From positions 1-64,000 of the IMG/VR virus record IMGVR_UViG_3300037054_000079: a stretch of 64,000 nt of DNA, one strand, 5' to 3'. The notes beneath the pieces were generated by a model. That model was not told the origin of the DNA, searched no databases, and was given only the letters and a program-made list of their open reading frames with translations. Origin of the DNA: a virus. The translations under genes were made by a program, and so were the position numbers. Below are positions 1 to 64,000 of the stretch, piece by piece (the stretch's first letter is position 1; the number at the start of each line of letters is the position of its first letter).

Positions 1-2919
1 AAATGCTCCTCTCATCCGAGCCCACACATTCACTCCACGCGGAACTGTGAGAGTGAGTAAGGTAGCACTAGATGGAGGTGTAGCGGCTATGAGGTCTTGA
101 ACTGGCACGGCCCAAAAGAAATCGTCTCCAATTGAAGACCAATTCCACAACTGCGAGGAGCCGTTTGTTTTGACTGACCCAATTCGTCTGAACAGGGTGT
201 AATTAGTCGGCATCGTTGGGGCAGTCGCGCTCAACGACAACAGAACATCCACCACCCCCAGGTCTACGCGCATAATCAAATGCAGATGATACCATGTGCT
301 TGCTGCTATTGCGCCGGTATCTAATCCACCATTGCCACTCCCAACGGCCCAACTGGAAAGAGTTTTGGTTATGGAGGCCACGTTCATCATTGCCACGTTG
401 GTGCTGTCGGCAGCAGCGCCCGCATAGACCAACACTGTTGTCAGCCCATTGTAGGCCGTGTTTAAGCCCGAGATATAATTTCGGGGCGGCAGTATTGAGA
501 TAGGCGTGTGGCCCGGTGGCCGCGAGAATGCTTGCTCATCGCCGGGATCGCCATCGAGACCCGGAGGGCCAATAGCTGGGCCGGTGCGGCCCGGCACGCC
601 CGAGGCCCCGGCTGATCCCGGCACGCCCGAGGCTCCGGCTGATCCCGGTGCACCATCATTTCCCGGCACGCCCGACGCGCCCGGCACTCCGGATGCGCCA
701 TCGAGTCCGGGGATGCCCGATGCGCCGTCAAAGCCCGGCACGCCCGACGCGCCCGCTGCACCACCGCTCCCGCTCGCGCCCGGCACGCCGCTCGCGCCCG
801 CAACATAAATTGTATCGCCGCTTACCGGATCGGGCCAACAGATACCTTTCCAGTTAGCACTCACTGGTAGCGTTTGTGCTGTCCATGTGATCCCGTCAGG
901 CGATGTCGCAGCCTTAGTCGAGCCGTATGCGACAGCACAAAATAACCCGAGAGGCGGCGACCAAGCGACACTAAACCAGCCTGCACTCGACGGCAAGGTT
1001 CGCGTTGTCCACGTTACGCCGTCTGGTGATGTCGTCGCATGAGCAGAGCCATAAGCGACAGCACAAAATAATTTACGAGCCGGAGACCAGCAGATACTAT
1101 ACCATGTCCCGCTCACCGATAGCGTTTGTGGTGTCCATGTTATGCCGTCCGGTGATGTTGCTGCGTTGGCAGAACCAGCCGCGACAATACAAAATAATCC
1201 GAGCGCCGGAGACCAACAAACACCATTCCATGACGCGCTCGCAGAAAGTGTCTGCGCTGTCCATGTTACGCCATCAGGTGATGTTGCTGCGGTAGTGGAT
1301 GGGCCAGAAGCGACAGCACAAAATAACTTGAGCGCCGGAGACCAGCAAACACCATTCCATGCCGCGCTCGCAGAAAGTGTCTGCGCTGTCCATGTTACGC
1401 CATCAGGTGATGTTGCTGCGGTAGTGGATGGGCCAGAAGCGACAGCACAAAATAACTTGAGCGCCGGAGACCAGCAAACACTATTCCATGTCGCGCTCGT
1501 GGGTAACGTCTGTTGTGTCCATGTTACGCCATCAGGTGATGTTGCTGCGGTAGTGGATGGGCCAGAAGCGACAGCACAAAATAATCCAAGAGCCGGAGAC
1601 CAGCAAATCGCAGACCAAGGGACGCTCGCGGGTAGCGTCCCTTGTGCCCATGTCGTACCGTCAACTGATGTTGCGGCATGAGTGCCACCGCTGGCAACAG
1701 CAGCAAAGAAATTCAATGCACCCGGTACACCGCTTCCGCCTGTTGCGCCGCTCGCGCCCGTTCCGCCCGGCACACCGCTCGCGCTTGGGATGCCGCTTGC
1801 GCCCGGTACACCGCTCGCGCCCGGTACACCTGACGCTCCGGCTGATCCCGGCACGCCGCTCGCGCCTGCGCTGCCGACGCCGCCCGTTCCACCCGGTACG
1901 CCCGAGGCCCCGGCTGATCCGGGGACACCGCTCGCGCCCGCCGCGCCGTCACTACCGTTTGACCCGGCTGCGCCGACTCCGCCTGTACCGCCCGGCACAC
2001 CGGAAACTCCCGGCACACCGCTCGCACCTGCGCTGCCGATGCCGCCCGTACCGCCCGGCACGCCTGAGACACCGGCTGTTCCCGGCACGCCCGAGGCCCC
2101 GGCTGATCCCGGCACGCCCGAGGCTCCGGCTGATCCCGGTGCGCCGTCATTTCCCGGCACGCCCGATGCTCCCGGCACTCCGCTTGCGCCATCGAGTCCG
2201 GTGCCCGATGCGCCGTCAAAGCCCGGCACGCCCGACGCGCCGTCTAATCCAACTCCGCCCGTGCCGCCCGGCACGCCCGAGGCCCCGGCTGTTCCCGGCA
2301 CGCCCGAGGCCCCGGCTGATCCCGGCACGCCCGAGGCCCCGGCTGATCCCGGTGCGCCGTCATTTCCCGGCACGCCCGACGCGCCCGGCACTCCGGATGC
2401 GCCATCGAGTCCGGTGCCCGATGCGCCGTCATTTCCCGGCACGCCGCTCGCGCCCTCCGGACCGGGAGGGCCGCCCGGATCGCCCGGCACCCCGCTCGCG
2501 CCCGGTACGCCGCTCGCGCCCGGTACACCCGATGCGCCGTTGCCTGAGCCGCTGCCCGGTGCACCGCTCGCGCCCGGCCTGCCTTTGATGACGAAAACGT
2601 TTGGTTTGGGATTAGCCAACGGGTCCGGCAACCGTGGCGGGTCCGGCAATTTCTCTGGCGGCTTCGGTGGATCAGGCAAGCGAACGCCCGCCTCAGCGGC
2701 TTTGCGCTTGGCGACCGCGAACCCGTATTGTTTTATGAAAACGTCCTGAGCCGAGGGACTCCAACGGTCCGCGCCCCATGGGTTAGGATCGGGGAGAACC
2801 ACATCCACTTCGGCGGCTTTGCGTTTGGCGACGGCGTATCCGTATTTTTCAATGAAGGCTTCTTGGGCTGCGTAACTCCCATTCTCGCCCCACGGATTAG
2901 CGCCCGATGTTACGGCCAC
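1..2919 (-). CDS. Collagen-like virion fibre/decoration protein with a 7-repeat beta-propeller; 3' end runs off the window
   Basis: Absent from the ORF track (no stop inside the window) and translated by hand. GTG at 2919 follows a GGGGA SD. It reads VAVTSGANPWGENG..., then Gly-X-Y blocks (GASGVPG), seven WSPxxxLFCAVA..SPDGxTWT repeats, a second collagen block, and PRNYISGL..WAVGSGNGGLDTGAIAASTWYH. Confidence 0.85.
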   Translation of the reverse strand, partial: MAVTSGANPWGENGSYAAQEAFIEKYGYAVAKRKAAEVDVVLPDPNPWGADRWSPSAQDVFIKQYGFAVAKRKAAEAGVRLPDPPKPPEKLPDPPRLPDPLANPKPNVFVIKGRPGASGAPGSGSGNGASGVPGASGVPGASGVPGDPGGPPGPEGASGVPGNDGASGTGLDGASGVPGASGVPGNDGAPGSAGASGVPGSAGASGVPGTAGASGVPGGTGGVGLDGASGVPGFDGASGTGLDGASGVPGASGVPGNDGAPGSAGASGVPGSAGASGVPGTAGVSGVPGGTGGIGSAGASGVPGVSGVPGGTGGVGAAGSNGSDGAAGASGVPGSAGASGVPGGTGGVGSAGASGVPGSAGASGVPGASGVPGASGIPSASGVPGGTGASGATGGSGVPGALNFFAAVASGGTHAATSVDGTTWAQGTLPASVPWSAICWSPALGLFCAVASGPSTTAATSPDGVTWTQQTLPTSATWNSVCWSPALKLFCAVASGPSTTAATSPDGVTWTAQTLSASAAWNGVCWSPALKLFCAVASGPSTTAATSPDGVTWTAQTLSASASWNGVCWSPALGLFCIVAAGSANAATSPDGITWTPQTLSVSGTWYSICWSPARKLFCAVAYGSAHATTSPDGVTWTTRTLPSSAGWFSVAWSPPLGLFCAVAYGSTKAATSPDGITWTAQTLPVSANWKGICWPDPVSGDTIYVAGASGVPGASGSGGAAGASGVPGFDGASGIPGLDGASGVPGASGVPGNDGAPGSAGASGVPGSAGASGVPGRTGPAIGPPGLDGDPGDEQAFSRPPGHTPISILPPRNYISGLNTAYNGLTTVLVYAGAAADSTNVAMMNVASITKTLSSWAVGSGNGGLDTGAIAASTWYHLHLIMRVDLGVVDVLLSLSATAPTMPTNYTLFRRIGSVKTNGSSQLWNWSSIGDDFFWAVPVQDLIAATPPSSATLLTLTVPRGVNVWARMRGAF
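540..805 (-). repeat. Collagen Gly-X-Y repeat block 2 (approximate limits)
   Basis: Tandem cccggcacgcc-type 9/18-nt units encoding GVP-GAS-GSA on the minus strand. Confidence 0.85.
830..1705 (-). repeat. Seven 126-129 bp repeats encoding Asp-box (SxDGxTW) beta-propeller blades
   Basis: DG codons at ~893, 1019, 1145, 1271, 1400, 1529 and 1658; the copies at 1271/1400/1529 are near-identical DNA. Confidence 0.85.
1710..2585 (-). repeat. Collagen Gly-X-Y repeat block 1 (approximate limits)
   Basis: Long imperfect GASGVPG/GSAGASGVPG array; the Pro/Arg-rich plus-strand ORFs here are its shadows. Confidence 0.85.
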
Positions 2920-2929
2920 GAGCAGTCCC

Positions 2930-2985
2930 CTGAAAATTGAAATGAAAATGCCGTCGCGCGGTTTTTACCACGCGATGGCCATTTC
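2930..2985 (-). terminator. Putative intrinsic terminator/attenuator after the scaffold gene
   Basis: Minus strand gaaatggccatcgcgtggt-aaaa-accgcgcgacggcattttc followed by atttcaatttt. Confidence 0.55.
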
Positions 2986-2987
2986 AC

Positions 2988-3000
2988 CAACCAGCGTTAT
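2988..3000 (-). promoter_or_regulatory. 13-bp late-arm motif ATAACGCTGGTTG, copy 1
   Basis: Exact copies at 16619-16631 and 22335-22347. Confidence 0.5.
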
Positions 3001-3869
3001 TGGCTGACGCGCTTGACCGGCTTGGTATCGCCGATCTTGCTGCCGACCTGCGCAGCCAGCGCAGCGGCCTTAACTTCACCCATGGTCTTGATAGCTTGAC
3101 CTTGCTGAGTGACGTTCCAGCCTTCTTCGGACCACGGGTTCTCGGCGCGCAGTCCGCCGCCACCGGAGCCACCGCCGCGCGAATTGCCACCGACCGAGGT
3201 CGGCCACCAATGCGGCTTCTTGTCTTGCTGATCCTTGAACCATTCCTTTGGCTCGATGCCCGGCATCGCGTCCACGTTGTCTTTCGTGAGCACGCGCCCG
3301 GCTTCGGTGACTTCGAAGACGCGCATCGCATTGAGCACCGCGTCGTCGATAGCTGTCGGGACCACCTTCGCAGCGATAGCCGCGTCGCGGATCGAACGCT
3401 CGACCGTTGTCATAACGATGGTGGACTTGAGTCCGGTGACTTCCTGCGCTGCCACTTCGGTCGCTTTGCGGGCGGCATCGAGATCGCGCTGCAACTGCGA
3501 CTTGTCGCGCTCAAGCGGGCCGGTGGCGCGCTTGATACGGGCTTCGATGATTGGTTCGAGCTTGGTCTCGTCGAGCTTGCCGTCCTTGGTGAACGCTTCA
3601 AGCTGCGCCTTGGACGTAGCCAGTTCTTCGAGTTGCGCGGGGATCAGTTCGGGGTCAATTTCGCCGAACTTGAGAAGTCTGTCGCGCACCGCCTTGTGAT
3701 CGGTCTTCTCTTTGCGGAGAGCTTCTTGAACCCGGTCGATGTCGCCTTGGGTCTTGACGCCTTCGATGCCAGTCAACTCAAACTGTCCGTTGCGTTCCGA
3801 GTAGAGGTCGGCAAAGCCCTCTGGAATTTCCTCTGCCGTCTTGTAGATGGTAATGAGCTTTGCAGCCAT
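2997..3869 (-). CDS. Capsid scaffolding protein
   Basis: Coiled-coil body, HWWP, Gly-rich linker and C-terminal NPW..WNVTQQG tail typical of phage scaffolds; downstream of portal and minor head genes. Confidence 0.8.
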   Translation of the reverse strand: MAAKLITIYKTAEEIPEGFADLYSERNGQFELTGIEGVKTQGDIDRVQEALRKEKTDHKAVRDRLLKFGEIDPELIPAQLEELATSKAQLEAFTKDGKLDETKLEPIIEARIKRATGPLERDKSQLQRDLDAARKATEVAAQEVTGLKSTIVMTTVERSIRDAAIAAKVVPTAIDDAVLNAMRVFEVTEAGRVLTKDNVDAMPGIEPKEWFKDQQDKKPHWWPTSVGGNSRGGGSGGGGLRAENPWSEEGWNVTQQGQAIKTMGEVKAAALAAQVGSKIGDTKPVKRVSQ

Positions 3870-3917
3870 GGTCGGTCTCCCTTAACTTTTCCCAAGCGAC
3901 CATTCGCTTAGGCGCGC

Positions 3918-4430
3918 TCATGCGTCCTTTTGGCGGCCACTTACATAGTCAATAAGTGCCCGTATCCTTCCGAGTTTTACTTCGGTCTCACTTAGCCTCT
4001 CATGAAGCCGAGCTAGTGTTGAACCCTGCTTATCAGAATTGGCCTTGATAGATATGACAGCCACATTCCCTTTGACGTACCCTTTGTCGTTCTCTATCCG
4101 GTCTATTGAGGCTGTCGCGTCCTGTTGCGCGCCGCCGTCATAGACCAACCTCAAACCATAGACCGGGCAAAAAGTCGGAAGCGGGAGCAAGTCCTCAAGC
4201 GCGATATTAAATTTCAATCCTTTTCTCTCGGCCCGTGTTCGTGCTCTGCGCAGCATAAGTTTTGCCGGGTTTTCGGCTCGCCATTTTCGACTTTTCTCCC
4301 GCATACCAGCGGGGTCATTTATGCGGCGCTTCATTTCCGACTCTCGACCCGACTTTCGACTTTGCTCAGGATTGTCCCGCCTCCACTTGCGCTGACGTTT
4401 TAGTTCCTTGAGCGGAAGGGTCATAGGCAA
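3918..4430 (-). CDS. HNH-type homing endonuclease
   Basis: CPVYG..ASIDRIENDKGYVKGNVAVISIKAN motif; paralogs at 9501 and 51362. Confidence 0.8.
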   Translation of the reverse strand: MPMTLPLKELKRQRKWRRDNPEQSRKSGRESEMKRRINDPAGMREKSRKWRAENPAKLMLRRARTRAERKGLKFNIALEDLLPLPTFCPVYGLRLVYDGGAQQDATASIDRIENDKGYVKGNVAVISIKANSDKQGSTLARLHERLSETEVKLGRIRALIDYVSGRQKDA

Positions 4431-4765
4431 ATAAATGCCGTGGCGAGCTTCCCGTTCGGGTCCTCGCCGTATCCATCCAAGACTTTGCCAACATCGGCAA
4501 CGTCTAGGGGAATATCTGTATCCTCGTAGCAGTAGTGGACTTGCTTCTTGGCATCCAAAAAATAGAACACGCGATGGCCCGGCTCGCTGAATTTAGGCGA
4601 CATCCGGACCGATGATCTCTTGATTGGTTCGCGCGCGGGCGGCGCGGCCACAACGACTGGCGGCTTGTCATTGACAACGACGCGCGTAGGCGCGGGCGCG
4701 TGGAAAATGAATATCGCCACGAGCAAGACGAGCACAACGATAGCGCCGATGGAATTTTTGCTCAC
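4421..4765 (-). CDS. Hypothetical membrane-anchored protein
   Basis: N-terminal hydrophobic helix; overlaps both neighbours. Confidence 0.55.
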   Translation of the reverse strand: MSKNSIGAIVVLVLLVAIFIFHAPAPTRVVVNDKPPVVVAAPPAREPIKRSSVRMSPKFSEPGHRVFYFLDAKKQVHYCYEDTDIPLDVADVGKVLDGYGEDPNGKLATAFICL

Positions 4766-5430
4766 TTGGGGACTCCCTTTTTGCGGAGATTACGAGCCTT
4801 AATCGCCGCACGCGCAAGCTGCAAAATGTGGTGCCGAGTGACTTCGGTCATACCGTCAATGCCGTTTACCTTGGCACTGCCGACCACTTTTCGAGCGATT
4901 TCAGTGTTTTCCAGTCCGGCCATTAACCATGTTCGGATCGTCTTGTCAAGCCGGGCTTTATCCTCTGCCGCAAAATGCCCGGCCCAAACTGCCAAACTGT
5001 GCCCGTGAATAGGGGTGTTCCCAATACGGGAACGGAGATACCGGAACGCCTTTTTGATAGCCTTGGTGCGGACTATTGCCACCCGCGCCGCTGCCCGATC
5101 TGCGGCCTTCATGGCTTCGCCGACTCGAATGCCACTGATCCCGGCGACATCGACGAGATCGCGCTCGATCATGTCTCGCACCCGGATTTCAGACTGATCG
5201 AGGATCGCGACCGTACCGTTCCAAATCTTGATGAACCGCGCGAGATTGGCTTTCTTGATCCGAGCCTCGACCGCGTGCAGCCGAGCCATCGTCTCGGGCC
5301 GCACGGGTTTGTGTACCGGGGGATGTTCGAGGCGATGCTTCGCACGGTTGCGGTCGCGGATCACCTTGCGGTTCACGCGCCCGAGCGGGGACAGCCAATG
5401 ATGATCGCTGTCGAGGTTGATGGTGGTCAT
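4762..5430 (-). CDS. Minor head (Mu gpF/SPP1 gp7-like) protein, apparently C-terminally truncated
   Basis: AGLENTEIARKVVGS..DGMTEVTRHH..LARAAI resembles the MuF core; lies between portal and scaffold. Confidence 0.55.
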   Translation of the reverse strand: MTTINLDSDHHWLSPLGRVNRKVIRDRNRAKHRLEHPPVHKPVRPETMARLHAVEARIKKANLARFIKIWNGTVAILDQSEIRVRDMIERDLVDVAGISGIRVGEAMKAADRAAARVAIVRTKAIKKAFRYLRSRIGNTPIHGHSLAVWAGHFAAEDKARLDKTIRTWLMAGLENTEIARKVVGSAKVNGIDGMTEVTRHHILQLARAAIKARNLRKKGVPK

Positions 5431-7856
5431 AGCTGTTGCTCTTTCGGAATTTTAGCTTTGTACTTGGCGACGATATCCTCTTGCTCAGGAGTGAGCTTGA
5501 TAGTGACCTTGCCCGCGTCCGGGTGCGGAGCAAGCTTCGTAATGAGTTTGTCGATATTGGTCGTTGGTCCGGGTCCCTCGATGACGTAACTCTTTCCAAT
5601 CGGGACATCCTCAGCCCGTGGCGCGCGATCTGAATAGGCATCCCAATTATGCCATGCGGTGCCGGTGATGACAACCTCGTGCTCACTATGCACGTTCTGG
5701 CCAAAGGCCGGGACCGACAAGACCGCCGTGCGCGGGACTTCGGCGCGCAGCACAACGCGACTCATGGTCGGTCCGGGCTGCTCATAAGTCCACAGGCCAT
5801 GTTGCGGGCCGGAAATGCTTACAGGATCAGCAAACTTTGTGATGGTCTTTCCCGAGTCCAATTTTAACTGCGTACCAACTGGTTTCCCAACAAGAGATGT
5901 TTCTTCGCCTGTGGCCAATTTCACGTCGCCAAGTACCGGCGGGTTAAATTCCGACTTCTGAATTTCGCCGTCGCGCTTGTGCGACAGTGTGATCCCGCGA
6001 TAGAGATTGACAACCAGGATGTCGGCTTTGTCTAGCATATACTGCGAGGTTTCCCACTTCGCGCGCGTTATGGCTTTCACGCCATCATAGCCGCCGACAT
6101 CCTTAAAATCCTTGTTTGCTTGGTCGATGACGGCTTGGCGCTCAATACCCTGCGGAGCTTTGTTGGTGGTGCCGCCCCAGCCGTTCGCCACGCTGGCGTC
6201 AGTCGTGAACGACGCCGCACCGTTACGTTGCAGGTCTAACCCCGGTAGCTTGATATAGGAGGCGCTGACTGCATCCTCTTTTATGGGTTCTGTCTTGAGA
6301 GTCGGCGGCCCTCCGGCCTTTTGGCTACGCTCGTAGATCGCATCGCGCGCGACAGCCTTTTGTTCTTCGGACATATTTTTGTCCGTGGATATTTTTACAG
6401 CGAATGCTCCTACGTCGCTGACATCATCAAGCTGTTTTGTAACGGCGGCCTTAAATTCTTCAAGAGTCCCGTCCTGCGCCACGTTACTTTCTGCAAACTT
6501 TTTATAGAGGTCCTCTACATCTGGCTTCGGGGGCGGCGCTTCACGTAAGCGCCCGCCGAGTTCGTCAGCCGCCGCGACCTGTATCAGCTTGCCCTCGCCG
6601 CCGGTCGAACTGCCTTTCCAGCCCTCCCACAGTTTTGCATCAGCGGCGCGGATGTCGGCAATATCCGGTGTGTTACCAACATTTGCTGCGCGCACTTTGA
6701 GTTCGTTCTCAATGGTTTTGATGTTTTCCGAGTACGGGTCAGATATCGTCTTTGACGATGCCAACTTCTCTTTCATCTCGTCTAGGTGAAGTTCGAGATC
6801 GGGAGTGCTGTACGCAGCCCATGAATACCGGGTCTCCGCCGCACCTATCCCGCGTTGCTCCATCAACTGCGCGGCGCGCGTGTCGGCCATGTACTTCGCG
6901 AGCGCCTGTGTCTTGATGTAATCCGAACCGCTGCCCTCGTTGAGCGGGTCCCACTTCTTCGGCGGCTCAAGTGAACCAAGCTCAGTCGTCTTTTCATCTT
7001 CGAGATCGTCGGCGAGCGAAGTGTTGTGCTTCGTCCACTCGTACTTTTCGTTGTCGTCCATCTCCGCCCACGCGGACTCTAGGGACTCGGTTACATTCTC
7101 AGACAGGTGGTCCGGCGCGTCGATCTTTTCGGCGTCCTTCTCAACTTTGTCATTGAACTGGTTCATGAAGTACGTTGTGATATCCGCGCGCATTTCCGGC
7201 GTGAGATGGTTTTCAAGAATGTCCGTGGGCGGTGTGATGCCCGGCATCGCAAGTTGATCGGGATGAAAGTTCGGATTTATATCTGTGGGGTGCTGTAGTT
7301 CCTGCGGATCAAATCCAATATCCGGATTGTGCTTGCTGCCGCTGTAATCATCGGCGGCCTCGATGGTGATCGCCTTCGCTAGATCATCAGAACTGTAGGG
7401 AATGTCCGGTTGGTCGTAGCCGTGACGGTCGGCTAGATAGTCAGTCAGCGTCTCCGCTTTCCAATCGTCATCTTCGGCAAGTTGCTGCGCGGCTTCTCGC
7501 TGCGGGTCCCCGCTCTCTTGCCAATTACTGACTTCGCTTTCATACTCTGAGTCGTAGTTGTTGGACTTGTAGGCTTCTTCGGCTTTCTCTTGCGAAGTGC
7601 CGCTCAGCGCATCCCAACTCGGTTCGTGTGTTACCTCGACTTCGCCCTCGTGTTCGGGAGCTTCGGTAGCGATCTTGTCGAGCGCCGGGCGCGCAGCCGC
7701 GTACTCATTCTCAAGTCGAGCAGCGGTATCCTTATTCCAGATATCGCCGCCCGCAACGGTAGCGACACGCGGATCGGGCGCGGCGGGGATGTCCCCACCT
7801 GCGCCCGCTGTCCACCGGCCTCTTGTATCGCGCTGCTCAGTTGAAACGTCCGCCAT
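5427..7856 (-). CDS. Large putative virion-internal protein with C-terminal ADP-ribosyltransferase-like (R-S-E) domain
   Basis: N-terminal RDTRGRWT motif; LYRG, SFTT and VLRAEVP..SEHEVV motifs. Confidence 0.6.
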   Translation of the reverse strand: MADVSTEQRDTRGRWTAGAGGDIPAAPDPRVATVAGGDIWNKDTAARLENEYAAARPALDKIATEAPEHEGEVEVTHEPSWDALSGTSQEKAEEAYKSNNYDSEYESEVSNWQESGDPQREAAQQLAEDDDWKAETLTDYLADRHGYDQPDIPYSSDDLAKAITIEAADDYSGSKHNPDIGFDPQELQHPTDINPNFHPDQLAMPGITPPTDILENHLTPEMRADITTYFMNQFNDKVEKDAEKIDAPDHLSENVTESLESAWAEMDDNEKYEWTKHNTSLADDLEDEKTTELGSLEPPKKWDPLNEGSGSDYIKTQALAKYMADTRAAQLMEQRGIGAAETRYSWAAYSTPDLELHLDEMKEKLASSKTISDPYSENIKTIENELKVRAANVGNTPDIADIRAADAKLWEGWKGSSTGGEGKLIQVAAADELGGRLREAPPPKPDVEDLYKKFAESNVAQDGTLEEFKAAVTKQLDDVSDVGAFAVKISTDKNMSEEQKAVARDAIYERSQKAGGPPTLKTEPIKEDAVSASYIKLPGLDLQRNGAASFTTDASVANGWGGTTNKAPQGIERQAVIDQANKDFKDVGGYDGVKAITRAKWETSQYMLDKADILVVNLYRGITLSHKRDGEIQKSEFNPPVLGDVKLATGEETSLVGKPVGTQLKLDSGKTITKFADPVSISGPQHGLWTYEQPGPTMSRVVLRAEVPRTAVLSVPAFGQNVHSEHEVVITGTAWHNWDAYSDRAPRAEDVPIGKSYVIEGPGPTTNIDKLITKLAPHPDAGKVTIKLTPEQEDIVAKYKAKIPKEQQL

Positions 7857-7861
7857 GGCGC

Positions 7862-9511
7862 TTAATACTTCTTGTTAGCCGAAGCACCTTTCGGTCCTAA
7901 TTTTCTTTTTAGCGGAACCGGCGAGCCGCGCACGTGCGGCGTGACCGGGACGTTCGCGTTCGGCGGGATCATCGGCGCAGTTGGGTTCGGCGGTGCCTGA
8001 GTTGGATCGCCGGGATCGTCGCCGCTGCCTTCCGTATCAAGGAACGACTCGTCAGTTACCGTTTGCTGCGGCCCGACCATTGAGCCAATCAGTGTCTCCG
8101 CCTCGTCCTCGATCTGTTTGGTCTCTTGATCGAAGTCCATTTCGGTCATGTCGTTGAGCCGCATCATGCGGTGCATCGACTTGAGCGACAACGGCAGACC
8201 AAGTTGCTTGGCTTGCATGAAGGCGAGCAGCGCGGCTCCGGCGACGTTGGTGTCGGCGAAGTCGGTCGTCGGCTCTACACTCACTTCGTCCGGGTCCTCA
8301 CCGACCCACTGTGCGGCGTATTTGAGCGCCTGTTCCAAACCCGCTCCCGCCGTTTGCGCGGTTGCCGAGATCGTGGTCGTGCGCGCCGCGACGCGGATAC
8401 GCAATGCCTCGCCACTTTCGCCGCGCGCATTGCCCACATCCATAAACGAGACGCCGAACGACGCGGCTATATCCGAGTCATTCTTGAGAGATTGACGCAT
8501 TTCGCCAAGCCCCGTCGCTGAGACGCCGATGTATTTGGCGTCGCCGCCGATCTTGACTGAGATCAAGCCCTTGTTGCCGACGCGCAAGTCCGTCCCGTCA
8601 TCGCTTGGGTTCGCGCCGACGAGGACAAGAGTTTGCTGGCCCTGCATGTAGAGGGTCTGCCGATAGTCCGCCTCGCCGCGATAGATCGCGAGTGCGAGGT
8701 TGCTCAGCCCGAGCAGCGGGGGGACTTCCGGCTCAGGTACAAGGTCGTTCGCTCCGATGAAGACGAACGGGATATCTTGAAGCGTGGTGCCACCAATCTG
8801 CGGAACGATAAAATCGTTCGGGACTGGCATTGACATATCGTTGACTTTGACGCAGATCGAGAACTGATCGGTCGGCTCAGGGCGCGTCCATCCGCTTTCC
8901 AGTGCGTCAGGAATGCCACGAGACAAGACGCGATGCTTGCGCTCAGTGACCCATGTAAAGCCTTCACGGCGAAAGCCGCTCTCGTCGAGCACGACGAGAT
9001 CGAGCATGTTGCGCCCCTCGTTGAGCTTACCGGCGTCCCAATTGATGATGCGCTGCGGATTGTAGAATGAGATGTACGGCGTCGCCTGATCCACGTCCGC
9101 GCCAGTCGGCACGTCCACGAGCAAACCGCAGCGGCCATAGGTGAGTTGCGCCTCGTTGATCCGGCGCAACAGCATTTGCAGACCCTCGCCTTGAATTGTC
9201 GCCTTGTTCATCATACTGGCGAGCTTCGGCGGCAGCGTAATCGTGGCGGGCTTCATGTGCATGATGCCGACCATGGCTTTCACGGCATCACGGACGCAAT
9301 CGTGAAAGACAGCGCGCGTCAAGTATGCGTCGTAATCTTTCCAGCCCGGAGCCATCGAGGATGTCATACCATCACTCACCATCGCTTCGGTCGCGGGCAG
9401 ATATGTGATACGCTTCTTCTTGACCTCGCGCTCACCGGCATAGGTATCCGCCATTTGCAGCCAACTTCCGACTTGCTCAACGTAATTTGGGTGCTTATCG
9501 TCAAGACTCAA
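7862..9511 (-). CDS. Portal protein (DUF4055-like)
   Basis: HPNY..W..M.DTYAGE..VK....YLP, YLTRA.F, IPFVFIG, PPLLGL.NL...YR..ADY, ESGEALRIR; TTG start after GGAGG; follows TerL. Confidence 0.88.
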   Translation of the reverse strand: MSLDDKHPNYVEQVGSWLQMADTYAGEREVKKKRITYLPATEAMVSDGMTSSMAPGWKDYDAYLTRAVFHDCVRDAVKAMVGIMHMKPATITLPPKLASMMNKATIQGEGLQMLLRRINEAQLTYGRCGLLVDVPTGADVDQATPYISFYNPQRIINWDAGKLNEGRNMLDLVVLDESGFRREGFTWVTERKHRVLSRGIPDALESGWTRPEPTDQFSICVKVNDMSMPVPNDFIVPQIGGTTLQDIPFVFIGANDLVPEPEVPPLLGLSNLALAIYRGEADYRQTLYMQGQQTLVLVGANPSDDGTDLRVGNKGLISVKIGGDAKYIGVSATGLGEMRQSLKNDSDIAASFGVSFMDVGNARGESGEALRIRVAARTTTISATAQTAGAGLEQALKYAAQWVGEDPDEVSVEPTTDFADTNVAGAALLAFMQAKQLGLPLSLKSMHRMMRLNDMTEMDFDQETKQIEDEAETLIGSMVGPQQTVTDESFLDTEGSGDDPGDPTQAPPNPTAPMIPPNANVPVTPHVRGSPVPLKRKLGPKGASANKKY

Positions 9512-10034
9512 TTTGGCCTCCCACTGGATTTGCAACACGCTTCATCCACGAAGCGATTGCTTCATGTTCATCAGCGGTGCCGTCACTCTTTAGCTGGTTC
9601 GCGCGCCAACTCACGATGAAAACATTTCCTTTGACGTAACCCCGCGAGTTATCTTTCCGGTCAAGGGACGCCAAACTATATCGGGCCGCATCACGCGGGT
9701 CCCATCCTAACCTAGTCTCATAGACCAACCTCAATCCTAGAATTGGACAGTAGACAGGAAGCGGCAACAAATCCGCTTCTTGAAGATTGAACTCAAGTCT
9801 GCGCTTCTTCGCACTTTTCCGTGCAGTCGTGAGAAGTCTTTGAAGCGGCGGCCTTCCGTGATACCAAGCATCAAATTCTGCTTTGTGGCGCTCAGGATTT
9901 TCATTGCGACGTTTCGCACACCAATCAATGTTCTTTTGGTGGCTGTGCGGACTAGCATCATACCGCGCTCTCGTAGCGCGCCCCTTCGGCGTTACCGCGT
10001 AGATAGCTTGCCGTTCTGTGTGAGTCATCGACAT
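9501..10034 (-). CDS. HNH-type homing endonuclease
   Basis: CPILG..ASLDRKDNSRGYVKGNVFIVSWRAN. Confidence 0.8.
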   Translation of the reverse strand: MSMTHTERQAIYAVTPKGRATRARYDASPHSHQKNIDWCAKRRNENPERHKAEFDAWYHGRPPLQRLLTTARKSAKKRRLEFNLQEADLLPLPVYCPILGLRLVYETRLGWDPRDAARYSLASLDRKDNSRGYVKGNVFIVSWRANQLKSDGTADEHEAIASWMKRVANPVGGQIES

Positions 10035-10049
10035 CCCAAGTTCACTCCA

Positions 10050-12437
10050 TTAAATGTGTCGGCTTATGACGCCGCGCGACTCATACCGAAGTCTATACCG
10101 AGTCATGTCGCCGCAGTTGCGGACAAGAATGCCACCCTCAACTGAGAAGGTGTGATTTGTGGGGACTGTCAAGCAATAGACATCGCGTCTATCTAGCAAG
10201 TTTTCGACGCCGACGCAAGTCACGCGCCTTGCATCGCCCGCTACAGAACTTTGCATCGTTTCGGCGCATATAAGACGCCTTGAAATATTCTCCGCACTCT
10301 TTGCAATGTAGCCCGACGCGCTTCTCAGCAACCGCCCGAACATGCTTTTCGTAATTATCGGAGTGCCATTTGCGTCCTTGCTTTGACGCATGCCATGCGG
10401 CGGCAGCGACTCGCGCGCGACCGAGATATTTCCTACCGCGCTCACCAAACTCTTTTCCGTGGTAGTGAACTCCAAAATGCTCTTTAACGGTAAGGCATTC
10501 AAGCTCAGTGCTCTCGTTCCTGTCCCGAGTAAACCGATGATGGATATGATGCCCATCCGGCACAGGTCCGTTATGGTGCTCCCACACTTGGATATGAAGG
10601 CGAACGCCTTTTCGCTGGAAATATTTCCCGCAAAGATAGTATCGAACTCCGTCGAACTCTTGGATCGTGTGGCTGATAACGATTGGCTGCATAGGACTTC
10701 CTTTCCGAGAAGGTCCTTAGCGTAACACCATTCATCTAAATCCACAAGGTATTTTTCGTCCGGCGTGCAGACTATTGACTGACCGCCTGAAAAGGTTAAT
10801 CGCACGACTTGGGCCGCTTTTCGCGTGAGCCGGGCGTCTTGATATGACTCGATCCGACTGACCGAATGAACATCTCCCGACTGCGGCAACTGCTCAATCG
10901 GGACTTGACCGCTAGGCAAGTCAACAAGAGTCCCGGCGGCAAAGCAGTGGTCTTCCGCCTCAGTGTCCACATCGTCGATTTTTACTTCATCCCTTGGCAG
11001 CACCGGAACAGTTTGCAACCATTGCTCGCAATTGCTGCAAATAAACAGACCCGGTATTTCACGATATCCGTTCGGCGGTCGCTTCGTTGCCTTGAGCCAT
11101 CGCCGGAGTTGCTCCCATCCTTGCTCGCGTGAGTGCGGACCCTTGTCCGCAGGCTCCCACAGGATGCCTCGGTGGTGGACGCCGTTATACACTATTGGTT
11201 TGGCAAAGTCATTAGCAATGCACACCCCATTATTATCGTCGAAAATGCCGGTGTCTGCGGGACCGCGTTTGACCCGGTTACGCTTGCCGTCTTCTGCGCG
11301 CCAGCCCCACTCTACCTCACGTTTCACGATGCCTTTGGCGATATCCTCGACCAGCATCCGCGACCCCTCGTTACGCTGCCCGCGCCAACCGTACCACTCT
11401 TGAATGAGAAACAAGTCGCCCCGAACAGTGGCGCGAACGCTACTGTCCGGGAACGTCAAGTCAGTACCATCGCTCTCCGCGAACCATCCGACTGAGAACG
11501 GTTTCGATGAGCCATAGTCGAAGGCGCGAGTGATAGTCCAAGTCGGGGGGACTTCGAAAGGCGGAACGACAACAATTGATTTATACTCATACCAAATATC
11601 GTCGAACATGCCGCCCGCGACGATATCCCAATCGCCGTCGAGCCATGCGCGGCGCTCGCTCTCGTTGCGCGCGGCGGCGATAATCCGGTTCTTGTATTCC
11701 GGATCGGTATGCAGTAGCAGCTTGTTCTCGTCGAGATGGCCGTGCACGGCGCGGCGCGGCGGCTCGCTGTGGCCTTCCGAGTCAAGCGAACCTTCGATCA
11801 GCGGACCGATGATGTGGCCCGGCGGCACGGGCAAGCGGTAGCGCAGCTTGACCCAATTGTGCCCGACGCCATATGGATTGGTCGTGGCGCGGACTTTGAG
11901 GGGGATACCCGGCGCAGTTGAACGTAGACACGAGAACATGGACTTGAAGCACTTGTCGTCAGGCCATGTCGTTAATTCTTCCCACCCGATCCATGGATAG
12001 TTGTGACCGTGGTAGTTGCTGTATTGCGATGGCACTTCGAAGTGGCGGAAGTAGAGCCGCTCGCCCGTGGGAAACTCCCACTGATATTTCATTTCGTTGT
12101 AGAGCGCGCCGGGACAGAACCGCCTAAACCACTTCTTGCTTTTCTCGATCACGTCGCTCAACTGCGGATGCGTCTGCCGGAATAGGATGCCGCGCCATTC
12201 AGCGCCGTAGCCTTGCCCGACATGCTGATAGAAATCCATGAGCAGCGCGTCAGTCTTGCCGGGGCCGCGCGTGCCTTCGTATAGAACTTCGGTAGTTGAG
12301 AAAGAAAGAAATGCCGCTTGCGAGCCGGGCTGCGCGGCCCACGCCACTTGTATTAGTTTTCCATCGTCGCCAGTGATGAATGGAACGTATTCATTGCCCA
12401 CAAGTTTGAACTTTTTTACAGTCGGGAACTTAGACAT
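10050..12437 (-). CDS. terL: Terminase large subunit containing an intein
   Basis: Walker A GTRGPGKT, Walker B WIGWEELT, ATTNPYG, nuclease FDYG and EDH/CGD..RY split by the intein. Confidence 0.93.
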   Translation of the reverse strand: MSKFPTVKKFKLVGNEYVPFITGDDGKLIQVAWAAQPGSQAAFLSFSTTEVLYEGTRGPGKTDALLMDFYQHVGQGYGAEWRGILFRQTHPQLSDVIEKSKKWFRRFCPGALYNEMKYQWEFPTGERLYFRHFEVPSQYSNYHGHNYPWIGWEELTTWPDDKCFKSMFSCLRSTAPGIPLKVRATTNPYGVGHNWVKLRYRLPVPPGHIIGPLIEGSLDSEGHSEPPRRAVHGHLDENKLLLHTDPEYKNRIIAAARNESERRAWLDGDWDIVAGGMFDDIWYEYKSIVVVPPFEVPPTWTITRAFDYGSSKPFSVGWFAESDGTDLTFPDSSVRATVRGDLFLIQEWYGWRGQRNEGSRMLVEDIAKGIVKREVEWGWRAEDGKRNRVKRGPADTGIFDDNNGVCIANDFAKPIVYNGVHHRGILWEPADKGPHSREQGWEQLRRWLKATKRPPNGYREIPGLFICSNCEQWLQTVPVLPRDEVKIDDVDTEAEDHCFAAGTLVDLPSGQVPIEQLPQSGDVHSVSRIESYQDARLTRKAAQVVRLTFSGGQSIVCTPDEKYLVDLDEWCYAKDLLGKEVLCSQSLSATRSKSSTEFDTIFAGNISSEKAFAFISKCGSTITDLCRMGIISIIGLLGTGTRALSLNALPLKSILEFTTTEKSLVSAVGNISVARESLPPHGMRQSKDANGTPIITKSMFGRLLRSASGYIAKSAENISRRLICAETMQSSVAGDARRVTCVGVENLLDRRDVYCLTVPTNHTFSVEGGILVRNCGDMTRYRLRYESRGVISRHI
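10116..10946 (-). mobile_element. Intein (277 aa) in the TerL nuclease domain
   Basis: Begins CFAAGTLV; block B CTPDEK; block F VYCLTV; ends GILVRN followed by Cys +1; removal restores EDH-CGDMTRY. Confidence 0.88.
10189..10692 (-). CDS. HNH endonuclease nested in an alternative frame inside the TerL intein
   Basis: RLHIQVWEHHNGPVPDGHHIHH..NESTELECL...EH and C-terminal CKEC..FCSGRC; own SD (GGAAAGGAAG) before ATG. Confidence 0.8.
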   Translation of the reverse strand: MQPIVISHTIQEFDGVRYYLCGKYFQRKGVRLHIQVWEHHNGPVPDGHHIHHRFTRDRNESTELECLTVKEHFGVHYHGKEFGERGRKYLGRARVAAAAWHASKQGRKWHSDNYEKHVRAVAEKRVGLHCKECGEYFKASYMRRNDAKFCSGRCKARDLRRRRKLAR

Positions 12438-13302
12438 GCGCGCTATCCCCGGACTTCCTGTGAAAGAGTTTAAGTGATGCGGATATCTTTTCCCGAGTCT
12501 CCCCTGAAATAAACTTACCCTTCTGCGCCTTCGACATATTTATGAGCGCGCCGGGCGTCGCTTTTCGTCCGGTATTGGCGTCAGATATTTTTGCACAGTG
12601 TTCTTCGGAGAGGGGCACGCCACGACGAAGATCAGCCGACAGCTTAATCAACTGCGACATATCCCGCCCGATCCCCGTTCCTTTCGCTTTATGAGTGGCA
12701 GATATTTTTTCGTTGGTCTCTATTGAGTGCGATCCGAGAACCCGCCCCTTGTTAGCCGTGCCAATCTTTGCTTTGGTCTCCGCTGAATGTTTATACCCGC
12801 GCGCCTTCCGAGTTGCGACTATTTTTGCAGTGTGTTCGGGCGTGTGCTTCTCGCCAAGTCTTGCCGCCGACATTCTTGCGCGCTGCTCAGGGGTGAGCTT
12901 CTTTCCATTTCTGCGACGCGCCGCCACCCGGTTAGCAATATGCTCAAGAGATTGCTTTCGTCCCTTGTGAGTTTTACTAGCCGCTGCTGCCAACTTCACA
13001 CGAGTTGATGGCAATGGATCGCGACCGCCGCTGCCACCCGCCGCTAGATTGTATCCGTTGGGCCATCGCGTGTTGAATGCCTCAATGGCTTGTTCCTCAA
13101 GCTCATAGATATATTCGTGACTACCACACGCGAGTACGCGGAAGCTCGCGGCGTCGCGGCCATAGTGCCGGATCGCATCGCCAATCTTTGATGCAGTTAT
13201 AGGGTGATGACCCCATCGGTCCCGCACATTTTTTGAGACGCCGATATACGACTTCTCACCAACCGTGATACTGTATAAGTAGTGGGGTTTTGACGTTTCC
13301 AT
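12430..13302 (-). CDS. GIY-YIG homing endonuclease with NUMOD3 repeats
   Basis: YLY..SYIG, R..H, GYN..GG and repeated HSxETxxKIS/GRK motifs. Confidence 0.85.
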   Translation of the reverse strand: METSKPHYLYSITVGEKSYIGVSKNVRDRWGHHPITASKIGDAIRHYGRDAASFRVLACGSHEYIYELEEQAIEAFNTRWPNGYNLAAGGSGGRDPLPSTRVKLAAAASKTHKGRKQSLEHIANRVAARRRNGKKLTPEQRARMSAARLGEKHTPEHTAKIVATRKARGYKHSAETKAKIGTANKGRVLGSHSIETNEKISATHKAKGTGIGRDMSQLIKLSADLRRGVPLSEEHCAKISDANTGRKATPGALINMSKAQKGKFISGETREKISASLKLFHRKSGDSAHV

Positions 13303-13997
13303 CAGTCAAGCTCTAGCATTGCTTTATCCACCGCGTCAACAGTGTCGTCAGTAACGTCCTCGAACTCCACATCCTGAATTTCCTGCGTCCCACCAAATTC
13401 CTGTTCGAGTTCTGCCTCGGTCTTTTTGACGCCGACCACGAGCACGCCGCCGCTGTGTACCATGTCAACCGATGTGTGATCGCCGTACACGTTTCGGCGG
13501 CGCGTCTTCAAAATGAAGCGCATCATGTCCGGGTCTTGTTCGATGATGGTCTGTGGGATTGGTGCGCCGTTCTCGTCGCGCAAATACGCATCCATGCCTT
13601 CCAAGCCAAGATCAAGCTTGGTCTGATCGAACTTGTAAATCACGCCGTATTTGTTCGTGAGGGGCTTCGGCTGGCCAACAGCAAGACGGTGCGCAGCACG
13701 CTCAACTTTGTCGATGCCGTCTTCGAGCGCGTGTGCCCATGCCACATGGAACCGCGCCGTGATATCATTGCCGTGCTCGTCTTCGCCCACGACCACATCG
13801 AAACCATCGCCGACCTTACCTTTCTCGCTTTTCCCGAGATAGTATACCAGCGACGACCGCGAGATCGCGGCACGCCGACATACTTCGGCGATGACAGGCA
13901 TCTCGGTTACAAATTTGAGGATTGCTTGAAGGCGCTCAGGCGCATACTTGCGCACCAATAGCTGCCGATTTGCGGAACGAAAAATCTCTCGGGACAT
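13302..13997 (-). CDS. terS: Probable terminase small subunit
   Basis: N-terminal HTH (AEVCRRAAISRSSLVYY), F..AW..ALEDG.D.VE..A..LA, MMRFILK.RR..VYGD; upstream of TerL. Confidence 0.65.
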   Translation of the reverse strand: MSREIFRSANRQLLVRKYAPERLQAILKFVTEMPVIAEVCRRAAISRSSLVYYLGKSEKGKVGDGFDVVVGEDEHGNDITARFHVAWAHALEDGIDKVERAAHRLAVGQPKPLTNKYGVIYKFDQTKLDLGLEGMDAYLRDENGAPIPQTIIEQDPDMMRFILKTRRRNVYGDHTSVDMVHSGGVLVVGVKKTEAELEQEFGGTQEIQDVEFEDVTDDTVDAVDKAMLELD

Positions 13998-14096
13998 CCC
14001 GACCTCCTATAGTTGCACAGGACCATTCCTATGAGCGGAGCCATCCCCGCGTGTAACCTTCGCATTACACTAAGCCATCTTAGCGTAATACCCGTT

Positions 14097-14372
14097 TTAC
14101 TTTCCGAACGGGTGAGTCGGGTTCTGCCTTTTTAATGGCGACGCTGCCGGGTGAGTGCCGACCGACTGCACGCCCGCATGGGGCGCGACCGGAGGCCGGA
14201 ACTTGCTGCCCTTTGGCGGCGACGCCGCGAATTTCTGCGCGAGAGCATTGGGATTGAGCGGCGGCTGCGGGCCGCCCGGCTGAACCGCAGGCGCACCCAC
14301 GCTCATTGGCGTGGGTGCTCCGGCAGTTGTGCCCGCCGCGCTGGCATTTGCGATGTTGAGAGCGACTGCCAC
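14097..14372 (-). CDS. Hypothetical low-complexity protein
   Basis: Pro/Ala-rich; shares H.G..SVGTH with the 14540 ORF. Confidence 0.5.
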   Translation of the reverse strand: MAVALNIANASAAGTTAGAPTPMSVGAPAVQPGGPQPPLNPNALAQKFAASPPKGSKFRPPVAPHAGVQSVGTHPAASPLKRQNPTHPFGK

Positions 14373-14376
14373 GTTA

Positions 14377-14517
14377 TCACCCGAGCAAGAGGAACAGGAT
14401 GACGATGACCACGAGCAAACTCAGGCCGCCGCCATAGTAGTGATACGGAGGACCGGCATAGTAGCCGCCGCCGCCGAAAAGAAGAACAAGCACGATCAAG
14501 AGAACAATTAAGCCCAT
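14377..14517 (-). CDS. Small two-helix membrane protein, DUF3309-like (46 aa)
   Basis: Hand-translated MGLIVLLIVLVLLFGGGGYYAGPPYHYYGGGLSLLVVIVILFLLLG; AGGAGG SD. Confidence 0.65.
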   Translation of the reverse strand: MGLIVLLIVLVLLFGGGGYYAGPPYHYYGGGLSLLVVIVILFLLLG

Positions 14518-14539
14518 TCGAGCCTCCTACAGTTGTCGA

Positions 14540-14728
14540 TCATTTGATCTTTCGACGCGATTTATGTGTCCCTACTGATCTCCGTCCGGCGTGCATCCCC
14601 ATCACTGCTCGAATGATCCGGCTCTTTTTGGCTGTTATTTGTTGGCCGTATCCGGCAAAACGCTGCGGTACGATCACGTCCGAAACGGTCGTTGAAACAT
14701 TCGGGCCGGGGGCCGAGCCACCGTCCAT
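14540..14728 (-). CDS. Small protein resembling a major capsid protein N-terminal arm
   Basis: TTVSDVIVPQRFAGYGQQITAKKSRII resembles T.lSDVIVPE.F..YvqQ.T.ekS.li MCP N-termini. Confidence 0.45.
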   Translation of the reverse strand: MDGGSAPGPNVSTTVSDVIVPQRFAGYGQQITAKKSRIIRAVMGMHAGRRSVGTHKSRRKIK

Positions 14729-14729
14729 A

Positions 14730-15032
14730 TCAAAGCTTCAATTCTGCCGGTCGAACCGGAGCGTCAAGAGTCGGACCCTTGGCTGCGCCCTTCATGCCAA
14801 ACGCGGTCGGCACATTCTTCGTGCTGACAGTGCGTGTCTGATCGGCGAATATGACTTTGGGATTTGGATCGAGCGAGACAGCCAACTCACTGCGCGTCGG
14901 GTTCTTGAGATCGGTGTCCGAGCTTGCGCCGGAGTAGCCATTTTCACCATAGCCAGTTTTTGTGTTGTCGCGGTTTGCCGGTTGAATGGCCGGGAAGTCC
15001 CGCATTTTTGAACCCACGATCAAGTCAGCCAT
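14730..15032 (-). CDS. Hypothetical protein
   Basis: GGGGAG SD; tightly packed in the operon. Confidence 0.6.
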   Translation of the reverse strand: MADLIVGSKMRDFPAIQPANRDNTKTGYGENGYSGASSDTDLKNPTRSELAVSLDPNPKVIFADQTRTVSTKNVPTAFGMKGAAKGPTLDAPVRPAELKL

Positions 15033-15043
15033 GGCACTCTCCC

Positions 15044-15460
15044 CTATTCATCCGCGTGCAGCTTCTTATGACAGCTACGACAAAGCGGCTCACATCTCGC
15101 GATCTCTGTATCTACCCGCTCGATTGACTTTCCCTGAGCGACAAGAGATGAAACTCTATCATGCGGACGATTAGGGTGGTCCTCGTGGTGCCAATCAATC
15201 GGCTGTGCCCCACATCGGGTGCAATACGTTCGCGCCCGGATTTTCTTGACATGATCTTTTACGAGCTTTCTTGCGCGTACTCTATCAGGCCGTAACCACC
15301 GCTTTCGCTCCACTTCCTTTTTGCTCGTCGAGTCCGCTGCATAGCGATCTCGATCATACTGTCGAACTGTATCCGGAAACAGTTTCCGGCGTTCTCGCTG
15401 AGTGGCGGCACGGCGTATTCGAAAATCGTCCGCACTCTCGTTTCGTCGGGGACTTACCAT
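15044..15460 (-). CDS. HNH endonuclease
   Basis: CTRCG..IDWHH..EIARCEPLCRSCHKKLH. Confidence 0.78.
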   Translation of the reverse strand: MVSPRRNESADDFRIRRAATQRERRKLFPDTVRQYDRDRYAADSTSKKEVERKRWLRPDRVRARKLVKDHVKKIRARTYCTRCGAQPIDWHHEDHPNRPHDRVSSLVAQGKSIERVDTEIARCEPLCRSCHKKLHADE

Positions 15461-15492
15461 CCCCCTCTATTTATACCCTTCCCGTACCCAAG

Positions 15493-15870
15493 TCAATTCC
15501 GATATGGGCCGCGCGACGAACTGTCTACCGGAACTTGACCGTCCGACGAGCGCGGGTTAGCGTCACTCGCGGTCCGGAATAGTCCCGGCTGTAATCCCGG
15601 ATGGATCGGGACATTCCGAGAGCCATCCGGCGCTTCATCTTCTAGCCCGGCGTGCATCGAGAGTGACGCTCGAACCGGGTCAATCTGGCCGCCCGGCGGG
15701 ATGTTCGCGATTTGCGCGCCCTTCGAGCTTGACCACTGAGAGTTACCGCCGACGAACGCTGTCTGTCCGCCCGGTGCGGTGCCGCCGAAATTGGTTACAT
15801 CCGACTCTTGCTGTTGCGTCGGACGAGTGCTATCGAGACCCGAGTAGCCCGTTCCTCGTTGCTTTATCAT
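15493..15870 (-). CDS. Hypothetical Gly/Pro-rich protein (RNVPxHP motif)
   Basis: Overlap coupling; motif shared with the 15867 ORF. Confidence 0.55.
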   Translation of the reverse strand: MIKQRGTGYSGLDSTRPTQQQESDVTNFGGTAPGGQTAFVGGNSQWSSSKGAQIANIPPGGQIDPVRASLSMHAGLEDEAPDGSRNVPIHPGLQPGLFRTASDANPRSSDGQVPVDSSSRGPYRN

Positions 15871-16127
15871 GTGCCGAACCCCCTACCCGTAGGGTCTCGA
15901 ACTGATCCGTCCCCTTCCGTCTCGTTGGTATCAGTGCCTTCGGAGGGAACCTGAGCCGGGTGCAGCGGGACATTCCTGTCACCGTTTGCAACCTGCTTTG
16001 CGTTGTCGGCGAGACCGTTGTGCATGGTGGCCGCAGCGGTCTCCGGCGCTATTGCGTCAAAGCCCGGAGCGAGATTAGCCTCGGCTCCGAGCGTATCTTG
16101 TCGCGCGCCATGGAAGGCGCGAGTCAT
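15867..16127 (-). CDS. Hypothetical protein (RNVPxHP motif)
   Basis: Abuts the previous stop codon; shared motif. Confidence 0.55.
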   Translation of the reverse strand: MTRAFHGARQDTLGAEANLAPGFDAIAPETAAATMHNGLADNAKQVANGDRNVPLHPAQVPSEGTDTNETEGDGSVRDPTGRGFGT

Positions 16128-16571
16128 TTAGTTCGAGTCGCGGCCCGAGTAGGCCGGAGCCGCCCCGCCCGCTTCTTTCGTCGAAGCCGGGAATGCAGTG
16201 CTGCCCGACAAGATTGCCTCGCCGAGAACCTTGCCACCTAGACCGTAGTCGAGACCGTTGCCGTCGCCATCGACCGGAGTTCCGGGATTGGCTTTGATCT
16301 CGGTGGGTTGACGCCGAAGCAACTTGGACTGCGGTTCGGGATCGAGCGGGTTCGGAGACGACGCATCCGGACCCGTGCCGGGAACGGCGGGACTGATGCC
16401 CGACATCGTGGTCATGTCTTTCATGCCCCACTTGTTCTCGAACGTAGTTTGGGGATGCTTGGCTTTGCCGCTGCGCGGGTCAACCGGAGTGTTCGCGACC
16501 TGATCGACTCGTGGGCCATCGGGACCTGCACCGAGTCCGCTACCTTTTACAGCCATTGGATTACCCTCCAA
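16128..16571 (-). CDS. Hypothetical Gly/Pro-rich protein
   Basis: GGAGGG SD precedes the internal MAVKG start. Confidence 0.6.
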   Translation of the reverse strand: MEGNPMAVKGSGLGAGPDGPRVDQVANTPVDPRSGKAKHPQTTFENKWGMKDMTTMSGISPAVPGTGPDASSPNPLDPEPQSKLLRRQPTEIKANPGTPVDGDGNGLDYGLGGKVLGEAILSGSTAFPASTKEAGGAAPAYSGRDSN

Positions 16572-16618
16572 AAATTAAAATTCATCGGGGCGACATTACC
16601 GCGATTGCCTGATTTGGG

Positions 16619-16631
16619 CAACCAGCGTTAT
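16619..16631 (-). promoter_or_regulatory. 13-bp late-arm motif ATAACGCTGGTTG, copy 2
   Basis: Intergenic, exact repeat. Confidence 0.5.
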
Positions 16632-16686
16632 CCAAGATTGTTTCATATGCAAAAATCGCCACAAAAGGGCGAAATTCACATACGAT

Positions 16687-16875
16687 CTAATCGGTGTTAC
16701 CTTCGGCCCCGGTAGTTGTCACCGTTGTCGGAGGCGTGGCGATGCCGACCGGAGGCACGGCTTTCGGGTGGCCGTTCGCGAGCATGGCCGCAGCCGCTTC
16801 GTTGTTGGGGATCACCGTGCGATGCAGCCGGTCGTAACCCATCGTCTGAGAGACCTTGAGTTTACGTTTCGTCAT
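16687..16875 (-). CDS. Hypothetical protein (AAAMLA..PK motif)
   Basis: ATGA overlap; motif shared with the 17207 and 19499 ORFs. Confidence 0.5.
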   Translation of the reverse strand: MTKRKLKVSQTMGYDRLHRTVIPNNEAAAAMLANGHPKAVPPVGIATPPTTVTTTGAEGNTD

Positions 16876-17210
16876 AGCCGCTTCCCCTCGTGATACGAGA
16901 CCGCGCTGATTTTCTTCAAGCCTTCGAGCTTCGACGCGGCGAGCCGATGATGGCCACTCTCCAAATAGAACTTCTTGGTCGGGTCCGCAATCCCGCACCT
17001 ATCGCGCAACTCCGGTGTAAGCGGACTCACGCGGATCGGGGGTAGCTCCCCTCCGGCCTCAAGCTTGGCCCGCATCCGTTTAACTTTTTCCACGTTCTCA
17101 TATTTATCGAGCGTGTGTCCGGTACTTGCGATCTGATCGACGGGGATCATGACCGGCTCCGGCTTGTTGGTGGCCACATCAATCCCGTGCATGTGAGCAG
17201 GCATTTTCAT
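16872..17210 (-). CDS. ParB/sulfiredoxin-like domain protein
   Basis: LPPIRV..FYLESGHHRLAA.KLEG. Confidence 0.7.
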   Translation of the reverse strand: MKMPAHMHGIDVATNKPEPVMIPVDQIASTGHTLDKYENVEKVKRMRAKLEAGGELPPIRVSPLTPELRDRCGIADPTKKFYLESGHHRLAASKLEGLKKISAVSYHEGKRL

Positions 17211-17404
17211 AGCTCAACATCCTTTGGGACAGCCGTCCCTAACCTTTCATGAGCCTGACGATAACGTAGACTATGCGGCGTGAGATGCGGCAAGCCGGTG
17301 CGCTGACCCTCCATCCCTTTGTGCGCCTCGACCTGAGCCGACTTAGGATTTCGCGCGAGCATCGCCGCTGCGTCGTCATTCGTGCACGCTACCGGCTTCT
17401 TCAT
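17207..17404 (-). CDS. Hypothetical protein (AAAMLA.NPKSAQV motif)
   Basis: ATGA overlaps; shared motif. Confidence 0.55.
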   Translation of the reverse strand: MKKPVACTNDDAAAMLARNPKSAQVEAHKGMEGQRTGLPHLTPHSLRYRQAHERLGTAVPKDVEL

Positions 17405-17859
17405 TTTCCTGTCCCGCCCGTCATGATTGTCTTGCCCTTCCGGACATCCCAAATTGACTCTTGGTTCCGGTTCACGCCGGTCCGATACGCCGCGTTCTTG
17501 TTCTTGATGTTCTGCGACGGCTCGATCTCATAGTTGCCGGTCGTCTCGTTGCGGTAGCCGCCGACATGCCCGGCGGTTTTCAGCGCGCCCGCGTGTTGCT
17601 GCGCCCACGCTTGCAACGTCGCCTCGCTGTGTGCCGGATCGCCACCAAGCGGGGCAGTGAGCGCGTGTCCCGGAATAGCGACCTGATAACCGTTAGACGG
17701 TGCGCCGCCCTTGAGGTCAATCGTGAAACCTTCCGGGTGCGCGAGGATATGCTGCACAACTTGCGGACTCAAGAATGGTTTGCCGACCTGATCGACGCCG
17801 GTCGAGTGCGCAGCGGTGCCGCCGCGCGTATTGCTTCCGTGTCCTAATGCGTCTTTCAT
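17401..17859 (-). CDS. KDAxGHGS-leader protein 10
   Basis: MKDALGHGSNTRGGTAAHSTGVDQVG followed by a globular domain ending RNQESIWD. Confidence 0.75.
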   Translation of the reverse strand: MKDALGHGSNTRGGTAAHSTGVDQVGKPFLSPQVVQHILAHPEGFTIDLKGGAPSNGYQVAIPGHALTAPLGGDPAHSEATLQAWAQQHAGALKTAGHVGGYRNETTGNYEIEPSQNIKNKNAAYRTGVNRNQESIWDVRKGKTIMTGGTGK

Positions 17860-17860
17860 T

Positions 17861-18046
17861 TCACTTGCCTGTTTGCTGTGCCTTTTGACGCAGGGCGGCA
17901 TTGAGTAGGACCTGTCGCTGCCCTCGTGATATGTCTACAAGGTCCCTGTCGCTCGCGCTACTTACGAGTGCGCTGCGCGGAACCGACCGGGCATCTTCTA
18001 CACCCGATTGATGCGCGGCGCTACCGTGTCCGAGTGCATCTTTCAT
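17861..18046 (-). CDS. KDAxGHGS-leader protein 9
   Basis: MKDALGHGSAAHQSGV. Confidence 0.7.
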   Translation of the reverse strand: MKDALGHGSAAHQSGVEDARSVPRSALVSSASDRDLVDISRGQRQVLLNAALRQKAQQTGK

Positions 18047-18258
18047 CGCTTTCCCCAAATCTTGTCGTGTTCGGCCATCATCTCGTCAGTGGTTTTCAGT
18101 TTGCCGATCCCGGTTTGATGCGCGGCGAGCTTGTCCGAGTCAAGAATGCCCTGCGCCCATGTGCCCGCTGCGCGATTGAACCCTGAAACCGCATCCCGGT
18201 AATTCTGTCCGCGCGCGGTGCCGTTACCGTCGCTTCCGTGACCGTGCGCATCCTTCAT
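18043..18258 (-). CDS. KDAxGHGS-leader protein 8
   Basis: MKDAHGHGSDG..AAHQTGI. Confidence 0.72.
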   Translation of the reverse strand: MKDAHGHGSDGNGTARGQNYRDAVSGFNRAAGTWAQGILDSDKLAAHQTGIGKLKTTDEMMAEHDKIWGKR

Positions 18259-18680
18259 CGTCCGACTGCCTTATGAAAACGATCTATCCGCGCCAGTTGC
18301 CCCTTGTTGGCTGGACCACCGTGTTCTCGCTTGAAGTCTTGGAGTGCAGCCGGTGAACCCCACTCGTGTCCCGACGAGTTATGCGTAGTCGAGTTTATCT
18401 GCGGAGCCGAATTTATATGCTGAGTCGGAATGCCGTGCTGAGCAGCCAGAACCATTTGGTGTGCAGTGCTAGAACCAAACTTTGCAGTGAGACCCGCTTC
18501 TGAGTTAGCTCCAAGTCGTTTGGACTGAAACTGATCCGCTAGAGCGTGACCGAAAGTAACCGGCTTATCATCGTACTGCCCACGCGCGACTTGATGCGCT
18601 ATCGAACCGTGAAAGCGGGACTCCGCCGCACCGCCGCCGCCGCCGCGCGCTTCGCTTCCGTGTCCCTTTGCATCCTTCAT
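18255..18680 (-). CDS. KDAxGHGS-leader protein 7
   Basis: MKDAKGHGSEARGG. Confidence 0.72.
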   Translation of the reverse strand: MKDAKGHGSEARGGGGGAAESRFHGSIAHQVARGQYDDKPVTFGHALADQFQSKRLGANSEAGLTAKFGSSTAHQMVLAAQHGIPTQHINSAPQINSTTHNSSGHEWGSPAALQDFKREHGGPANKGQLARIDRFHKAVGR

Positions 18681-18683
18681 GGC

Positions 18684-19097
18684 TTAAAACCTTTTGTTCT
18701 TCCCGACGTATTCGGGACTGGCCGGGTCATGGAACCTAGCCCGATCACGCCCCCATGCGACACCGCTGCGATTTTGAGCTTCCTCGCCGACTGCTTTCGC
18801 AATTGCGTTGTGCATCTTTCCCGGATCGTCCATGCCGACCATCGTCACTCCCTTCGGCAACGACATTCCGCCGTGTACCGGAACGCTGCCCGACTTCGGG
18901 CCATTGCCTGCGGTCGCGCTGGCGGCGTTCATAAAGTCCGGCTTCGGACCTTCGCCCGCCATGTAATCGAGGAAGTCATGAATGCCACGCCGATTTTCAT
19001 TCATCGGCTTGGCACCGTCTTTGACGCGCATCGCGTTGAGGCGGTCAAACGTGCTGCCGCCGCGACTGTCACTCCCGTGTCCTTTTGCGTCTTTCAT
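18684..19097 (-). CDS. KDAxGHGS-leader protein 6
   Basis: MKDAKGHGSDSRGG; GAGGA SD. Confidence 0.72.
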   Translation of the reverse strand: MKDAKGHGSDSRGGSTFDRLNAMRVKDGAKPMNENRRGIHDFLDYMAGEGPKPDFMNAASATAGNGPKSGSVPVHGGMSLPKGVTMVGMDDPGKMHNAIAKAVGEEAQNRSGVAWGRDRARFHDPASPEYVGKNKRF

Positions 19098-19104
19098 GGC
19101 ATCC

Positions 19105-19497
19105 TCACTTGAATGATTTGCGCCGCATCGTGTCAACGTCCGTGCCGCCCGTACCGAGTGCCTTGTGCAGCGACCGGGCGAGGCCGCCGTTGAATTCATT
19201 GTTGATGGCGTCGGCGTGGCTCACGCCCTTCTTGATACTCTCCGCCGCGCGTTGAGCGCCCCAGAGATAAATCCCGAGCGCATTCGGGTTGTAGTAGGAC
19301 CCCTTCACTTCGGCCCGAGCTTGTTCTTTCCGGTCGTAGCCGGTGACCGCGTGTGACAAAGCCCTGTGAACGTCGCCCGACGCCAACACCTTGCGCACCA
19401 TGCTTTGATGCGCAGCCATTTCGCCGGGGCCGAACTGCTTAGTGAGCGCCGTGCCGCCGCGACTTTCGCTGCCGTGTCCGCCTGCATCTTTTGCCAT
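19105..19497 (-). CDS. KDAxGHGS-leader protein 5
   Basis: MAKDAGGHGSESRGG..AAHQS, then a YDRK..YNPNALGIY domain. Confidence 0.75.
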   Translation of the reverse strand: MAKDAGGHGSESRGGTALTKQFGPGEMAAHQSMVRKVLASGDVHRALSHAVTGYDRKEQARAEVKGSYYNPNALGIYLWGAQRAAESIKKGVSHADAINNEFNGGLARSLHKALGTGGTDVDTMRRKSFK

Positions 19498-19498
19498 G

Positions 19499-19765
19499 TT
19501 ACACTCCCCGCCTACGATTTTCAGCGCCCGCCGGAAGCGCGACCATGCGCCCGCGCGCGAGCGCGGTCTTTGCAGCTTGGAAACTTTGCCCGAGCGGAAC
19601 CTGAGCCGACTTAGGGTGCGCCAGCCCGAGCGCCTGCGCCGCCGCTAAGTCTTGCGGCGTGCGCGTCGGGAAGTGTCGTTCGTCGATCCCTCGACGAATA
19701 GAAAGCTGTTCGGCTTTCGCGCTGCCGGTCGGATTGCTGCCGTGGCCCTGTGCATCTTTTGCCAT
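19499..19765 (-). CDS. KDAxGHGS-leader protein 4
   Basis: MAKDAQGHGSNP..AAAQAL..HPKSAQVP. Confidence 0.72.
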   Translation of the reverse strand: MAKDAQGHGSNPTGSAKAEQLSIRRGIDERHFPTRTPQDLAAAQALGLAHPKSAQVPLGQSFQAAKTALARGRMVALPAGAENRRRGV

Positions 19766-19769
19766 TGTC

Positions 19770-20288
19770 TTACCCTTTCACGCGCCGAACTGTATGTCCG
19801 GCGAAATCATTGCCTGTCAAGTAGCGGAGCGCGCCCGAGATATGATCGGCGGGGAAGCTATTGCTGCCCTTCTTTGACGCCAGATAGTCGGGCATCGAAA
19901 CTGCGTCGTGGATCGACGGACCCCCGCTGCGGGAAATTCCGCCGCCCTTCCCTTCGTCCACACCGAAGCCGTTGTTCTTGCCGAGGTTCATGCGCGCCGC
20001 GACTTCGCCGGTCGGCGAAACGATTTCGTGCGTGTAGCTGTTCATGTTGAACTTTTGCGCGGGCGCGGGTTGACCAACTTGCGCGACACCCGACGAGTGC
20101 GCCGCTAGGGCGGAGACGTTTTTCACAGCTTGTGAATTTGCAGCGGCTTCCGCCGTGGTCGGTTGACGACCGAACATGCGTTGACCACCTTGGACCCTCG
20201 GATTGTATCCGGGCTTGCCACTTGCGCTCTTGGCATAGTCACCGCCGCCGCGACTTTCGCTGCCGTGTCCGCCTGCATCTTTCGCCAT
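19770..20288 (-). CDS. KDAxGHGS-leader protein 3
   Basis: MAKDAGGHGSESRGG..AAHSSGVAQVG. Confidence 0.75.
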   Translation of the reverse strand: MAKDAGGHGSESRGGGDYAKSASGKPGYNPRVQGGQRMFGRQPTTAEAAANSQAVKNVSALAAHSSGVAQVGQPAPAQKFNMNSYTHEIVSPTGEVAARMNLGKNNGFGVDEGKGGGISRSGGPSIHDAVSMPDYLASKKGSNSFPADHISGALRYLTGNDFAGHTVRRVKG

Positions 20289-20291
20289 GAC

Positions 20292-20444
20292 TCAATCTCC
20301 CAAAAAGCTGTAGACCTGTTTCACGATATCCTCGTGCTGCACCATTGCAATCGCACGCGCGGGGCCAGCCGGATACCAAAACTCGACGAGGACTTTATGT
20401 CGCCACATCGCCGCTTCGCGCATCGCTGTCCAGAACATGAGCAT
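20292..20444 (-). CDS. Hypothetical 50-aa protein
   Basis: Hand-translated MLMFWTAMREAAMWRHKVLVEF..; fills the gap with a TGATG overlap. Confidence 0.4.
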   Translation of the reverse strand: MLMFWTAMREAAMWRHKVLVEFWYPAGPARAIAMVQHEDIVKQVYSFLGD

Positions 20445-20665
20445 CAGTTCACTCCGCAACCTGCTTTGAACTTCCCTTTATTGAACCGAGGGTTTGTCCC
20501 GGCCAGTGCATCGGCTAAATCCCCGACTATCTTCGAGTGCGGCTGGCCTACATTTTTTGCCAGTACACCCGAGAGCAACTGAAAATGCTTCGGCCCCATC
20601 GCAACGCCGCGCCCGATCTGTTCGACGCCCTCCGAATGCTGCCCTCTGTCAGCGGCCTTCTTCAT
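20444..20665 (-). CDS. Small phage protein with NPRF..F..AC-type domain and HxxGVxQIG motif
   Basis: QHSEGVEQIG..KHFQLL..LADALAGTNPRFNKGKFKAGCG. Confidence 0.65.
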   Translation of the reverse strand: MKKAADRGQHSEGVEQIGRGVAMGPKHFQLLSGVLAKNVGQPHSKIVGDLADALAGTNPRFNKGKFKAGCGVN

Positions 20666-20673
20666 AGCTGTCC

Positions 20674-21258
20674 TTAGATTGGTCGAGTCTTTTGCCGAGC
20701 TACAGGTGCAGCCCGATTAAAAGTTTGGGTCCCGGCGCGCCCCGGTGAAAATGAAGCTTCGGGCTTGTACGTGCGACTCGATCCACTCTTGATGTCGCTG
20801 CGCTCGTCGCGCTCCCAATTGGCAGCCGCCTCGCGACGATCAGCCGGAGAGAACATTTGCTTGCCACTAGCCGCGCCCGAACCGTGCTGCTCGCCATAGG
20901 CTTGCGCGGCGCGGTCGGCATGATATTTCCACAACGTCTGCGCCTTGGCGGAGTCATAGACGCCCTTGTCCATTTTCTTGCCAAGGTTGTCGCGGATCGG
21001 CTGCATCGACTGACGGTGGAGATTGGCGTCGTTGTCGGCGAACAGCCGCAACTCGCGTGAGTTGGCACCTTCCGGCGCGAGTTTGCCAACCTGATCTACA
21101 CCCGTGCCGTGCGCGGGGATACCGACGATGGGCGGATTGTTGGATCGCGCCATGACGCCTTGGAGAAGTTGTGCGCCCTTGCTTGTATATCCGGGAACAA
21201 CAGGTGCGCCGCCACCGCCGCGCGCCTCGCTACCGTGTCCGCCTGCATCTTTTGCCAT
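20674..21258 (-). CDS. KDAxGHGS-leader protein 2
   Basis: MAKDAGGHGSEARGG..PAHGTGVDQVG, then an RELxLFADND..L.KKM.KG.YD..KA..LW domain. Confidence 0.78.
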   Translation of the reverse strand: MAKDAGGHGSEARGGGGAPVVPGYTSKGAQLLQGVMARSNNPPIVGIPAHGTGVDQVGKLAPEGANSRELRLFADNDANLHRQSMQPIRDNLGKKMDKGVYDSAKAQTLWKYHADRAAQAYGEQHGSGAASGKQMFSPADRREAAANWERDERSDIKSGSSRTYKPEASFSPGRAGTQTFNRAAPVARQKTRPI

Positions 21259-21530
21259 TACCGTCTCCCAAAGTTCTTGAGCGCCTGCAACAGCCCGGCT
21301 CCGTGGCCCGACTGCGGATCGACACTCCGCAACTGTTCGCGAACTCGCGAGAGCGTCTTTTGCGAGTCGGTCATCGCGCCTGCATTGAGGATTTTGCCAC
21401 TGAAACCGGGGGTGCCCGTGCCGAGACCAATGCGAGTATGGTTCATTGGCATGGGATCGTGCGGACGATATCCAAAATCGAGACCGCCGCCGCGCCCGTC
21501 GCTGCCGTGTCCTCGTGCGTCCTTTGCCAT
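21258..21530 (-). CDS. KDAxGHGS-leader protein 1
   Basis: MAKDARGHGSDGRGG; GGAG SD. Confidence 0.72.
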   Translation of the reverse strand: MAKDARGHGSDGRGGGLDFGYRPHDPMPMNHTRIGLGTGTPGFSGKILNAGAMTDSQKTLSRVREQLRSVDPQSGHGAGLLQALKNFGRR

Positions 21531-21624
21531 CGAAGTCTCCAAAACTGAGATAACCTGTAACCCGGAAGCTAGGCCGAACCTTGGGGGACTTCAAGCAATG
21601 GTTCGTTTAAGGGTTAAGGAACCC

Positions 21625-21855
21625 TTACTGATTGTGATAGGTCGAGTCGGTCTCGCCGAGAACGACATTCGCCTTGTGCCGGATTTTGGCTGCGTTCGCC
21701 GGGCTGAGCTTGCCCTTGGCAAGCATTTGAGTCGCACGGCCCTTGGCATCGGCGGCGTGGGCACGATCCCCGATAGGATAGCGGCCACCCGGCAATGCAA
21801 ATTTCTTTGCGCCACCAGTATGAGTCTTACGCTGTTTTGTGGTGAGAACTGCCAT
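21625..21855 (-). CDS. Small basic phage protein (FALPGGRYPI.D.AHA family, DUF6582-like)
   Basis: Motif typical of head-module-associated small proteins. Confidence 0.6.
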   Translation of the reverse strand: MAVLTTKQRKTHTGGAKKFALPGGRYPIGDRAHAADAKGRATQMLAKGKLSPANAAKIRHKANVVLGETDSTYHNQ

Positions 21856-22300
21856 GAGATGTCTCCAAATGCGCTGCTAGTGTACGCAACAACTCCGGAT
21901 TATCCTTGGCAAGACCGAGGATCAAATTACACCGATCACATAACCATCCACGAAACATATTGGTCCTGTGACAGTGGTCAAAAACGACGCGAGCACGCTT
22001 ACTGCATTTTTCGCACCGCTTTGGTCTAGGCCGCCCGGCGAGCTTTACTTGGTGCTTCCGCTTCCGGCGTCTAAACCTAAGTTCTCGCAATCGTTGAGCC
22101 TTCGGATTACTTTTCCGTCGCGTCTGCGCTTGCTCAGCTTCGCGTTTCCGTAGCGCGGAGCCACCCCTCTTTCGATAGCGACGCTTGATCTTAGCAATTT
22201 TATCCGGATGCCGTTTCCGGTATCGACGAGCTTGAGCCGCGACTTTCGTCGAGTTCTTCGCACGCCATGCTTTGACTTCTGCGTAAGGGGGCGACCCCAT
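21827..22300 (-). CDS. Endonuclease VII-like (His-Me finger) homing endonuclease
   Basis: CEKC..FDHCH..FRGWLCDRCN..LG..KDN. Confidence 0.8.
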   Translation of the reverse strand: MGSPPYAEVKAWRAKNSTKVAAQARRYRKRHPDKIAKIKRRYRKRGGSALRKREAEQAQTRRKSNPKAQRLRELRFRRRKRKHQVKLAGRPRPKRCEKCSKRARVVFDHCHRTNMFRGWLCDRCNLILGLAKDNPELLRTLAAHLETSHGSSHHKTA

Positions 22301-22334
22301 AAGTGCCTCTTTTACCGCGAACGTCGATCCGCTG

Positions 22335-22347
22335 CAACCAGCGTTAT
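22335..22347 (-). promoter_or_regulatory. 13-bp late-arm motif ATAACGCTGGTTG, copy 3
   Basis: Exact repeat. Confidence 0.5.
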
Positions 22348-22644
22348 TAGGCGGCTGTGCGCTTGTGGCACGGGTGGATGTGCGGACCATCCCCTGTGCG
22401 GAACGAGTAGCCCATGTTCACCGACCGGACGAGCATGTGAATGCTCGTGCGCGAGTTCGGGCCAGTGCTCCGATCATGTACGTGCCGAGCGAGTCGCGGC
22501 GCGGTGCCGGGCCGGAACTGATTTTGCGAGTTGCGTATTTTCATCGCCAGCATTTGTGCGAACGCGGAGGCGACGGTCATGAGAGACTTAGCATTGAGCA
22601 TAGGCTATTCCTTATTATCCGAGGGGTTGTCGATAATCTTTTCC

Positions 22645-22860
22645 TTATCCGCGCGGCAGTCGCTTCTTGATGTTGTCGATCTGATGTTCGAGGTCGTCGA
22701 TTATGCTGAGCGCGAACATATCAGCGGACGCCGAACAGTATTCCGGGTTCCACATGCCCTCCGACATCGTGACTGTTGCGACCGACGCCGTGCGCAGGAT
22801 GTGCGAGATCGCGAACGCAAACTCGGCGTTCGATAAATGTGGATGTTTTGCCCTTTTCAT
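22645..22860 (-). CDS. Hypothetical protein
   Basis: GGAGG SD; TAATG overlap. Confidence 0.5.
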   Translation of the reverse strand: MKRAKHPHLSNAEFAFAISHILRTASVATVTMSEGMWNPEYCSASADMFALSIIDDLEHQIDNIKKRLPRG

Positions 22861-23366
22861 TAGCCGCCTCCCTGTGGTCCTGTCGGTGTCGTCAAGGCTC
22901 GCCGTACAGACCAGCCCCGGTAAAATCTATACCGTAGTGTGAGGGTGTGCAATCCGAGTTCGCGCGCCCACGTGGTAAGAAGCCGCCGCCTCCCCCGGAA
23001 CGTAATCCAATGAGTCGTGCCGGGGCGGTTCTCCATTTGCTGAGCATCGGTAGCCCAATAGCAGTTTGACTTTTTGTAATCCTGATTGCCTTTGCGGCGC
23101 TCGATGCTGTGCCCGAGAGATGGTCGCGGACCCATGTCAGCTATGAATGCTGCAAACGAACTGCGCCAACTCTTGCAGATTTTGATCCCGCGTCCGCCGT
23201 ACCGGGTGTACCGTTTATTTGGCGGGTACATGCAACGCTGGATCATGCCCTGCCAGCAGTTATACCCAATTTGTCTAAGCCGATTTTTCTTACACTCCGA
23301 CGAACAGGTTTTTGCATTGGATGCTTTTGTTGCGAACCGCGCTCCACAGGCGAGGCACTTCTTCAT
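22860..23366 (-). CDS. HNH endonuclease (YGGRGI family)
   Basis: W.GMIQRC..YGGRGIKIC..W..F..F..DMG.RP...SIER..N..Y...NC.WAT..Q..NR. Confidence 0.82.
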   Translation of the reverse strand: MKKCLACGARFATKASNAKTCSSECKKNRLRQIGYNCWQGMIQRCMYPPNKRYTRYGGRGIKICKSWRSSFAAFIADMGPRPSLGHSIERRKGNQDYKKSNCYWATDAQQMENRPGTTHWITFRGRRRLLTTWARELGLHTLTLRYRFYRGWSVRRALTTPTGPQGGG

Positions 23367-23782
23367 CGTCGAAATCCTTCCACTATACCATCCTTGCTTG
23401 CGTGCAATGGGTGGATGCCATCGTTGCACATGACGGCGAGTCCGGTGCCGTATGGAAACACTTTCACCGGCCAGCGGTTCGGCAAGCATTTGTGATTGGC
23501 CCCGGCGACAAGGATGTCGTCGGGTTCGATATCGGCGAGATAGACCGGACGATACGGGACCTCGACCTGCGTTCCGAACACGTGTTCGAGCACGCCGAAC
23601 ATTCGGATGATGTCAGGATCGTCGGCGAACTGTCGGTTCGGACTCGGAGTGAAATCCAATTTGCGCAGCACATTGTAGAGGTCCGACCCTTTCCCGGCGT
23701 GCCACGTGTATGCGTACCACCATATTGCTTCGTCCGCCTTTGGTTCTCCGCGTAGTGCATCTCGCATCTCTCTCAAGTTCAT
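23363..23782 (-). CDS. Hypothetical protein
   Basis: ATGA overlap; globular composition. Confidence 0.55.
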   Translation of the reverse strand: MNLREMRDALRGEPKADEAIWWYAYTWHAGKGSDLYNVLRKLDFTPSPNRQFADDPDIIRMFGVLEHVFGTQVEVPYRPVYLADIEPDDILVAGANHKCLPNRWPVKVFPYGTGLAVMCNDGIHPLHASKDGIVEGFRR

Positions 23783-23797
23783 GTCGTCAATGCCCTT

Positions 23798-24025
23798 TCA
23801 ACTGCCTATCCTCGATAAAGTCGGTAGAGTAGCGTGTTCGCGTTGATACCTATCTTCATCTGCTTTCCTTGGGTTTACTTTGAGCCATTCCCGGAGCGCC
23901 GCTGCGGCGTCTCCGTATCTCGGCATGTCGTATGACATGAGCGAGACAATCAGTGCCTTGCGTAACTCCGGCGGAGCACCGTCGCGCTTCGTGCGAGGCG
24001 TGCGACGATAGTGTCCCTTCGGCAT
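23798..24025 (-). CDS. Hypothetical protein
   Basis: GGAG SD; packed in the operon. Confidence 0.5.
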   Translation of the reverse strand: MPKGHYRRTPRTKRDGAPPELRKALIVSLMSYDMPRYGDAAAALREWLKVNPRKADEDRYQREHATLPTLSRIGS

Positions 24026-24028
24026 TGG

Positions 24029-24394
24029 TCACTCCGGCGAACCGTATTCACAGCCGACCTTCTTGAAGACGTAGTGGGTAGCACCGAACTTGTCGCGGCG
24101 GAAAGTCGGCTCGCACACCTTGAGCCACTCGCGCTCGCGCGCTTGCGCTTCCTCGGAGTTGTCTTGCGGCATGTGAATGATCTTCGGTCCGAGCGCGTTG
24201 GCACTGTCGGGGATGTGCTGCGAGATGCACGTCCCGTCATTGCACTGTTCGTACTGAGCCGAGTGCGCCGGGTGCGCTGTCCACAGTACCAAGAAGGCAA
24301 CTCCGATCATAGCTCCAATAGCCAAGAGCGATTGGAGCACGCGCCCGCGTGTCGCCTGTCGCAATTGAAGTTGAGTCGCTTCACGCCTGCCCAT
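24029..24394 (-). CDS. Hypothetical membrane/secreted Cys-containing protein
   Basis: TM segment followed by AHSA and a C..CEP..GCEYG domain. Confidence 0.5.
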   Translation of the reverse strand: MGRREATQLQLRQATRGRVLQSLLAIGAMIGVAFLVLWTAHPAHSAQYEQCNDGTCISQHIPDSANALGPKIIHMPQDNSEEAQAREREWLKVCEPTFRRDKFGATHYVFKKVGCEYGSPE

Positions 24395-24452
24395 ATTTTT
24401 ACCCTCTGTTGTTTCCATGGGCCGAGCTATAGCCCGGTCCATGGCCGTCTGT

Positions 24453-24980
24453 CTAGCCCCCTCGTTCGGGTTGGTTAATCGCCCGAGCATAATAGGCCGC
24501 TTGCCGCCGAAGCTTCTTGACTGCACGTTCGGCCCGGACTTGTCGAGCCTCCCACGCCTTGAGCCGAGCGGCGACGCGCGCAGCCCGGACCGCTTGCAGG
24601 TTGATGACCGGCTTGAGCGGCACGAGCTTCGGACCGAGCGACAGCCCAACGAGGTACGGGTAGTTCTCGGCAGTCGCGTGCGACTGACTGTTGAGCCGAC
24701 CCATGACCTCGTGCCGGTGGCCGCGACAGTGCGCGAGTTCATGATCGAACAGCCACCCGACCATGAACACTTCGAGCGGCCCGTGCTTCGGACTCGGCAG
24801 CCGCAGCTTCATGCGGCCCGAGTTGAAGTAAGCGTAGCCACTCACGTAGCGGCCCCGCGCGACATGGATGCGGAGCCGATGATTGTGCCGACCCTCGACG
24901 CGGTTGCTCTCGCGCAGCACGGCGGAGAACACGCGCCGGAGTTGGCGCGTGTCCCATTCGGTTTCGTTGATGATCCTCAT
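24453..24980 (-). CDS. Putative zincin metallopeptidase-like protein
   Basis: HELAH..G.RH (HExxH). Confidence 0.55.
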   Translation of the reverse strand: MRIINETEWDTRQLRRVFSAVLRESNRVEGRHNHRLRIHVARGRYVSGYAYFNSGRMKLRLPSPKHGPLEVFMVGWLFDHELAHCRGHRHEVMGRLNSQSHATAENYPYLVGLSLGPKLVPLKPVINLQAVRAARVAARLKAWEARQVRAERAVKKLRRQAAYYARAINQPERGG

Positions 24981-25252
24981 GACACGAGGTACAGTTCACG
25001 GTTCACGAGATCGAGCTTGGCCTGTATCTCGTCAGTCACTTTGGGATTGCGCCCGGCGATCAGGTCGATCTCGGCCTGCATCTTCTTGGACTCCGCCCGC
25101 AGCTTGCGCCGCTTGCGCTGATCCATGCGCTCAGTCTGTTGCGCCACCATGTCGGACCGATCCGGAGTCGGCGCGATGCGTCCCTTCCATGATGCGGCGC
25201 GCTTGGCTTGACTGATCTTCAAGAAGTCGGGAATGCTCAGGTCGTCTTCCAT
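24977..25252 (-). CDS. Hypothetical protein (DDLSIPDFL N-terminus)
   Basis: GGAG SD; downstream of a gcTATACT promoter element. Confidence 0.6.
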   Translation of the reverse strand: MEDDLSIPDFLKISQAKRAASWKGRIAPTPDRSDMVAQQTERMDQRKRRKLRAESKKMQAEIDLIAGRNPKVTDEIQAKLDLVNRELYLVS

Positions 25253-25391
25253 TTGGTATCTCCATGTTTTGAACTAACACAGGGAGTATAGCACATCTAA
25301 AAATCTTTTGCTGACGCGGAAAACGGAGATCAATGGGTTAGCCGGAGTTTTGCACCGAGATCATTGAAGAAAATAATTTCATTTTATGCTT

Positions 25392-25784
25392 TTAGCGTGC
25401 TCGACCGGGGTGCTTCTTTTTGCCGCGACTCTCGATCAGATACTCCGCCGCCGCAAATAAAATGTTCTCGTCATCTTTGAACAGCCCGAGACCTGCGTTA
25501 CAGTTTCCGCAGAGCAATCCTCTAATTCGCCCGGTCTTATGATCGTGATCGACACTCCACACTTTTGAGCCGCCTCCACGCTTCTTTCCGGGATCAGTGG
25601 TTTCGCAAATCGCGCAACGCCCGTTCTGCGACCCTAAAATCTCGTCTACTTGTTCCGGGGTCAGGCTGTATTTGCATTTTCGAGACAGCGCCCGACGCTG
25701 TTCCGGAGTCAATGATGCAGACCAAGCGCGACTACGCGCGATTACTTGTTCACGGTAGATTGGATCAGTGTGATACCGGCTCAT
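25392..25784 (-). CDS. Endonuclease VII-like homing endonuclease
   Basis: Q.GRCAIC..VDHDHKTGRIRGLLCGNCNAGLG.FKD. Confidence 0.85.
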   Translation of the reverse strand: MSRYHTDPIYREQVIARSRAWSASLTPEQRRALSRKCKYSLTPEQVDEILGSQNGRCAICETTDPGKKRGGGSKVWSVDHDHKTGRIRGLLCGNCNAGLGLFKDDENILFAAAEYLIESRGKKKHPGRAR

Positions 25785-26038
25785 GATAAAAGTTCGGCGA
25801 CTTCCGGGTCGATATCCACCACGCGCGAGCGGCGCGCTGCTCCGATCAGCTTGGGCGCGTTCTTGAGCGCCAGCATGAGCGCCGTGGCCGGGTCCGCGTC
25901 TCGGGCGAACACGTGCCCGAACTTAGACGCAGGCGAATAGGTCGCCTCGAAGCCACCCGGACTCGGTATAATGCTGAGATACGAAAGTTCTCCGCGAGCC
26001 GCGAGATCGCGCAGCATGTCTTCGAGAGATTTAGCCAT
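25781..26038 (-). CDS. Hypothetical protein
   Basis: Overlap-coupled. Confidence 0.55.
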   Translation of the reverse strand: MAKSLEDMLRDLAARGELSYLSIIPSPGGFEATYSPASKFGHVFARDADPATALMLALKNAPKLIGAARRSRVVDIDPEVAELLS

Positions 26039-26218
26039 CGAGGCGGCCCATTGGCATCCAGCAACTTCCGTCCTGATAGAATGCGTCGGGGCCGCCGTAG
26101 CGTTGGCACATTACTGAGTTGTCGTGTTCGTGCGCAACGTGCAGCGCGTAAGCGCCGAGCACCATGAGTCCGATAATGGCTACGGCGGCTTTTAAGATGA
26201 TATACTGTCGCCACCACG

Positions 26219-26521
26219 TCATCGCTTGATCCCGAACCCGGCCTCGTAGTCTATTTGCTTGCGTGCGTTCCATCCAGCCTTGAACACGACTTCTGCCAAG
26301 TCGAGTGCAGACTCACAGTCGGTAGGCTGAAAGTCTGAGTAGAACGCATCGAAGGCACGCTCGCGCGCGCCGAGAGTCGGCTTCGGCTGCCGAGCGACGC
26401 CCATCTCGCTCGCGGCGAACTTCGCGAACTCCGGGTCTTTCAGGTGCTCGTCCCACTGCGCGTCCGAGACTTGGCCGGACAGTCGGCAATCGAGCAGCAA
26501 TTGAGCGTGACGATCAATCAT
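26219..26521 (-). CDS. Hypothetical protein
   Basis: Overlap-coupled. Confidence 0.55.
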   Translation of the reverse strand: MIDRHAQLLLDCRLSGQVSDAQWDEHLKDPEFAKFAASEMGVARQPKPTLGARERAFDAFYSDFQPTDCESALDLAEVVFKAGWNARKQIDYEAGFGIKR

Positions 26522-26524
26522 GGT

Positions 26525-27067
26525 TCAACTTTCCTTCCTGTCTTGTGTTTTCCAGTTTTTCGGATAGGCCCACTGGATCAGGCCGACTTGAAATGGCCGT
26601 TCTAAATAGAGGGCGCGCAGCCGCAAGCGTTTGGGATTATCCATGATGCTCATGCCAGTATTGCAGGCGTGACAGGACCAGCCGAGAAAGCGCCCGCTAT
26701 CATGGCAGTGATCGTAGTGTAAAGGACGCGCCGGTATTTCGCCGCAGCACTCGCACCGATCAGGACATGAACGATTTGAGATTTCAATTGGCATTTTATA
26801 GACACTTGCAAGAGTTCGTGCTCTGCCTTTAGGTGCTGACCACACAGCTTTCACTAGCGCCTTAGCTTCGGGCGTTGACCGCCGTGTCCGCAACCGCGCT
26901 ACGGCTTCCGGGGTTGCTGCCAATTCCAATCGCCGATCTATAGACTTGGGCGTCAGTTTTCTCGCACGCTGTTGTGCCCGGTATTTTGGAGTTGACTTAT
27001 ACGCCTTCGCCCGCGCCCTCAGTTCATCCGGTGTCAGACCAAGAGATTTAGTCATTATCAACCTCAC
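26525..27067 (-). CDS. Endonuclease VII-like homing endonuclease
   Basis: CECCG..LHYDHCHDSGRFLGWSCHACN. Confidence 0.78.
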   Translation of the reverse strand: MRLIMTKSLGLTPDELRARAKAYKSTPKYRAQQRARKLTPKSIDRRLELAATPEAVARLRTRRSTPEAKALVKAVWSAPKGRARTLASVYKMPIEISNRSCPDRCECCGEIPARPLHYDHCHDSGRFLGWSCHACNTGMSIMDNPKRLRLRALYLERPFQVGLIQWAYPKNWKTQDRKES

Positions 27068-27362
27068 GACCCGTCATAAGGTCTAGCGTGAAATCTGCGG
27101 CGGTGCGCGAGCCGATGCGGCCCTTGCCACCGGAGCCTGAGCCGGGTTCGATGACTGTCCCGACATGACCCACGGCGGACGTGTCCATCGGGTAGTCGTT
27201 AGGGATTGTCGGCTCAATGCCAAGCTGTCTGCCCATTTGCACAGTCTCGATCAGGCGTCGCGACTGCGGGGTGCCGATCTCGATCTTGCCGTGCTCGCAT
27301 ATGTACGCGGACGCCGCGTGCATCTCGTCGGCCAGCTTGAGCATGTAGTTCGTAAGAGTCAT
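27048..27362 (-). CDS. Hypothetical protein
   Basis: GAGGA SD before MTLTNY. Confidence 0.55.
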   Translation of the reverse strand: MTLTNYMLKLADEMHAASAYICEHGKIEIGTPQSRRLIETVQMGRQLGIEPTIPNDYPMDTSAVGHVGTVIEPGSGSGGKGRIGSRTAADFTLDLMTGREVDND

Positions 27363-27498
27363 CGTCTTCGTCCTCTGAAACTGTGGCACGGGTCTAAGCG
27401 CGGAGCATGTATTACGCGCCTAGCCCGTGCATGTCGAGGTTGTTAGGATCACCCCGACTGGACCCGCCCGGTCTATGACTCCGGACACTTGAAAGGTG

Positions 27499-27538
27499 GA
27501 GGCGCGGCGTAGGGGAGACCAAGATTACGCCGCGCCTC
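27499..27538 (-). terminator. 13-bp perfect hairpin, probable terminator or processing site
   Basis: gaggcgcggcgta-N14-tacgccgcgcctc downstream of the 27567 ORF. Confidence 0.45.
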
Positions 27539-27566
27539 ATGGGCGCAACCTCCAAGCTTTGCGCCG

Positions 27567-27794
27567 TTAGAGAACCGTGTCGATATTTGCGAGCTTGCAC
27601 TCGCGGCGATAGGCGGCGACGATGGTGTCGTAGTCGGCACCCTCCGGCGCGGTCGTGCAGTCGAAGGCGCGGGCGCGGCGCAGCCACTCGGCGGCGTTCG
27701 CGACGTGTTGCTTGTGGGCCTTAGCGAGCACAGCCGGATTGCGGCTGCTACGTTCGTCACCGGCACTGTGGCCGATGCTGTTCGAGATGTTCAT
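27567..27794 (-). CDS. Hypothetical protein
   Basis: GGAG SD; preceded by a TTGTAT-N16-TAGATT promoter-like element. Confidence 0.55.
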   Translation of the reverse strand: MNISNSIGHSAGDERSSRNPAVLAKAHKQHVANAAEWLRRARAFDCTTAPEGADYDTIVAAYRRECKLANIDTVL

Positions 27795-27878
27795 CTGTCT
27801 TCTCCATGTCGTTGTTGAACTCTGTGATCCTAATCTAGCACGTCCGGCGAATGATACAACTCCTATCCGATAGGATGG

Positions 27879-28079
27879 TTACTGCCGAGTTAATAGATCA
27901 AGTCGGTCGATCAGCTTATAGTCGTCCTCGACGAGTCGGTATTCTCGCCCGAGAACGCTCTTGACTTTCGGGCCGTCACTTAGGTCAGCCAGCCATTTCT
28001 CTCCGGCTTCGCGGGTGATAGGACCCTCGATTATGAGTCGTTCGCTGAGCGGTCGGGTTTCGCGTGCGATGATTTTCAT
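27879..28079 (-). CDS. Hypothetical protein
   Basis: ATGA overlap. Confidence 0.5.
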   Translation of the reverse strand: MKIIARETRPLSERLIIEGPITREAGEKWLADLSDGPKVKSVLGREYRLVEDDYKLIDRLDLLTRQ

Positions 28080-28258
28080 GGTGCCACCGGGTCAAAGTTC
28101 ATGCCAACTCTTTTGGCGTAGCGGACGAGCGAGTGCATAACTTCGGGTTCTAAATAGATCACTTGATTGTTGCCGTCGCCCGTGCGCAGGCAGATCATTC
28201 CGTTCTCGACGCTCGCATACACGGCGTCGCCGAGGTAGGTTTTTTCATCGCGAGCCAT
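28076..28258 (-). CDS. Conserved small phage protein (YLGDAVYA..IYLEPEV type)
   Basis: Recognisable motif; GAGG SD. Confidence 0.6.
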   Translation of the reverse strand: MARDEKTYLGDAVYASVENGMICLRTGDGNNQVIYLEPEVMHSLVRYAKRVGMNFDPVAP

Positions 28259-28397
28259 GTCTAACCTCGTTGGACTAGAGCTTCGAGCCGAGCGCGTTCG
28301 GCTTTCCACTGTTCTTCGGTCCGGCGTCCCGTGCGGGACTTCGGGGACTTCGGGTAACGCGCCAGCGCGCGCTCGCGCCGAGCTTGCTTTCGGATAC

Positions 28398-28598
28398 TCA
28401 TGCTGCCTTCCTCATTTCTTGCGCGGCTTCGCGCAGTTGAACCGGAGCGAGATCGCCCATGATCTCGGCTTTCAATGCGGCACGCCATCGGTCGAACTCA
28501 GGGTCTCGATCCGGCGGTCGCCGCCAGCCTTTGCCGACTTGCGCGCCGCACAAGAACGTCGCGCCGAGCGCCGCGACGAGTGATACGAACTCGATCAT
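28398..28598 (-). CDS. Hypothetical membrane protein
   Basis: N-terminal hydrophobic helix. Confidence 0.45.
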   Translation of the reverse strand: MIEFVSLVAALGATFLCGAQVGKGWRRPPDRDPEFDRWRAALKAEIMGDLAPVQLREAAQEMRKAA

Positions 28599-28846
28599 TT
28601 TAGTTCCTTTCTTTCGATCACACAAAACTCTCGAACGCTTTCGAGTGAGACATTGATGTCCTCGATCCCGGTGTAACAGATCACTCCGCCAGTGCAAGAG
28701 AAATCGGCGGTGGTGCCATAGGGCCGAAACAATTCGACCGCGCGAGTTGTGATCTTCTTGACGATGGCAGTGCCCCACGGGGAGAACCCGAGGTCAATGG
28801 TATCGGCGAGTTTAAGGTCGCGAGCCTTGAGACTGATCGGGGTCAT
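28595..28846 (-). CDS. Hypothetical protein
   Basis: Overlap-coupled. Confidence 0.55.
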   Translation of the reverse strand: MTPISLKARDLKLADTIDLGFSPWGTAIVKKITTRAVELFRPYGTTADFSCTGGVICYTGIEDINVSLESVREFCVIERKELK

Positions 28847-29214
28847 GCGAGCACCGGAGCGTTGATTAGCGCGGTAGCCAGTGCGCTATAGCGTGGGGAA
28901 AACGAGACCCGACCGTTGCGCGGATTGACTACCGGCTTGAACGTGGCGGCGAACTTTGCCAAGTGCGCTTCGGCGTCCCGCGAACCTGAGTAAGCTGCGA
29001 TCTCGCGCAGGTGATCGAGGATCGCGCGGACCGCCCACAAGACCGCTTGCAAGGTCGCGTCGGCAGCGAACACCGTGGCGTCGAACAGACGCTTGAGATC
29101 GGCGTTGGCGGTGCTGAGCAGCCACTTGCCGCGAACCTGAGTAAGCTGCGCGAACTCGGCTGCGTCTTCGAACAGTGCGTAGCGGTTCGGCTTGATGCGT
29201 TTTGCCTTGAACAT
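28843..29214 (-). CDS. Hypothetical protein
   Basis: GGAG SD before MFKAK; upstream TTGATC-N16-TATGTC promoter. Confidence 0.55.
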   Translation of the reverse strand: MFKAKRIKPNRYALFEDAAEFAQLTQVRGKWLLSTANADLKRLFDATVFAADATLQAVLWAVRAILDHLREIAAYSGSRDAEAHLAKFAATFKPVVNPRNGRVSFSPRYSALATALINAPVLA

Positions 29215-29528
29215 TGTAGTCTCCATGCGCCGGATCATTCCGGTATCCCGGACATAGCACATCCAGCGGCCCGATCAAGTCGAGTCGTTGGACGTGGTAA
29301 AGGAAGGATTAAAGGTGGCGACTGTACTGCAACAGTGGTGCAAACGCTGCCAAGCTCCCACACTACGTTTCAGCTTATTCCCCGCGTCGGGCCTAGCCCG
29401 ATACTCGCTTTTTCGCGCGCCTCTTGGGCCGAACTCTTACGCCGTACAGTCAATTTAGGGACTGGGGCAGGGGATTATGGCGGTTCATGTCAACCGACAA
29501 ACGATACATAGCACACTCGGCGGCGCAA

Positions 29529-29927
29529 TCAAGTCGGATCGTCGGAGATGGTTACTGTTTGGTTAATGCGTTCCATGACAATCCGTGCCCGCTTCGATGG
29601 TGCCTCAGTTAGAAACGATCCCAAGCGCCCCGCGTCATAGGGCGGCTTTTTCCCGACGCGATAATACTGATCCGCCGTGATATCGTAGCGATGGCCGGTC
29701 AAAGTATTCTCAAGCCACCAATGCACGTCGCCGGTATCGTCCTTGCCGTGATACGGTCGGAAGGGTGACGCTCGCGCGCCAAGCAAGTGATACAGTGCCT
29801 CCGATGCAACGTAGCAATGTCCGTACATCGGATTGCTCACGTGCTCGCGATACTTCGGTCGCAATAGGTCCGGTGTCAGCACCGCGCGAATTTTTGGAAT
29901 GATCTCGTCTACTGTTTCCATGGTCAC
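29529..29927 (-). CDS. Papain/transglutaminase-fold (YunG-like) protein
   Basis: GHCYVASEA..HWWL..YDITADQY (Cys-His-Asp). Confidence 0.55.
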   Translation of the reverse strand: MTMETVDEIIPKIRAVLTPDLLRPKYREHVSNPMYGHCYVASEALYHLLGARASPFRPYHGKDDTGDVHWWLENTLTGHRYDITADQYYRVGKKPPYDAGRLGSFLTEAPSKRARIVMERINQTVTISDDPT

Positions 29928-30670
29928 ATCATGAACTCATAGGGTTTCGGATACGGCAGAGACTTGAGGCCGAGCCGCTTCGCCGATGTTTTACCTGCGA
30001 CCGACAACGCGCGCCAGTAGAGATATTTCCCGGCATCAAAATGCGGTTCGACTGTGCTCGTCGGTGAAATCTTTTGCGTCGCTTCGAGAATGCCGTCGCG
30101 CGGGATCAGGAAGCCGCGCGCTGTGATATAGACTTCGGCTTCCGCTTCGGTCGATATTCCGGCGGCGACTATCTCGCCAAGTACCACGGCGAGCGCCCGA
30201 AGCTTCTCCGCCGAACGTGTACCGTAGCGCAGGTTGAGCGTGCGCCCCGGCACGAACACGCTGTCGATTATCAAGCCATCGTTGGTCGGCGGTCGCAGGC
30301 CGTCGAATTTCCAGCCGCAAGCTTGGTACACGCCGCCGTGTTGGGCAACCGTGTTGTCGGCAAACGCAATGATTACCTTATGCCCGCGTTTGCGCAGATC
30401 ATCGCAGCACCATGCGACGAACTGTGACATAGGCACCTTGCAATCCGGTTCGCGGACAAGCCGCCCAAGTGCTACGACCGGCTCTTTATAGCGAGTCGGC
30501 GAGATCAGCGCCGCCGCTGCCAAGTGACCGTCCTCGTGCCGGATACCGTAGGAGATGATCTCGTTCGTATTGAGACGCTTCGAGTAGTGGAAGTCTTCCA
30601 CTAGCCTGAGCATCTCTTTTGTCTTGATGACTTCGAAGTTTGGAATTGGAGCGGCCCCTAGAGGTTGCAC
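29924..30670 (-). CDS. Mom-like (GNAT-fold) DNA modification protein
   Basis: FHYS, LGRLV, SQFVAW, IIAFAD...HGGVYQACGW.F.G, K.LY..LPYPK. Confidence 0.7.
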   Translation of the reverse strand: MQPLGAAPIPNFEVIKTKEMLRLVEDFHYSKRLNTNEIISYGIRHEDGHLAAAALISPTRYKEPVVALGRLVREPDCKVPMSQFVAWCCDDLRKRGHKVIIAFADNTVAQHGGVYQACGWKFDGLRPPTNDGLIIDSVFVPGRTLNLRYGTRSAEKLRALAVVLGEIVAAGISTEAEAEVYITARGFLIPRDGILEATQKISPTSTVEPHFDAGKYLYWRALSVAGKTSAKRLGLKSLPYPKPYEFMM

Positions 30671-30913
30671 CTAGCTCACACCCGTTGGAACAGGCTCGTC
30701 CAATGGACGGGCCGCAGCGGGTTCTCTAAGCCCGCTGCGGGAAGTTGTCAATGGAAAAGTTCGGGAATTTTTGCTTTTACTCGCTTCATGAAATAGTGGT
30801 CTGCCTCAATCATACCTTTAGTGAGACTTGATAGACCAAAGTGCTCGTCCAAGTCATCAAATTCCAAAGCAATATCCCTAAATTTCTTTGGGACAGCTTC
30901 GAGGCCATTTTGC

Positions 30914-31588
30914 TTAGTCCTTTGCTATGAGGGCACGGTTCCAACTTGGTGACGTTGTGAGTTCGGCATAGAGTTCGCGGAACGGCTTGGCCGAGTTGTA
31001 GAGCACCCGCGCCATGGTCTCGCCGAAGTGGTCCTCGAAGTCCGACAGATCATTCGTAGCAAAGTATGCGTTGATCTCGTCCTTGATAACTTCGACGGTG
31101 TAGCCCTCGCGCTTGAGCCATGATGTGAACGCGACTGACGCCGACCAATGGGCGGCCTCGAATTGGCGGATAAGCGTATTCGCGCGCTGGCGATACGCCC
31201 GGCTGATATGATAGAGCGCGTGCGCGAACTCGTGCTCGAAGTCGTACTCTCGCCACGTGCCAATCAGGTAAGCCATCGGCTTGAGAGCGACGATGCGCTT
31301 TTCCTCAAACGTCAAGTCGGGCGCAAACGTCTTCGCGAATGCGCGCACGATATGACCCGGCACGTTAAAGCCGTGCCAGTCCTTGTAGTACGAGAACGGC
31401 TTGCTGTGATCCCGAACATACCGCGCCGTATAGTCGGCGAGCGTGAAATAGTTGCCGCGAATTTCAGGATATGGCGACTCGTAGAACTCTTGCAGCCGAA
31501 CGAATGCCCGGCATAGCGCCGCCTGAGTGAAGTAGCGCATGTGCGCCACATCCTTGTGAGGCCAAGTGATAATCGGATGTACTTTCAT
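30914..31588 (-). CDS. HExxH-containing viral protein
   Basis: RLQEFYESP..DWHGFNVPG..HEFAHALY..DEINAY. Confidence 0.6.
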   Translation of the reverse strand: MKVHPIITWPHKDVAHMRYFTQAALCRAFVRLQEFYESPYPEIRGNYFTLADYTARYVRDHSKPFSYYKDWHGFNVPGHIVRAFAKTFAPDLTFEEKRIVALKPMAYLIGTWREYDFEHEFAHALYHISRAYRQRANTLIRQFEAAHWSASVAFTSWLKREGYTVEVIKDEINAYFATNDLSDFEDHFGETMARVLYNSAKPFRELYAELTTSPSWNRALIAKD

Positions 31589-31768
31589 GGCAGCGGACAC
31601 GGCGCGACGCTCATGATGTCGCACTTAGACGTGTGCAGAGTGATCCGAGTATTGATGACCGTCGCTAAAATAAGAGCGAGTATGACGACGAGGAAAATCT
31701 TGAAGCCCATTTGCTTAATCCCTCACCATGAGCCGATTTCCTCTCTGCCGCGCTCGCTATAATCTTTA

Positions 31769-31960
31769 TTAACCCTTTTCGTCAAACTCTGCATCGAGCA
31801 GGACTTCGAGATCGCCGCCGACTATTTCCATTTCATCGTACATGCGACCTTCGGGACGTATGCCACTTTCGATCTTGGGCGCAGGGATCGGTGGACGCCT
31901 TGGCTTGCGCGGACGATCTCGCCGCAGAACTCGCTTACCCTTGCGGCGGTGATCGGTCAT
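31769..31960 (-). CDS. Hypothetical protein
   Basis: ATGA overlap. Confidence 0.45.
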   Translation of the reverse strand: MTDHRRKGKRVLRRDRPRKPRRPPIPAPKIESGIRPEGRMYDEMEIVGGDLEVLLDAEFDEKG

Positions 31961-32580
31961 TCGGCTTCCTGTTGAGCAGCCCGGCGAGCACTAGACCACG
32001 GCTTGCCTCGACGTGCAAGTCCAGTGCGCTTCATTGTTGCTAGATGATTAGTGCGCCACGTTTGCCTGCGTGAACTACGCCTCACGGCTGCAAGATGGTT
32101 CGCTCGCCATGTCGGACTTTTGGACCGGCGTTTTAGCCCCGCGCGCCACTTTGGATTATGCTTCATTCGCTCGCGTCCTGCTGCATAAGCTGCGCGCCAC
32201 TTTGGGTCCTGTGCGTTGCGCCTATTTGCGGCTAGATTATTTGCACGCCATTTTGGACTGCGCGACCTGCGCTTAACTCCCGCACGCCATGTTGAGCAAC
32301 TAGGATCACAGCCACTTCCTGTCCTTGTCAAGTTGTAACCTTGAGGCACGTATGTCTTGAGCCGAGCAATCATTGCTCGTTCAAGCACGTGAATAGCTCT
32401 CACGGTTCGCCGCTTTGCAAGCACTTTAAGTGTGGATGTGCCGAGTCCATGTTTCCGAATAGCCCGACCAAGGGGTGACTTGGCGCGAGCATGATCTCGC
32501 AAGCGACGCTGCGGATCGACCGCAGTTCCTATGTAGCTTTTACGGTTGACCGTAATCTTGTAGAGATAGTGCAGAGTCAT
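31957..32580 (-). CDS. GIY-YIG homing endonuclease
   Basis: YLYKI..SYIG, GYNLT, basic repeats PKWRA. Confidence 0.8.
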   Translation of the reverse strand: MTLHYLYKITVNRKSYIGTAVDPQRRLRDHARAKSPLGRAIRKHGLGTSTLKVLAKRRTVRAIHVLERAMIARLKTYVPQGYNLTRTGSGCDPSCSTWRAGVKRRSRSPKWRANNLAANRRNAQDPKWRAAYAAGRERMKHNPKWRAGLKRRSKSPTWRANHLAAVRRSSRRQTWRTNHLATMKRTGLARRGKPWSSARRAAQQEAE

Positions 32581-33086
32581 TCATCAGTCTCTTGCGGTTT
32601 TAGTATTCGAGCCGGAACAACTCCCGACCGGACGTATTCAGCCATCTCCATCTCGCTAACTCGAACGCCGCACAGTGTCAAGCCTCCGGTCTCGATACGA
32701 TTAACGGCTGCGACCTTCTCAGCGCGAGCAGCTTCTTCGGCAGTGATCTCGTTCTCGTGCGCAGCGAGGTCGGCGATCTGTTTTGTGATGTCATGCTCAA
32801 GATACTGTTTGGCTTCGACGGCAGCAACAATGCGAGTGCCGAGCGCCACATCGCGCCGGGAGACGATGCGCGCCTGCGCCGGAGTCGCCATCTTCGGCTT
32901 GCGCTTCTTGGCGGACTGTGCGCGAGCTTGCGAGATGGCGCAATCGACGCACCGGCCACCTTTTTGATACCTTGTTGTGCATCCACACCAACATGCAGAA
33001 CCTTCGTAGAACCGATCACCATTAAGTGCGGCAAAATCTCTATTTTTATTGCGCGGCCTACCGGCATTCATGCTGCAATACCCCAC
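32577..33086 (-). CDS. Hypothetical protein with N-terminal Zn-finger
   Basis: CWCG..RY....CVDC. Confidence 0.5.
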   Translation of the reverse strand: MGYCSMNAGRPRNKNRDFAALNGDRFYEGSACWCGCTTRYQKGGRCVDCAISQARAQSAKKRKPKMATPAQARIVSRRDVALGTRIVAAVEAKQYLEHDITKQIADLAAHENEITAEEAARAEKVAAVNRIETGGLTLCGVRVSEMEMAEYVRSGVVPARILKPQETDE

Positions 33087-33512
33087 GATGAACTAGCGTC
33101 AAAGCGATCTCGCTGTGCTTATACATGTCGTACAGCTACTTTTGGCTTTACCCGTGCGCGCGTAGCCTCTTTCAAGATTTTGATCGGCGGCGGCGGCGGA
33201 CTCTCTGCCTTCGAGCGTCGCGATCCCTTCGGAGCCGGACGGTTCAAGGGTGAGTTACGTGTTTTCATAACATCCACTCCGGATAGCAGCCGGGCGGGAC
33301 CCAACTGCACATCGACGGCGAGTCGGTGCGGTCGCCGAAGCAACCGTCGAACGGCGACCGCCACCAAGGCTTCCTGTACTCAGCATCCCAAGCGCGCGGG
33401 TCATAGATCACCATGATGCCGTGCTCATGCTCGTAGAGCTTTCGTCCATTGTACGTCTCGCCTACCTTGTTACGCATTCGTATCTGCCAATCTCCATAAG
33501 GGTTGCGCCAAC

Positions 33513-33788
33513 TCACGGTGTTTCCTGTCCTCGGATGTATGCGGCGAGCTTGGCCTGATCCATCATCGTATTGTCGAGTCGCTCGACCATGCACGCGATG
33601 CGCTCGCGCTCGACCATGCGAGCGCGGTCATCACGCGCGAGATCGCGGACGGGATTGGTATCCCATCTTGCGGTGCATGTGCATGCGAGCACTTCCTCTG
33701 GAAAAGCGCGGGCGCGAAGAAGTTCGCAGGCGCTATCGTGGCGCACGCCGTCGATCTCGAACGGATATATCTCGTCGAGCACGATCAC
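33513..33788 (-). CDS. Hypothetical protein
   Basis: GTGA overlap. Confidence 0.45.
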   Translation of the reverse strand: MIVLDEIYPFEIDGVRHDSACELLRARAFPEEVLACTCTARWDTNPVRDLARDDRARMVERERIACMVERLDNTMMDQAKLAAYIRGQETP

Positions 33789-33955
33789 GGCGTCGCTTCC
33801 TCGCTGATAAAGCAGTTCGAAACGTAGACATAGCTCGCAATGTCGCGGCGATGGTCAATCGCTTCGTCGTCGCTGTACGGCCCGGCGACAAGCTTCTGCG
33901 GCGCACCGTTGTTCATGACGGTGTAGTGCACGTAGAACTTTTTGGAAGTGTTCAT
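33785..33955 (-). CDS. Hypothetical protein flanked by a 21-bp direct repeat
   Basis: ATGA overlap. Confidence 0.45.
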   Translation of the reverse strand: MNTSKKFYVHYTVMNNGAPQKLVAGPYSDDEAIDHRRDIASYVYVSNCFISEEATP

Positions 33956-35028
33956 GTCTTTGATCTCGGCATCTCGTCGAGCACGATCACGCGGTAGTGT
34001 GGGTTCTGTGACCACCCCTCGTTATTTTCGAGCTTGATATCGCCAGCCTCATAGGCGCGGACAAACTCGCCCGGCAATAGGTGCAGCACGAGCGACTCCA
34101 TCGGCTCAGATATTGCTTCGAGCAGATCGTGCAGCGAGAAGCCGTTCGTCTCGCGCGCGGCACAATCCCGCAAGTGTTGTTCGACGGGGCCAATGATGAC
34201 GGGGCCGACATGACCATCGCCGTGCAAGCTTAGCGGCTCGTCGCCTAGCAGCATGTCGATCACGGCTTCGATGGCTTTATGAGCCTGCGTACCACATTCA
34301 GCATTGGTCATGCTGCGCTCGATGTCGCTAAGTTGACTGTCGAGAAGTTCGGCGATGGTGCCGGGCCGGTATTCGACAAAGCCCGCGCCGATGTCTGCCT
34401 TGCGCCATTCCTCACGACGTTTGGCAGCGCGCTCATGAAGCCACGAGGCGTCCGGCATTTCGCATGGCTCGAATAAATGCGCTCCCTCCATCCACTCGCC
34501 TTTTCCGAGCTTCAAATCGCCGCGACGCCAGCGGGCGCGCAACGCGGCATCATCGGCGGGTTCGTCGATGGGTCCGCCGCATATGGCGCAGTGCCGCGCG
34601 TCGTCAGGATGCGGCTCCGGTTTGTGGATGTCCCAATCGTCTTCGCGCCACGAACGCGGCGGCTTGCTCGCAGGCGTTTCGTCGGCGAGCATCTCGTTTG
34701 CTATCTCTCGTTGCGCTTCCTCGTCGATGCCTGCGGCTCGCATCTGTTCGGCGATGTGCGCCGGGAATGGACTCACTATCAGGTCAGTGACGTGTTCGAT
34801 GTGTTTGAGCCGGAGTAGTTCATCGCCAGCCTTGGTGAGACAGTCGTTCGCCGCACTGAGCTTGGAGATGGCATAGGTCAATCGCTGTTTGCGCGACTGC
34901 CCGTAGTCAAGTTTGAAAAGCGTGAGCAGGGTTTCGATGGTGTGCTCGCGGTCGGCGGCGGCTTTCTCGAACGCGACGTTGGCATCGTGCAGGGTCTTTT
35001 TGAATGTCAGCATAGAAGGGGACTCCAT
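33952..35028 (-). CDS. Hypothetical protein
   Basis: 358-aa open frame with a CAICG motif. Confidence 0.55.
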   Translation of the reverse strand: MESPSMLTFKKTLHDANVAFEKAAADREHTIETLLTLFKLDYGQSRKQRLTYAISKLSAANDCLTKAGDELLRLKHIEHVTDLIVSPFPAHIAEQMRAAGIDEEAQREIANEMLADETPASKPPRSWREDDWDIHKPEPHPDDARHCAICGGPIDEPADDAALRARWRRGDLKLGKGEWMEGAHLFEPCEMPDASWLHERAAKRREEWRKADIGAGFVEYRPGTIAELLDSQLSDIERSMTNAECGTQAHKAIEAVIDMLLGDEPLSLHGDGHVGPVIIGPVEQHLRDCAARETNGFSLHDLLEAISEPMESLVLHLLPGEFVRAYEAGDIKLENNEGWSQNPHYRVIVLDEMPRSKT

Positions 35029-35047
35029 GTTTTGTGTGGATCAGTGC

Positions 35048-35407
35048 TTACCGCACGATCAGGATGGGTGAGTGCTGGCGATGTGACCGGCGGTCACGCG
35101 GCAGCGGCGAGTCGGTGTCGCCTCTGCGAGAGCGCAGGTTTCCCCACCTGTCAAAGATGGCGGAGCGGTCGCGGATTTTGGCGGTGCCGTCTTGACCAAC
35201 GCTCTTACTGTGTCGGTGACGGAACGAGTCGCCTACGTCTTGCGAATTGTGGAGCTTGCCAGTGCGCCCGTTGCGATCAAAGTCTTCGAGTTCGTTGGTG
35301 TGGGTACGGTGCTTGAACCCCATCCCGAGCGTCTGTTCCGGTTGCCCGGCTGTCGCCGGGATTGTGACCGCTGCCAAGAACGCGGCGGCGAGAATTACTT
35401 TGAGCAT
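35048..35407 (-). CDS. Hypothetical secreted protein
   Basis: Signal peptide MLKVILAAAFLAAVTIPATA; AAGGA SD. Confidence 0.45.
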   Translation of the reverse strand: MLKVILAAAFLAAVTIPATAGQPEQTLGMGFKHRTHTNELEDFDRNGRTGKLHNSQDVGDSFRHRHSKSVGQDGTAKIRDRSAIFDRWGNLRSRRGDTDSPLPRDRRSHRQHSPILIVR

Positions 35408-35473
35408 TGGGTAGTCCTTTCGTTGTGAACTAGCGGTGAAGCATTTTTCGAAATGAATGTCAAGGTCTGCCAT

Positions 35474-36830
35474 CTCTTGAGTGGATCACAGCGGGAGCAT
35501 TCGACGCACGATCCCGGCTCCGCAACGTAGCGTTCGACGGCGTGCCCGTGACGACATGGTAGGTCGGTGAAGTATCAAGGCAGTCCAAGAGCGCGCGCCT
35601 CGTCGCGGGTGATGTGGTCAAGCATACTGCTGCCTAGCATTTCGTTTTATCTCCTGTCAAGGGTTCGATTTCATTTCGTTTTATTTTAATTTCGAAGTAT
35701 CACTTTCAAAAACTTGCGAGAGCGCGGCGCAAACTGCATATGACGTTTTCGCGATGGCATAGGAATTTGGTCCTCACCCCGTAGCTCATGGGGTCCCTCC
35801 TATTGCATTTCGAAACCAAGCAACTGACCCCAACCTTCACTGACGGCGGCATATCTTACTTGTGCCTGCGCTGCAATGCTTTCTCGTTGTCAACAGCAAT
35901 CGTTGTGCATCGTTAACGCACAGCGTCGAGCGGCTGCCACAACTACACTGTGTTGTCAAATCACATCTAACTACATGGTTAATAAGAACAATTCGAACTA
36001 TTCATAGTGAGTAATTAAGGTTGACAGGCAGCGAGCGCGCAGCGTGCCATTCATGATGACGAATTAGGGTTACCGGGTGGTGCGTTAATGATGAACGCAG
36101 AGTCGAGCGCGCCGGACGCGCCGGTTAACCTTGATAAGTATGGTGAACGCGCGCATTAAGCTTGACAACCATAGCAACGTAGACAACAATTAAGGTTAGT
36201 CAGGGGTGGCGCAGAATGGTTACTGCATGGTAGTGAGTATTAGTAAGGTTAACCGGCGCATGGTGGCGACGCTGCGTGCCATTAACCTTAACAATACATG
36301 ATGAATACTGGCGAAAGCGGTGCATTAAGCCTAATACAGCCTAGAAGTATGCTTAAAGTAACCAGTTTACCCTCGAAATTAGCCACAAATGAGGCAAAAA
36401 TGATGTATAAAACATCAGTTTTGATGTCTAAAGCATCAAAACTGACGTTTCGTGCGCAGGCTATTAACTATAACATAGTTAACGCGGCCCTGAAAAGCCC
36501 TGTCATTTTGCATATTTCAATACTCCGGTGCTCGCCGGGGCAGAGTTTATCGCAATGTTGCCAAAACTTCGGGCGGAGCCGCCCGATCTGACTTACTCGA
36601 CTTACTTACACGGCGGTTTTCCCCTTGCCCCTTTTTTATCTCTCTCTCCTTCTCTCCTTCTATCCTTCTCTCCCTCTCTCCTTCTATCATCTATTCTCAC
36701 TCACCGACCTACTATTTAAGCAGACAACTAGACAACATGACGCATCCTATTGCTACACAATAATAATCCTGCCTGTCTCACTCTCAAATCAGCCTTGCCA
36801 GTGTAAGACAGATCATGTCAATAAACTACA
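35474..36830. other. AT-rich noncoding divergence region (control region, origin or genome-end candidate)
   Basis: Strand switch; clustered TTAA/TTAACCTT motifs; polypyrimidine tract at ~36617-36705; TTGACA-type promoters pointing both ways. Confidence 0.6.
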
Positions 36831-36868
36831 TGCTTGACATCGGCGCGGACCGAGAGTATCGAACCGGG

Positions 36869-37186
36869 ATGACTGAAAAACGATGCACTTTCACTACCTT
36901 ATCATTCGAAAAACGGCTGTTGACGTACCTCCGCAAAGGCGTCGATATGCCTGACTATCGGTTCGCCGAGCGGTCCGGTCATGCAGTCGGCGCGCTGCGG
37001 GCTGTGATGATCCGAACCGGAGAAACCCCGCAAGAAATATGCGACCGACTCGAAATCCCGACCGAGCAGTGGAGTGTTTTGCAAAAAGCCATTGGTCCAC
37101 CACTGACAAAAGAACTTCTCTTGAGCAAGAAAAACCCCAAACATATCGTGCGAGCGTGCCCACATTGCGGCGGCCCGCTTGACTAA
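36869..37186 (+). CDS. Hypothetical protein with C-terminal CxxC
   Basis: Downstream of TTGACA-N17-TATCGA; ends CPHCGG. Confidence 0.5.
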   Translation: MTEKRCTFTTLSFEKRLLTYLRKGVDMPDYRFAERSGHAVGALRAVMIRTGETPQEICDRLEIPTEQWSVLQKAIGPPLTKELLLSKKNPKHIVRACPHCGGPLD

Positions 37187-37330
37187 CATCCCGAACTGCC
37201 CGCGATGCGGCGGCGAGTGCAGCCGCACAGTCCTTCATCGTTTACGTGAAGGCTTCGCAGTCGGCCCGTGGCGCTGCACCGAATGCCCTTGGGTCGAACA
37301 GCAACTCATGCACAACGACGAGGACAAGTC

Positions 37331-38286
37331 ATGACACCCGAACATGAAGCCGAACTACGATTGCGAGCGCGTGACAACACGGTGCTCGCGATGCTCGTCG
37401 ATCTGCGCGACAGCACAGCGTTTCATGAAAAGCCAATGGATGACGAGGACTTTTATCACGTCGCATTGCTGACGATGACTGATGTCGCGAACACATTCCA
37501 GAAGCTCGCGACCGAACAAGCAATGCGCGCGCCGCCCGAACCAATGATCTATAAAGGCAACGAGTCGTGATATATTATGAGGATCAATGTCCGCGCTGCC
37601 GCGTTCGGCGCACGCGACAGATTGACAAAACGTCAAGCACGTATTTTGTCACGTTTGCAGCGGCGTGTCCTGATAAGGATCGCTGTGAGCGCGAGATGAT
37701 GGACGGCTTTGTGTTCACGAGTGATCGGTGCTACGCATTGGCATTGTGGGCACAAGGACCCGCGCAAATCGAGCTATGTGGCGACTGCGACACATGAAAA
37801 ACCAATCACCAATGCCGTTAACCGTAGAACTAGGAAAGCTGCGCATCGTTGTCACTGCGCCGGATTTCAAGTTGACACTCGAACAGGAAACAGCCATAGA
37901 GCAATGGTGGCAACGTCAGATCGACCGACTTGTCGAGAACGAGTTTCGGCACGTTGTAAGATTGCCCGATGAAGAAGCTGAGCTTCGCAAGCGAGGTCTT
38001 GGCGCATTGTGGAAATACTGAGAGGCACACTATGGACGCAGATAAATTCGCAAGCTGCAATAGAGACGCGCCCGGCTATGCCGACAGCGTGCGCCGTCAT
38101 GCTGCGCTCGATCCTGAAACCATGTTGCCGCGCACGGCGATCTATCGAGCGAGCGGCAACTGTGTTTTTGTTCACGGCCAACATTTCTTGACAGTGCATC
38201 CGACAGATAGCGACGATGTGACTCCGGACGAACAGGCGAAGATATTAGCGGACCTGCTCAATCGTGAGTATAGGGCAGCGGCATGA
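37331..38286 (+). other. Run of four small hypothetical genes (37331-37570, 37567-37797, 37794-38021, 38032-38286)
   Basis: ATGA/GTGA overlaps and SD sites. Confidence 0.5.
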
Positions 38287-38555
38287 AGCAAGTAATCTGG
38301 AAATTCACTCTCAAGTTAGAAGGCGGCGTGCAGACAATGATGGCTCCGCGCGACGCGGAGATATTGTGCGCTCGCGAACAGCACGAACAAGTTTGCGTGT
38401 GGTTTAGGGGCGACCCAACTGCGTTGCAAACAGAACGACAGATCGCCATAGTTGGCACAGGACATCCAGCGCCAATGCGGGATGAAAGTCGATATCTCGG
38501 CACTGCGATGCTGGACGGCGGCGATCTGGTGCTGCACGTTTTCGAGCGCACATGA
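38283..38555 (+). CDS. Conserved small phage protein (IWK..GTGH..YLGT..LVLHVFE)
   Basis: Recognisable widespread phage motif. Confidence 0.65.
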   Translation: MKQVIWKFTLKLEGGVQTMMAPRDAEILCAREQHEQVCVWFRGDPTALQTERQIAIVGTGHPAPMRDESRYLGTAMLDGGDLVLHVFERT

Positions 38556-39229
38556 CGCGCAACAATCTCATAATCAGTTGCGTGAGTGAGCGGTCAATGC
38601 ACTACGCATGGCTCGACGGCGATCCACAGCGCAATTGGGATTTGTGCTTGTCACCATATCGTCCTATCAGACCAGCATACTCTCACGACAGTATCCAAAC
38701 CTACGGACTCAGAACCGAACCAAAGTTTGCTGCACTCCACGATCTGTTGACTCAAAATACTTGGTGGCACAGCTATCGCAACGTCATGCTTGTGGACGAA
38801 GACGTATTTGCGATGCCGCAAACGTGGTCACGCTTTTTCGACTGGATGGACAGAATACTAGCAGCAGAAATGGCAGCGCCAGCGTTGACGCCAAACTCGA
38901 TCTTTTCACATCCGGTCACGGTGCAGCAGTTTAACAGTCGCGTGCGCCGCGTCAGTTTCATCGAGGGCATGATGCCATGCTTTCGCGCCAGAACTCTAAA
39001 ACAAATGCTGCCGACATTTCTTGCCGATCCGACAGGCATGGGATGGGGCATTGACTACGTGTGGCCCAAGCTGCTCGACTATAAAGGCATCTATGTCGTC
39101 GATGATACGCCAGTCACGCATTGGCGTCCGGGCACCTACACGCGCAGCTATTGGCCGGAGGTTGAAGCCGTGTTGAAGAAGTACGACGCCGAAGACCGGC
39201 CCGAAGTGACCTATGAGGTTGTGCTGTGA
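38552..39229 (+). CDS. DUF707-like putative glycosyltransferase
   Basis: DED motif, PAL...S..SH..T, FIE.M.PCF, GWGID.VW, VD...V.H.RP. Confidence 0.65.
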   Translation: MTRNNLIISCVSERSMHYAWLDGDPQRNWDLCLSPYRPIRPAYSHDSIQTYGLRTEPKFAALHDLLTQNTWWHSYRNVMLVDEDVFAMPQTWSRFFDWMDRILAAEMAAPALTPNSIFSHPVTVQQFNSRVRRVSFIEGMMPCFRARTLKQMLPTFLADPTGMGWGIDYVWPKLLDYKGIYVVDDTPVTHWRPGTYTRSYWPEVEAVLKKYDAEDRPEVTYEVVL

Positions 39230-39453
39230 TCGACAGTCAGAGTGTAGCAATCCGCAGGGCAATGTCACTCGATGCCGAATGGCATCGCGCTGACGCACAG
39301 TTCCACGCGGCGTGCATCGTTGATGACCAGCCGGAGACGGGCCGCCAACGGCGCGCAGCTTGGCAAAAAGATTTTGATGCTCAGCCCGAACGACAAAAGC
39401 GGCGAGCCGCACAAAAGCGCGCGACACGCGCGGCTGCACGTACTGCGCCATGA
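39226..39453 (+). CDS. Hypothetical protein
   Basis: GTGA overlap. Confidence 0.4.
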   Translation: MIDSQSVAIRRAMSLDAEWHRADAQFHAACIVDDQPETGRQRRAAWQKDFDAQPERQKRRAAQKRATRAAARTAP

Positions 39454-40349
39454 TACAAATCCGCGATCATACATTCGTCAATCACAAGAGCGACGAGCAA
39501 ATCTGTTGGACGTGCGGGTTCGTAATACCGCGCGGTCTCGACGCCGCCGGGATTGTAGCGGCACGTCGCTCGATATCGGGAACGACCTGACAATTGTCGC
39601 GCGCATAATCGCGAGCGCCATCGGACTCGGCATCTTCATCTACGCGCTGCCGGTGAGGGTCAAGCTATGGACATGAAAGACAAGATCACTTACGCCATCG
39701 TCGCGGCAATCGCGCTCGTGTTCGTAGCCATGTGGATATTCCTATGACCAAACTTGAAGAAGCAAATCTCCGCTGCGAAGCGATGATGCGAGCGACAGGA
39801 ACCGGCGAGCTAATGGAGCGGCCACTACTTGCGCTTTTCGCGGTTCTTGCTGTAATCATAGCCTTAGCGTTTTGGCTATGACCGATCTTGGCAAAGTTTG
39901 CTACAACAGTTGGGTGCGTGAAGCAGGGTTCGGCAAGGATGCGCGCGTCATGGACTACTCTAAGCTCGCAACGTACATGCAAGCACGCTGGCGCACTATA
40001 GCCCGCGACATCATCAAAGCAAATGAAGCCAATCACGAACAGCGCACGTCTGCGGAGTACACTAGACGTGTCCACGCCGAGGTTGCTCACATACGCAAAA
40101 AGGAAACCACCGATGCCAAACCAACACGCACTCGCGCTAAGAAGCCGCGCCGCACTGTTTCGCGAGTGGCAAAAGTTTGAACTCGGCATGACGCCGCCAG
40201 CGAAGCTTGACTTTCACGTCACGGCGGAGATATGCGACGATGCTGCAAGCGAGATCGACCGACTCGATAACACTCAGGAAGCAAGCCAATGACAAAATTC
40301 ACTGACTTGTCTGTATGTTGAAAAGGGCTGTGAGACAGCCTATACGCGC

Positions 40350-40553
40350 ATGTATGATCGGTGCGAAAGTGGCATCACTCGATTTGAGTTGGGTGAGCAA
40401 TTGCGGAGCGAGGGCTATCCGCCGGACAACCTGCAAACATATTCGCCGCGTCTCACAGACTTGGTGAAAGCAGGCCGAGCCATTATCCGGGGCAAGCGAC
40501 GCGGCGATGGCCGGTGTAAACAGAACGTCTACATCGCCGACGATTGGGCCTGA
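40350..40553 (+). CDS. Small winged-HTH-like protein
   Basis: GITRFEL..QTYSPRLTDLVKAG. Confidence 0.5.
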   Translation: MYDRCESGITRFELGEQLRSEGYPPDNLQTYSPRLTDLVKAGRAIIRGKRRGDGRCKQNVYIADDWA

Positions 40554-40684
40554 CACAAGATATGGTGCAATAAGGCCAGCCGCGCCTATCGTGTCTGCGC
40601 CGCCCGAGTCAAGCACGATGTTTCCTTGACGTTTCGTGCTGGCGGTGCTACTGACACACTCGCTCAGCAACATTGTAGGTCCCC

Positions 40685-42937
40685 ATGGCCCCATCACTAG
40701 ACGCGGCTCTCGATTACCTCACATGGAACCCAACTCACAAGCTTTTCCCGGTTGCTGCTGGCCTCAAGCTGCCGCCGTGCTTCGAGGGCTATCAAGCGAA
40801 AGCTTCAAGCGACCCCGAGCAAATCACGAAATGGCATACGCGGTATCCCGGCTGCTCGTGGGGCGTTGAGCCGACGAACAGCGGCATAGTTGTGCTCGAT
40901 GCCGACTTGAAAGAGGGCAAGCACGGTCAAGCAACTCTCGACATGCTTGAGTTAGAGTATGGGCCGCGTCCAGCAACATCCACCGTGATAACGCCCTCCG
41001 GCGGCAAACATTTCCGCTTTAAGGCGACGGCGAAAGTCAAGCACCATTTCCGCATCAACGGCTTTGGCGAGCATCTCGATAGCCCACACTATACCATCAT
41101 TCCGGGCTGCATCATGCGCGACGGGCGCACGTATGAATACGAGAACGATATCGAACTCGCCGACGCCCCGGATTGGTTTTTGAAACTGCCCGCGTGGTCC
41201 GCGCCCGCGCCAGCCGACCGCATGAACTCCAACGCGGAAGAACAGGTAGAGTTGGATCAGCCCGCGAATGTGAAGTGGGCTATAAACTTTTTGAAGAACG
41301 ACGCGCCGGACTCTATCGAAGGTCAGAACGGCAACAACACGACATTCAAAGTGGCATGTGAGTTGCGCAGTCACGGCGTCTCCGAGACCAACGCAAAGTC
41401 GCTGATGGATACCTATTACAATATCTGGCCCAAGTGCGATCCGATTTGGGAAGTTGACGGTGACCTCGGACTCTACAAGATAGTCACGAACGCCTATGCC
41501 TACGCCAGTCTTGAAGCCCCCGGCGGCGCAACGGCGGAGTCTGATTTCGACGATGACCCACTTCCCCCATTGACTCCCAAAGAGAAAAAGAAAAGCGATA
41601 AGGCTGCCAAGGATAACAAAGCAAAAGCTGCTGCTGTGAGCACTCTGCCCCGGATGCTAGACCCAAGAACTTATGCCCCGGCAAAGGAAAAACTGCACGA
41701 TCAGTGGGTTTGGTGCTCCACTCAAAAACAGTTCGTTCGGCGCTATGACGGACTGCTGTGGGATAAAGAACAGTTCGACTCGAATTTCAGTTATTTGTAC
41801 GGGGGAAAATCACCATACAAAGAGCTAGGGAAAACAGCGGGGAGCATCAGGCGTTTGGAGGGATTGAAGTTTGTGCCCGGACAGGCGGAGATAATGGATG
41901 GCGATATCTATAACATCTGGCGGGAGTCCGAAATCACACCCAAGCAAGGCGACGCTACAATCTGGAATGAGCACATTGCATATCTGTTTCCCGACGACGA
42001 ACAGCGAAACCACCTTCTCAACTGGCTCGCGTGGGTCTACCGCAATCAAAAGCTGAAACCAAACCATGCGCTGCTTCTCGTGGGTGAAACACATGGCACC
42101 GGAAAGTCATGGGTCGCGCGCGTCATGTCGCACTTGATGGGACTTAAAAATACCAAGCGCCCCAAAAACAGTTCGCTCAAGGGTGACTTCAACGGGTGGG
42201 CGCTGCAATGCAAGTTTGCTATCATCGAAGAACTCATGCAGATCGGCAAGCGGGAAGTCGCGAACGAACTGCGTGACGTTATCACTGAGCCGACCATTGA
42301 AGTGAACATCAAGAACGTCAAGGCTTTTGAGATCGACAACTATCTAGCGATGATGGCGATCTCAAACCATCCCGACGCACTGCCACTGGAAGAAAGCGAC
42401 CGGCGGTGGCTCGTTCTCATGACGCACGCGCAAACGCGAGCGGATCACGACAGCTACTATTCCCGGCTGTTCAAGGTGCTCCACAATCCGGACGCACTCG
42501 CCGCCATTGCTGCCGAGCTTCGCGACCGAGATATTGGAAAGTACGACGCCCGCGAAAACGCGCCGATGACGCTCGCAAAGGGCGACATGATAACGTCCGG
42601 CCTCTCTGATCTTGAACACTGGATGATGGATCACAGCGGCGAATACCCGCTTAGTGGTCGCATCATTGCTGTGGACGATGTGCTGACGGCTGTGCCCAAC
42701 CATCTCTCGCGCTCGCGCCGATCCGCTGTTGGGTCAGTGCTGAAACACCGCTTTCGCGGAGTGCCACTAGGTCAACACCGACTAGCCGGTGGTGATCGAG
42801 CGATGCTGTGGGCAATCAACGGGACCGCCGCGACCAAGATCGAGGGTGTCAAATATGCGGCGCTCTATGAGCAAGATCGTAAAGATGCGGGAAGTGGCAA
42901 GAGCGTTAACACGGCAGCCGAAGACTTTTCCAGCTAG
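40685..42937 (+). CDS. Bifunctional primase-polymerase fused to an SF3/DUF5906 helicase
   Basis: N-terminal Prim-Pol (VLDAD, TPSGGKH), PriCT-like GNNTTFKVA, Walker A GETHGTGKS, IIEEL, DRRW. Confidence 0.88.
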   Translation: MAPSLDAALDYLTWNPTHKLFPVAAGLKLPPCFEGYQAKASSDPEQITKWHTRYPGCSWGVEPTNSGIVVLDADLKEGKHGQATLDMLELEYGPRPATSTVITPSGGKHFRFKATAKVKHHFRINGFGEHLDSPHYTIIPGCIMRDGRTYEYENDIELADAPDWFLKLPAWSAPAPADRMNSNAEEQVELDQPANVKWAINFLKNDAPDSIEGQNGNNTTFKVACELRSHGVSETNAKSLMDTYYNIWPKCDPIWEVDGDLGLYKIVTNAYAYASLEAPGGATAESDFDDDPLPPLTPKEKKKSDKAAKDNKAKAAAVSTLPRMLDPRTYAPAKEKLHDQWVWCSTQKQFVRRYDGLLWDKEQFDSNFSYLYGGKSPYKELGKTAGSIRRLEGLKFVPGQAEIMDGDIYNIWRESEITPKQGDATIWNEHIAYLFPDDEQRNHLLNWLAWVYRNQKLKPNHALLLVGETHGTGKSWVARVMSHLMGLKNTKRPKNSSLKGDFNGWALQCKFAIIEELMQIGKREVANELRDVITEPTIEVNIKNVKAFEIDNYLAMMAISNHPDALPLEESDRRWLVLMTHAQTRADHDSYYSRLFKVLHNPDALAAIAAELRDRDIGKYDARENAPMTLAKGDMITSGLSDLEHWMMDHSGEYPLSGRIIAVDDVLTAVPNHLSRSRRSAVGSVLKHRFRGVPLGQHRLAGGDRAMLWAINGTAATKIEGVKYAALYEQDRKDAGSGKSVNTAAEDFSS

Positions 42938-42946
42938 GCTTGACAC

Positions 42947-43159
42947 ATGAAACTCTATGTTGCATTCATCACTCAAGGCGGCGACCGCGCTCGACACATA
43001 ACCGGGCGCACAGTCCTCAACGATACGGCAATGCCGGTTTTTGAGGCTGACATAAAGCTGATCGAGGACGAGATCGAGCGCCGCACCGGCTCCGATGTTG
43101 CCTTCATCACTTTCATGCACCCATTAGAGGAAGATATCGACGACCCGGTATTAGCTTAA
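42947..43159 (+). CDS. Hypothetical protein
   Basis: Co-oriented small ORF. Confidence 0.5.
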   Translation: MKLYVAFITQGGDRARHITGRTVLNDTAMPVFEADIKLIEDEIERRTGSDVAFITFMHPLEEDIDDPVLA

Positions 43160-43179
43160 CCCACGAAAGGAAGTCTCCA

Positions 43180-43437
43180 ATGGCTAGGAATGACAAACGC
43201 ATTGACTCTTACCTCGCAATCGACAGCGAGCGCGACTTTCAAGACGAGAAGTTTGCAGGCCAGCTCAATCTCTCAATCAGTGAGAACCTTCACGTTATGG
43301 AGAAGTTACTCTCAGACGCGAAGACCAAATGGTATTATGGTGACTCGGAAGACGCGCTCAATCATGTGCGCAAGGTCGCCGCAGTTGCCACTCGGACTAT
43401 GGAAGTCCACGGTTCACCGCTTCGCAAACCGGCTTGA
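43180..43437 (+). CDS. MazG-like all-alpha small protein
   Basis: IDSERDFQD.K..AL..VRKVAAVA...ME.HG. Confidence 0.45.
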   Translation: MARNDKRIDSYLAIDSERDFQDEKFAGQLNLSISENLHVMEKLLSDAKTKWYYGDSEDALNHVRKVAAVATRTMEVHGSPLRKPA

Positions 43438-43462
43438 CAGGCGCATGCGGTGCGCGTAAAAG
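43434..43462 (+). promoter_or_regulatory. Sigma70-type promoter
   Basis: TTGACA-N17-TAAAAG, with the -10 inside the inverted repeat ggtgcgc/gcgcacc. Confidence 0.45.
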
Positions 43463-43502
43463 CGCACCACCTAACCAAAACCCAAACCAAGGAAGTCCCC
43501 AC

Positions 43503-44045
43503 ATGAGCGATGATCCCAAAGTCAAAGCACTCGAATTGGCAATCCACGGCGGCGGCGATCATGCCCAAGTCGTCGCCCGCGCGGCTGCCTATCACTCCTA
43601 CCTAACCGGCGGTAAGCTCGCGCCAGTGGCTACTACAGCAGGCAAATCCGGCACTGCACCAGCCGCGACCGGCAAGCCTGCGCCTGCTGCGACGACTGGC
43701 AAGCCCGCACAGCAGACAGCCAAGCCCGGCGCTGCGACCGGCAAGCCCGCACAGGCGGCCAAGCCCGCTGCTAAACCTGCTGCGGCAGCGGCTCAGGCTG
43801 GAAAATACTCGATTGACCAAGTTCGCGAGATCATCAAGAAGGTCGTCGCGACCGATGGCCTTGGCAAAGAGATGGCCGTCGAACTGCTCGACACCGAGGG
43901 CGGCGTCAAGAAAATCAGCGATCTCAAGCCCGCCGATTACGACAAGGTGTATGAGGCGTGCGATGGTGCGCTTCACGGTGGCGAAGCCGGTGCGACCGGC
44001 GACGCAGGCGCGGTCGAGTTCGACGAAGACGATCCGACCGCGTAA
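43503..44045 (+). CDS. Replication-module protein typically preceding DUF2800 (low-complexity linker plus helical C-domain)
   Basis: YSIDQVRE..GKE.A.ELL...GVKKISDLKP.DY..V; acidic tail EDDPTA. Confidence 0.65.
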   Translation: MSDDPKVKALELAIHGGGDHAQVVARAAAYHSYLTGGKLAPVATTAGKSGTAPAATGKPAPAATTGKPAQQTAKPGAATGKPAQAAKPAAKPAAAAAQAGKYSIDQVREIIKKVVATDGLGKEMAVELLDTEGGVKKISDLKPADYDKVYEACDGALHGGEAGATGDAGAVEFDEDDPTA

Positions 44046-44205
44046 GCGGTCGGCCTATGCACGGTTAGGGGTCGTGTGAAACCTGAGCCGAGTCTATCCC
44101 CGCATCGCCGCAAGGCGAGAACTCGGCTTGGGACCGTCTTACTTATGGGGCGGGTCGTAATCCTCCGTGATGCGACATGCAAACCGCTCCATAAGTAAGA
44201 CGGCT
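44034..44205 (+). ncRNA. Candidate structured RNA or mRNA-processing element
   Basis: GTAA and GCAA tetraloop hairpins plus a 20-bp stem ccgtcttacttatggggcgg/ccgctccataagtaagacgg. Confidence 0.5.
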
Positions 44206-44220
44206 CACATGGAGGTTACG

Positions 44221-44550
44221 ATGAAAGTTTCACGACAGGTCACGATCACCGGCTCGACGTTCTACTTGAACGCGACGGCGTACATCAAGCGGCTTCGCCC
44301 CGGCGATCCGCTGATCCTCAAGCGCGAACCCGAACTCAAGTATGACCCGAACGCGGTCGCGATATACATGCCATCAGGATTTGGCGATAAGCAACTCGGC
44401 TATGTCCCGCGCGGACTCGCCGCCGAGCTTGCGCCGATTATGGACGCAGGAACGGAAGTGGCCGCTGTGCGCGCGCGCACCGCGCTCGAAGGCGTGTTGC
44501 AATTAACTTGGGATGATGGCACGCCCGAACCAGAACCGGAGGCTGCATAA
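44221..44550 (+). CDS. HIRAN domain protein
   Basis: L.PGD.L.LKREP...YDPNAVAIY..LGYVPR..A..LA; GGAGG SD. Confidence 0.8.
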   Translation: MKVSRQVTITGSTFYLNATAYIKRLRPGDPLILKREPELKYDPNAVAIYMPSGFGDKQLGYVPRGLAAELAPIMDAGTEVAAVRARTALEGVLQLTWDDGTPEPEPEAA

Positions 44551-44551
44551 C

Positions 44552-44848
44552 ATGGCAACGAACAACAGTTCTTCTAGCGGCGGCATCGGCTTCCTTGGCC
44601 TGCTCACCATCCTATTCATCGGACTCAAGCTCACGCACTATATTGATTGGTCGTGGTGGTGGGTCCTCGCGCCGATTTGGGGCGTGTTCGCGGTCGTGCT
44701 CGCCGTTCTCGGAGTTGGCGCGTTTGTCTATGTTCTTGGCTTGGGCGCTCCTATTACGCTCGACGCTTTTGCGAAAAGAAAGAGACGAGCGCGGCGAGAT
44801 GAACTGGATCGCTTGATAAAGGCGTCGTCAAAAGCTGACAAGCCATAA
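44552..44848 (+). CDS. Conserved phage membrane protein
   Basis: SSGGIGF.GLLTI.FI.LKL...IDWSWWWVLAPIW. Confidence 0.75.
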   Translation: MATNNSSSSGGIGFLGLLTILFIGLKLTHYIDWSWWWVLAPIWGVFAVVLAVLGVGAFVYVLGLGAPITLDAFAKRKRRARRDELDRLIKASSKADKP

Positions 44849-44958
44849 TGCCGGAAGACGAGCGCCCATGGTGGCCGGTCCCGTCCGAGGTAGTTGAGCC
44901 TAGTGGAGTCGATCACGAAGACGAAGCCGACAATGCGTACATGGAGAGTGAGTGAGTC

Positions 44959-45480
44959 GTGACCACAGTTGCATACAAAGCTGGCATTATGGCGTGCGAT
45001 AGTTGCTACGCCGAAGATGAAATGCTTATCACCCGCCGCAGCAAGATCACGCGCCTTGCGTCCGGCGCACTGCTTGGCAAAGCAGGCGACTCGGATGACC
45101 GGCACGTCGAGGCGCTATTTGCCCACGTCAAAACCCCGCGCGGGATGCCGACTCGAAAACAGATTTTAGAGTTGCAGATTGACTATTATGGATTGTTCGT
45201 GCTGCCGAAGGGCCGCATCTTTCTCATAACGATCACTCCGCCCAATAAAGACAAGGGACATGATCATTGGTCCGGCGGCATCGACGAGATCGGCGAGAGC
45301 TTCTATGCTATCGGCACAGGCGCGGCGCACGCGCTCACTGCAATGGAGTGCAATCGGTCAGCCAAGGAAGCGGTCAAGTTCGCATGCCAGCGTGACTTGA
45401 ACTCACGCCCGCCGATCCATGTCGTGCCGCTCAAGAAGCCGCCACGCGCGGCGAAAGTCAAGCCGAAGCGGAGAGCATAA
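44959..45480 (+). CDS. Ntn-hydrolase (HslV/proteasome-beta-like) phage protein
   Basis: MTTVAY..G.MA.DS, AIGTG...A..AM, A.EAV..A...D. Confidence 0.65.
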   Translation: MTTVAYKAGIMACDSCYAEDEMLITRRSKITRLASGALLGKAGDSDDRHVEALFAHVKTPRGMPTRKQILELQIDYYGLFVLPKGRIFLITITPPNKDKGHDHWSGGIDEIGESFYAIGTGAAHALTAMECNRSAKEAVKFACQRDLNSRPPIHVVPLKKPPRAAKVKPKRRA

Positions 45481-46729
45481 TGCCCTTGGACTTGCCAGCC
45501 TTTTCGATCAACCCCGCAGCCGTTAAAGTCGTGGATGCGGCGTGCAGGCTTGTCGATGGTGGCGTCGGCAATTTTAGGCAGACCATGGTCGATTGGGACG
45601 CGCTCGTTAAGGCTGTTGCCAACTATCGCACCAGCCCTGATCCGAATGCTGCTAAACGTAATCGCGACGAACACGGGCCGGACATCCCGACTCAAGACCT
45701 CGATTGGAGAAGCAGACAGTGAGCCAAATGCATCCGATGCTCGTGCCGCTCTTGAACAAGTGCGAGCCGCCTGCTCGCGTGGTCGCGTTTGCAGTCCCGA
45801 CGCGCATCCTGCGCATCCTGCAAACGGACGAGGCCGGGTGTACTTTCCGAGTCGAGCAACTCGTCGAGCACGGCGGCTTTGGCGGCCCGGAGCCAAAAGG
45901 CGACTGGAAAACCCTATCGACGCACGGCAATCAAGTACCGGGGCAGTCCCTTAGTGTTGCATTCGAGGCGCTTTGGAAAGCGCAGACAAACTTGATCTAT
46001 AAACTCAAGAAGCGTATGGCATCGAAATTCCCGACCGTAGCGCAGCCGAATGGGGCCGTAAAATGAAACGGGTCAAGACAATAATCGCGACCGATAATGG
46101 TGGCGATGTTGAACTCCACATCGCGATCAAAGTCATTGTCAAGCACCGTGCTCTCACGCGCGGCGAGAGCCGAACCTTGCTCAACAAGCTTGTCGATGAT
46201 ATGATGTTCAACGTCAAGAACGCGCCGTACATCGACACGAGCTATGCGGAGATGGCCCTCAAATGAGCAAAATCAACGTGCTGCCCGGCGACGAGCCGCC
46301 AACTCCCGAAGTGCTGGCGCAGGCCATCGTCGATATTGCAGCGGGCCTGAAGAAGCTCAATGCGTCTCGACTGAAAAGCAATGCGGTCGTGCTTCTCGTG
46401 CACGAGGCCAGCGGCGTCGGCAAGCCAGCAGTGCGCGCAGTTCTCGATGCGCTTGCCACTCTCGAACAAACGTATCTGAAACCGAAAGACCGGAAATGAG
46501 CATCGCCAAAGTCGAGCCGGTTAGCAAAGATCGCATCGTGATCCGTATGTCCCCCGGCTATAAAGCCGTGACGTTCAAGCTTGCTGACGGCGGAGCCGAA
46601 TGTGTGATACTCGACAAGGACTCGACCGAAACAACACGGCTAGGCGTCGCGCCACCGCAGCCCGGCCACATGCTAGAGATCAATCATATTGACTACGGCG
46701 TCGAAATAGTATACCGAGCCAAACCATGA
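45480..46729 (+). other. Run of five small hypothetical genes (45480-45722, 45719-46066, 46063-46266, 46263-46499, 46496-46729)
   Basis: Consecutive 1-4 bp start/stop overlaps. Confidence 0.55.
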
Positions 46730-47078
46730 AGCCCGAAACAATCAGTACGCTCGCGCTCGTTATTGTGGTCGTTATCATGCTGAGCGTGATCGCGCTTTTC
46801 GCGCGCGGAGTACTCGTCTAATGCTCAGGAAATGGATTGACATCTGGCTTGAGTGGCTCGAACAGTTTCGGCGCTTGGTCGTGCCAGATAAGGATCGCGA
46901 CAATGGCGTCTCGTAGAGTGGAAGAATACGCCCACCAATACGGACTGTCCAACCGCCAAGCGAAGCGGCGCATGGGCGGACGCCGGTCCGAGTCCGGCGT
47001 TTTCCAGATCGCGCGTGGCGCTGCGGTGCAGGGCACCGGCAAAAAAGGTAAGAGTGCAAAGAAAGGCGCAGGCGGAGC

Positions 47079-47318
47079 ATGACAAAACAGACAGTAAGGA
47101 CAACGACAAAGCTGGCGACAAAGCCCGCACCGCAACAGACCACGCGGCACTATGGTCCGTGTCCGGCTTGTTCGGGCAGCGGCAAGCTGCGCAATTTGGT
47201 GCGGGCGCGCAACGTGAAACAACTGCGGAGCCAAGTGCCTGCGGCGGAGCGCAACAGAATGTGCAATATCTGCGGCGGCAAAGGTCAAGTCATCACAAGG
47301 GAAACGACAAAGAATTAA
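47079..47318 (+). CDS. Small protein with DnaJ-type CxxCxGxG zinc-finger repeats
   Basis: CPACSGSG and CNICGGKG. Confidence 0.55.
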   Translation: MTKQTVRTTTKLATKPAPQQTTRHYGPCPACSGSGKLRNLVRARNVKQLRSQVPAAERNRMCNICGGKGQVITRETTKN

Positions 47319-47319
47319 C

Positions 47320-48657
47320 ATGGCAGACAACGGACACCGGAAGCTATCCCCCTCAAGTAGCCATCGTTGGATGAACTGCGCCGGGAGCATCGCGCTCATT
47401 GGCGACGAGTCATCGTCCGCCGGTATGCCCGCGATGATGGGCACCGCCGCGCACAAGGTCATCGAGACGATGATCTCGAACAATGAGCATGAGGCTCGCG
47501 AGTATCTTGGCAAGGTCGTTCTTGTCAAGCAAGCTGGCGACGAGCCATCCGAACTTCACGACAGCGCCGATCCATACATGCTCAACACAGACGGCACGAC
47601 GCGCGCCGGGTGGTTCGCGTTCCCGGTCAATGAGGATATGGTCAGAAGCGTGCAAGTCACCATCGACGAGTGCGACCGCATCATCGCCGATATGTTTCAC
47701 CCGGAAATCTTCGCCGAACGCTTCCTCGATATGTCGTGGCTCGATCCGCGCTGCGGCGGCACCGCCGACTTCACCGCCGTCGAGCCGTTCGGTGTCGCGC
47801 ACTTGGTCGATCACAAGAATGGCCGCGTCGTCGTCGAGGTCGTGGACAACGATCAGTTGAAGAACTACGCGGTGGGCGTGGCGCACGAACATCCTGACTG
47901 TGAAAGCGTGCGCGTCACGATCTCGCAGCCGAACGCGCCGCATGCGGAAGGCGCGGTGCGCATGGTCGAGTTCACGCGCGACGAACTGGCGATCTATGAA
48001 ATCGAAATCAAGAAGGCTGCCGACGCCACGGCGATGCCGAACGCGCCACTGCGCGCGGGCGATTGGTGCGAGTGGTGCCCGGCCAAGACGCGCTGCCCGG
48101 CGTTCGAAGCAATGGCGATGGCTGAGGCTGCCGAGGACTTTGGGTTTAGTCCGGCTGAGGGACGAATGCCGGAGACGTTCGATGTGCTAGGCGAACTGGA
48201 CGTTCCCACGGTCAACACCGAGCGCACCGACGATCTCTATCGCAAGCGCAAGCTGATCCCACTGCTCGATCAGTGGTCGCGTGAGGTTGACTCGGCGATC
48301 CTGACGCATCTCATGAACGGTGTGCCAGTCGGCGATCTCAAACTCGTGCGCGGCAAAACGAACCGCAAGTTCATCGTCGATAATGTCGAGGTCGAACAGC
48401 GGGTCAACAAGGATGTGCCGGGTGTCGCTCTCGTTGACTTGTGGACTGAGCCGAAGTTCAAAGGTCCGGCGCAAGTCGAGAAGCTTGGCGCGGACAAGGA
48501 CGAACGCAAGCTCATGAAGGCCATCGTCGCCGAACTCGCCGCGAAACCGCCGGGCAAGTTGTCTGTCGCGCTCGCGAACGATCCGCGTCCGGCGGTCGAT
48601 CCCGCCGAAGAAGCGGCGACTGAGTTCGCCGCCGACCCAATCGAGGGAGAGGATTGA
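47320..48657 (+). CDS. DUF2800 PD-(D/E)XK (Cas4-like) exonuclease
   Basis: H..LSPSS..RW..C.GS, GT.AH, GTAD, D.K.G, N.QL..YA.G, WC.WCPAK..CPA. Confidence 0.88.
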   Translation: MADNGHRKLSPSSSHRWMNCAGSIALIGDESSSAGMPAMMGTAAHKVIETMISNNEHEAREYLGKVVLVKQAGDEPSELHDSADPYMLNTDGTTRAGWFAFPVNEDMVRSVQVTIDECDRIIADMFHPEIFAERFLDMSWLDPRCGGTADFTAVEPFGVAHLVDHKNGRVVVEVVDNDQLKNYAVGVAHEHPDCESVRVTISQPNAPHAEGAVRMVEFTRDELAIYEIEIKKAADATAMPNAPLRAGDWCEWCPAKTRCPAFEAMAMAEAAEDFGFSPAEGRMPETFDVLGELDVPTVNTERTDDLYRKRKLIPLLDQWSREVDSAILTHLMNGVPVGDLKLVRGKTNRKFIVDNVEVEQRVNKDVPGVALVDLWTEPKFKGPAQVEKLGADKDERKLMKAIVAELAAKPPGKLSVALANDPRPAVDPAEEAATEFAADPIEGED

Positions 48658-48917
48658 TGCCTAGCGCCGCCGATGAAAGCTTCGAGCAGAGTCGCGGGGA
48701 TGTGCACGCGAAACCAATTCACGCTGACATTACGGAGGGGATACACCTATTGTCCCGCTCGAACTTCTATTTAGCCGAGGACGCGCGCCGACCGGAGGGT
48801 CCAAATATCGGGTCGAATGGCGAGCACCTTACCATCTCTTTTTTATCGCTCAACCGGACGCACCTTGCCGAACGGCTGGGCGCACTGGAATGGTTGAATG
48901 AGAGGGCTAGGATATGA
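48654..48917 (+). CDS. Hypothetical protein
   Basis: Overlap-coupled. Confidence 0.4.
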   Translation: MMPSAADESFEQSRGDVHAKPIHADITEGIHLLSRSNFYLAEDARRPEGPNIGSNGEHLTISFLSLNRTHLAERLGALEWLNERARI

Positions 48918-49207
48918 GTAGCATCCTGTCTACCGACGATGAAGCTCTTGTAAAGCGCATTCGAGGTCCACAGCGAGAAACGATCAATGCAGTCGCCGAC
49001 GAGCATACCCGTCAGCTACTTCTTGCGGCGTTTGGTTTTCGCAATTCGACGCTTGGGCAACGCCGCGCGGTATCGCGCCGAATAACTCTGGCGCTGAAAA
49101 AACAAATTCTTGCCTATCCGGCGGGAGTGTACGACCGCACAATCGCGCAACAGTTGAATGTAGCGATCAATCCTGTATCGCGGCTACGTCGAGGGACTCG
49201 AAAATGA
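48914..49207 (+). CDS. Hypothetical protein with C-terminal HTH
   Basis: DRTIAQQLNVAINPVSRLR. Confidence 0.5.
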   Translation: MSSILSTDDEALVKRIRGPQRETINAVADEHTRQLLLAAFGFRNSTLGQRRAVSRRITLALKKQILAYPAGVYDRTIAQQLNVAINPVSRLRRGTRK

Positions 49208-49542
49208 AGCCAGTCCCAACAAAAGATGCCACGCACAAGTTTGCCAAGCCCGCGAATTGGGACGACGAGGCGAACGGCAAGTGCGGCGATCTGTCCGTTC
49301 GCGTGCAGAAGTTCGGCGCGACCGAACTTATTGAGTGCGTAAGCACGTGGGCACCGACAGAGGCAGAACTCATACTGCTCTTGCGCGGCGGAGTCGTAGT
49401 TCTGAGCATCGTCGGAACGCAGCCGCCGGTCGCAGTCACCGCCGAGGATTGTCCGCACATGGTCTTCGACGACAGCACTGCGCCGCTGCCGGATGAAGAC
49501 AGTCTCGGACGCGAGCCGGAGGCGGGCAACGATGGTGGCTAA
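49204..49542 (+). CDS. Conserved phage hypothetical protein
   Basis: P..WD....G.C..L.V..S.W.PT..EL..L..GG.V.L...G..PPV. Confidence 0.6.
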   Translation: MKPVPTKDATHKFAKPANWDDEANGKCGDLSVRVQKFGATELIECVSTWAPTEAELILLLRGGVVVLSIVGTQPPVAVTAEDCPHMVFDDSTAPLPDEDSLGREPEAGNDGG

Positions 49543-50155
49543 ACCTTACAAGTGCATCGTCTGCGGCAACACAGACCCGGACACGTTCGCCCGATGCTAT
49601 CATCCGGGATGTCCGGACGGTCACGATCAGCCGGGGCGCTTCCCGAGCTATCCGCCGACGCCCCTCACAGCCGAGGACCGGCGCGCGGGCCGCGTGATAC
49701 TGCTCATTCTTGCATTCTTGCTTATCAGCATGGTCTACGCCTGCAATCTCGTTCTGAGTACAGCGCACGCAGCCGATCACGGTTATGACCACTCCGCGCC
49801 GGTCGTGCAGTGGTTTGACGGCCTGTTGCAGCCGGATCGGCCAGTCGCCGCGACCGATCCACTCCTATACGGATGCTGCACAAAGAGCGACGCTTACGAG
49901 GCCGACATCTATGACGTGGAGGGCTACAACACAGGCCGAAAAATGTGCAACGCGACGATCACAGAGGGCAGCGAGAAGAAGTTTGCGGATAGCAGCACTC
50001 GTACAGCCATCCCGAACGGTACAAAGATTGAGTTCGCTTGCTCTAAAGTGAACCCGCCAAAAGACGGCAACCCGACAGGGCACGCATGGATTTTTGCGGC
50101 TGCTAGTGGCGTTCATACCACGTTCTGTTTTGTCCCACTACTGCCGGGGTCGTGA
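49532..50155 (+). CDS. Membrane-anchored Cys-rich protein
   Basis: TM helix, WF..L.QPD..CC..SD, NPTGHA..CF.P. Confidence 0.55.
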   Translation: MVAKPYKCIVCGNTDPDTFARCYHPGCPDGHDQPGRFPSYPPTPLTAEDRRAGRVILLILAFLLISMVYACNLVLSTAHAADHGYDHSAPVVQWFDGLLQPDRPVAATDPLLYGCCTKSDAYEADIYDVEGYNTGRKMCNATITEGSEKKFADSSTRTAIPNGTKIEFACSKVNPPKDGNPTGHAWIFAAASGVHTTFCFVPLLPGS

Positions 50156-50355
50156 CATGAGTTGTGAGGGCTGCAAAGAGCGTCGAGAAGCGGCTGCGGC
50201 GCTGCTGCGCGAGATGCGCGACTCATTCCTGCGCAAAGTAGGCGTCATACACATGCCGCCGCCAAAAGAAATTCAACCGCCGAAGGTTGACTCGCCGAGC
50301 GGGCGGTGATAAGTCCCGCGTGCCACTTAAAACCAAAACCATGAAAGGATACAAG

Positions 50356-50991
50356 ATGGCAACGAAAGCAGCGACGCCCGCAAAGGCGTTAAAAACTCCG
50401 AGGTTCCGCGTGAGCTTCGAGAGCGTGTTCGAAAAGTCCGCCTTTGGCACCAGCACTCCAAGTTGGTCGCTTACCGGGCTGTTCTACCCCAAGACTTTCA
50501 CCGACGACGAGAAGCAAAAGTGGATGGCTATCCGCAAGCAGCTTGACGTTGTGTCGCTGGAAGCTTTCAAGAAGCCGATGAAAGAACTCGACCGGGGTCT
50601 CTACAAGACGCCGTATCACAAGGGCAACGAAAAGTCCTATGAAGGCTACGGCGATCCGGATATGGTCTACTTCCGTATGGCAAGCGCGCTGCGCAAGCCA
50701 CAGATCGTAGACTTGACCGGCAACGCGATCACCATCGAGAACCGAGAAGAATTTTACTCGGGATGTTGGGCGCGCGCTTCGGTCAACGTGTTCGCGAGCG
50801 TCAAGTGGAAGTCCCTGTCCATTGGTCTCGGTAATCTGCAAAAGATCAAGGACGATACATCGTTCATGGGCGGTACATCAGCCGAGGAAGATTTCGGTGG
50901 TGACACGCCTGAGTTCGAGACGGGCACGGATGACACCGATTTTGGTATCGGTGGCTCTGCGGCTGACGAGGATGACGATCCGACCGCGTAA
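50356..50991 (+). CDS. ssDNA-binding protein (DUF2815/T7 gp2.5-like)
   Basis: R.SF..VF, YSGCWARASVN, GLGNLQKIKD, acidic tail. Confidence 0.88.
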   Translation: MATKAATPAKALKTPRFRVSFESVFEKSAFGTSTPSWSLTGLFYPKTFTDDEKQKWMAIRKQLDVVSLEAFKKPMKELDRGLYKTPYHKGNEKSYEGYGDPDMVYFRMASALRKPQIVDLTGNAITIENREEFYSGCWARASVNVFASVKWKSLSIGLGNLQKIKDDTSFMGGTSAEEDFGGDTPEFETGTDDTDFGIGGSAADEDDDPTA

Positions 50992-51023
50992 GCGGTAGGC
51001 TAGGCGGCGCGAAAGCGTGAGCC

Positions 51024-51068
51024 GATCCTCGGCGAACTTCTCCATGGCTCGCCGGGGATTTTCTTCTT
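51024..51068 (+). terminator. Intrinsic terminator after SSB
   Basis: atcctcggcga-N13-tcgccggggat followed by tttcttcttt. Confidence 0.55.
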
Positions 51069-51083
51069 TGCAAAGGACAAGAG

Positions 51084-51365
51084 ATGTTCACACGAAATCC
51101 GCCGCCGCCCCCGGCTCCGCCGCCGCCGGTTATCACCAAGATCGAGTTACTCGCCGACGCTATAGAGGCCATGGTGGTCGCGGTGAACGTCGCGCTTAAA
51201 GACCCGCCGCCGCGTAACGCATACGTCGCGGTTAAAACAGCCCGCGATGAAATGGCGACAGCCTTGCGAGAGTTTTTGCTGCCCACATTGCGAGTTGTCG
51301 GCGGACGGGATATGGATAGTTTCATAGATGATCCATTCCAGTTTGGGCCTCCGAAGAAACAATGA
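51084..51365 (+). CDS. Hypothetical protein
   Basis: AAGGA SD; ATGA overlap. Confidence 0.5.
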   Translation: MFTRNPPPPPAPPPPVITKIELLADAIEAMVVAVNVALKDPPPRNAYVAVKTARDEMATALREFLLPTLRVVGGRDMDSFIDDPFQFGPPKKQ

Positions 51366-51862
51366 GGGACCGGCTCACAGTTTTTCGAGATGATAAGCAC
51401 CGACGCGGTGTCGAGTCAGCCCGACGATACCGCGCGGCGCATCCTGAGCGCGTTGAAGGATCGTTCGCCCGCTGGCGTAAAGCTAACCCTACAACTTCGG
51501 CTGAGCGCCGCCGCGCCGATATAGCATGGTGCAAGAAACATCCTGTTCGCTACCTATTACGTGGCGCGCGTGCTAGGGCTAAGCGCAAAGGCATCCCGTT
51601 CAATTTATGTGAGGCTGACCTTTTACCCGCGCCAAAATGGTGCCCCATCTTAGGGCTGCGTCTTATCTACGGTGTTGACGGCAAAAGCCGACACCTGTAC
51701 GAGAACGGAGCCGCAGCGTCACTAGACCGCATCAAAAATGCACGGGGATACGTGAAAGGAAATGTCATCATCATAAGCTTGCGTGCTAATCTTTTGAAGG
51801 GTCAGGCTACATTGACTGAACTCAAAAGGATCGCCGCCTTCTATTCACGGATAGGAGGCTAA
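51362..51862 (+). CDS. HNH-type homing endonuclease
   Basis: CPILG..ASLDRIKNARGYVKGNV.IIS.RAN. Confidence 0.8.
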   Translation: MRDRLTVFRDDKHRRGVESARRYRAAHPERVEGSFARWRKANPTTSAERRRADIAWCKKHPVRYLLRGARARAKRKGIPFNLCEADLLPAPKWCPILGLRLIYGVDGKSRHLYENGAAASLDRIKNARGYVKGNVIIISLRANLLKGQATLTELKRIAAFYSRIGG

Positions 51863-51863
51863 A

Positions 51864-54800
51864 ATTATATTTTTAGATTTTGAGACGAGGGGTGTGGTCG
51901 ATCTGATAAAGGTCGGGCAGACTCGCTATGCAATGGACGAAGCAACACAGGCGCTTTGTTTTTGTTGGTCGTTCGATCAAGAGATCAAAGTCGATCTGTG
52001 GCACCGCGAGCATCCGTGGATCGTCAAGAGCACATTCCCCCGAGAGTTGTGCGAGCGCATCGCCAGCGGCGAGCTAGTCGAGGCGCATAACGCGGGCTTC
52101 GAGTTTCATATTTGGAATTTAGTGCTGTGCCGGGAATTTCCCGAGTTCGCACCATACCTCTTGAAGCTTGAGCAAATGCGCTGCTCAGCCGCGAAAGCCT
52201 CGTGTCTCTCGCTGCCCCGCGCGCTAGGCGATGCGGTGAACGCAGTCAATCTTCCGCAAAAGAAACTGGCGGACGGTCGCCGACTCATAAACAAGCTCAG
52301 CAAGCCGCATATCCGTAAGGTCAAGACGGTCGATCAGGGTAGGATCGACCTCGGCTACAGCAAAAAAGAAGCGACCACGGTCGAGAACGTCACCGAATGG
52401 TGCGAGGAAGAAGCCGAGCACCGCAAGAATTGGGTCTACTGCGCGCAGGACGTGCGCGCCGAGCGCGGTCTCTCGAACTTCTGCCCCGAGATGACGCCGC
52501 GCGAACTCGAATACTGGCAAATGGATTTTCGCATGAACGAGCGCGGGATCACGCTCGATCTCCCCGCTGCCGAAGTGGCGCTCGATCTTGCCGCTAAAGA
52601 GACCACGCGACTCAACACCGAACTGCAAGAGATCACGAGCGGCACCGTGCCGAAAGGTTCGCAGCGCGCCAAGCTGCTCAAGTGGATAAATGGTACGTTG
52701 CAGGAAGTTGTAGGTGAGCAGGTAGCCGGATTAGCCAATACCAAGGCAGATACGCTTTCCTTTTCGCTCCACGGCGTGCCCACAAAAGCCGGAGAGGAAG
52801 CTAAAGCTGCTGCCAAACCGGAGGTCGATGCGAAGTGGGAGGCCATCGGCATCAACGGTCTTCCGATACGCCGCGTGATGGAAATCTGCATGGAAGTCAA
52901 CCGAACCTCCGTGTCAAAGTACGATCAAATGGTCAACAGCGTTTGCCCGGACGGCAAGCTGCATGACATCATGCTCTACAACGGCGCGGACCGCCCGGTA
53001 AGCGGCGATGCGGAAGTGCTGACTCGCCAAGGGTGGCAGCGGATTGATGAATGGCAGGGCGGCGAGATCGCTCAGTGGGCACATAAGAAATTCAGCGCGG
53101 GTGAGATCACATTCGCCCCCGCAACGCGCGCGGCCTTTGCATACACCGGCGATATGGTACGGATGGTCGGCCCGAGTACAGAACTGCTTTGCACGGTCGA
53201 TCATAAAATCCCACTCATTAGCTGCCGAGACAATCTGACGGACTTTGCAGCAGGCGAAGTCGGTCGCTGTAATTGGGCGGCCCCTCTTGCGGGCCATTAT
53301 ACAGGCGCGCCTGAGCCGCACCCCCGCACGCGTCTCATTGTCATGTATCAGGCGGATGGCCGCACTCCCGAGGGAGCCGGAGCGCTGACCCTCCACTTTC
53401 GGAAATCAAGAAAGATAGCGCGGTGCAAAATGCTGTTACAGGCGGCCTCGTTGAAGTTCATCGAGCGGGTTGACGGAGATGGCTCTACCAATATCAAGAT
53501 CGTTGCTGCGCCCGGATGGCTGCGCCGCTCCAAAGAATTTGGAGCTTGGCTACTAGATCATGATCCAGTGGTGTTCGTTGACGAGCTAAAGCACTGGGAT
53601 GGCTGCACCGATAAGCGAAACATAGCTCCGGGAACCTCCTACTCGACATGCTCTAAAAACAATGCTGAGTGGGTGCAGACAATGGCGTCGCTCGCGGGGA
53701 CGCGCGCACACATTGAAGATCGTGGCACCCGCAATGAGAATTGGAGCCGAAGTTACCGCGTGCATGTCCATAGCGCAGGCGCACGGAGTTGGCTTAAGAA
53801 AGGATGGACGTTTGAGCGCGAGCCTAGCACGGGAGAAGTCTACTGCGCGCGAACGGAAACTGGCTATTTTCTTGTCCGCTATAACGGGACAATTCAAGTA
53901 ACTGGGAACACGGGCCGATGGTCCGGCAAAGGTGTGCAGCCCCACAACTTCGTGCGCGGCTGGACAAAGGATATGTCTTCCGCATGGGAAGACATCATGT
54001 CGCTCGACCTCGACCTCATTACGATGATATGGGGCGAGCCGATGGTGGTGCTCGCGAAAGCGTGTCGCGGCGCGCTCATAGCATCCGAAGGCAATGAGTT
54101 ATACGCCGCCGACTTCAACGCCATCGAAGCTCGCAAGCTCGCATGGCTGGCAAACTGCGTGAAGCTGCTCACGCTGTTCCTGAGCGGCGGCGATCCGTAC
54201 ATTGAAATGGCGTGCGCGATCTATCAGCTTCCGCTTCCGACAACTAAAGCGGAGCGCGACCTCTTTAAGAAAGAGCACAAGAGCGAGCGCAATCTTGGCA
54301 AGAAGGCCATTCTCGGGCTAGGCTACGCAATGGGGTGGGAGAAGTTTCAGGCGACCGTCTATGCTGACGAGGGCATATGGCTCGAAGACGAGTTCTGTCA
54401 GCGAGTCGTGCGCATTTATCGCAAGGAAATGTACCCTGAAATCCCGGCGCTGTGGGCGAACACCGGCATTGCAGCCATCGGCGCGGTGCAGGAAGGTGGC
54501 GAGTGGTTCGTTGGCGGCGACGAGCTTGGAGTCGGTGGCGTCAGCTACTTCATGAGCGATGACAGGAATTTCTTGCACTGTTGGTTGCCTAGCGGTCGCT
54601 TACTCGCGTATCTATATCCCGAAGTGCATGTGCGGGTGAACTACCGCTTCGCCGCCCTCAATGAGCGCGGCAAGCCGACGATGGTTATGTTCCCGGCGAA
54701 GAAGAACGTGCCGATGAACCGCGTGCGCTATCACGCCGAGAAGATAGCGGAGAAACAGCATAAGCGGCTGCTCGACGACAAGCCCGCGAGTTTCCTATCG

Positions 54801-55112
54801 CCGCACCTATCATTCATGGGCCGCAATATCGTCACTAAACAGTGGCAGCGGTGCGGCACCCACGGCGGATCGCTCGTCGAGAACTACGATCAGGCGTCGT
54901 CTCGCGATCTGCTCGCCGAAGCAATGTTGCGCGTAGATCAAGATGAACGATTTGGGCTGTTGCTCTCGATCCACGATGAAGTGATCGCTGAGGCCCCTAT
55001 TGGCACTTGCTCGCTTAAAGAGTTCGAGGATATGATGGCTATCGTGCCTGATTGGGCACCGGGTATGCCAATCGCCGCTGAGGGTTGGATAGGACCGAGA
55101 CTTAGAAAATGA
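51864..55112 (+). CDS. polA: Family A DNA polymerase with intein; likely non-canonical ATT/ATA start
   Basis: LDFET, AHNAGFE, YC..DV, GADR/TGRWSG, ADFNAIEAR, R..GK...LG.GY, IHDE. Confidence 0.92.
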   Translation: MIFLDFETRGVVDLIKVGQTRYAMDEATQALCFCWSFDQEIKVDLWHREHPWIVKSTFPRELCERIASGELVEAHNAGFEFHIWNLVLCREFPEFAPYLLKLEQMRCSAAKASCLSLPRALGDAVNAVNLPQKKLADGRRLINKLSKPHIRKVKTVDQGRIDLGYSKKEATTVENVTEWCEEEAEHRKNWVYCAQDVRAERGLSNFCPEMTPRELEYWQMDFRMNERGITLDLPAAEVALDLAAKETTRLNTELQEITSGTVPKGSQRAKLLKWINGTLQEVVGEQVAGLANTKADTLSFSLHGVPTKAGEEAKAAAKPEVDAKWEAIGINGLPIRRVMEICMEVNRTSVSKYDQMVNSVCPDGKLHDIMLYNGADRPVSGDAEVLTRQGWQRIDEWQGGEIAQWAHKKFSAGEITFAPATRAAFAYTGDMVRMVGPSTELLCTVDHKIPLISCRDNLTDFAAGEVGRCNWAAPLAGHYTGAPEPHPRTRLIVMYQADGRTPEGAGALTLHFRKSRKIARCKMLLQAASLKFIERVDGDGSTNIKIVAAPGWLRRSKEFGAWLLDHDPVVFVDELKHWDGCTDKRNIAPGTSYSTCSKNNAEWVQTMASLAGTRAHIEDRGTRNENWSRSYRVHVHSAGARSWLKKGWTFEREPSTGEVYCARTETGYFLVRYNGTIQVTGNTGRWSGKGVQPHNFVRGWTKDMSSAWEDIMSLDLDLITMIWGEPMVVLAKACRGALIASEGNELYAADFNAIEARKLAWLANCVKLLTLFLSGGDPYIEMACAIYQLPLPTTKAERDLFKKEHKSERNLGKKAILGLGYAMGWEKFQATVYADEGIWLEDEFCQRVVRIYRKEMYPEIPALWANTGIAAIGAVQEGGEWFVGGDELGVGGVSYFMSDDRNFLHCWLPSGRLLAYLYPEVHVRVNYRFAALNERGKPTMVMFPAKKNVPMNRVRYHAEKIAEKQHKRLLDDKPASFLSPHLSFMGRNIVTKQWQRCGTHGGSLVENYDQASSRDLLAEAMLRVDQDERFGLLLSIHDEVIAEAPIGTCSLKEFEDMMAIVPDWAPGMPIAAEGWIGPRLRK
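52995..53909 (+). mobile_element. Intein (305 aa) with LAGLIDADG-type endonuclease and atypical Pro1
   Basis: PVSGDAEVLT..GW, CTVDH, YQADG and HWDG, VYC..GYFLVR..TGN followed by Thr +1. Confidence 0.85.
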
Positions 55113-55594
55113 CGCCACAGCAAAAATGGTACGCTTCACATCCGCCGGAGTATCATGTGTGGAAAGACATGATCTCCCGGTGCTATACACCAACTCGGAA
55201 AAACTTTGCTTATTATGGCGGTCGCGGAGTGACGGTGTGCGCCCGCTGGCGGAAATCTTATGCGGCGTTCTTTGCGGATATGAAGCGGCGACCATCGGCG
55301 CGACACGAGCTAGACCGATATCCCGACAAGAATGGCCCCTATGCCCCGGACAATTGCCGGTGGGCGACGAAACGACAGCAACAGCAAAACATCCGCACAA
55401 ATCATATCTTAGAGTTTTGTGGATTGCGCCAGTGCATCACTGAATGGGCGCGGCAAATCGGGATTAGCCCGCAGGCTCTATATTATAGGTTGTCCCGTTC
55501 GCAAATGTCTGTTAAGGAAGCATTGACTCGTCCCCCGCGTCAGTATGGAGGACAGCTATGCAGACCGAAACTAAGTCAAGGACTTCTCAGGTGA
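55109..55594 (+). CDS. HNH endonuclease (YGGRG family)
   Basis: W.DM..RC..YGGRGV.VC.RW..LDR..NG.Y.P.NCRWAT. Confidence 0.82.
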   Translation: MTPQQKWYASHPPEYHVWKDMISRCYTPTRKNFAYYGGRGVTVCARWRKSYAAFFADMKRRPSARHELDRYPDKNGPYAPDNCRWATKRQQQQNIRTNHILEFCGLRQCITEWARQIGISPQALYYRLSRSQMSVKEALTRPPRQYGGQLCRPKLSQGLLR

Positions 55595-55959
55595 CGCGGC
55601 TCAATCGCGTACAGGCTGACGAGATCGCGCAGACGCTTGACACGCTAAGTGTCATTGCGCTCGATCATCCGGACACTGTTGACTCGGATAGTCAGACCTA
55701 TGCACAGGCGTTCACAAGCGCCGCCGATGCCATTCGTATTCTCTCGAAACAGAAAGCCTTGACACCGGAGGTCAATGAGGCGTATCAGGCCACCGGATAT
55801 CTGCTTGATCTGGACGAGGAAAACCACCGGCTGCGACTAGCACTTTATCAGGGCGATCCAAAGAATGTGCGCAGTTTCCTATTGCTCGACTCGCCCGAGG
55901 TCTATGACACAGCGCAGCGCCTAATCAGGAAGTATGACATCCTTGAAGGGATAAAATGA
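55558..55959 (+). CDS. Hypothetical protein
   Basis: GGAGG SD. Confidence 0.55.
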   Translation: MQTETKSRTSQVTRLNRVQADEIAQTLDTLSVIALDHPDTVDSDSQTYAQAFTSAADAIRILSKQKALTPEVNEAYQATGYLLDLDEENHRLRLALYQGDPKNVRSFLLLDSPEVYDTAQRLIRKYDILEGIK

Positions 55960-56819
55960 TGATCGAAGCACAGTCCCCCGTGCCTCTCTCGAAAAACGTC
56001 CCCGGCCTACCGACAGACACCGCATACCGTGCGGCGGAGTTCATCGAGACATACACTGGCCGAGCGTTCTACCCACTCAACCCGCGCCAAGAAGATATCT
56101 CGATCATCGACATCGCTCACGGCTTGTCATTGCAGTGCCGGTACGGTGGCCAGATTACCGACTTCTACTCCGTCGCCGAGCATTCCGTGCTGCTCGCAAT
56201 GTACGCGGAGCAAGAACTGCACGCAAACGTCATTGACTGTTTGCAAATCCTCATGCACGACGCGCCCGAAGCGTTCATGACTGATATCCCGCGCCCGGTC
56301 AAACAGTACATGCCCGAGTACCGCAAATGGGACCACGGTATCGACGAAGCGATCCGCACGTGGCTGAGTCTCGAAGGGGTCAAGCGCCCCGACTTTCAAG
56401 ACGAGATCGACAGCCGTATCATCGTGGACGAGCGCGCCCAACTCAAGAGCGATAGCGGGCTTGATTGGGGCCACAACCTCGAGGCGCTTGACCTCGAAAT
56501 GCAGAAGTGGGCACCGCGCCGCGCCGAGATTGAGTTTCTCATGCGCTATACCGCGTACACCAACGCGCTCTTTCATGCGCCACAGTACGCGCGCGAAGGG
56601 TGGAACGGTCAATACGTCCGGGCTATTCATTCCGACGCTGGCAGCGACGATCCGGCGATAGTCGATGTGGTCGAAGTTGACCTGCGCGGCGGCGTCGCCC
56701 GCGTCAAGCTGCGCAGCGATGACGGGATGCTCGTGCGAGATAAAGAGCGCGGGCGCTTTCCCCGCCCCGCGTGGAAATGGATGCACGGCAAGTTCGCGCT
56801 GACAGAGGTCGGCCTATGA
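55956..56819 (+). CDS. HD-domain 5'-deoxynucleotidase (YfbR-like)
   Basis: DIAH.LS..CRY.G..YSVAEHS..LMHDA.EA...DIP.PVK. Confidence 0.82.
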   Translation: MMIEAQSPVPLSKNVPGLPTDTAYRAAEFIETYTGRAFYPLNPRQEDISIIDIAHGLSLQCRYGGQITDFYSVAEHSVLLAMYAEQELHANVIDCLQILMHDAPEAFMTDIPRPVKQYMPEYRKWDHGIDEAIRTWLSLEGVKRPDFQDEIDSRIIVDERAQLKSDSGLDWGHNLEALDLEMQKWAPRRAEIEFLMRYTAYTNALFHAPQYAREGWNGQYVRAIHSDAGSDDPAIVDVVEVDLRGGVARVKLRSDDGMLVRDKERGRFPRPAWKWMHGKFALTEVGL

Positions 56820-57306
56820 GCATTGGGCTTCCCTATGAAGAAGCTAGAGTCGCTCTCGTGAGGGGCGGCTGCATACGTCACTCGACGATGCCAAAAGAGC
56901 AGGCGCTAAAGTTGGCTTGCTGGCCCGGAATTGGAGTTCCGGTTTTGGTTGACAAAGCTGGCAAGATTGTAGGAGAATTTAAGCTGACTGAAAAAGAGTG
57001 CCGTTCATTTTTGTGGGAGATCGTGTAGTGAGCATCGAGCGACCCGAACAGGGCATGTTGGTGATCCAGTGCGATGCGTGCGAGGATCACATCGACTTCA
57101 CCGCCGACGAGGGGCAGCCGAGCAGCGATCCCGTGGCCTGTCTCAAACTCGCCAAGGAACTCGAATGGCGGTCCTATAAGCAGACGGGGTTCGACTGGCA
57201 GCACTTTTGTCCGGTGTGTGCCCCGGCGGCGGACGCGGAGGCGCAGCGTAAGCATAAGAGCGATGCCGAGCGAGAACAGATCAAGCAACGCAACGCCCGT
57301 GGCTGA
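56816..57306 (+). other. Two small hypothetical genes (56816-57028; 57028-57306 with CxxC pairs)
   Basis: Overlaps; CDAC..HFCPVC. Confidence 0.5.
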
Positions 57307-57461
57307 GGATTTAGAAACTGAGGCTCGCCGACGCTTCCCGTGGTGCTTCCCGCCGCAGACCAACATTGAAGACGCGGATCGAGTGGCTCGCGGTAAGCCA
57401 ATCAGAGATTGGGAGTTGACTCGGGCAAAAGCTCGTGCGCAGGTTTTAGCGGAGCGCGCCC

Positions 57462-58916
57462 GTGGCTGATTGGTTTCATCAGGCATACGAATACAAGATC
57501 GGGAAACAAAAGCGCGGTCGTGGCTTGCTTTGGCCGATGCGGTCCGGCAAGTCCAAGGGCATCATCGACAAAGCCAACTTCCTTTTCAAGCACAAAGAGA
57601 TCGAGGGCGCTATCGTGCTCGCGCCGAACGGCGTTCATATCAATTGGTCGGCCAACGAGATACCAAAATGGTCGTGGCGCGAGAACGGGCGGTTCGGCAC
57701 CTTCGCGTGGAGCACACCGAAGCGCGGCGACCTCGCGCGCATCAATCGGTTCTCTCGGTTACTGCACTTTCAAGGCATGAAGTGGTTCACAGTCAACAAG
57801 GAAGCCTTGAACCATCCCGAATGTCAGGCGGCTCTCCGCAAGTTTATGGTGTCGTGCCACAACAAGTTCATGCTGATCGTGGACGAGAGCCATCACTTCG
57901 CACGCCCCGGCGCGAAGCGGACGCGGCTCGCGCGCGGACTCGCTAAGAAGGCGGTGTACCGCGAAATCGCGACTGGCACCGTCATCCTGAATAGCCCGCT
58001 GCGGGCGTTCTCGCAGTTCGAAATCTTGCAAGAGAGCGCGCTTGGATTTGACAACTACACCGATTTCAAAGAGCGATACGCTATCATCGAACAGCGCAGC
58101 ATCCCCGGACGCCGCCGCACGCGCGAAGTCATCACCGGCTATCAGAACATGGACGAGCTTCGCGAGCGCATGGCGAAATGGTCGAGCGTCGTCGTGCGCG
58201 AAGATATCCACGACATGCCCGAACTGCTGCGCACCGAGCGCCCGGTCATCATGAGCGAGAAGCAGCGGTTCGCCTACCTCGAAATGGTAAGTCGTCATAT
58301 CGTCGAGATCGGCGACGATCTAGTCGGCGCGCGGGACGGCGGCGCTCGTGTCACTAAGCTGCATCAAATAGCCAACGGCTACATCGTTGCCTCGGATACC
58401 GGGCAAATCCATACAATCGACGATGAAGCGCCGATATACGAGGCAATGCTCGAACAGGTCGGCGGCACGCTGCCCGGCAAGTCGATTGTGTGGTGCCGCT
58501 TCCGCGAAGACGTGCGCCGAGTGGTGAAGTACCTCGAAACCCACGGCTACCCCGGCAAGGTGCTGACGTACTTCGGCGACACGCCGATGGACGAGCGCGA
58601 GCCATTGCGGGTGCAGTTCAACACGGACCCGAACATCTTCGCCCTCGTGGGCACGCTTGGGACCGGCGGCGAGGGCCTCGACTTCTCCGGCGCGGACGCG
58701 GTGATCTTTTTCTCGATCCCGCCGAACACGGTGCAGGTCAAGCAAGGCGAGGAACGCGCGACGGCGGTCGGCGGCAAGACAGTGACGGTGGTGCGGATAA
58801 CGACGCCGGGAACGGTCGTTGACCGCCTTTGGAGTATTATTGACGGGAACTCGACCCTCGCCGACTCAGTGTCCGGGCGCGGGCTGCGCGATCTGCTGCG
58901 AGCGACCGATATTTGA
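57462..58916 (+). CDS. SNF2-family helicase
   Basis: MRSGKS, IVDESH, TGT, VWC.F, GEGLD, Q.EERA. Confidence 0.85.
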   Translation: MADWFHQAYEYKIGKQKRGRGLLWPMRSGKSKGIIDKANFLFKHKEIEGAIVLAPNGVHINWSANEIPKWSWRENGRFGTFAWSTPKRGDLARINRFSRLLHFQGMKWFTVNKEALNHPECQAALRKFMVSCHNKFMLIVDESHHFARPGAKRTRLARGLAKKAVYREIATGTVILNSPLRAFSQFEILQESALGFDNYTDFKERYAIIEQRSIPGRRRTREVITGYQNMDELRERMAKWSSVVVREDIHDMPELLRTERPVIMSEKQRFAYLEMVSRHIVEIGDDLVGARDGGARVTKLHQIANGYIVASDTGQIHTIDDEAPIYEAMLEQVGGTLPGKSIVWCRFREDVRRVVKYLETHGYPGKVLTYFGDTPMDEREPLRVQFNTDPNIFALVGTLGTGGEGLDFSGADAVIFFSIPPNTVQVKQGEERATAVGGKTVTVVRITTPGTVVDRLWSIIDGNSTLADSVSGRGLRDLLRATDI

Positions 58917-59229
58917 TATGCGGAAAGTATCAAAAAGTGCGACTTTGCGCAAGTGAGATATACCAAAGAGCAGGGCCGCCCCAACACCAGCCGGGACGGC
59001 CCTCAATTTAAGTGTCAAACTTGGGTTGGTATGTCGTTGTGTGTTCTCCATAACCTACAGCGAGCGGACGCGCTTTCGCGGGCCCAAACATGATACCTAT
59101 GCGCTATTTCATACGAGCCTCCATAGCCGTTCGCGGCTTTGAACTTGAGCGATGACCGAAGCTAAGCACTAGACAGCCGCCGGGCCAACTGCTAAGTGGG
59201 GCGGTGGTTAAAGAAGGGTTACGGACCTT

Positions 59230-61164
59230 ATGAACGTTAGCGATCTTATCGGCGTGCTCAGTAAGTTTGATCCCGACCTCGATCTCACGGTCGCCGGGGT
59301 TGACTTCGTCGTGATCCACGAGCGCACGGGCGGCTGGACCGGGCACACTCCGAACACGCATCAAAAGTGGATCGAGATCAACCCGCCGGAGACAGTCGAG
59401 CCGGTGGCCACCGAAATTCTCGAACGGATGCGCGACAGATTTAGAGAGACCAGCGAATGACGCTTTATGCTCTTGTCTTCGCCGGAGCCTTCATTTTAGA
59501 TTTTGTGTGGGCGCGTTACAACCTTGCAATCTCGCAACAGCGCGTGATAGCCTCCGGCGTGTTCGCCATGCTGATCTATGTGGGCAACAACAGCATCGTG
59601 ATTGGCATCGTGAACGATCCATGGCTGCTCGTCCCCTCCGCAGCCGGAGCGTTTCTCGGAACAATCTTGAGTGTATGGATGCACAAGCGAGGACTGTGAT
59701 GACTGACGCAATAATAGCGATTTTTATTATAGCTGGTGCTTTCACAGCGTTTGCAATTTTCGTGGTTGCGACATTAAAAGAGGGAGGATGGTGGTGATGA
59801 CTGAAAAACCCTTTGTAGAGTTCTCCAAAACCGACGATGGCGTCGTAGTCGTCCGGCTCACCAACGAGGGCCTCGCGCTCGTTGAGGATCAAGCCGCCGG
59901 TCGCATTATCCTCGATCCGTTCGATAAGGCACTCGAAGGCTGCGTCCGAAAAGGTCTCATGCGCATCGTGCCACTGCCGGGCGGCGGCGAGGGAGTCGAG
60001 ATCACCGAGCTAGGCCGCCAAGTTGCCAACGCCGCGCTTGAGGACAAGTGATGGCTACCCGCAAGAAAGGGATCACAGTCAAGACGCCGCAATGGTGGCG
60101 GCACTTGCGCAAGTATGTGCATCGACAGTTCTGGAAACGCCAGCGCCGCGCCGATAAGAAGGAACTGAAATCCAATGACTGATCTGAGAGTCGTCAAGTT
60201 CCCCGCGCCCGACCCGCGCAGTGCAAAAGAAATCTTGGAGCAAGCACTCAAGGCCAACTTGACGAACGTCATAGTTCTCAGTCAGCGTGAGAACGGCGAC
60301 ATTTATCACGAGGAATGCGACGGCATGACGTTGGGCGAGATCAACTGGATCATCGACAGCTATAAATTTTGGCTGATGAAGAAGGCGGACAAAGAATGAT
60401 TAAGTACGGCTCGATGGTGGACCGGCTGACTCGCCAGCTAGAGGCGAAGGGCGTGCCGGGCGCGCGAGCCGAAGCGGTCGCGCACTTGCGCGAGCACGGC
60501 GTGATCGACGCCGCCGGACGACTGACAGCGAAGGGGCGCTCGCGCACGGCTATGGGGCCAGCCGGTCGCGCCAAGGACCGCGCCGCGCAACAGACTGGCC
60601 ACAAGAAATCCGAATACAAATACAATCCGCGCACGAACAGGGCGACACTCAAATGAGAATGCCACAAGACTTCGTTGATGCGATCAACACCGCCGTTAAG
60701 GTGGTCAACCCCGAGGCTGGACATAGGACTTCCGGCTCGATGACATTGGGCACCGACTTTGATGAATGGCTTGGTCCCGAAGCGATGCTGAAATATGGCT
60801 TTGGCCCGATCCCCGCAGAGGCGGTCGCCGCATTCAATGCTAAGTTTGCTGAAAAGCGGGACGAGTTGAAGGCGGCGGTGGTAGCGTCTTCGGTTGAGGT
60901 CGAGAGAAGGCGTATGAAATGACCGACACTCTCGACAGCGTGCCGCGCGACAAGTTCGTCTTCTTTCATGACGGGGACTTCCATCCGGTCACAAATATGT
61001 GGGACAATGACGGCGACTTAATCGACGATCCCAAACGTGCATTTCGAGCGGTCATCTATCTTGGACCCGCTGAATGGCTTGCCACCCGCGTCTCGCCGGG
61101 TGAGATCGAACGACGCGACACAGTAGAGGCGAGACTCAACACCAAACTCCGGAGGATAGAATGA
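59230..61164 (+). other. Run of small hypothetical genes (59230-59460, 59457-59699 membrane, 59797-60051, 60175-60399, 60396-60656, 60653-60922, 60919-61164)
   Basis: Overlap-coupled ORFs downstream of an intergenic promoter region. Confidence 0.55.
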
Positions 61165-61487
61165 AAAAGTTGTTACTTATTACGGCGGCGCTCATGTTCT
61201 CGACAGCATTAGCGTTTGCCGAACCGTGTGGCGATCATCGTGGGGATGCCGGAGTTGGCATCAATATCGGTGGCGCGCATATCGGCGTCGGCGTTGGCGG
61301 GCGTCACGAGGATCGCGGCGAGCGTCGCGATGGCCGTGACGAGCGTCGCGGCGAACACCGTGACGAAAATCGTGGCGAACATCACTTCCATCGTGGCTTC
61401 CATGGTGGTCACGACCGCGACCTGTATCGTGGCGATCCCTGCTGGAATTGGCTTCCGGTCGCCGGATGGGTCTACATCTGCGACTAA
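61161..61487 (+). CDS. Secreted Gly/Arg/His-rich protein
   Basis: Signal peptide MKKLLLITAALMFSTALAFA; C-terminal CW.W..GWV..C. Confidence 0.6.
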   Translation: MKKLLLITAALMFSTALAFAEPCGDHRGDAGVGINIGGAHIGVGVGGRHEDRGERRDGRDERRGEHRDENRGEHHFHRGFHGGHDRDLYRGDPCWNWLPVAGWVYICD

Positions 61488-61494
61488 CCTGCGA

Positions 61495-61518
61495 TCTCCC
61501 GGTCGAGAGACCGGGAGA
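61495..61518 (+). terminator. GAGA-tetraloop hairpin
   Basis: tctcccggtc-gaga-gaccgggaga. Confidence 0.45.
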
Positions 61519-61557
61519 CGTTTCCGCGCGAGAGCGCACATCACTAGGAGAACTACA

Positions 61558-61878
61558 ATGCTACTCAAGATCATGAGCGCCGAAAACGCGGCGGACGATG
61601 ACAGCCGAAAGACATTCCAACTTCACGATGGAGTCTCGACGGTAAGCTTCGAGCGCGAGCCAGACGGACTCAATCCCGGTGGCGAGCAACGTGCCCAAGC
61701 CCACGCCACTTTTGCTGACAACACGACATGCGTATTCGACGTGCCCGGCAACGCCTACGTGATGAACGACAACGGCAAGACGGTCGCCAGCTTTGGCTCC
61801 GCCGGGTTGCCGGGGCACTATCGCGTCGATGAAAAGCGCGAGCCGCGCAAAGGCGACAGAGGGCCAATCGAACGATAA
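61558..61878 (+). CDS. Hypothetical protein (AYVMNDNGKTV type)
   Basis: AGGAG SD. Confidence 0.6.
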   Translation: MLLKIMSAENAADDDSRKTFQLHDGVSTVSFEREPDGLNPGGEQRAQAHATFADNTTCVFDVPGNAYVMNDNGKTVASFGSAGLPGHYRVDEKREPRKGDRGPIER

Positions 61879-62099
61879 TGGGCGCGCACTACACCAAGCA
61901 TGAAGTGTTCGCGAGCGGCTGGACCGGATGGGTTTCAGCCGCTCGCCTCCATAAGATTGCGTGCTGTGATTGTGGCCTGATCCAAGACTTTCGATTTCGC
62001 GTCCGCGATGGCGTGATAATGTTCAAGGCCCGACGCAATGTCCGCTCGACCGCGCAGCGGCGGCGCACCCCGCAAGAGTTTAAGAGGCGACGCCGATGA
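61878..62099 (+). CDS. Hypothetical protein (CCDCGL)
   Basis: TAATG overlap. Confidence 0.55.
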   Translation: MGAHYTKHEVFASGWTGWVSAARLHKIACCDCGLIQDFRFRVRDGVIMFKARRNVRSTAQRRRTPQEFKRRRR

Positions 62100-62494
62100 T
62101 CGAGATAAACGTCCACCTGAGAAGTGCGATTTCGAAGACCCGAGACCGGGAGCTTGCGCGCTTTGTGATCTGCAATACCAACGAGGACGCGCCGCCCGGC
62201 GAGGGGCATTATTACGTCGAGTCTTACCGGGGCCGCTCCACGGCGGCGCTCGACCGGCGGAAGCCTAGCCGGTCCGGCGAGGTCCGCCATCACCGCCGGG
62301 AAGCCGAACACGTGCTCAATCTAGTCGCCAAGGCGCTACAGGCCATGGGATACGGGCAGGCCCCGGCGGAGCCGCGCGCCGCTGCGCCCCCGGATCGGGC
62401 GCGGCATCGGACGCCCGATTGCATCAAACCTCCTAGAAACACGTTTCTAGGTCGCCACGGGCCTGTTTTTCAGGTGTCGAGCGGCGGCCCCTAA
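62096..62494 (+). CDS. Hypothetical protein
   Basis: ATGA overlap. Confidence 0.5.
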   Translation: MIEINVHLRSAISKTRDRELARFVICNTNEDAPPGEGHYYVESYRGRSTAALDRRKPSRSGEVRHHRREAEHVLNLVAKALQAMGYGQAPAEPRAAAPPDRARHRTPDCIKPPRNTFLGRHGPVFQVSSGGP

Positions 62495-62600
62495 AGGCTC
62501 GATTTCAACACCGTATCCCGGATACGGGTCTAAGCTGTTGAACCTATTGATTTTTCCACCGGAAAGCGCCAAAACCGGCCCGGCAGTGGAAAAGGCCCTG

Positions 62601-62616
62601 TTAACCGGGCCTTAAC
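62601..62616 (+). promoter_or_regulatory. CtrA-binding consensus site
   Basis: TTAA-ccgggcc-TTAAC, ~30 bp upstream of a TTGCAT-N16-TATGTT promoter. Confidence 0.55.
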
Positions 62617-62735
62617 CATCGCTTCAACTCGTGCCATTTTATTCTTGCATTCAAAATCCAATGAGCTATGTTCCGGTCGTGGCCGCTACCGGCCCGGAAC
62701 AGAGGGCGATCTCGCCCCATAAAAGGACTACTTCA

Positions 62736-63767
62736 ATGGCTGACAATATCGACTTCTCAAACGACCGCGCAAACATCGCCTACCTCGGCTCGCGCAAGGA
62801 CGTGTGGCATCATCACGGTCAAGAGATGCTGGCGGGCCAAGCGACCGCCGAATGGCGCAAACAGGCTGGCCTCGAATTTTCGGCCATCCTCACTCCCGTC
62901 TTCACCAACTTGAACGGCCCCGACTTCGCGCATATCGCCGCTGATAAACGCATCGTCGAGATCGACAACAAACGCGCTATCGTGCGCAACGACACTGGCG
63001 CGGTTCTCGGCTTCGCCTCTGACGGCTATCAGCCCCACCAACCTTCGGAAGTCCTCGATTGGTTTGACCGTTACATTTCGGTCGATGACCGCTTCCAACT
63101 CGACGTTGCCGGTTCGCTCAAGGGCGGCGCGATCATTTGGGCCACTGCCAAGTTCAACGGCGAACACACTGTCGCTGGCGAAAAGCATACGGCCCGTGTG
63201 CTCATGTCCACCACGTTCGACGCGACTCGTGCGACCATCAACAAGATGACCGAAACCCGCGTGGTCTGCAATAACACTCTCGACACCGCGCTGGCCGATG
63301 GCAACTCTTGCATCCGTACCACGCACCGCTCGAAGTTCGATGCGGCCCGCGTCGGCAAGGAACTGGCCGTGCTGGCTCAGGGCGTCGCGAACTACAAACA
63401 GATCGGCGATGCGCTGGCGCAGAACGAGATGGCGAAAGAGGAAGTCGCGCAGTTCTTCAAGACGCTGCTCGACATCCCCTTCGATCAGGCGAAGGAAGAT
63501 ACCTCGACCCGCAAGCTTAATCAGTTCGCGGCGTTGAACCAAGCCTACCGCACCACGGTCGGCGAGCGGAATGGTCAGGGCGGCGACGCTTGGACCGCTT
63601 TGCAGGCGATCACCCGCTACGTCGATCATGATCGGTCGGCGCGCGGCGACAACGAGAGTGAGGCCCGGTTCGCCTCTGCTCAGTTCGGCACGGGAAACGT
63701 GATGAAGGGGCGCGGAATGCAACTTCTCCTGCCCCGCATCAAGGACAAAGTATTGATCGCAGCCTAA
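62736..63767 (+). CDS. DUF932 family protein
   Basis: WH..G, R.DT...LG..S..Y...Q, AGSL.GG...W, RVVCNNTL, W.A.QA.T.YVDH. Confidence 0.82.
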   Translation: MADNIDFSNDRANIAYLGSRKDVWHHHGQEMLAGQATAEWRKQAGLEFSAILTPVFTNLNGPDFAHIAADKRIVEIDNKRAIVRNDTGAVLGFASDGYQPHQPSEVLDWFDRYISVDDRFQLDVAGSLKGGAIIWATAKFNGEHTVAGEKHTARVLMSTTFDATRATINKMTETRVVCNNTLDTALADGNSCIRTTHRSKFDAARVGKELAVLAQGVANYKQIGDALAQNEMAKEEVAQFFKTLLDIPFDQAKEDTSTRKLNQFAALNQAYRTTVGERNGQGGDAWTALQAITRYVDHDRSARGDNESEARFASAQFGTGNVMKGRGMQLLLPRIKDKVLIAA

Positions 63768-63774
63768 ACACAAC

Positions 63775-63806
63775 GGGGGGCCATTGAAAGTGGCCCCCCA
63801 CTTTTT
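63775..63806 (+). terminator. Rho-independent terminator
   Basis: ggggggccat-tgaaa-gtggcccccc followed by acttttt. Confidence 0.75.
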
Positions 63807-63818
63807 CGGATAGAGATC

Positions 63819-64000
63819 ATGTGTCGAGCAGACCGAATTAGTTTCTCAGTGAAAACCGCCCCGCGTATAAAGCGCCGGGACAACTTCACTTGCGTACTCT
63901 GCGGGCGGCGCGGCGTCCCCCTCGATGCCCACCATATTGAACCGTACATTGCTAATCCGTCTCGCTTGCACGATCCGGCTAACTGCGTTTCTCTTTGCGT
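63819..64000 (+). CDS. HNH endonuclease (partial, runs off the window)
   Basis: Hand-translated RRDNFTCVLCG..LDAHHIEP..DPANCVSLC. Confidence 0.7.
   Translation, partial: MCRADRISFSVKTAPRIKRRDNFTCVLCGRRGVPLDAHHIEPYIANPSRLHDPANCVSLC

Follow-up and report, generated by a model that had tools for sequence, protein, structure and literature searches.

A putative HNH homing-endonuclease gene nested in a second reading frame of a terminase intein in a phage lineage

Canonical inteins have their endonuclease domain in frame; at the corresponding position, an intein in the large terminase subunit gene (terL) of a virus holds an open reading frame of its own, in another frame of the same strand, that encodes an HNH-type protein. 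The locus raises the question of whether these overlapping frames constitute a single mobile element, made up of an intein and a separately translated nuclease, or reflect decay, another function of the HNH protein, another mode of its expression, or an error in the sequence. The window analysed here is the whole stretch of 64,000 nucleotides that forms positions 1 to 64,000 of the IMG/VR record IMGVR_UViG_3300037054_000079.

The terL locus and its two overlapping frames

The features of the locus are collected in Table 1. The insertion site lies between His497 of TerL and a native Cys, within the conserved nuclease-domain motif AEDH/CGD, 21 codons before the end of terL. The ends of the insert, at 10946 (Cys1 of CFAAGT) and 10116 (Asn of ILVRN, then Cys), delimit the 277-codon open frame that had been described in the initial annotation, which is confirmed by the ORFs and by the aligned ends. 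The TerL of an empty-site allele (P0013), 83% identical to that of the window, aligns up to AEDH and picks up at CGDxTRYRLRYESR, and the intein-less TerL of Brevundimonas phage Poludnitsa likewise aligns to AEDH and continues at CGD...RY.

Table 1. Position of terL, of its intein and of the nested gene in the window
Feature	Position	Strand	Basis
terL, large terminase subunit precursor, intein included, 795 aa	10050..12437	-	ORF; Terminase_6N and phrog_2/979 TerL matches
N-extein, TerL residues 1-497, last residues AEDH	10947..12437	-	Alignments to intein-less TerLs end at 497
Intein, 277 codons, Cys1 to terminal Asn	10116..10946	-	70 aligned enclosing ORFs and empty-site allele
N-terminal splicing lobe, intein residues 1-90, blocks A and B (predicted)	10677..10946	-	pLDDT 86-98; conserved C1, T6, T61
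Block B, T-P-D-E; catalytic His of all relatives replaced by Glu (GAA)	10755..10766	-	Sequence
Shine-Dalgarno-like AAGGAAG, 4 nt 5' of the HNH start codon	10697..10703	-	Sequence
Nested, putative HNH homing-endonuclease gene, 167 aa, -1 frame relative to terL/intein	10189..10692	-	phrog_15471 match, invariant residues, AF2
C-terminal splicing lobe, intein residues 240-277, blocks F and G, end ILVRN (predicted)	10116..10229	-	pLDDT 94-98; conserved V256, V275, N277
C-extein, 21 residues from the +1 Cys (CGDMTRYRL...), and stop codon	10050..10115	-	Aligns with C-terminus of intein-less P0013

The two splicing lobes are about 150 codons apart, and the gap between them holds the nested gene, which begins with the ATG at 10690-10692 and whose 3' end, stop codon included, shares the first 41 nt of the C-terminal lobe (38 nt before the stop). 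The earlier assignment of an HNH ORF with its own Shine-Dalgarno (SD) sequence and ATG in a different frame was thus borne out by the ORFs, by the phrog_15471 match and by the AAGGAAG motif. In the middle of the intein frame, which had been described as rich in Ser, Thr and Ile, the abundant residues are indeed Ser, Leu, Ala, Ile and Thr. A scan for promoters and terminators rendered sites no more frequent than expected by chance and no promoter-like signal specific to the HNH gene, and a small hairpin that pairs the HNH SD corresponds to a fold that is not significant (z -1.19).

The product of the nested ORF matches phrog_15471, annotated as HNH endonuclease, over its full length (E 1.2e-25), and shows 45-52% identity to its homologues, 52% being the best value. 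Its Pfam HNH_3 score, 23.8 bits, lies just under the curated cut-off of 24.8, while the homologue from Clostridium phage phiCDHM19 reaches 45.9 bits. All 14 invariant residues of the family, in His, Asn, Trp and Cys columns, are retained in the window protein; across 33 sequences there is no variation at H33, H52, N59 and the Cys4 positions and almost none at H51 and H72, and the window has them all. The AF2 model of the protein has a mean pLDDT of 94.9, and its best structural match, from a wide VIA search, is I-HmuI (1u3e), with Z 7.6, that is, below 8, over 109 residues (next match, Z 5.1); Foldseek of the same model against the PDB gave no significant match (I-HmuI, E-value 0.46). I-HmuI, a nicking enzyme of Bacillus phage SPO1, shares with the window protein the arrangement of a DNA-binding beta-sheet part at the N-terminus with the HNH motif after it, at 17% identity and an rmsd of 5.3, but it resides in a group I intron rather than in an intein and is devoid of the C-terminal YacG-like zinc ribbon of the window protein. 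According to the model, therefore, the nested protein resembles I-HmuI, and would be an I-HmuI-like HNH protein with a C-terminal zinc ribbon.

With regard to the enclosing frame, the Pfam Intein_splicing profile matches the window with E 4e-8 and 33.5 bits, just under the curated cut-off of 35.8. In the AF2 model the HINT fold is predicted at both ends of the intein only (residues 1-90 and 240-277, pLDDT 86-98), and Foldseek relates it to the mini-inteins Ssp DnaB, Npu DnaB and gp41-1 with a probability of 1.0 and TM values of 0.7-0.85, whereas residues 94-236 have pLDDT mostly below 50 and no confident fold. The class-1 residues C1, N277 and +1 Cys are present in the window, the first two being invariant in 44 aligned inteins. 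A group I intron was also considered for the insert and rejected, given the continuous frame, the HINT fold and the presence of blocks A, B, F and G. By descent and predicted fold the insert is an intein, although of uncertain activity.

Splicing competence of the window copy

Two deviations from the usual intein residues had been pointed out in the initial annotation, the TPDE sequence of block B and a penultimate Arg, and comparison with relatives shows that both were correctly read. The change from His to Glu in block B is found in the window alone, His being present in 69 of 69 other nested relatives as well as in the three nearest database proteins (P0002-P0004), and the Glu codon, GAA, is two bases away from a His codon. 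Because this substitution is unique among about 72 relatives, the splicing competence of the window copy is uncertain, and it may splice poorly or not at all. The penultimate Arg corresponds to His, Ser or Ala in relatives, and this position thus varies within the family.

It could therefore be argued that the window copy is decaying or defective in splicing, with the intein crippled by the His-to-Glu change and with a TerL that tolerates a 277-residue insert or a genome that is a dead end. Both substitutions speak for this possibility, and stages of decay do occur in the family: at two loci (L033 and L035) a stop follows after 12 HNH codons while the terL frame is intact, and a mini-intein allele (P0002) has 128 codons missing and has lost the body of the HNH gene. 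Against it, C1, the Thr of block B, the terminal Asn and the +1 Cys are intact in the window, both frames are open, every invariant HNH residue has been kept, and terL is a single-copy gene in a 96-kb genome estimated to be 90% complete. Moreover, in PMC6333167 the block B His is described as highly conserved, not universal, among active inteins, and its loss as compensable in at least one studied intein. On balance we regard a defective window copy as rather unlikely, though more probable than the other alternatives considered.

Distribution and selection in the family

The same layout, with terL, intein and nested gene at the same site, was found at 70 of the 88 loci that carry this HNH family, in a lineage that spans from AT-rich Clostridium phages to GC-rich proteobacterial phages and whose isolates include phiCDHM19 and LS06-2018-MD07. 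In one viral collection there were 452 matches, the majority of the top 80 being nested; in P0003 and P0004 the nested ORF was deduced from length only. On the other hand, members of the family are found free-standing directly 3' of an intein-less terL in Pseudomonas phage PAE1, in Poludnitsa and in several viral contigs; they lie 60-130 bp downstream of the point that corresponds to the intein site. In the HNH tree the free-standing copies are intermingled with the nested ones, and the HNH gene has switched between the two positions at least three times. Other searches were negative: a megablast search with terL found nothing in the phage collection, single-protein scans of viral and metagenome contigs gave no close HNH relatives of the window, and the scan with P0003 gave intein-less TerL relatives only.

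A TerL homologue is present in 592 phage records and this HNH in only 18; YuA and RDJL3 have neither intein nor HNH, and 74 of 75 complete metagenomic TerL relatives are without both elements. The element is therefore sporadic among TerL relatives, as a mobile one would be, and this occurrence, together with the empty-site, mini-intein and free-standing-HNH alleles, is what would be expected of a homing element.

The same distribution bears on the possibility that the HNH protein is not a homing endonuclease but a packaging cofactor of the terminase, as in HK97-type cos phages, placed in terL for co-expression. The family always lies inside or adjoining terL, and the idea has been raised for the nested HNH of brucellaphages (PMC4422536). 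However, very close TerL relatives lack the HNH (YuA as compared to PAE1, RDJL3, P0013 and the 74 metagenomic relatives), broken HNH genes occur with an intact terL frame, and a mobile intein holds the gene in its endonuclease loop. The protein is, besides, of the HNH_3 or I-HmuI-like type with extra domains and not a small PF01844 protein; the comparison to the packaging HNH of HK97 gp74 type fails on this ground and on its absence from most close TerL relatives. A packaging role seems to us improbable.

In nearly all nested copies the HNH gene lies in the same frame, -1, relative to the intein. This could suggest that the HNH is produced by programmed -1 frameshifting, as a fusion of N-extein, N-intein and HNH, instead of from its own start. 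But the start codon is situated exactly at the N-terminus of the free-standing homologues, this conserved start is common to nested and free-standing ORFs, and an SD-like motif precedes most nested ones; in the window a stop-free stretch of only 8 codons precedes the start in the HNH frame, with no X XXY YYZ slippery site in it, and three copies use the other frame. The preference for -1 is more simply explained as that for the frame of the HNH gene with the fewest stops to remove, about 5 versus 12-15. Frameshifting is thus very improbable.

The window taken alone makes the open intein frame only moderately unlikely, with P about 0.02-0.2: in its own long ORFs, 2.4% of 167-codon stretches are stop-free in the +1 frame, and P0 amounts to 0.056 when the protein is back-translated and to 0.20 when synonymous codons are shuffled. 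Shuffling of the window HNH is a weak test because its codon choice is already adapted, and free-standing homologues and the window's own genes were used as nulls instead. Among 52 non-redundant nested copies, all 52 have no stop in the intein frame, as compared to an average of 5.35 in the free-standing homologues (n=17). For nested copies from genomes of 30-35% GC, 0 to 3 of 300 shuffles were stop-free, and in the three copies with the HNH in the other frame 8-13 intein-frame stops are expected and 0 are present. Chance is excluded at the family level as the cause of the open intein frame.

The comparison of both frames across homologues, which had been suggested as a check, also showed that substitutions between nested pairs follow the codon positions of the HNH frame, in the order 3 > 1 > 2 (e.g. 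22:8:36 and 68:52:127), and that far more residues are identical between HNH translations than between intein-frame translations. Stop-free intein frames and HNH codon periodicity together indicate that the HNH frame is under purifying selection and that the intein frame is merely kept open. This selection is a property shown for the family rather than for the window copy, since the closest HNH relative with DNA is only 52% identical. An artefact in which two compensating indels displaced an in-frame HNH domain, an error that had been named as a refutation and might be imagined for a metagenome-assembled contig, can be dismissed, as more than 50 independent, distinct sequences, including the isolates phiCDHM19 and LS06-2018-MD07, share the layout, the HNH is in frame in 0 of 70 nested copies, and there would be no reason to avoid stops in the intein frame were it not read.

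Proposed working, origin and relation to known systems

For the family, we consider it likely that an intein is combined with an independently translated, nested homing HNH; for the activity of the window copy our confidence is lower. We infer HNH translation, the HNH target and splicing in the following scheme. The locus would represent a composite selfish element in terL, made up of a class-1 intein and a nested HNH homing-endonuclease gene translated on its own. Ribosomes that translate terL would stay in the intein frame across the HNH gene and produce a linker with no confident predicted fold, on whose sequence selection would make no demand other than that it be free of stops; the two HINT lobes would then fold and splice TerL. 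Ribosomes that initiate at the internal ATG would yield free HNH, which would nick or cut the intein-less terL of co-infecting phages near the insertion site, and repair from the intein-bearing allele would copy intein and HNH together. The nested HNH thus probably spreads the intein.

The comparative data support the original proposal of a free-standing HNH gene lodged out of frame in a mini-intein kept open. As to the invasion of a mini-intein by that gene, the free-standing relatives and the interleaved tree are in its favour, while the order of events stays conjectural; the only mini-intein allele found looks like a deletion derivative. A route to such a composite element is offered by collaborative homing, which Zeng, Bonocora and Shub reportedly described in 2009 for a free-standing endonuclease and an endonuclease-less group I intron in cyanophage psbA and in T-even phages. 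In collaborative homing a nuclease gene located beside a conserved gene targets the insertion site, and the splicing element protects its carrier. The window family likewise includes a free-standing nuclease next to a conserved gene, with protein splicing here and RNA splicing there, and by this analogy the route appears plausible.

Two further suggestions can be made, namely that the out-of-frame layout is a stable, selected design, or that this intein is a His-to-Glu variant that splices by compensation; even taken jointly they are somewhat doubtful. Although the HNH sequences of the 70 nested copies have diverged to about 30% identity, the layout has not been resolved into an in-frame fusion in any of them. 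If the layout were a stable selected design, uncoupling the dosage of the nuclease from TerL synthesis would be advantageous in itself.

The supposition in the initial annotation that similar cases exist in other phage inteins proved correct, for brucellaphages and actinophages, and by the same token the novelty that it implied is not sustained, since the layout was in print for the former in 2015 and for the latter in 2025. In the brucellaphages Tb and Pr (Perisivirus; NC_019446 gp07/gp08), as in the window, a terL intein contains a gene of the HNH superfamily on the same strand in another frame; it is described in the text of the 2015 paper (Virol J 2015, PMC4422536) and annotated as such in the Tb record, NC_019446. 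The Tb intein, however, lies in the ATPase domain (TerL residues about 175-506) and not at the nuclease-domain site AEDH/C, its HNH gene is in the +1 and not the -1 frame, and the HNH is a PF01844 protein with N-terminal zinc ribbons and no detectable similarity to that of the window (BLASTP E 0.04). The terL of Gordonia phage Affeca shows the same design, the same relative frame ('frame 3') and an unstructured middle of the intein frame, and Gosselin, Arsenault and Gogarten also propose an invasion by a free-standing homing endonuclease (bioRxiv 10.1101/2025.01.02.630785). Its nuclease is an Endonuclease_7 (PF02945, 70 bits), unrelated by BLASTP to the window HNH; both its TerL family, PF04466, and its insertion point, the TRWHEDD ATPase motif, differ from those of the window, and the hosts have a high GC content, with which open alternative frames are less telling.

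Fractured genes with split inteins also have a free-standing endonuclease gene at the position of the intein's endonuclease, with short coding overlaps between nuclease and intein parts (Dassa et al. 2009, PMC2677866), but there the host gene and its intein are divided in two genes and spliced in trans, whereas in the window the intein frame is open and a single polypeptide precursor is encoded. Another candidate for comparison, APSE-1 P46, given in RefSeq as an HNH nested in the DNA polymerase P45, was discarded because Pfam detects no intein in P45 and no HNH in P46.

In the window a nuclease ORF lies in another frame between the splicing blocks of an intein whose own frame is uninterrupted, and, judging from the sequences compared, the window lineage is of the same kind as the published cases and independent of them, these having other nucleases, sites and TerL families. 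It adds a third, independent and much larger lineage of inteins with the homing endonuclease as a separate overlapping gene. Many of its members are rich in A and T, and for this reason selection is clearly evident from the absence of stops in the intein frame; the actinophage cases, with their high GC content, cannot provide such evidence. ORFs nested in this way are fused or overlooked by gene callers, so that the terL annotations of these phages conceal a nuclease gene. Moreover, the sequence data contain every stage, namely the empty site, the free-standing HNH next to terL, the nested HNH, the broken HNH and the mini-intein, and with all of them at hand the model of intein origin in which a nuclease invades a splicing element becomes testable in cultured phages such as PAE1, YuA and phiCDHM19.

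Organization of the terL intein and its nested nuclease gene

The window belongs to a 96-kb viral contig, estimated to be 90% complete, in which terL is single-copy. When TerL is aligned to an intein-less database relative (P0013, 83% identity over 496 residues), the alignment runs to AEDH and picks up again at CGDxTRYRLRYESR, and the TerL of Brevundimonas phage Poludnitsa renders an identical break. The intervening insertion starts with Cys (CFAAGT), ends with Asn, followed by Cys, and has an Intein_splicing match in Pfam (E 4e-8) that is slightly below the cut-off. The nested ORF is preceded by AAGGAAG, 4 nt upstream of its ATG, and matches the HNH endonuclease phrog_15471 over its full length (E 1.2e-25). 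Given the ends of the insertion and the HNH ORF found in the -1 frame, together with its match, the initial annotation, which had placed an HNH gene with its own Shine-Dalgarno sequence (SD) and ATG in another frame of a terL intein, was exact in ORFs, SD, ATG and boundaries.

Features in the terL region of the window
Feature	Coordinates	Strand	Description
terL	12437 to 10050	minus	795 aa; Terminase_6N and TerL PHROGs matches
Insertion (intein), TerL residues 498-774	10946-10116	minus	absent from intein-less TerLs
Nested HNH ORF, 167 aa	10692-10189	minus	inside intein, -1 frame
GIY-YIG + NUMOD3 homing-endonuclease gene	12430-13302	minus	phrog_314, E 1.5e-39
Endonuclease, 177 aa	9501-10034	minus	phrog_3322, E 9e-28; weaker endonuclease VII and HNH PHROGs

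Structures were predicted with alignments from related loci (44 inteins, 33 HNH proteins). The model of the intein frame reaches pLDDT of 86-98 only at residues 1-90 and 240-277, parts that match the mini-inteins Ssp DnaB, Npu DnaB and gp41-1 with probability 1.0, while residues 94-236 are mostly below 50. The DNA of this same linker, read in the HNH frame, gives a model with a mean pLDDT of 94.9. In structural comparison it comes closest to the homing endonuclease I-HmuI (Z 7.6, 109 residues; runner-up, 5.1), and its C-terminus is similar to a YacG-type zinc ribbon. At each of the 14 positions invariant in the family, the window HNH has the conserved residue. The intein alignment also has two invariant Gly columns (window intein residues 185 and 194) in the otherwise unconserved linker; they echo, one base out of step, the W-H...G...W-H motif that is invariant in the HNH protein.

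Three nuclease genes flank or invade terL: the nested HNH gene, the GIY-YIG/NUMOD3 gene, which is directly upstream and whose 3' end shares 8 nt with the start of terL, and the 177-aa endonuclease gene, placed between terL and the portal gene, whose start (9538) it overlaps. This last gene, a second free-standing nuclease near terL, sits where, in other phages, the counterpart of the nested HNH gene stands free.

The family of nested loci and selection on the two frames

Searched by tblastn with the window HNH, the phage collection rendered 18 records. For Clostridium phage phiCDHM19 and Rhodobacteraceae phage LS06-2018-MD07, the matched stretch is annotated as terL, from which it differs in frame. 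A profile scan of viral contigs rendered 452 relatives, the best 80 of which, together with isolates, made up the 88 loci analysed. HNH is nested in an ORF of 700-850 aa in 70 of these, and the aligned enclosing ORFs have the intein at one common terL site every time, ..EDH|C...(H/S)N|C..RY. Almost all copies have the HNH start 85-100 codons after the beginning of the intein; a few have it further in, as far as ca. 180 codons (locus L053). Its relative frame is -1 in 66 of the 70, window included, the other alternative frame in three, and in no case that of the intein; the -1 preference is explained by the stops to be removed from the nesting frame of the HNH gene, about 5 for -1 versus 12-15 for the other. 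The three exceptions (L031, L054, L058) have 0 stops versus 8-13 expected, and nesting therefore probably arose or was re-set more than once. Clostridium phage phi CD119 (L007, AY855346) is annotated at 778-2595 with a short 'ter2' (778-1746) and, as a distinct gene, the hypothetical ORF3 (1897-2595); the matching region of the related phiCDHM19 holds a single 799-aa intein-bearing terL with nested HNH, and the phi CD119 terL is probably mis-annotated or contains frame errors.

Across the HNH region, the intein frame has 0 stops in 52 of 52 non-redundant nested copies, the same frame in 17 free-standing homologues has a mean of 5.35, and in AT-rich members 0-3 of 300 synonymous shuffles are stop-free. 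Substitutions between nested pairs follow the codon periodicity of the HNH frame (positions 1:2:3, e.g. 22:8:36, 46:29:77 and 68:52:127), and the encoded proteins are 0.55-0.87 identical in the HNH frame versus 0.22-0.75 in the intein frame. The absence of stops, the periodicity and the contrast in identity indicate purifying selection on the HNH frame and an intein frame that is just kept open. Taken alone, the open intein frame of the window is only moderately unlikely by chance (among comparable stretches of the window's genes, 2.4% are open; back-translation P0 = 0.056). The family comparison supports the interpretation originally proposed, that of a free-standing-type HNH nested out of frame in an intein kept open.

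Start signals of the nested gene and state of the window copy

HNH could also be made by ribosomal frameshifting from the intein frame, but upstream of the window's ATG just 8 codons are open in the HNH frame, and no slippery heptamer is present in that stretch, which counts against it. The conserved N-terminus M..I.S.TIQEF.G.RYY, also that of free-standing homologues, is where the start codon of nested ORFs lies, and GGAGG- or AAGGAG-like motifs precede most of these ORFs. Scanning the window rendered no promoter-like site for HNH and no significant RNA fold at its start. A local hairpin at 10693-10720 (minus strand) pairs the SD of the nested gene (GGACCUUCU...GGAAGUCC); its fold is no better than that of shuffles (z -1.19), and it could link HNH initiation to ribosomes crossing terL.

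For the family, we consider it probable that the locus represents a composite homing element whose overlapping nuclease gene is translated independently. Confidence in the activity of the window copy is lower, because of the Glu in its block B (TPDE, 10755-10766), encoded by GAA, two substitutions from a His codon; the other nested relatives, 69 of 69, and the three closest database proteins carry His there. In the penultimate position the window has Arg, and relatives have His, Ser or Ala. The block B His normally helps the first acyl shift. According to at least one study, its loss can be compensated by extein context (PMC6333167). The window intein may splice; a defect is considered less likely than not.

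Published parallels and signs of mobility of the element

The out-of-frame layout of a nuclease in an intein is already in print. Brucellaphages have a terL intein with an out-of-frame HNH gene (Virol J 2015, PMC4422536), and the record of brucellaphage Tb (Perisivirus) confirms it; there, the intein is in the ATPase domain and its +1-frame HNH is of the PF01844 type, unrelated to that of the window. Actinophage inteins, several in terL, carry, in 'frame 3', a nuclease resembling endonuclease VII, for which invasion by free-standing nucleases was proposed (Gosselin, Arsenault and Gogarten, bioRxiv 10.1101/2025.01.02.630785); Gordonia phage Affeca differs from the window in TerL family, site (TRWHEDD motif) and nuclease family. 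Out-of-frame endonucleases are also described in a cyanobacterial dnaX intein (2026 preprint) and, as an HNH, within a non-intein insertion in a methylase (2025 paper). The design is known, and we found no paper describing the lineage in which the AEDH|C site of the nuclease domain holds an HNH_3 nuclease similar to I-HmuI.

Free-standing HNH copies are located directly downstream of intein-less terL, 60-130 bp past the position of the intein site (e.g. in PAE1, Poludnitsa, CL2 and contigs L026, L034 and L038). In the HNH tree they are interleaved with nested copies, the well-supported branches needing at least three switches (parsimony, 12). TerL homologues appear in 592 phage records versus HNH in 18; YuA, of the genus of PAE1, RDJL3, with the closest isolate TerL (60.6%), and 74 of 75 complete metagenome TerL relatives, fetched irrespective of HNH, have neither intein nor HNH. 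The nearest database relatives of the window comprise an empty site (P0013), full-length inteins (P0003, P0004) and a mini-intein (P0002). Compared with P0003 at the same terL site, P0002 lacks 128 codons of the HNH body (P0003 residues 405-532) and, judging from the protein sequences, looks like a deletion of that body, since the first ca. 17 codons of the overlap region are kept. In contigs L033 (3015-3053) and L035 (4001-4039) the HNH frame stops after 12 codons and the intein frame remains open over its 276 codons, which looks like an element in decay. Were HNH an essential packaging cofactor, so sporadic a spread, with empty, mini-intein and early-stop alleles, would not be expected; the distribution is instead what a homing element going through gain, decay and loss would be expected to leave.

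Follow-up and report, generated by a model that had tools for sequence, protein, structure and literature searches.

Encapsulins, which are not viruses, direct diverse cargo into an HK97-fold shell by means of a short disordered terminal peptide that is usually C-terminal. In phage T4, the only element conserved among the various internal proteins is the capsid-targeting sequence (CTS), and this sequence also brings foreign proteins into the head (PMC3012670). Polyvalent proteins of phages and conjugative elements are described as carrying 2-15 effector domains per polypeptide (Iyer, Burroughs, Anand, de Souza, Aravind, 2017; PMC5512222).

We analysed the genome of an uncultured SPP1-like phage (IMG/VR IMGVR_UViG_3300037054_000079; full record 96,109 bp) and in particular its positions 1 to 64,000, hereafter the window. 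The record is incomplete by about 10% of the genome and does not contain the coat gene. Between positions 17401 and 21530 are ten minus-strand ORFs of 61-194 aa, each of which opens with M(A)KDAxGHGS. The original prediction had named the starts as 21530, 21258, 20288, 19765, 19497, 19097, 18680, 18258, 18046 and 17859, and all ten were verified as ORFs. It had also described an xxRGG segment that often follows the leader (present in 7 of the 10), tight coupling of the genes, and divergence beyond the leader, all of which we confirmed. A degenerate DNA pattern for KDAxGHGS has ten matches in the window versus 0.00 expected (100 shuffles), and examination of all frames revealed no further copies there. 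The junctions are a TAATG overlap (g1/g2), ATGA overlaps (g7/g8 and g8/g9) and otherwise gaps of 1-7 nt. The sole separated neighbours are g2 and g3, which have two small leaderless ORFs between them. Our favoured reading, offered tentatively, is that the tag may be a head-loading label for injected proteins encoded as a split and shuffled set.

Taken in order, g1 (21258-21530; 90 aa; cargo cluster c26) joins the leader MAKDARGHGSDGRGGG to its cargo and has an RBS-like GGAG 5' of the ATG at 21530. In g2 (20674-21258; 194 aa) the leader is followed by an AHGTGVDQVGK motif and a cargo containing RELRLFADND; its cluster, c10, is common to two other phages. One leaderless ORF (20444-20665, minus strand; 73 aa) bears the second motif, QHSEGVEQIGRG. 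The leader of g3 (19770-20288; 172 aa; c11) is followed by AAHSSGVAQVGQ and cargo, that of g4 (19499-19765; 88 aa; c6) by a GHPKSAQVPLG motif, and that of g6 (18684-19097; 137 aa; c27) by the motif GPKSGSVPVHGGM. Leader and cargo make up g5 (19105-19497; 130 aa; c17), g7 (18255-18680; 141 aa; c18) and g8 (18043-18258; 71 aa; c25), and in g9 (17861-18046; 61 aa; c24) AAHQSGV comes immediately after the leader. The last gene, g10 (17401-17859; 152 aa; c1), combines the leader with AAHSTGVDQVGK and a folded alpha/beta cargo. Two further short motifs, AHxxG[VI]xQ[VI]G and GPKSAPVPVH, recur in a mosaic fashion among the array proteins, and they also occur in ORFs without the leader, at 14-17 kb and at 20.4-20.7 kb.

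The genes are tandem, co-oriented and small, as would be expected if they were ordinary diverged tandem paralogues in which the N-terminus is merely the best-kept part. This explanation is scarcely credible, given that the ten proteins belong to ten separate cargo clusters, every one of which has orthologues of its own in other phages, and that the tag is joined also to protease, ART and GNAT domains. Nor was end-to-end paralogy seen: an hhalign comparison of two tagged families is confined to the first 18 columns, which are the leader. We likewise rejected an array of RiPP precursors, as the cargo parts are 50-190 aa long, at least one contains a folded 120-aa domain, and no modifying enzyme was found beside the array.

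The most conserved tagged family is that of g10, which is almost always the last gene of its array. The cargo domains had been expected to be ones that usually stand alone in phages; this was not borne out, as among 31 listed g10 homologues all those with sequence inspected are tagged, bar one bearing a different tag. No fold match was found for the g10 cargo. Searches of GenBank phages returned nothing credible for g2, and the sole match for g10 (a Fusobacterium phage, 28% identity, E 2e-3) is not credible either. Domain searches found no recognisable function in the window's ten cargo parts, and no anti-defence domain among them, so that the proposed anti-defence or host-takeover cargo gained no support here. 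The lack of recognisable functions, and of a fold match for g10, counts against head loading.

Among 217 unique tagged proteins we distinguished 85 cargo clusters, and the residues K, D, A, G, H, G and S do not vary among 81 cluster representatives. In a set of 206 leaders, each conserved residue is encoded by all of its synonymous codons (for Ser, both AGY and TCN), third codon positions carry little information, and the DNA 5' of the start holds none beyond the RBS. Because all synonymous codons are used and the upstream DNA is unconserved, selection acts on the peptide. The tag is thus a portable peptide element joined to unrelated cargo. The leader DNA of g3 and g5 is identical at 44 of 45 nt, with that of g2 close to both, relatives' arrays differ by gain, loss and reordering of cassettes, and T-even internal-protein loci are polymorphic. 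These observations are what a mainly DNA-level element would produce, either a recombination cassette boundary or a translation-initiation region that aids shuffling or expression. The free codon usage, the unconserved upstream DNA and the in-frame internal copies in polyproteins (below) make that very unlikely, and we consider homology-driven shuffling a by-product at most. Structure prediction gives the tag a pLDDT <50 at residues 1-19 of g10 and at each of the three linkers of P0036, one of the polyproteins, so the tag is predicted to be disordered.

A profile search with the tag among 1.84 billion protein clusters recovered 432 at E<=1e-3, almost none of which has an annotated family. Most are small proteins with a single N-terminal tag, and a minority are polyproteins (216-1707 aa) with 2-4 internal copies. 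The motif lies at residue 1-5 in 131 of the best 150 matches, and 271 of 323 IMG/VR matches have it at the N-terminus. Nearly all matches in 596 Gb of bacterial genomes are chance occurrences out of context, with three real loci in alphaproteobacterial MAGs. The tag is therefore phage-specific and essentially absent from cellular genomes. We found no cultured phage that has it.

About 40 related IMG/VR phages have arrays of 3-11 tagged genes in a single conserved slot, with a phrog_16160 gene on one side and TerS/TerL/portal on the other. The search for leader arrays near the terminase, which the original prediction had called for, placed 42 of 43 arrays (3-11 genes, other phages) beside conserved flanks, namely the phrog_16160 gene, a 147-aa gene and TerS/TerL/portal. 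Array content varies between relatives, with cassettes gained, lost and reordered. Cargo domains in the relatives include ART-PolyVal, GNAT, ParB-like (ParB_N) and HExxH, the last in a protein found in a few arrays. A tagged family also occurs between tape-measure and tail-tip genes at at least 8 loci as well as in the window's own genome, where an eleventh tagged gene (88593-89114 of the full record, minus strand, outside the window; 173 aa) has such genes on either side.

In the window, all genes of the neighbourhood lie on the minus strand. The conserved upstream flank gene (21625-21855; 76 aa) is phrog_16160. A phrog_16160-related YPI..GRA segment is found upstream of the tag inside the protein in scaffold position at another locus, L103. 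The conserved downstream flank gene (16128-16571; 147 aa) is Gly/Pro-rich with no family, and it is followed, in the interval before TerS (14097-16127), by small low-complexity ORFs with the related His motifs PHAGVQSVGTHP, NVPIHPG and NVPLHPA and by one HNH gene. Beyond these are the terminase small subunit (13302-13997), the terminase large subunit with an intein (10050-12437), the portal protein (7862-9538; DUF4055, phrog_145), an 809-aa post-portal protein with a second tag, EQRDTRGRWTAG, at its start (5427-7856), a MuF-like head morphogenesis protein (4762-5430; phrog_241) and a scaffolding protein as a separate gene (2997-3869; phrog_206). The array is thus on the structural strand, 3.4 kb before TerS, in agreement with the site upstream of TerS/TerL/portal given in the original prediction. 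Known packaged proteins are usually encoded between portal and coat, whereas this array is upstream of the terminase genes, a point against head loading.

The tag and the other His motifs could instead be short linear motifs for a cytoplasmic partner (for example a hub protein of the host, a chaperone, a protease that reads the motif as a degron, or a modifying enzyme of the phage), with no link to the virion. The tag is predicted to be disordered, it is multivalent and combines mosaic-wise with two other motifs, and many tagged proteins are mostly low-complexity, all of which would suit such a role. It would leave unexplained the tag in head-protease/scaffold proteins and tail-module genes and the conserved terminase-side slot, and the essential absence from cellular genomes also argues against it. 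We regard this possibility as unlikely.

The coat of a complete relative (G003) matches that of SPP1 (4an5, 6r3a; E 1.5e-50). A T4-like head with gp23 coat and gp22 core was not found; coat, portal (phrog_145) and scaffold (phrog_206) are SPP1-like. No S78, S78_2 (XkdF) or DUF2213 protease was detectable in the clade (G000-G004; three complete genomes), and the window's ten proteins have no LxE after the tag. Because the head is SPP1-like and no S78/XkdF/DUF2213 protease is detectable, a pure cleavage-site role is unlikely to account for the conservation in this clade, whose stand-alone genes retain the tag. The tag therefore probably does something besides mark a cut site.

In other lineages, the tag is found directly after an XkdF- or DUF2213-type head-protease domain, in a disordered linker. 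In the best match of the profile search, three tags come after an XkdF-protease domain and divide helical, scaffold-like modules from one another. In the proteins P0036 and P0038 and at locus L036, the tag immediately follows the protease domain and also occurs between scaffold-like helical segments. Gene order at L036 is portal, 1201-aa MuF protein and a DUF2213 "head maturation protease", whose protease domain immediately precedes the tag. At L103 the tag lies within a protein encoded between MuF and the major capsid protein. The XkdF-fused forms include ChaB and ART-PolyVal domains. Tags at polyprotein joints behind protease domains match the look of a processing site equally well, which also weighs against head loading.

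We therefore considered that the motif is solely a signal for proteolytic processing, with cleavage at ..K-A|KDAxGHGS by an enzyme of phage or host, and that it persists in the stand-alone genes because an unrecognised protease trims or activates their products. Internal copies lie exactly at module joints, in disordered linkers, and h-x-K-A precedes 20 of 42 of them; the literature on polyvalent proteins expects them to be processed into units (PMC5512222); and the HExxH protein of a few arrays and the position behind XkdF/DUF2213 domains point the same way. A cut at residue 1-5, where the motif sits in most of the best matches, would remove almost nothing, and the window's clade has the protease-less head layout of SPP1, with no S78/S78_2/DUF2213 in three complete genomes. 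Moreover, XkdF proteases that are 46-60% identical have quite different motifs at the corresponding joint, a misfit to one motif-reading specificity. In sum, a role in processing only appears improbable.

At protease/linker joints, KDAxGHGS is interchangeable with WSDxAR.., HDxxGKF and HPRxxGRF. An RDxxGRW tag is N-terminal in the relatives' post-portal proteins and internal in a jumbo-phage polyprotein, and the suggested kinship between the array leader and the RDxxGRW start of the 809-aa protein is plausible on the basis of this shared behaviour. It is possible, though somewhat less likely than head loading by the array tag, that KDAxGHGS, WSDxARxAAxxAR, (N)HxHDxxG(K/R)F, HPRxxxGxF and RDxxGRW are interchangeable module-start peptides forming a general, undescribed head-loading address code in tailed phages. 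Such a code would serve free-standing genes in protease-less SPP1-like phages as well as the joints of protease/scaffold and polyvalent polyproteins.

Under the head-loading reading, the array would encode small late proteins, a split and shuffled set with one gene per module. Each would comprise a disordered module-start tag, M(A)KDAxGHGS-xx-(R/H)-G, often one or two more His-centred motifs, and then unrelated cargo. The tag would act as a peptide address into the procapsid of an SPP1-like head through docking to coat, scaffold or portal, and the loaded proteins would be carried in the virion and reach the host cell together with the DNA. In phages with a single polyprotein, the same tag would mark each flexible joint behind the head-protease domain, where the modules are presumably cut apart. 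We infer docking, encapsidation and injection. Portability, late position by TerS/TerL/portal, occurrence inside head-module proteins and the polyvalent-type cargo of relatives are all compatible with the T4-CTS-like address tag of the original prediction; the "tag then cut" step of T4 has no detectable S78/S78_2/DUF2213 enzyme to go with it.

As a head-loading signal, the tag would provide a sequence handle on proteins carried into the cell with phage DNA. Injected proteins are the first-acting counter-defence and takeover factors, and at present they are found only via virion proteomics of cultured phages; the 432 tagged clusters would then serve as a list of candidates for injected effectors of uncultured phages. 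The capsid-targeting principle of T4 would extend to SPP1-like siphophages without a head protease, and a small portable peptide would be available for packaging foreign proteins in phage particles. Were the address code general, injected effectors could be found by sequence and foreign proteins loaded into many phages. Should the tag turn out to serve processing or binding instead, it would nonetheless be a linear motif of unusual sharpness that is specific to phages.

Compared with known systems, encapsulin peptides offer a working analogy for possible docking of the tag to the inner face of the coat protein, although the tag sequence is different. The head-protease-scaffold fusions (XkdF/Peptidase_S78_2, DUF2213) have the same tag after the protease domain (P0036, P0038, L036), whereas the window's phage has a separate scaffold gene, no such protease detected, and its tags on free-standing small proteins. 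Polyvalent proteins, as described in PMC5512222, share with the relatives' tagged cargo a repertoire of ART-PolyVal, ParB-like, zincin-like and GNAT domains and, like the tag, occur in association with MuF/portal head genes; in either case, processing into units followed by injection is the expectation. The late/head placement is similar too, with the array close to TerS and the L036 tag beside the MuF protein. In contrast to polyvalent proteins, the window's genes are separate, each with one cargo and its own tag within 61-194 aa, and none of the polyvalent domains occurs in their cargo parts; a term search of that account found no mention of such a tag (PMC5512222). The tag joins stand-alone genes, protease-scaffold fusions and polyvalent polyproteins, and shows polyprotein splitting and re-assortment. 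The KDAxGHGS sequence is unrelated to the T4 CTS, occurs also internally in polyproteins and swaps with other tags, and the window's clade is without a detected gp21-type protease (searches for S78, S78_2 and DUF2213), LxE cut site or T4-like scaffold core, its head genes being SPP1-like. As in the array, IPI, IPII, IPIII and Alt of T4 are unrelated small proteins from a polymorphic cluster in which a short N-terminal peptide alone is conserved (PMC3012670). Their set also varies between relatives, and for the array we propose, by analogy with T4, that its products would be taken into the head and delivered along with the DNA.

The ten tagged genes (g1 to g10) occupy positions 17401-21530 on the minus strand, and for all of them the start positions in the original prediction proved exact. 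They encode proteins of 61-194 aa that all begin M(A)KDAxGHGS, a leader continued by xx-R-G-G in seven of the ten. A degenerate KDAxGHGS pattern matched ten times in the window against 0.00 matches expected, and no further copy was found there in any frame. Neighbouring genes either overlap, at TAATG or ATGA, or leave only 1-7 nt between them, and the sole break lies between g2 and g3, which are separated by two small leaderless ORFs. Promoter and terminator predictions over 13-24 kb were no more numerous than expected by chance. Leaderless small low-complexity ORFs at 14097-16127 and 20444-20665 (minus strand) carry the His-centred motifs of the tagged genes (for these ORFs we noted PHAGVQSVGTHP, NVPIHPG, NVPLHPA and QHSEGVEQIGRG), so the motif system extends past the ten genes. 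Tagged proteins and the leaderless ORFs at 14-17 kb also contain, in mosaic combinations, two extra short motifs: AHxxG[VI]xQ[VI]G, usually ~13 residues in, and (A)AxxLxSGPKSAPVPVHDSM.

The window covers the first 64 kb of a record of 96,109 bp that is 90% complete; the missing ~10% of the genome includes the coat gene. Beyond the window, the full record has an eleventh tagged gene (genome positions 88593-89114, minus strand; L117:10594-11115 in locus coordinates), which encodes 173 aa and is flanked by the tape-measure gene and the gene for an 893-aa tail protein. Its family is kept at the same place in the tail module in at least eight related loci. Pfam gave no match for this protein. Its cargo, the part that follows the tag, includes a conserved LPVWYHGSPTG..IHVGT, in which the pattern YHG..HxGT may point to an ART-like enzyme.

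The portal protein shares ~47% identity with its counterparts in Roseobacter phage RDJL3 and Pseudomonas phages PaMx25 and NP1, and the coat protein of a complete relative (G003) matches that of SPP1 (E 1.5e-50). The head module is ordered TerS, TerL (with an intein at 10050-12437), portal, an 809-aa protein, a MuF-like protein and scaffold. The position beyond the scaffold gene, expected for the coat gene, is occupied by the gene for a collagen-repeat protein of >973 aa (1-2919, minus strand), which is cut off by the start of the record. Arrays of 3-11 tagged genes occur in ~40 related loci, all in one slot. This is bounded upstream by a phrog_16160 gene (76 aa; 21625-21855, minus strand) and downstream by a gene for a 147-aa Gly/Pro-rich protein (16128-16571, minus strand), followed by TerS, TerL and portal. 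Array content and order differ among the relatives, and the g10 family (g10 itself is at 17401-17859) is almost always last. Homing-type endonucleases (EndoVII/HNH and GIY-YIG) are unusually dense and interspersed in the head and early modules (3918-4430, 9501-10034, 12430-13302, 15044-15460, 21827-22390, 26525-27067 and 31957-32580, all minus strand). A gene at 29924-30670 (minus strand) encodes a Mom-family protein (Pfam PF25680, E 1.5e-11), a sign that the phage may modify DNA bases.

Among GenBank phages, neither blastn with the array region nor tblastn with g2 returned a match, and tblastn with g10 gave one marginal Fusobacterium-phage match (28% identity, E 2e-3) that is not credible. 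A 30-aa leader query against the same phages gave chance matches only, to the wrong strand in Gordonia tape-measure genes. When IMG/VR was scanned with the tag pattern, 115 loci gave 323 peptide matches; 271 of these immediately follow a start codon, and the proteins concerned are 22-204 aa long (median 126 aa). In 596 Gb of bacterial and archaeal genomes, the same scan found almost only out-of-context chance matches and three real loci, all in alphaproteobacterial or Hyphomicrobiales MAGs. Thus, the motif is phage-specific and the host is probably alphaproteobacterial (Alphaproteobacteria or Hyphomicrobiales). An exhaustive HMMER search of 1.84 billion representatives with a 28-position leader profile retrieved 432 proteins (E<=0.001). 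The 150 top-scoring ones include 131 small proteins (29-329 aa) that have a single N-terminal tag and 18 of 216-1707 aa in which the tag occurs internally 2-4 times. We found no description of the motif in the literature by keyword search, which could miss one, and a term search of the text of the polyvalent-protein paper (PMC5512222) found no mention of it.

We compared 206 distinct leaders from this phage and its relatives at the DNA level. All synonymous codons were seen at every conserved residue, with Ser encoded by both AGY and TCN; third codon positions hold little information, and the DNA 5′ of the leaders carries only a weak RBS signal. Because codon usage is free and neither third positions nor upstream DNA are informative, conservation acts on the peptide. 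The leaders of g2, g3 and g5 are near-identical in DNA within this genome, which fits recent cassette exchange and leaves the motif itself unexplained. A repeat, cassette or recombination signal in the DNA as the cause of leader conservation is thus ruled out by the codon analysis, and we consider it highly improbable, to the point of being essentially excluded.

The genes could also be plain paralogues that share a leader by descent. With the leader removed, strict clustering by cargo places each of the eleven proteins in a cluster of its own, and orthologues specific to several of these clusters occur in other phages. When two tagged families were compared profile to profile with hhalign, the alignment was confined to 18 leader columns. 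The end-to-end alignment of simple paralogs, which the original prediction had named as incompatible with it, was not seen, and clustering and hhalign together leave simple paralogy a negligible probability. Cargo size, folded cargo and the absence of modifying enzymes rule out a reading of the genes as RiPP precursors.

Pfam and PHROGs assigned none of the ten proteins to a family, save for one weak match of g5 to a PHROG of unknown function. In AF2 models of the g10 family, the leader is disordered over residues 1-19 (pLDDT <50), and residues 30-150 form an alpha/beta domain modelled with confidence (pLDDT >90). No fold relative of this domain was found in the PDB (Foldseek best E 0.74; VIA-align wide best Z 3.3), and an ESM Atlas search with g10 returned unnamed viral clusters only; the modelled domain may represent a new fold. 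The majority of 81 cargo-cluster representatives likewise have no Pfam family, and those identified are ART-PolyVal (two), GNAT (two), Arr-like ART (one) and ParB_N (one). One cargo cluster has a HEIGH zincin motif.

In other lineages the tag occurs in larger proteins. In locus L036, a portal gene is followed by those for a 1201-aa MuF protein and a DUF2213 protein (head maturation protease in PHROGs), with the tag directly after the protease domain. In locus L103, a 318-aa protein encoded between MuF and the major capsid protein has a phrog_16160-like segment and then the tag, and a second small tagged gene lies 3′ of the coat gene. The phrog_16160 protein has the motif (F)ALPGGRYPI..(D)xAHAxxAxGRA, and the segment that resembles it in L103 lies upstream of the tag, in a protein encoded at the scaffold position. 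The flank protein may work together with the tag. The top profile match, the polyprotein P0036, has an XkdF-type protease domain (Pfam E 2e-15) and then three tags, all of which AF2 places in disordered, low-confidence linkers that connect the protease domain with long helical modules of scaffold-like appearance; the model gives no sign of docking of the first tag on the protease. Another polyprotein, P0038, has a weak DUF2213 match, under the curated cut-off, with the first of three tags directly after it. The complete 197-kb genome of a jumbo phage (G005) has eight tag copies, three of them within one 1082-aa polyprotein. A run of very large proteins (520-1600 aa) at 9.6-47 kb of this genome (L241/L242) starts with or is punctuated by HDxxGRF, EHPRVPAGxxGGGEF, RDxxGRW and KDAxGHGS, and the entire region appears to consist of tagged, polyvalent-like proteins.

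Internal tag copies are usually preceded by h-x-K-A, so a cut ahead of the tag would free modules that start like the stand-alone genes. On this basis the tag could be purely a processing signal. For the clade of the window, this reading is weakened by searches that covered three protease families, Peptidase_S78 (PF04586), Peptidase_S78_2/XkdF (PF14550) and DUF2213 (PF09979): none of the three was found in this record or in four relatives, three of them complete. The positive controls matched (PF04586 and PF14550 in control genomes, PF09979 in L036). Stand-alone genes of this clade, with no detectable head protease, keep seven invariant N-terminal residues over ~85 unrelated cargo families, so the tag has to have some role beyond marking a cut site. 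We consider a pure processing signal unlikely.

The tag is also exchanged for other motifs. Homologues of the P0036 protease, some of which have ChaB or ART-PolyVal cargo, carry WSDAARTAAAEARK, WTDQARQAA, HPRGKGGRF, HGPDGKFTSGGG or NHHHDNSGKFSSSGGG at the same post-protease position. In one g10-family member MWSDEARQAA replaces the KDAxGHGS leader. Related arrays include a few small genes that open with M(A)WSDAARQAA and continue with the same downstream motifs. The 809-aa post-portal protein (5427-7856, minus strand) starts with a second tag, EQRDTRGRWTAG. Such proteins in the window and its relatives begin E-x-RDxxGRW-T-x-G, in the relatives as (F/Y)(D/N)P(N/D)E(A/P)RDxxGRWT.GG, and RDxxGRW is internal in jumbo-phage polyproteins. 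The resemblance between the KDAxGHGS and RDxxGRW leaders, already pointed out in the original prediction, is reasonable as kinship because both behave as module-start tags, N-terminal on genes and internal in polyproteins. The 809-aa protein has no Pfam or PHROG family; by eye, its C-terminus looks ART-like.

We tentatively favor the procapsid interior as the common destination, to which the tag would bring proteins as the T4 capsid-targeting sequence does. Four observations point this way: the tag occurs in protease and scaffold fusions, which must enter the procapsid; tagged genes are embedded in head and tail modules; the cargo is of polyvalent type; and the tag is disordered. Binding to a non-virion partner is the other main rival to head loading, and we give it the same low likelihood as pure processing. 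Polyvalent proteins are held to be packaged and injected (PMC5512222), and the cargo domains of tagged relatives match their repertoire; such domains are absent from the ten genes of the window itself. Phage T4 offers the closest working model: its capsid-targeting sequence is the sole conserved part of diverse internal proteins (PMC3012670).
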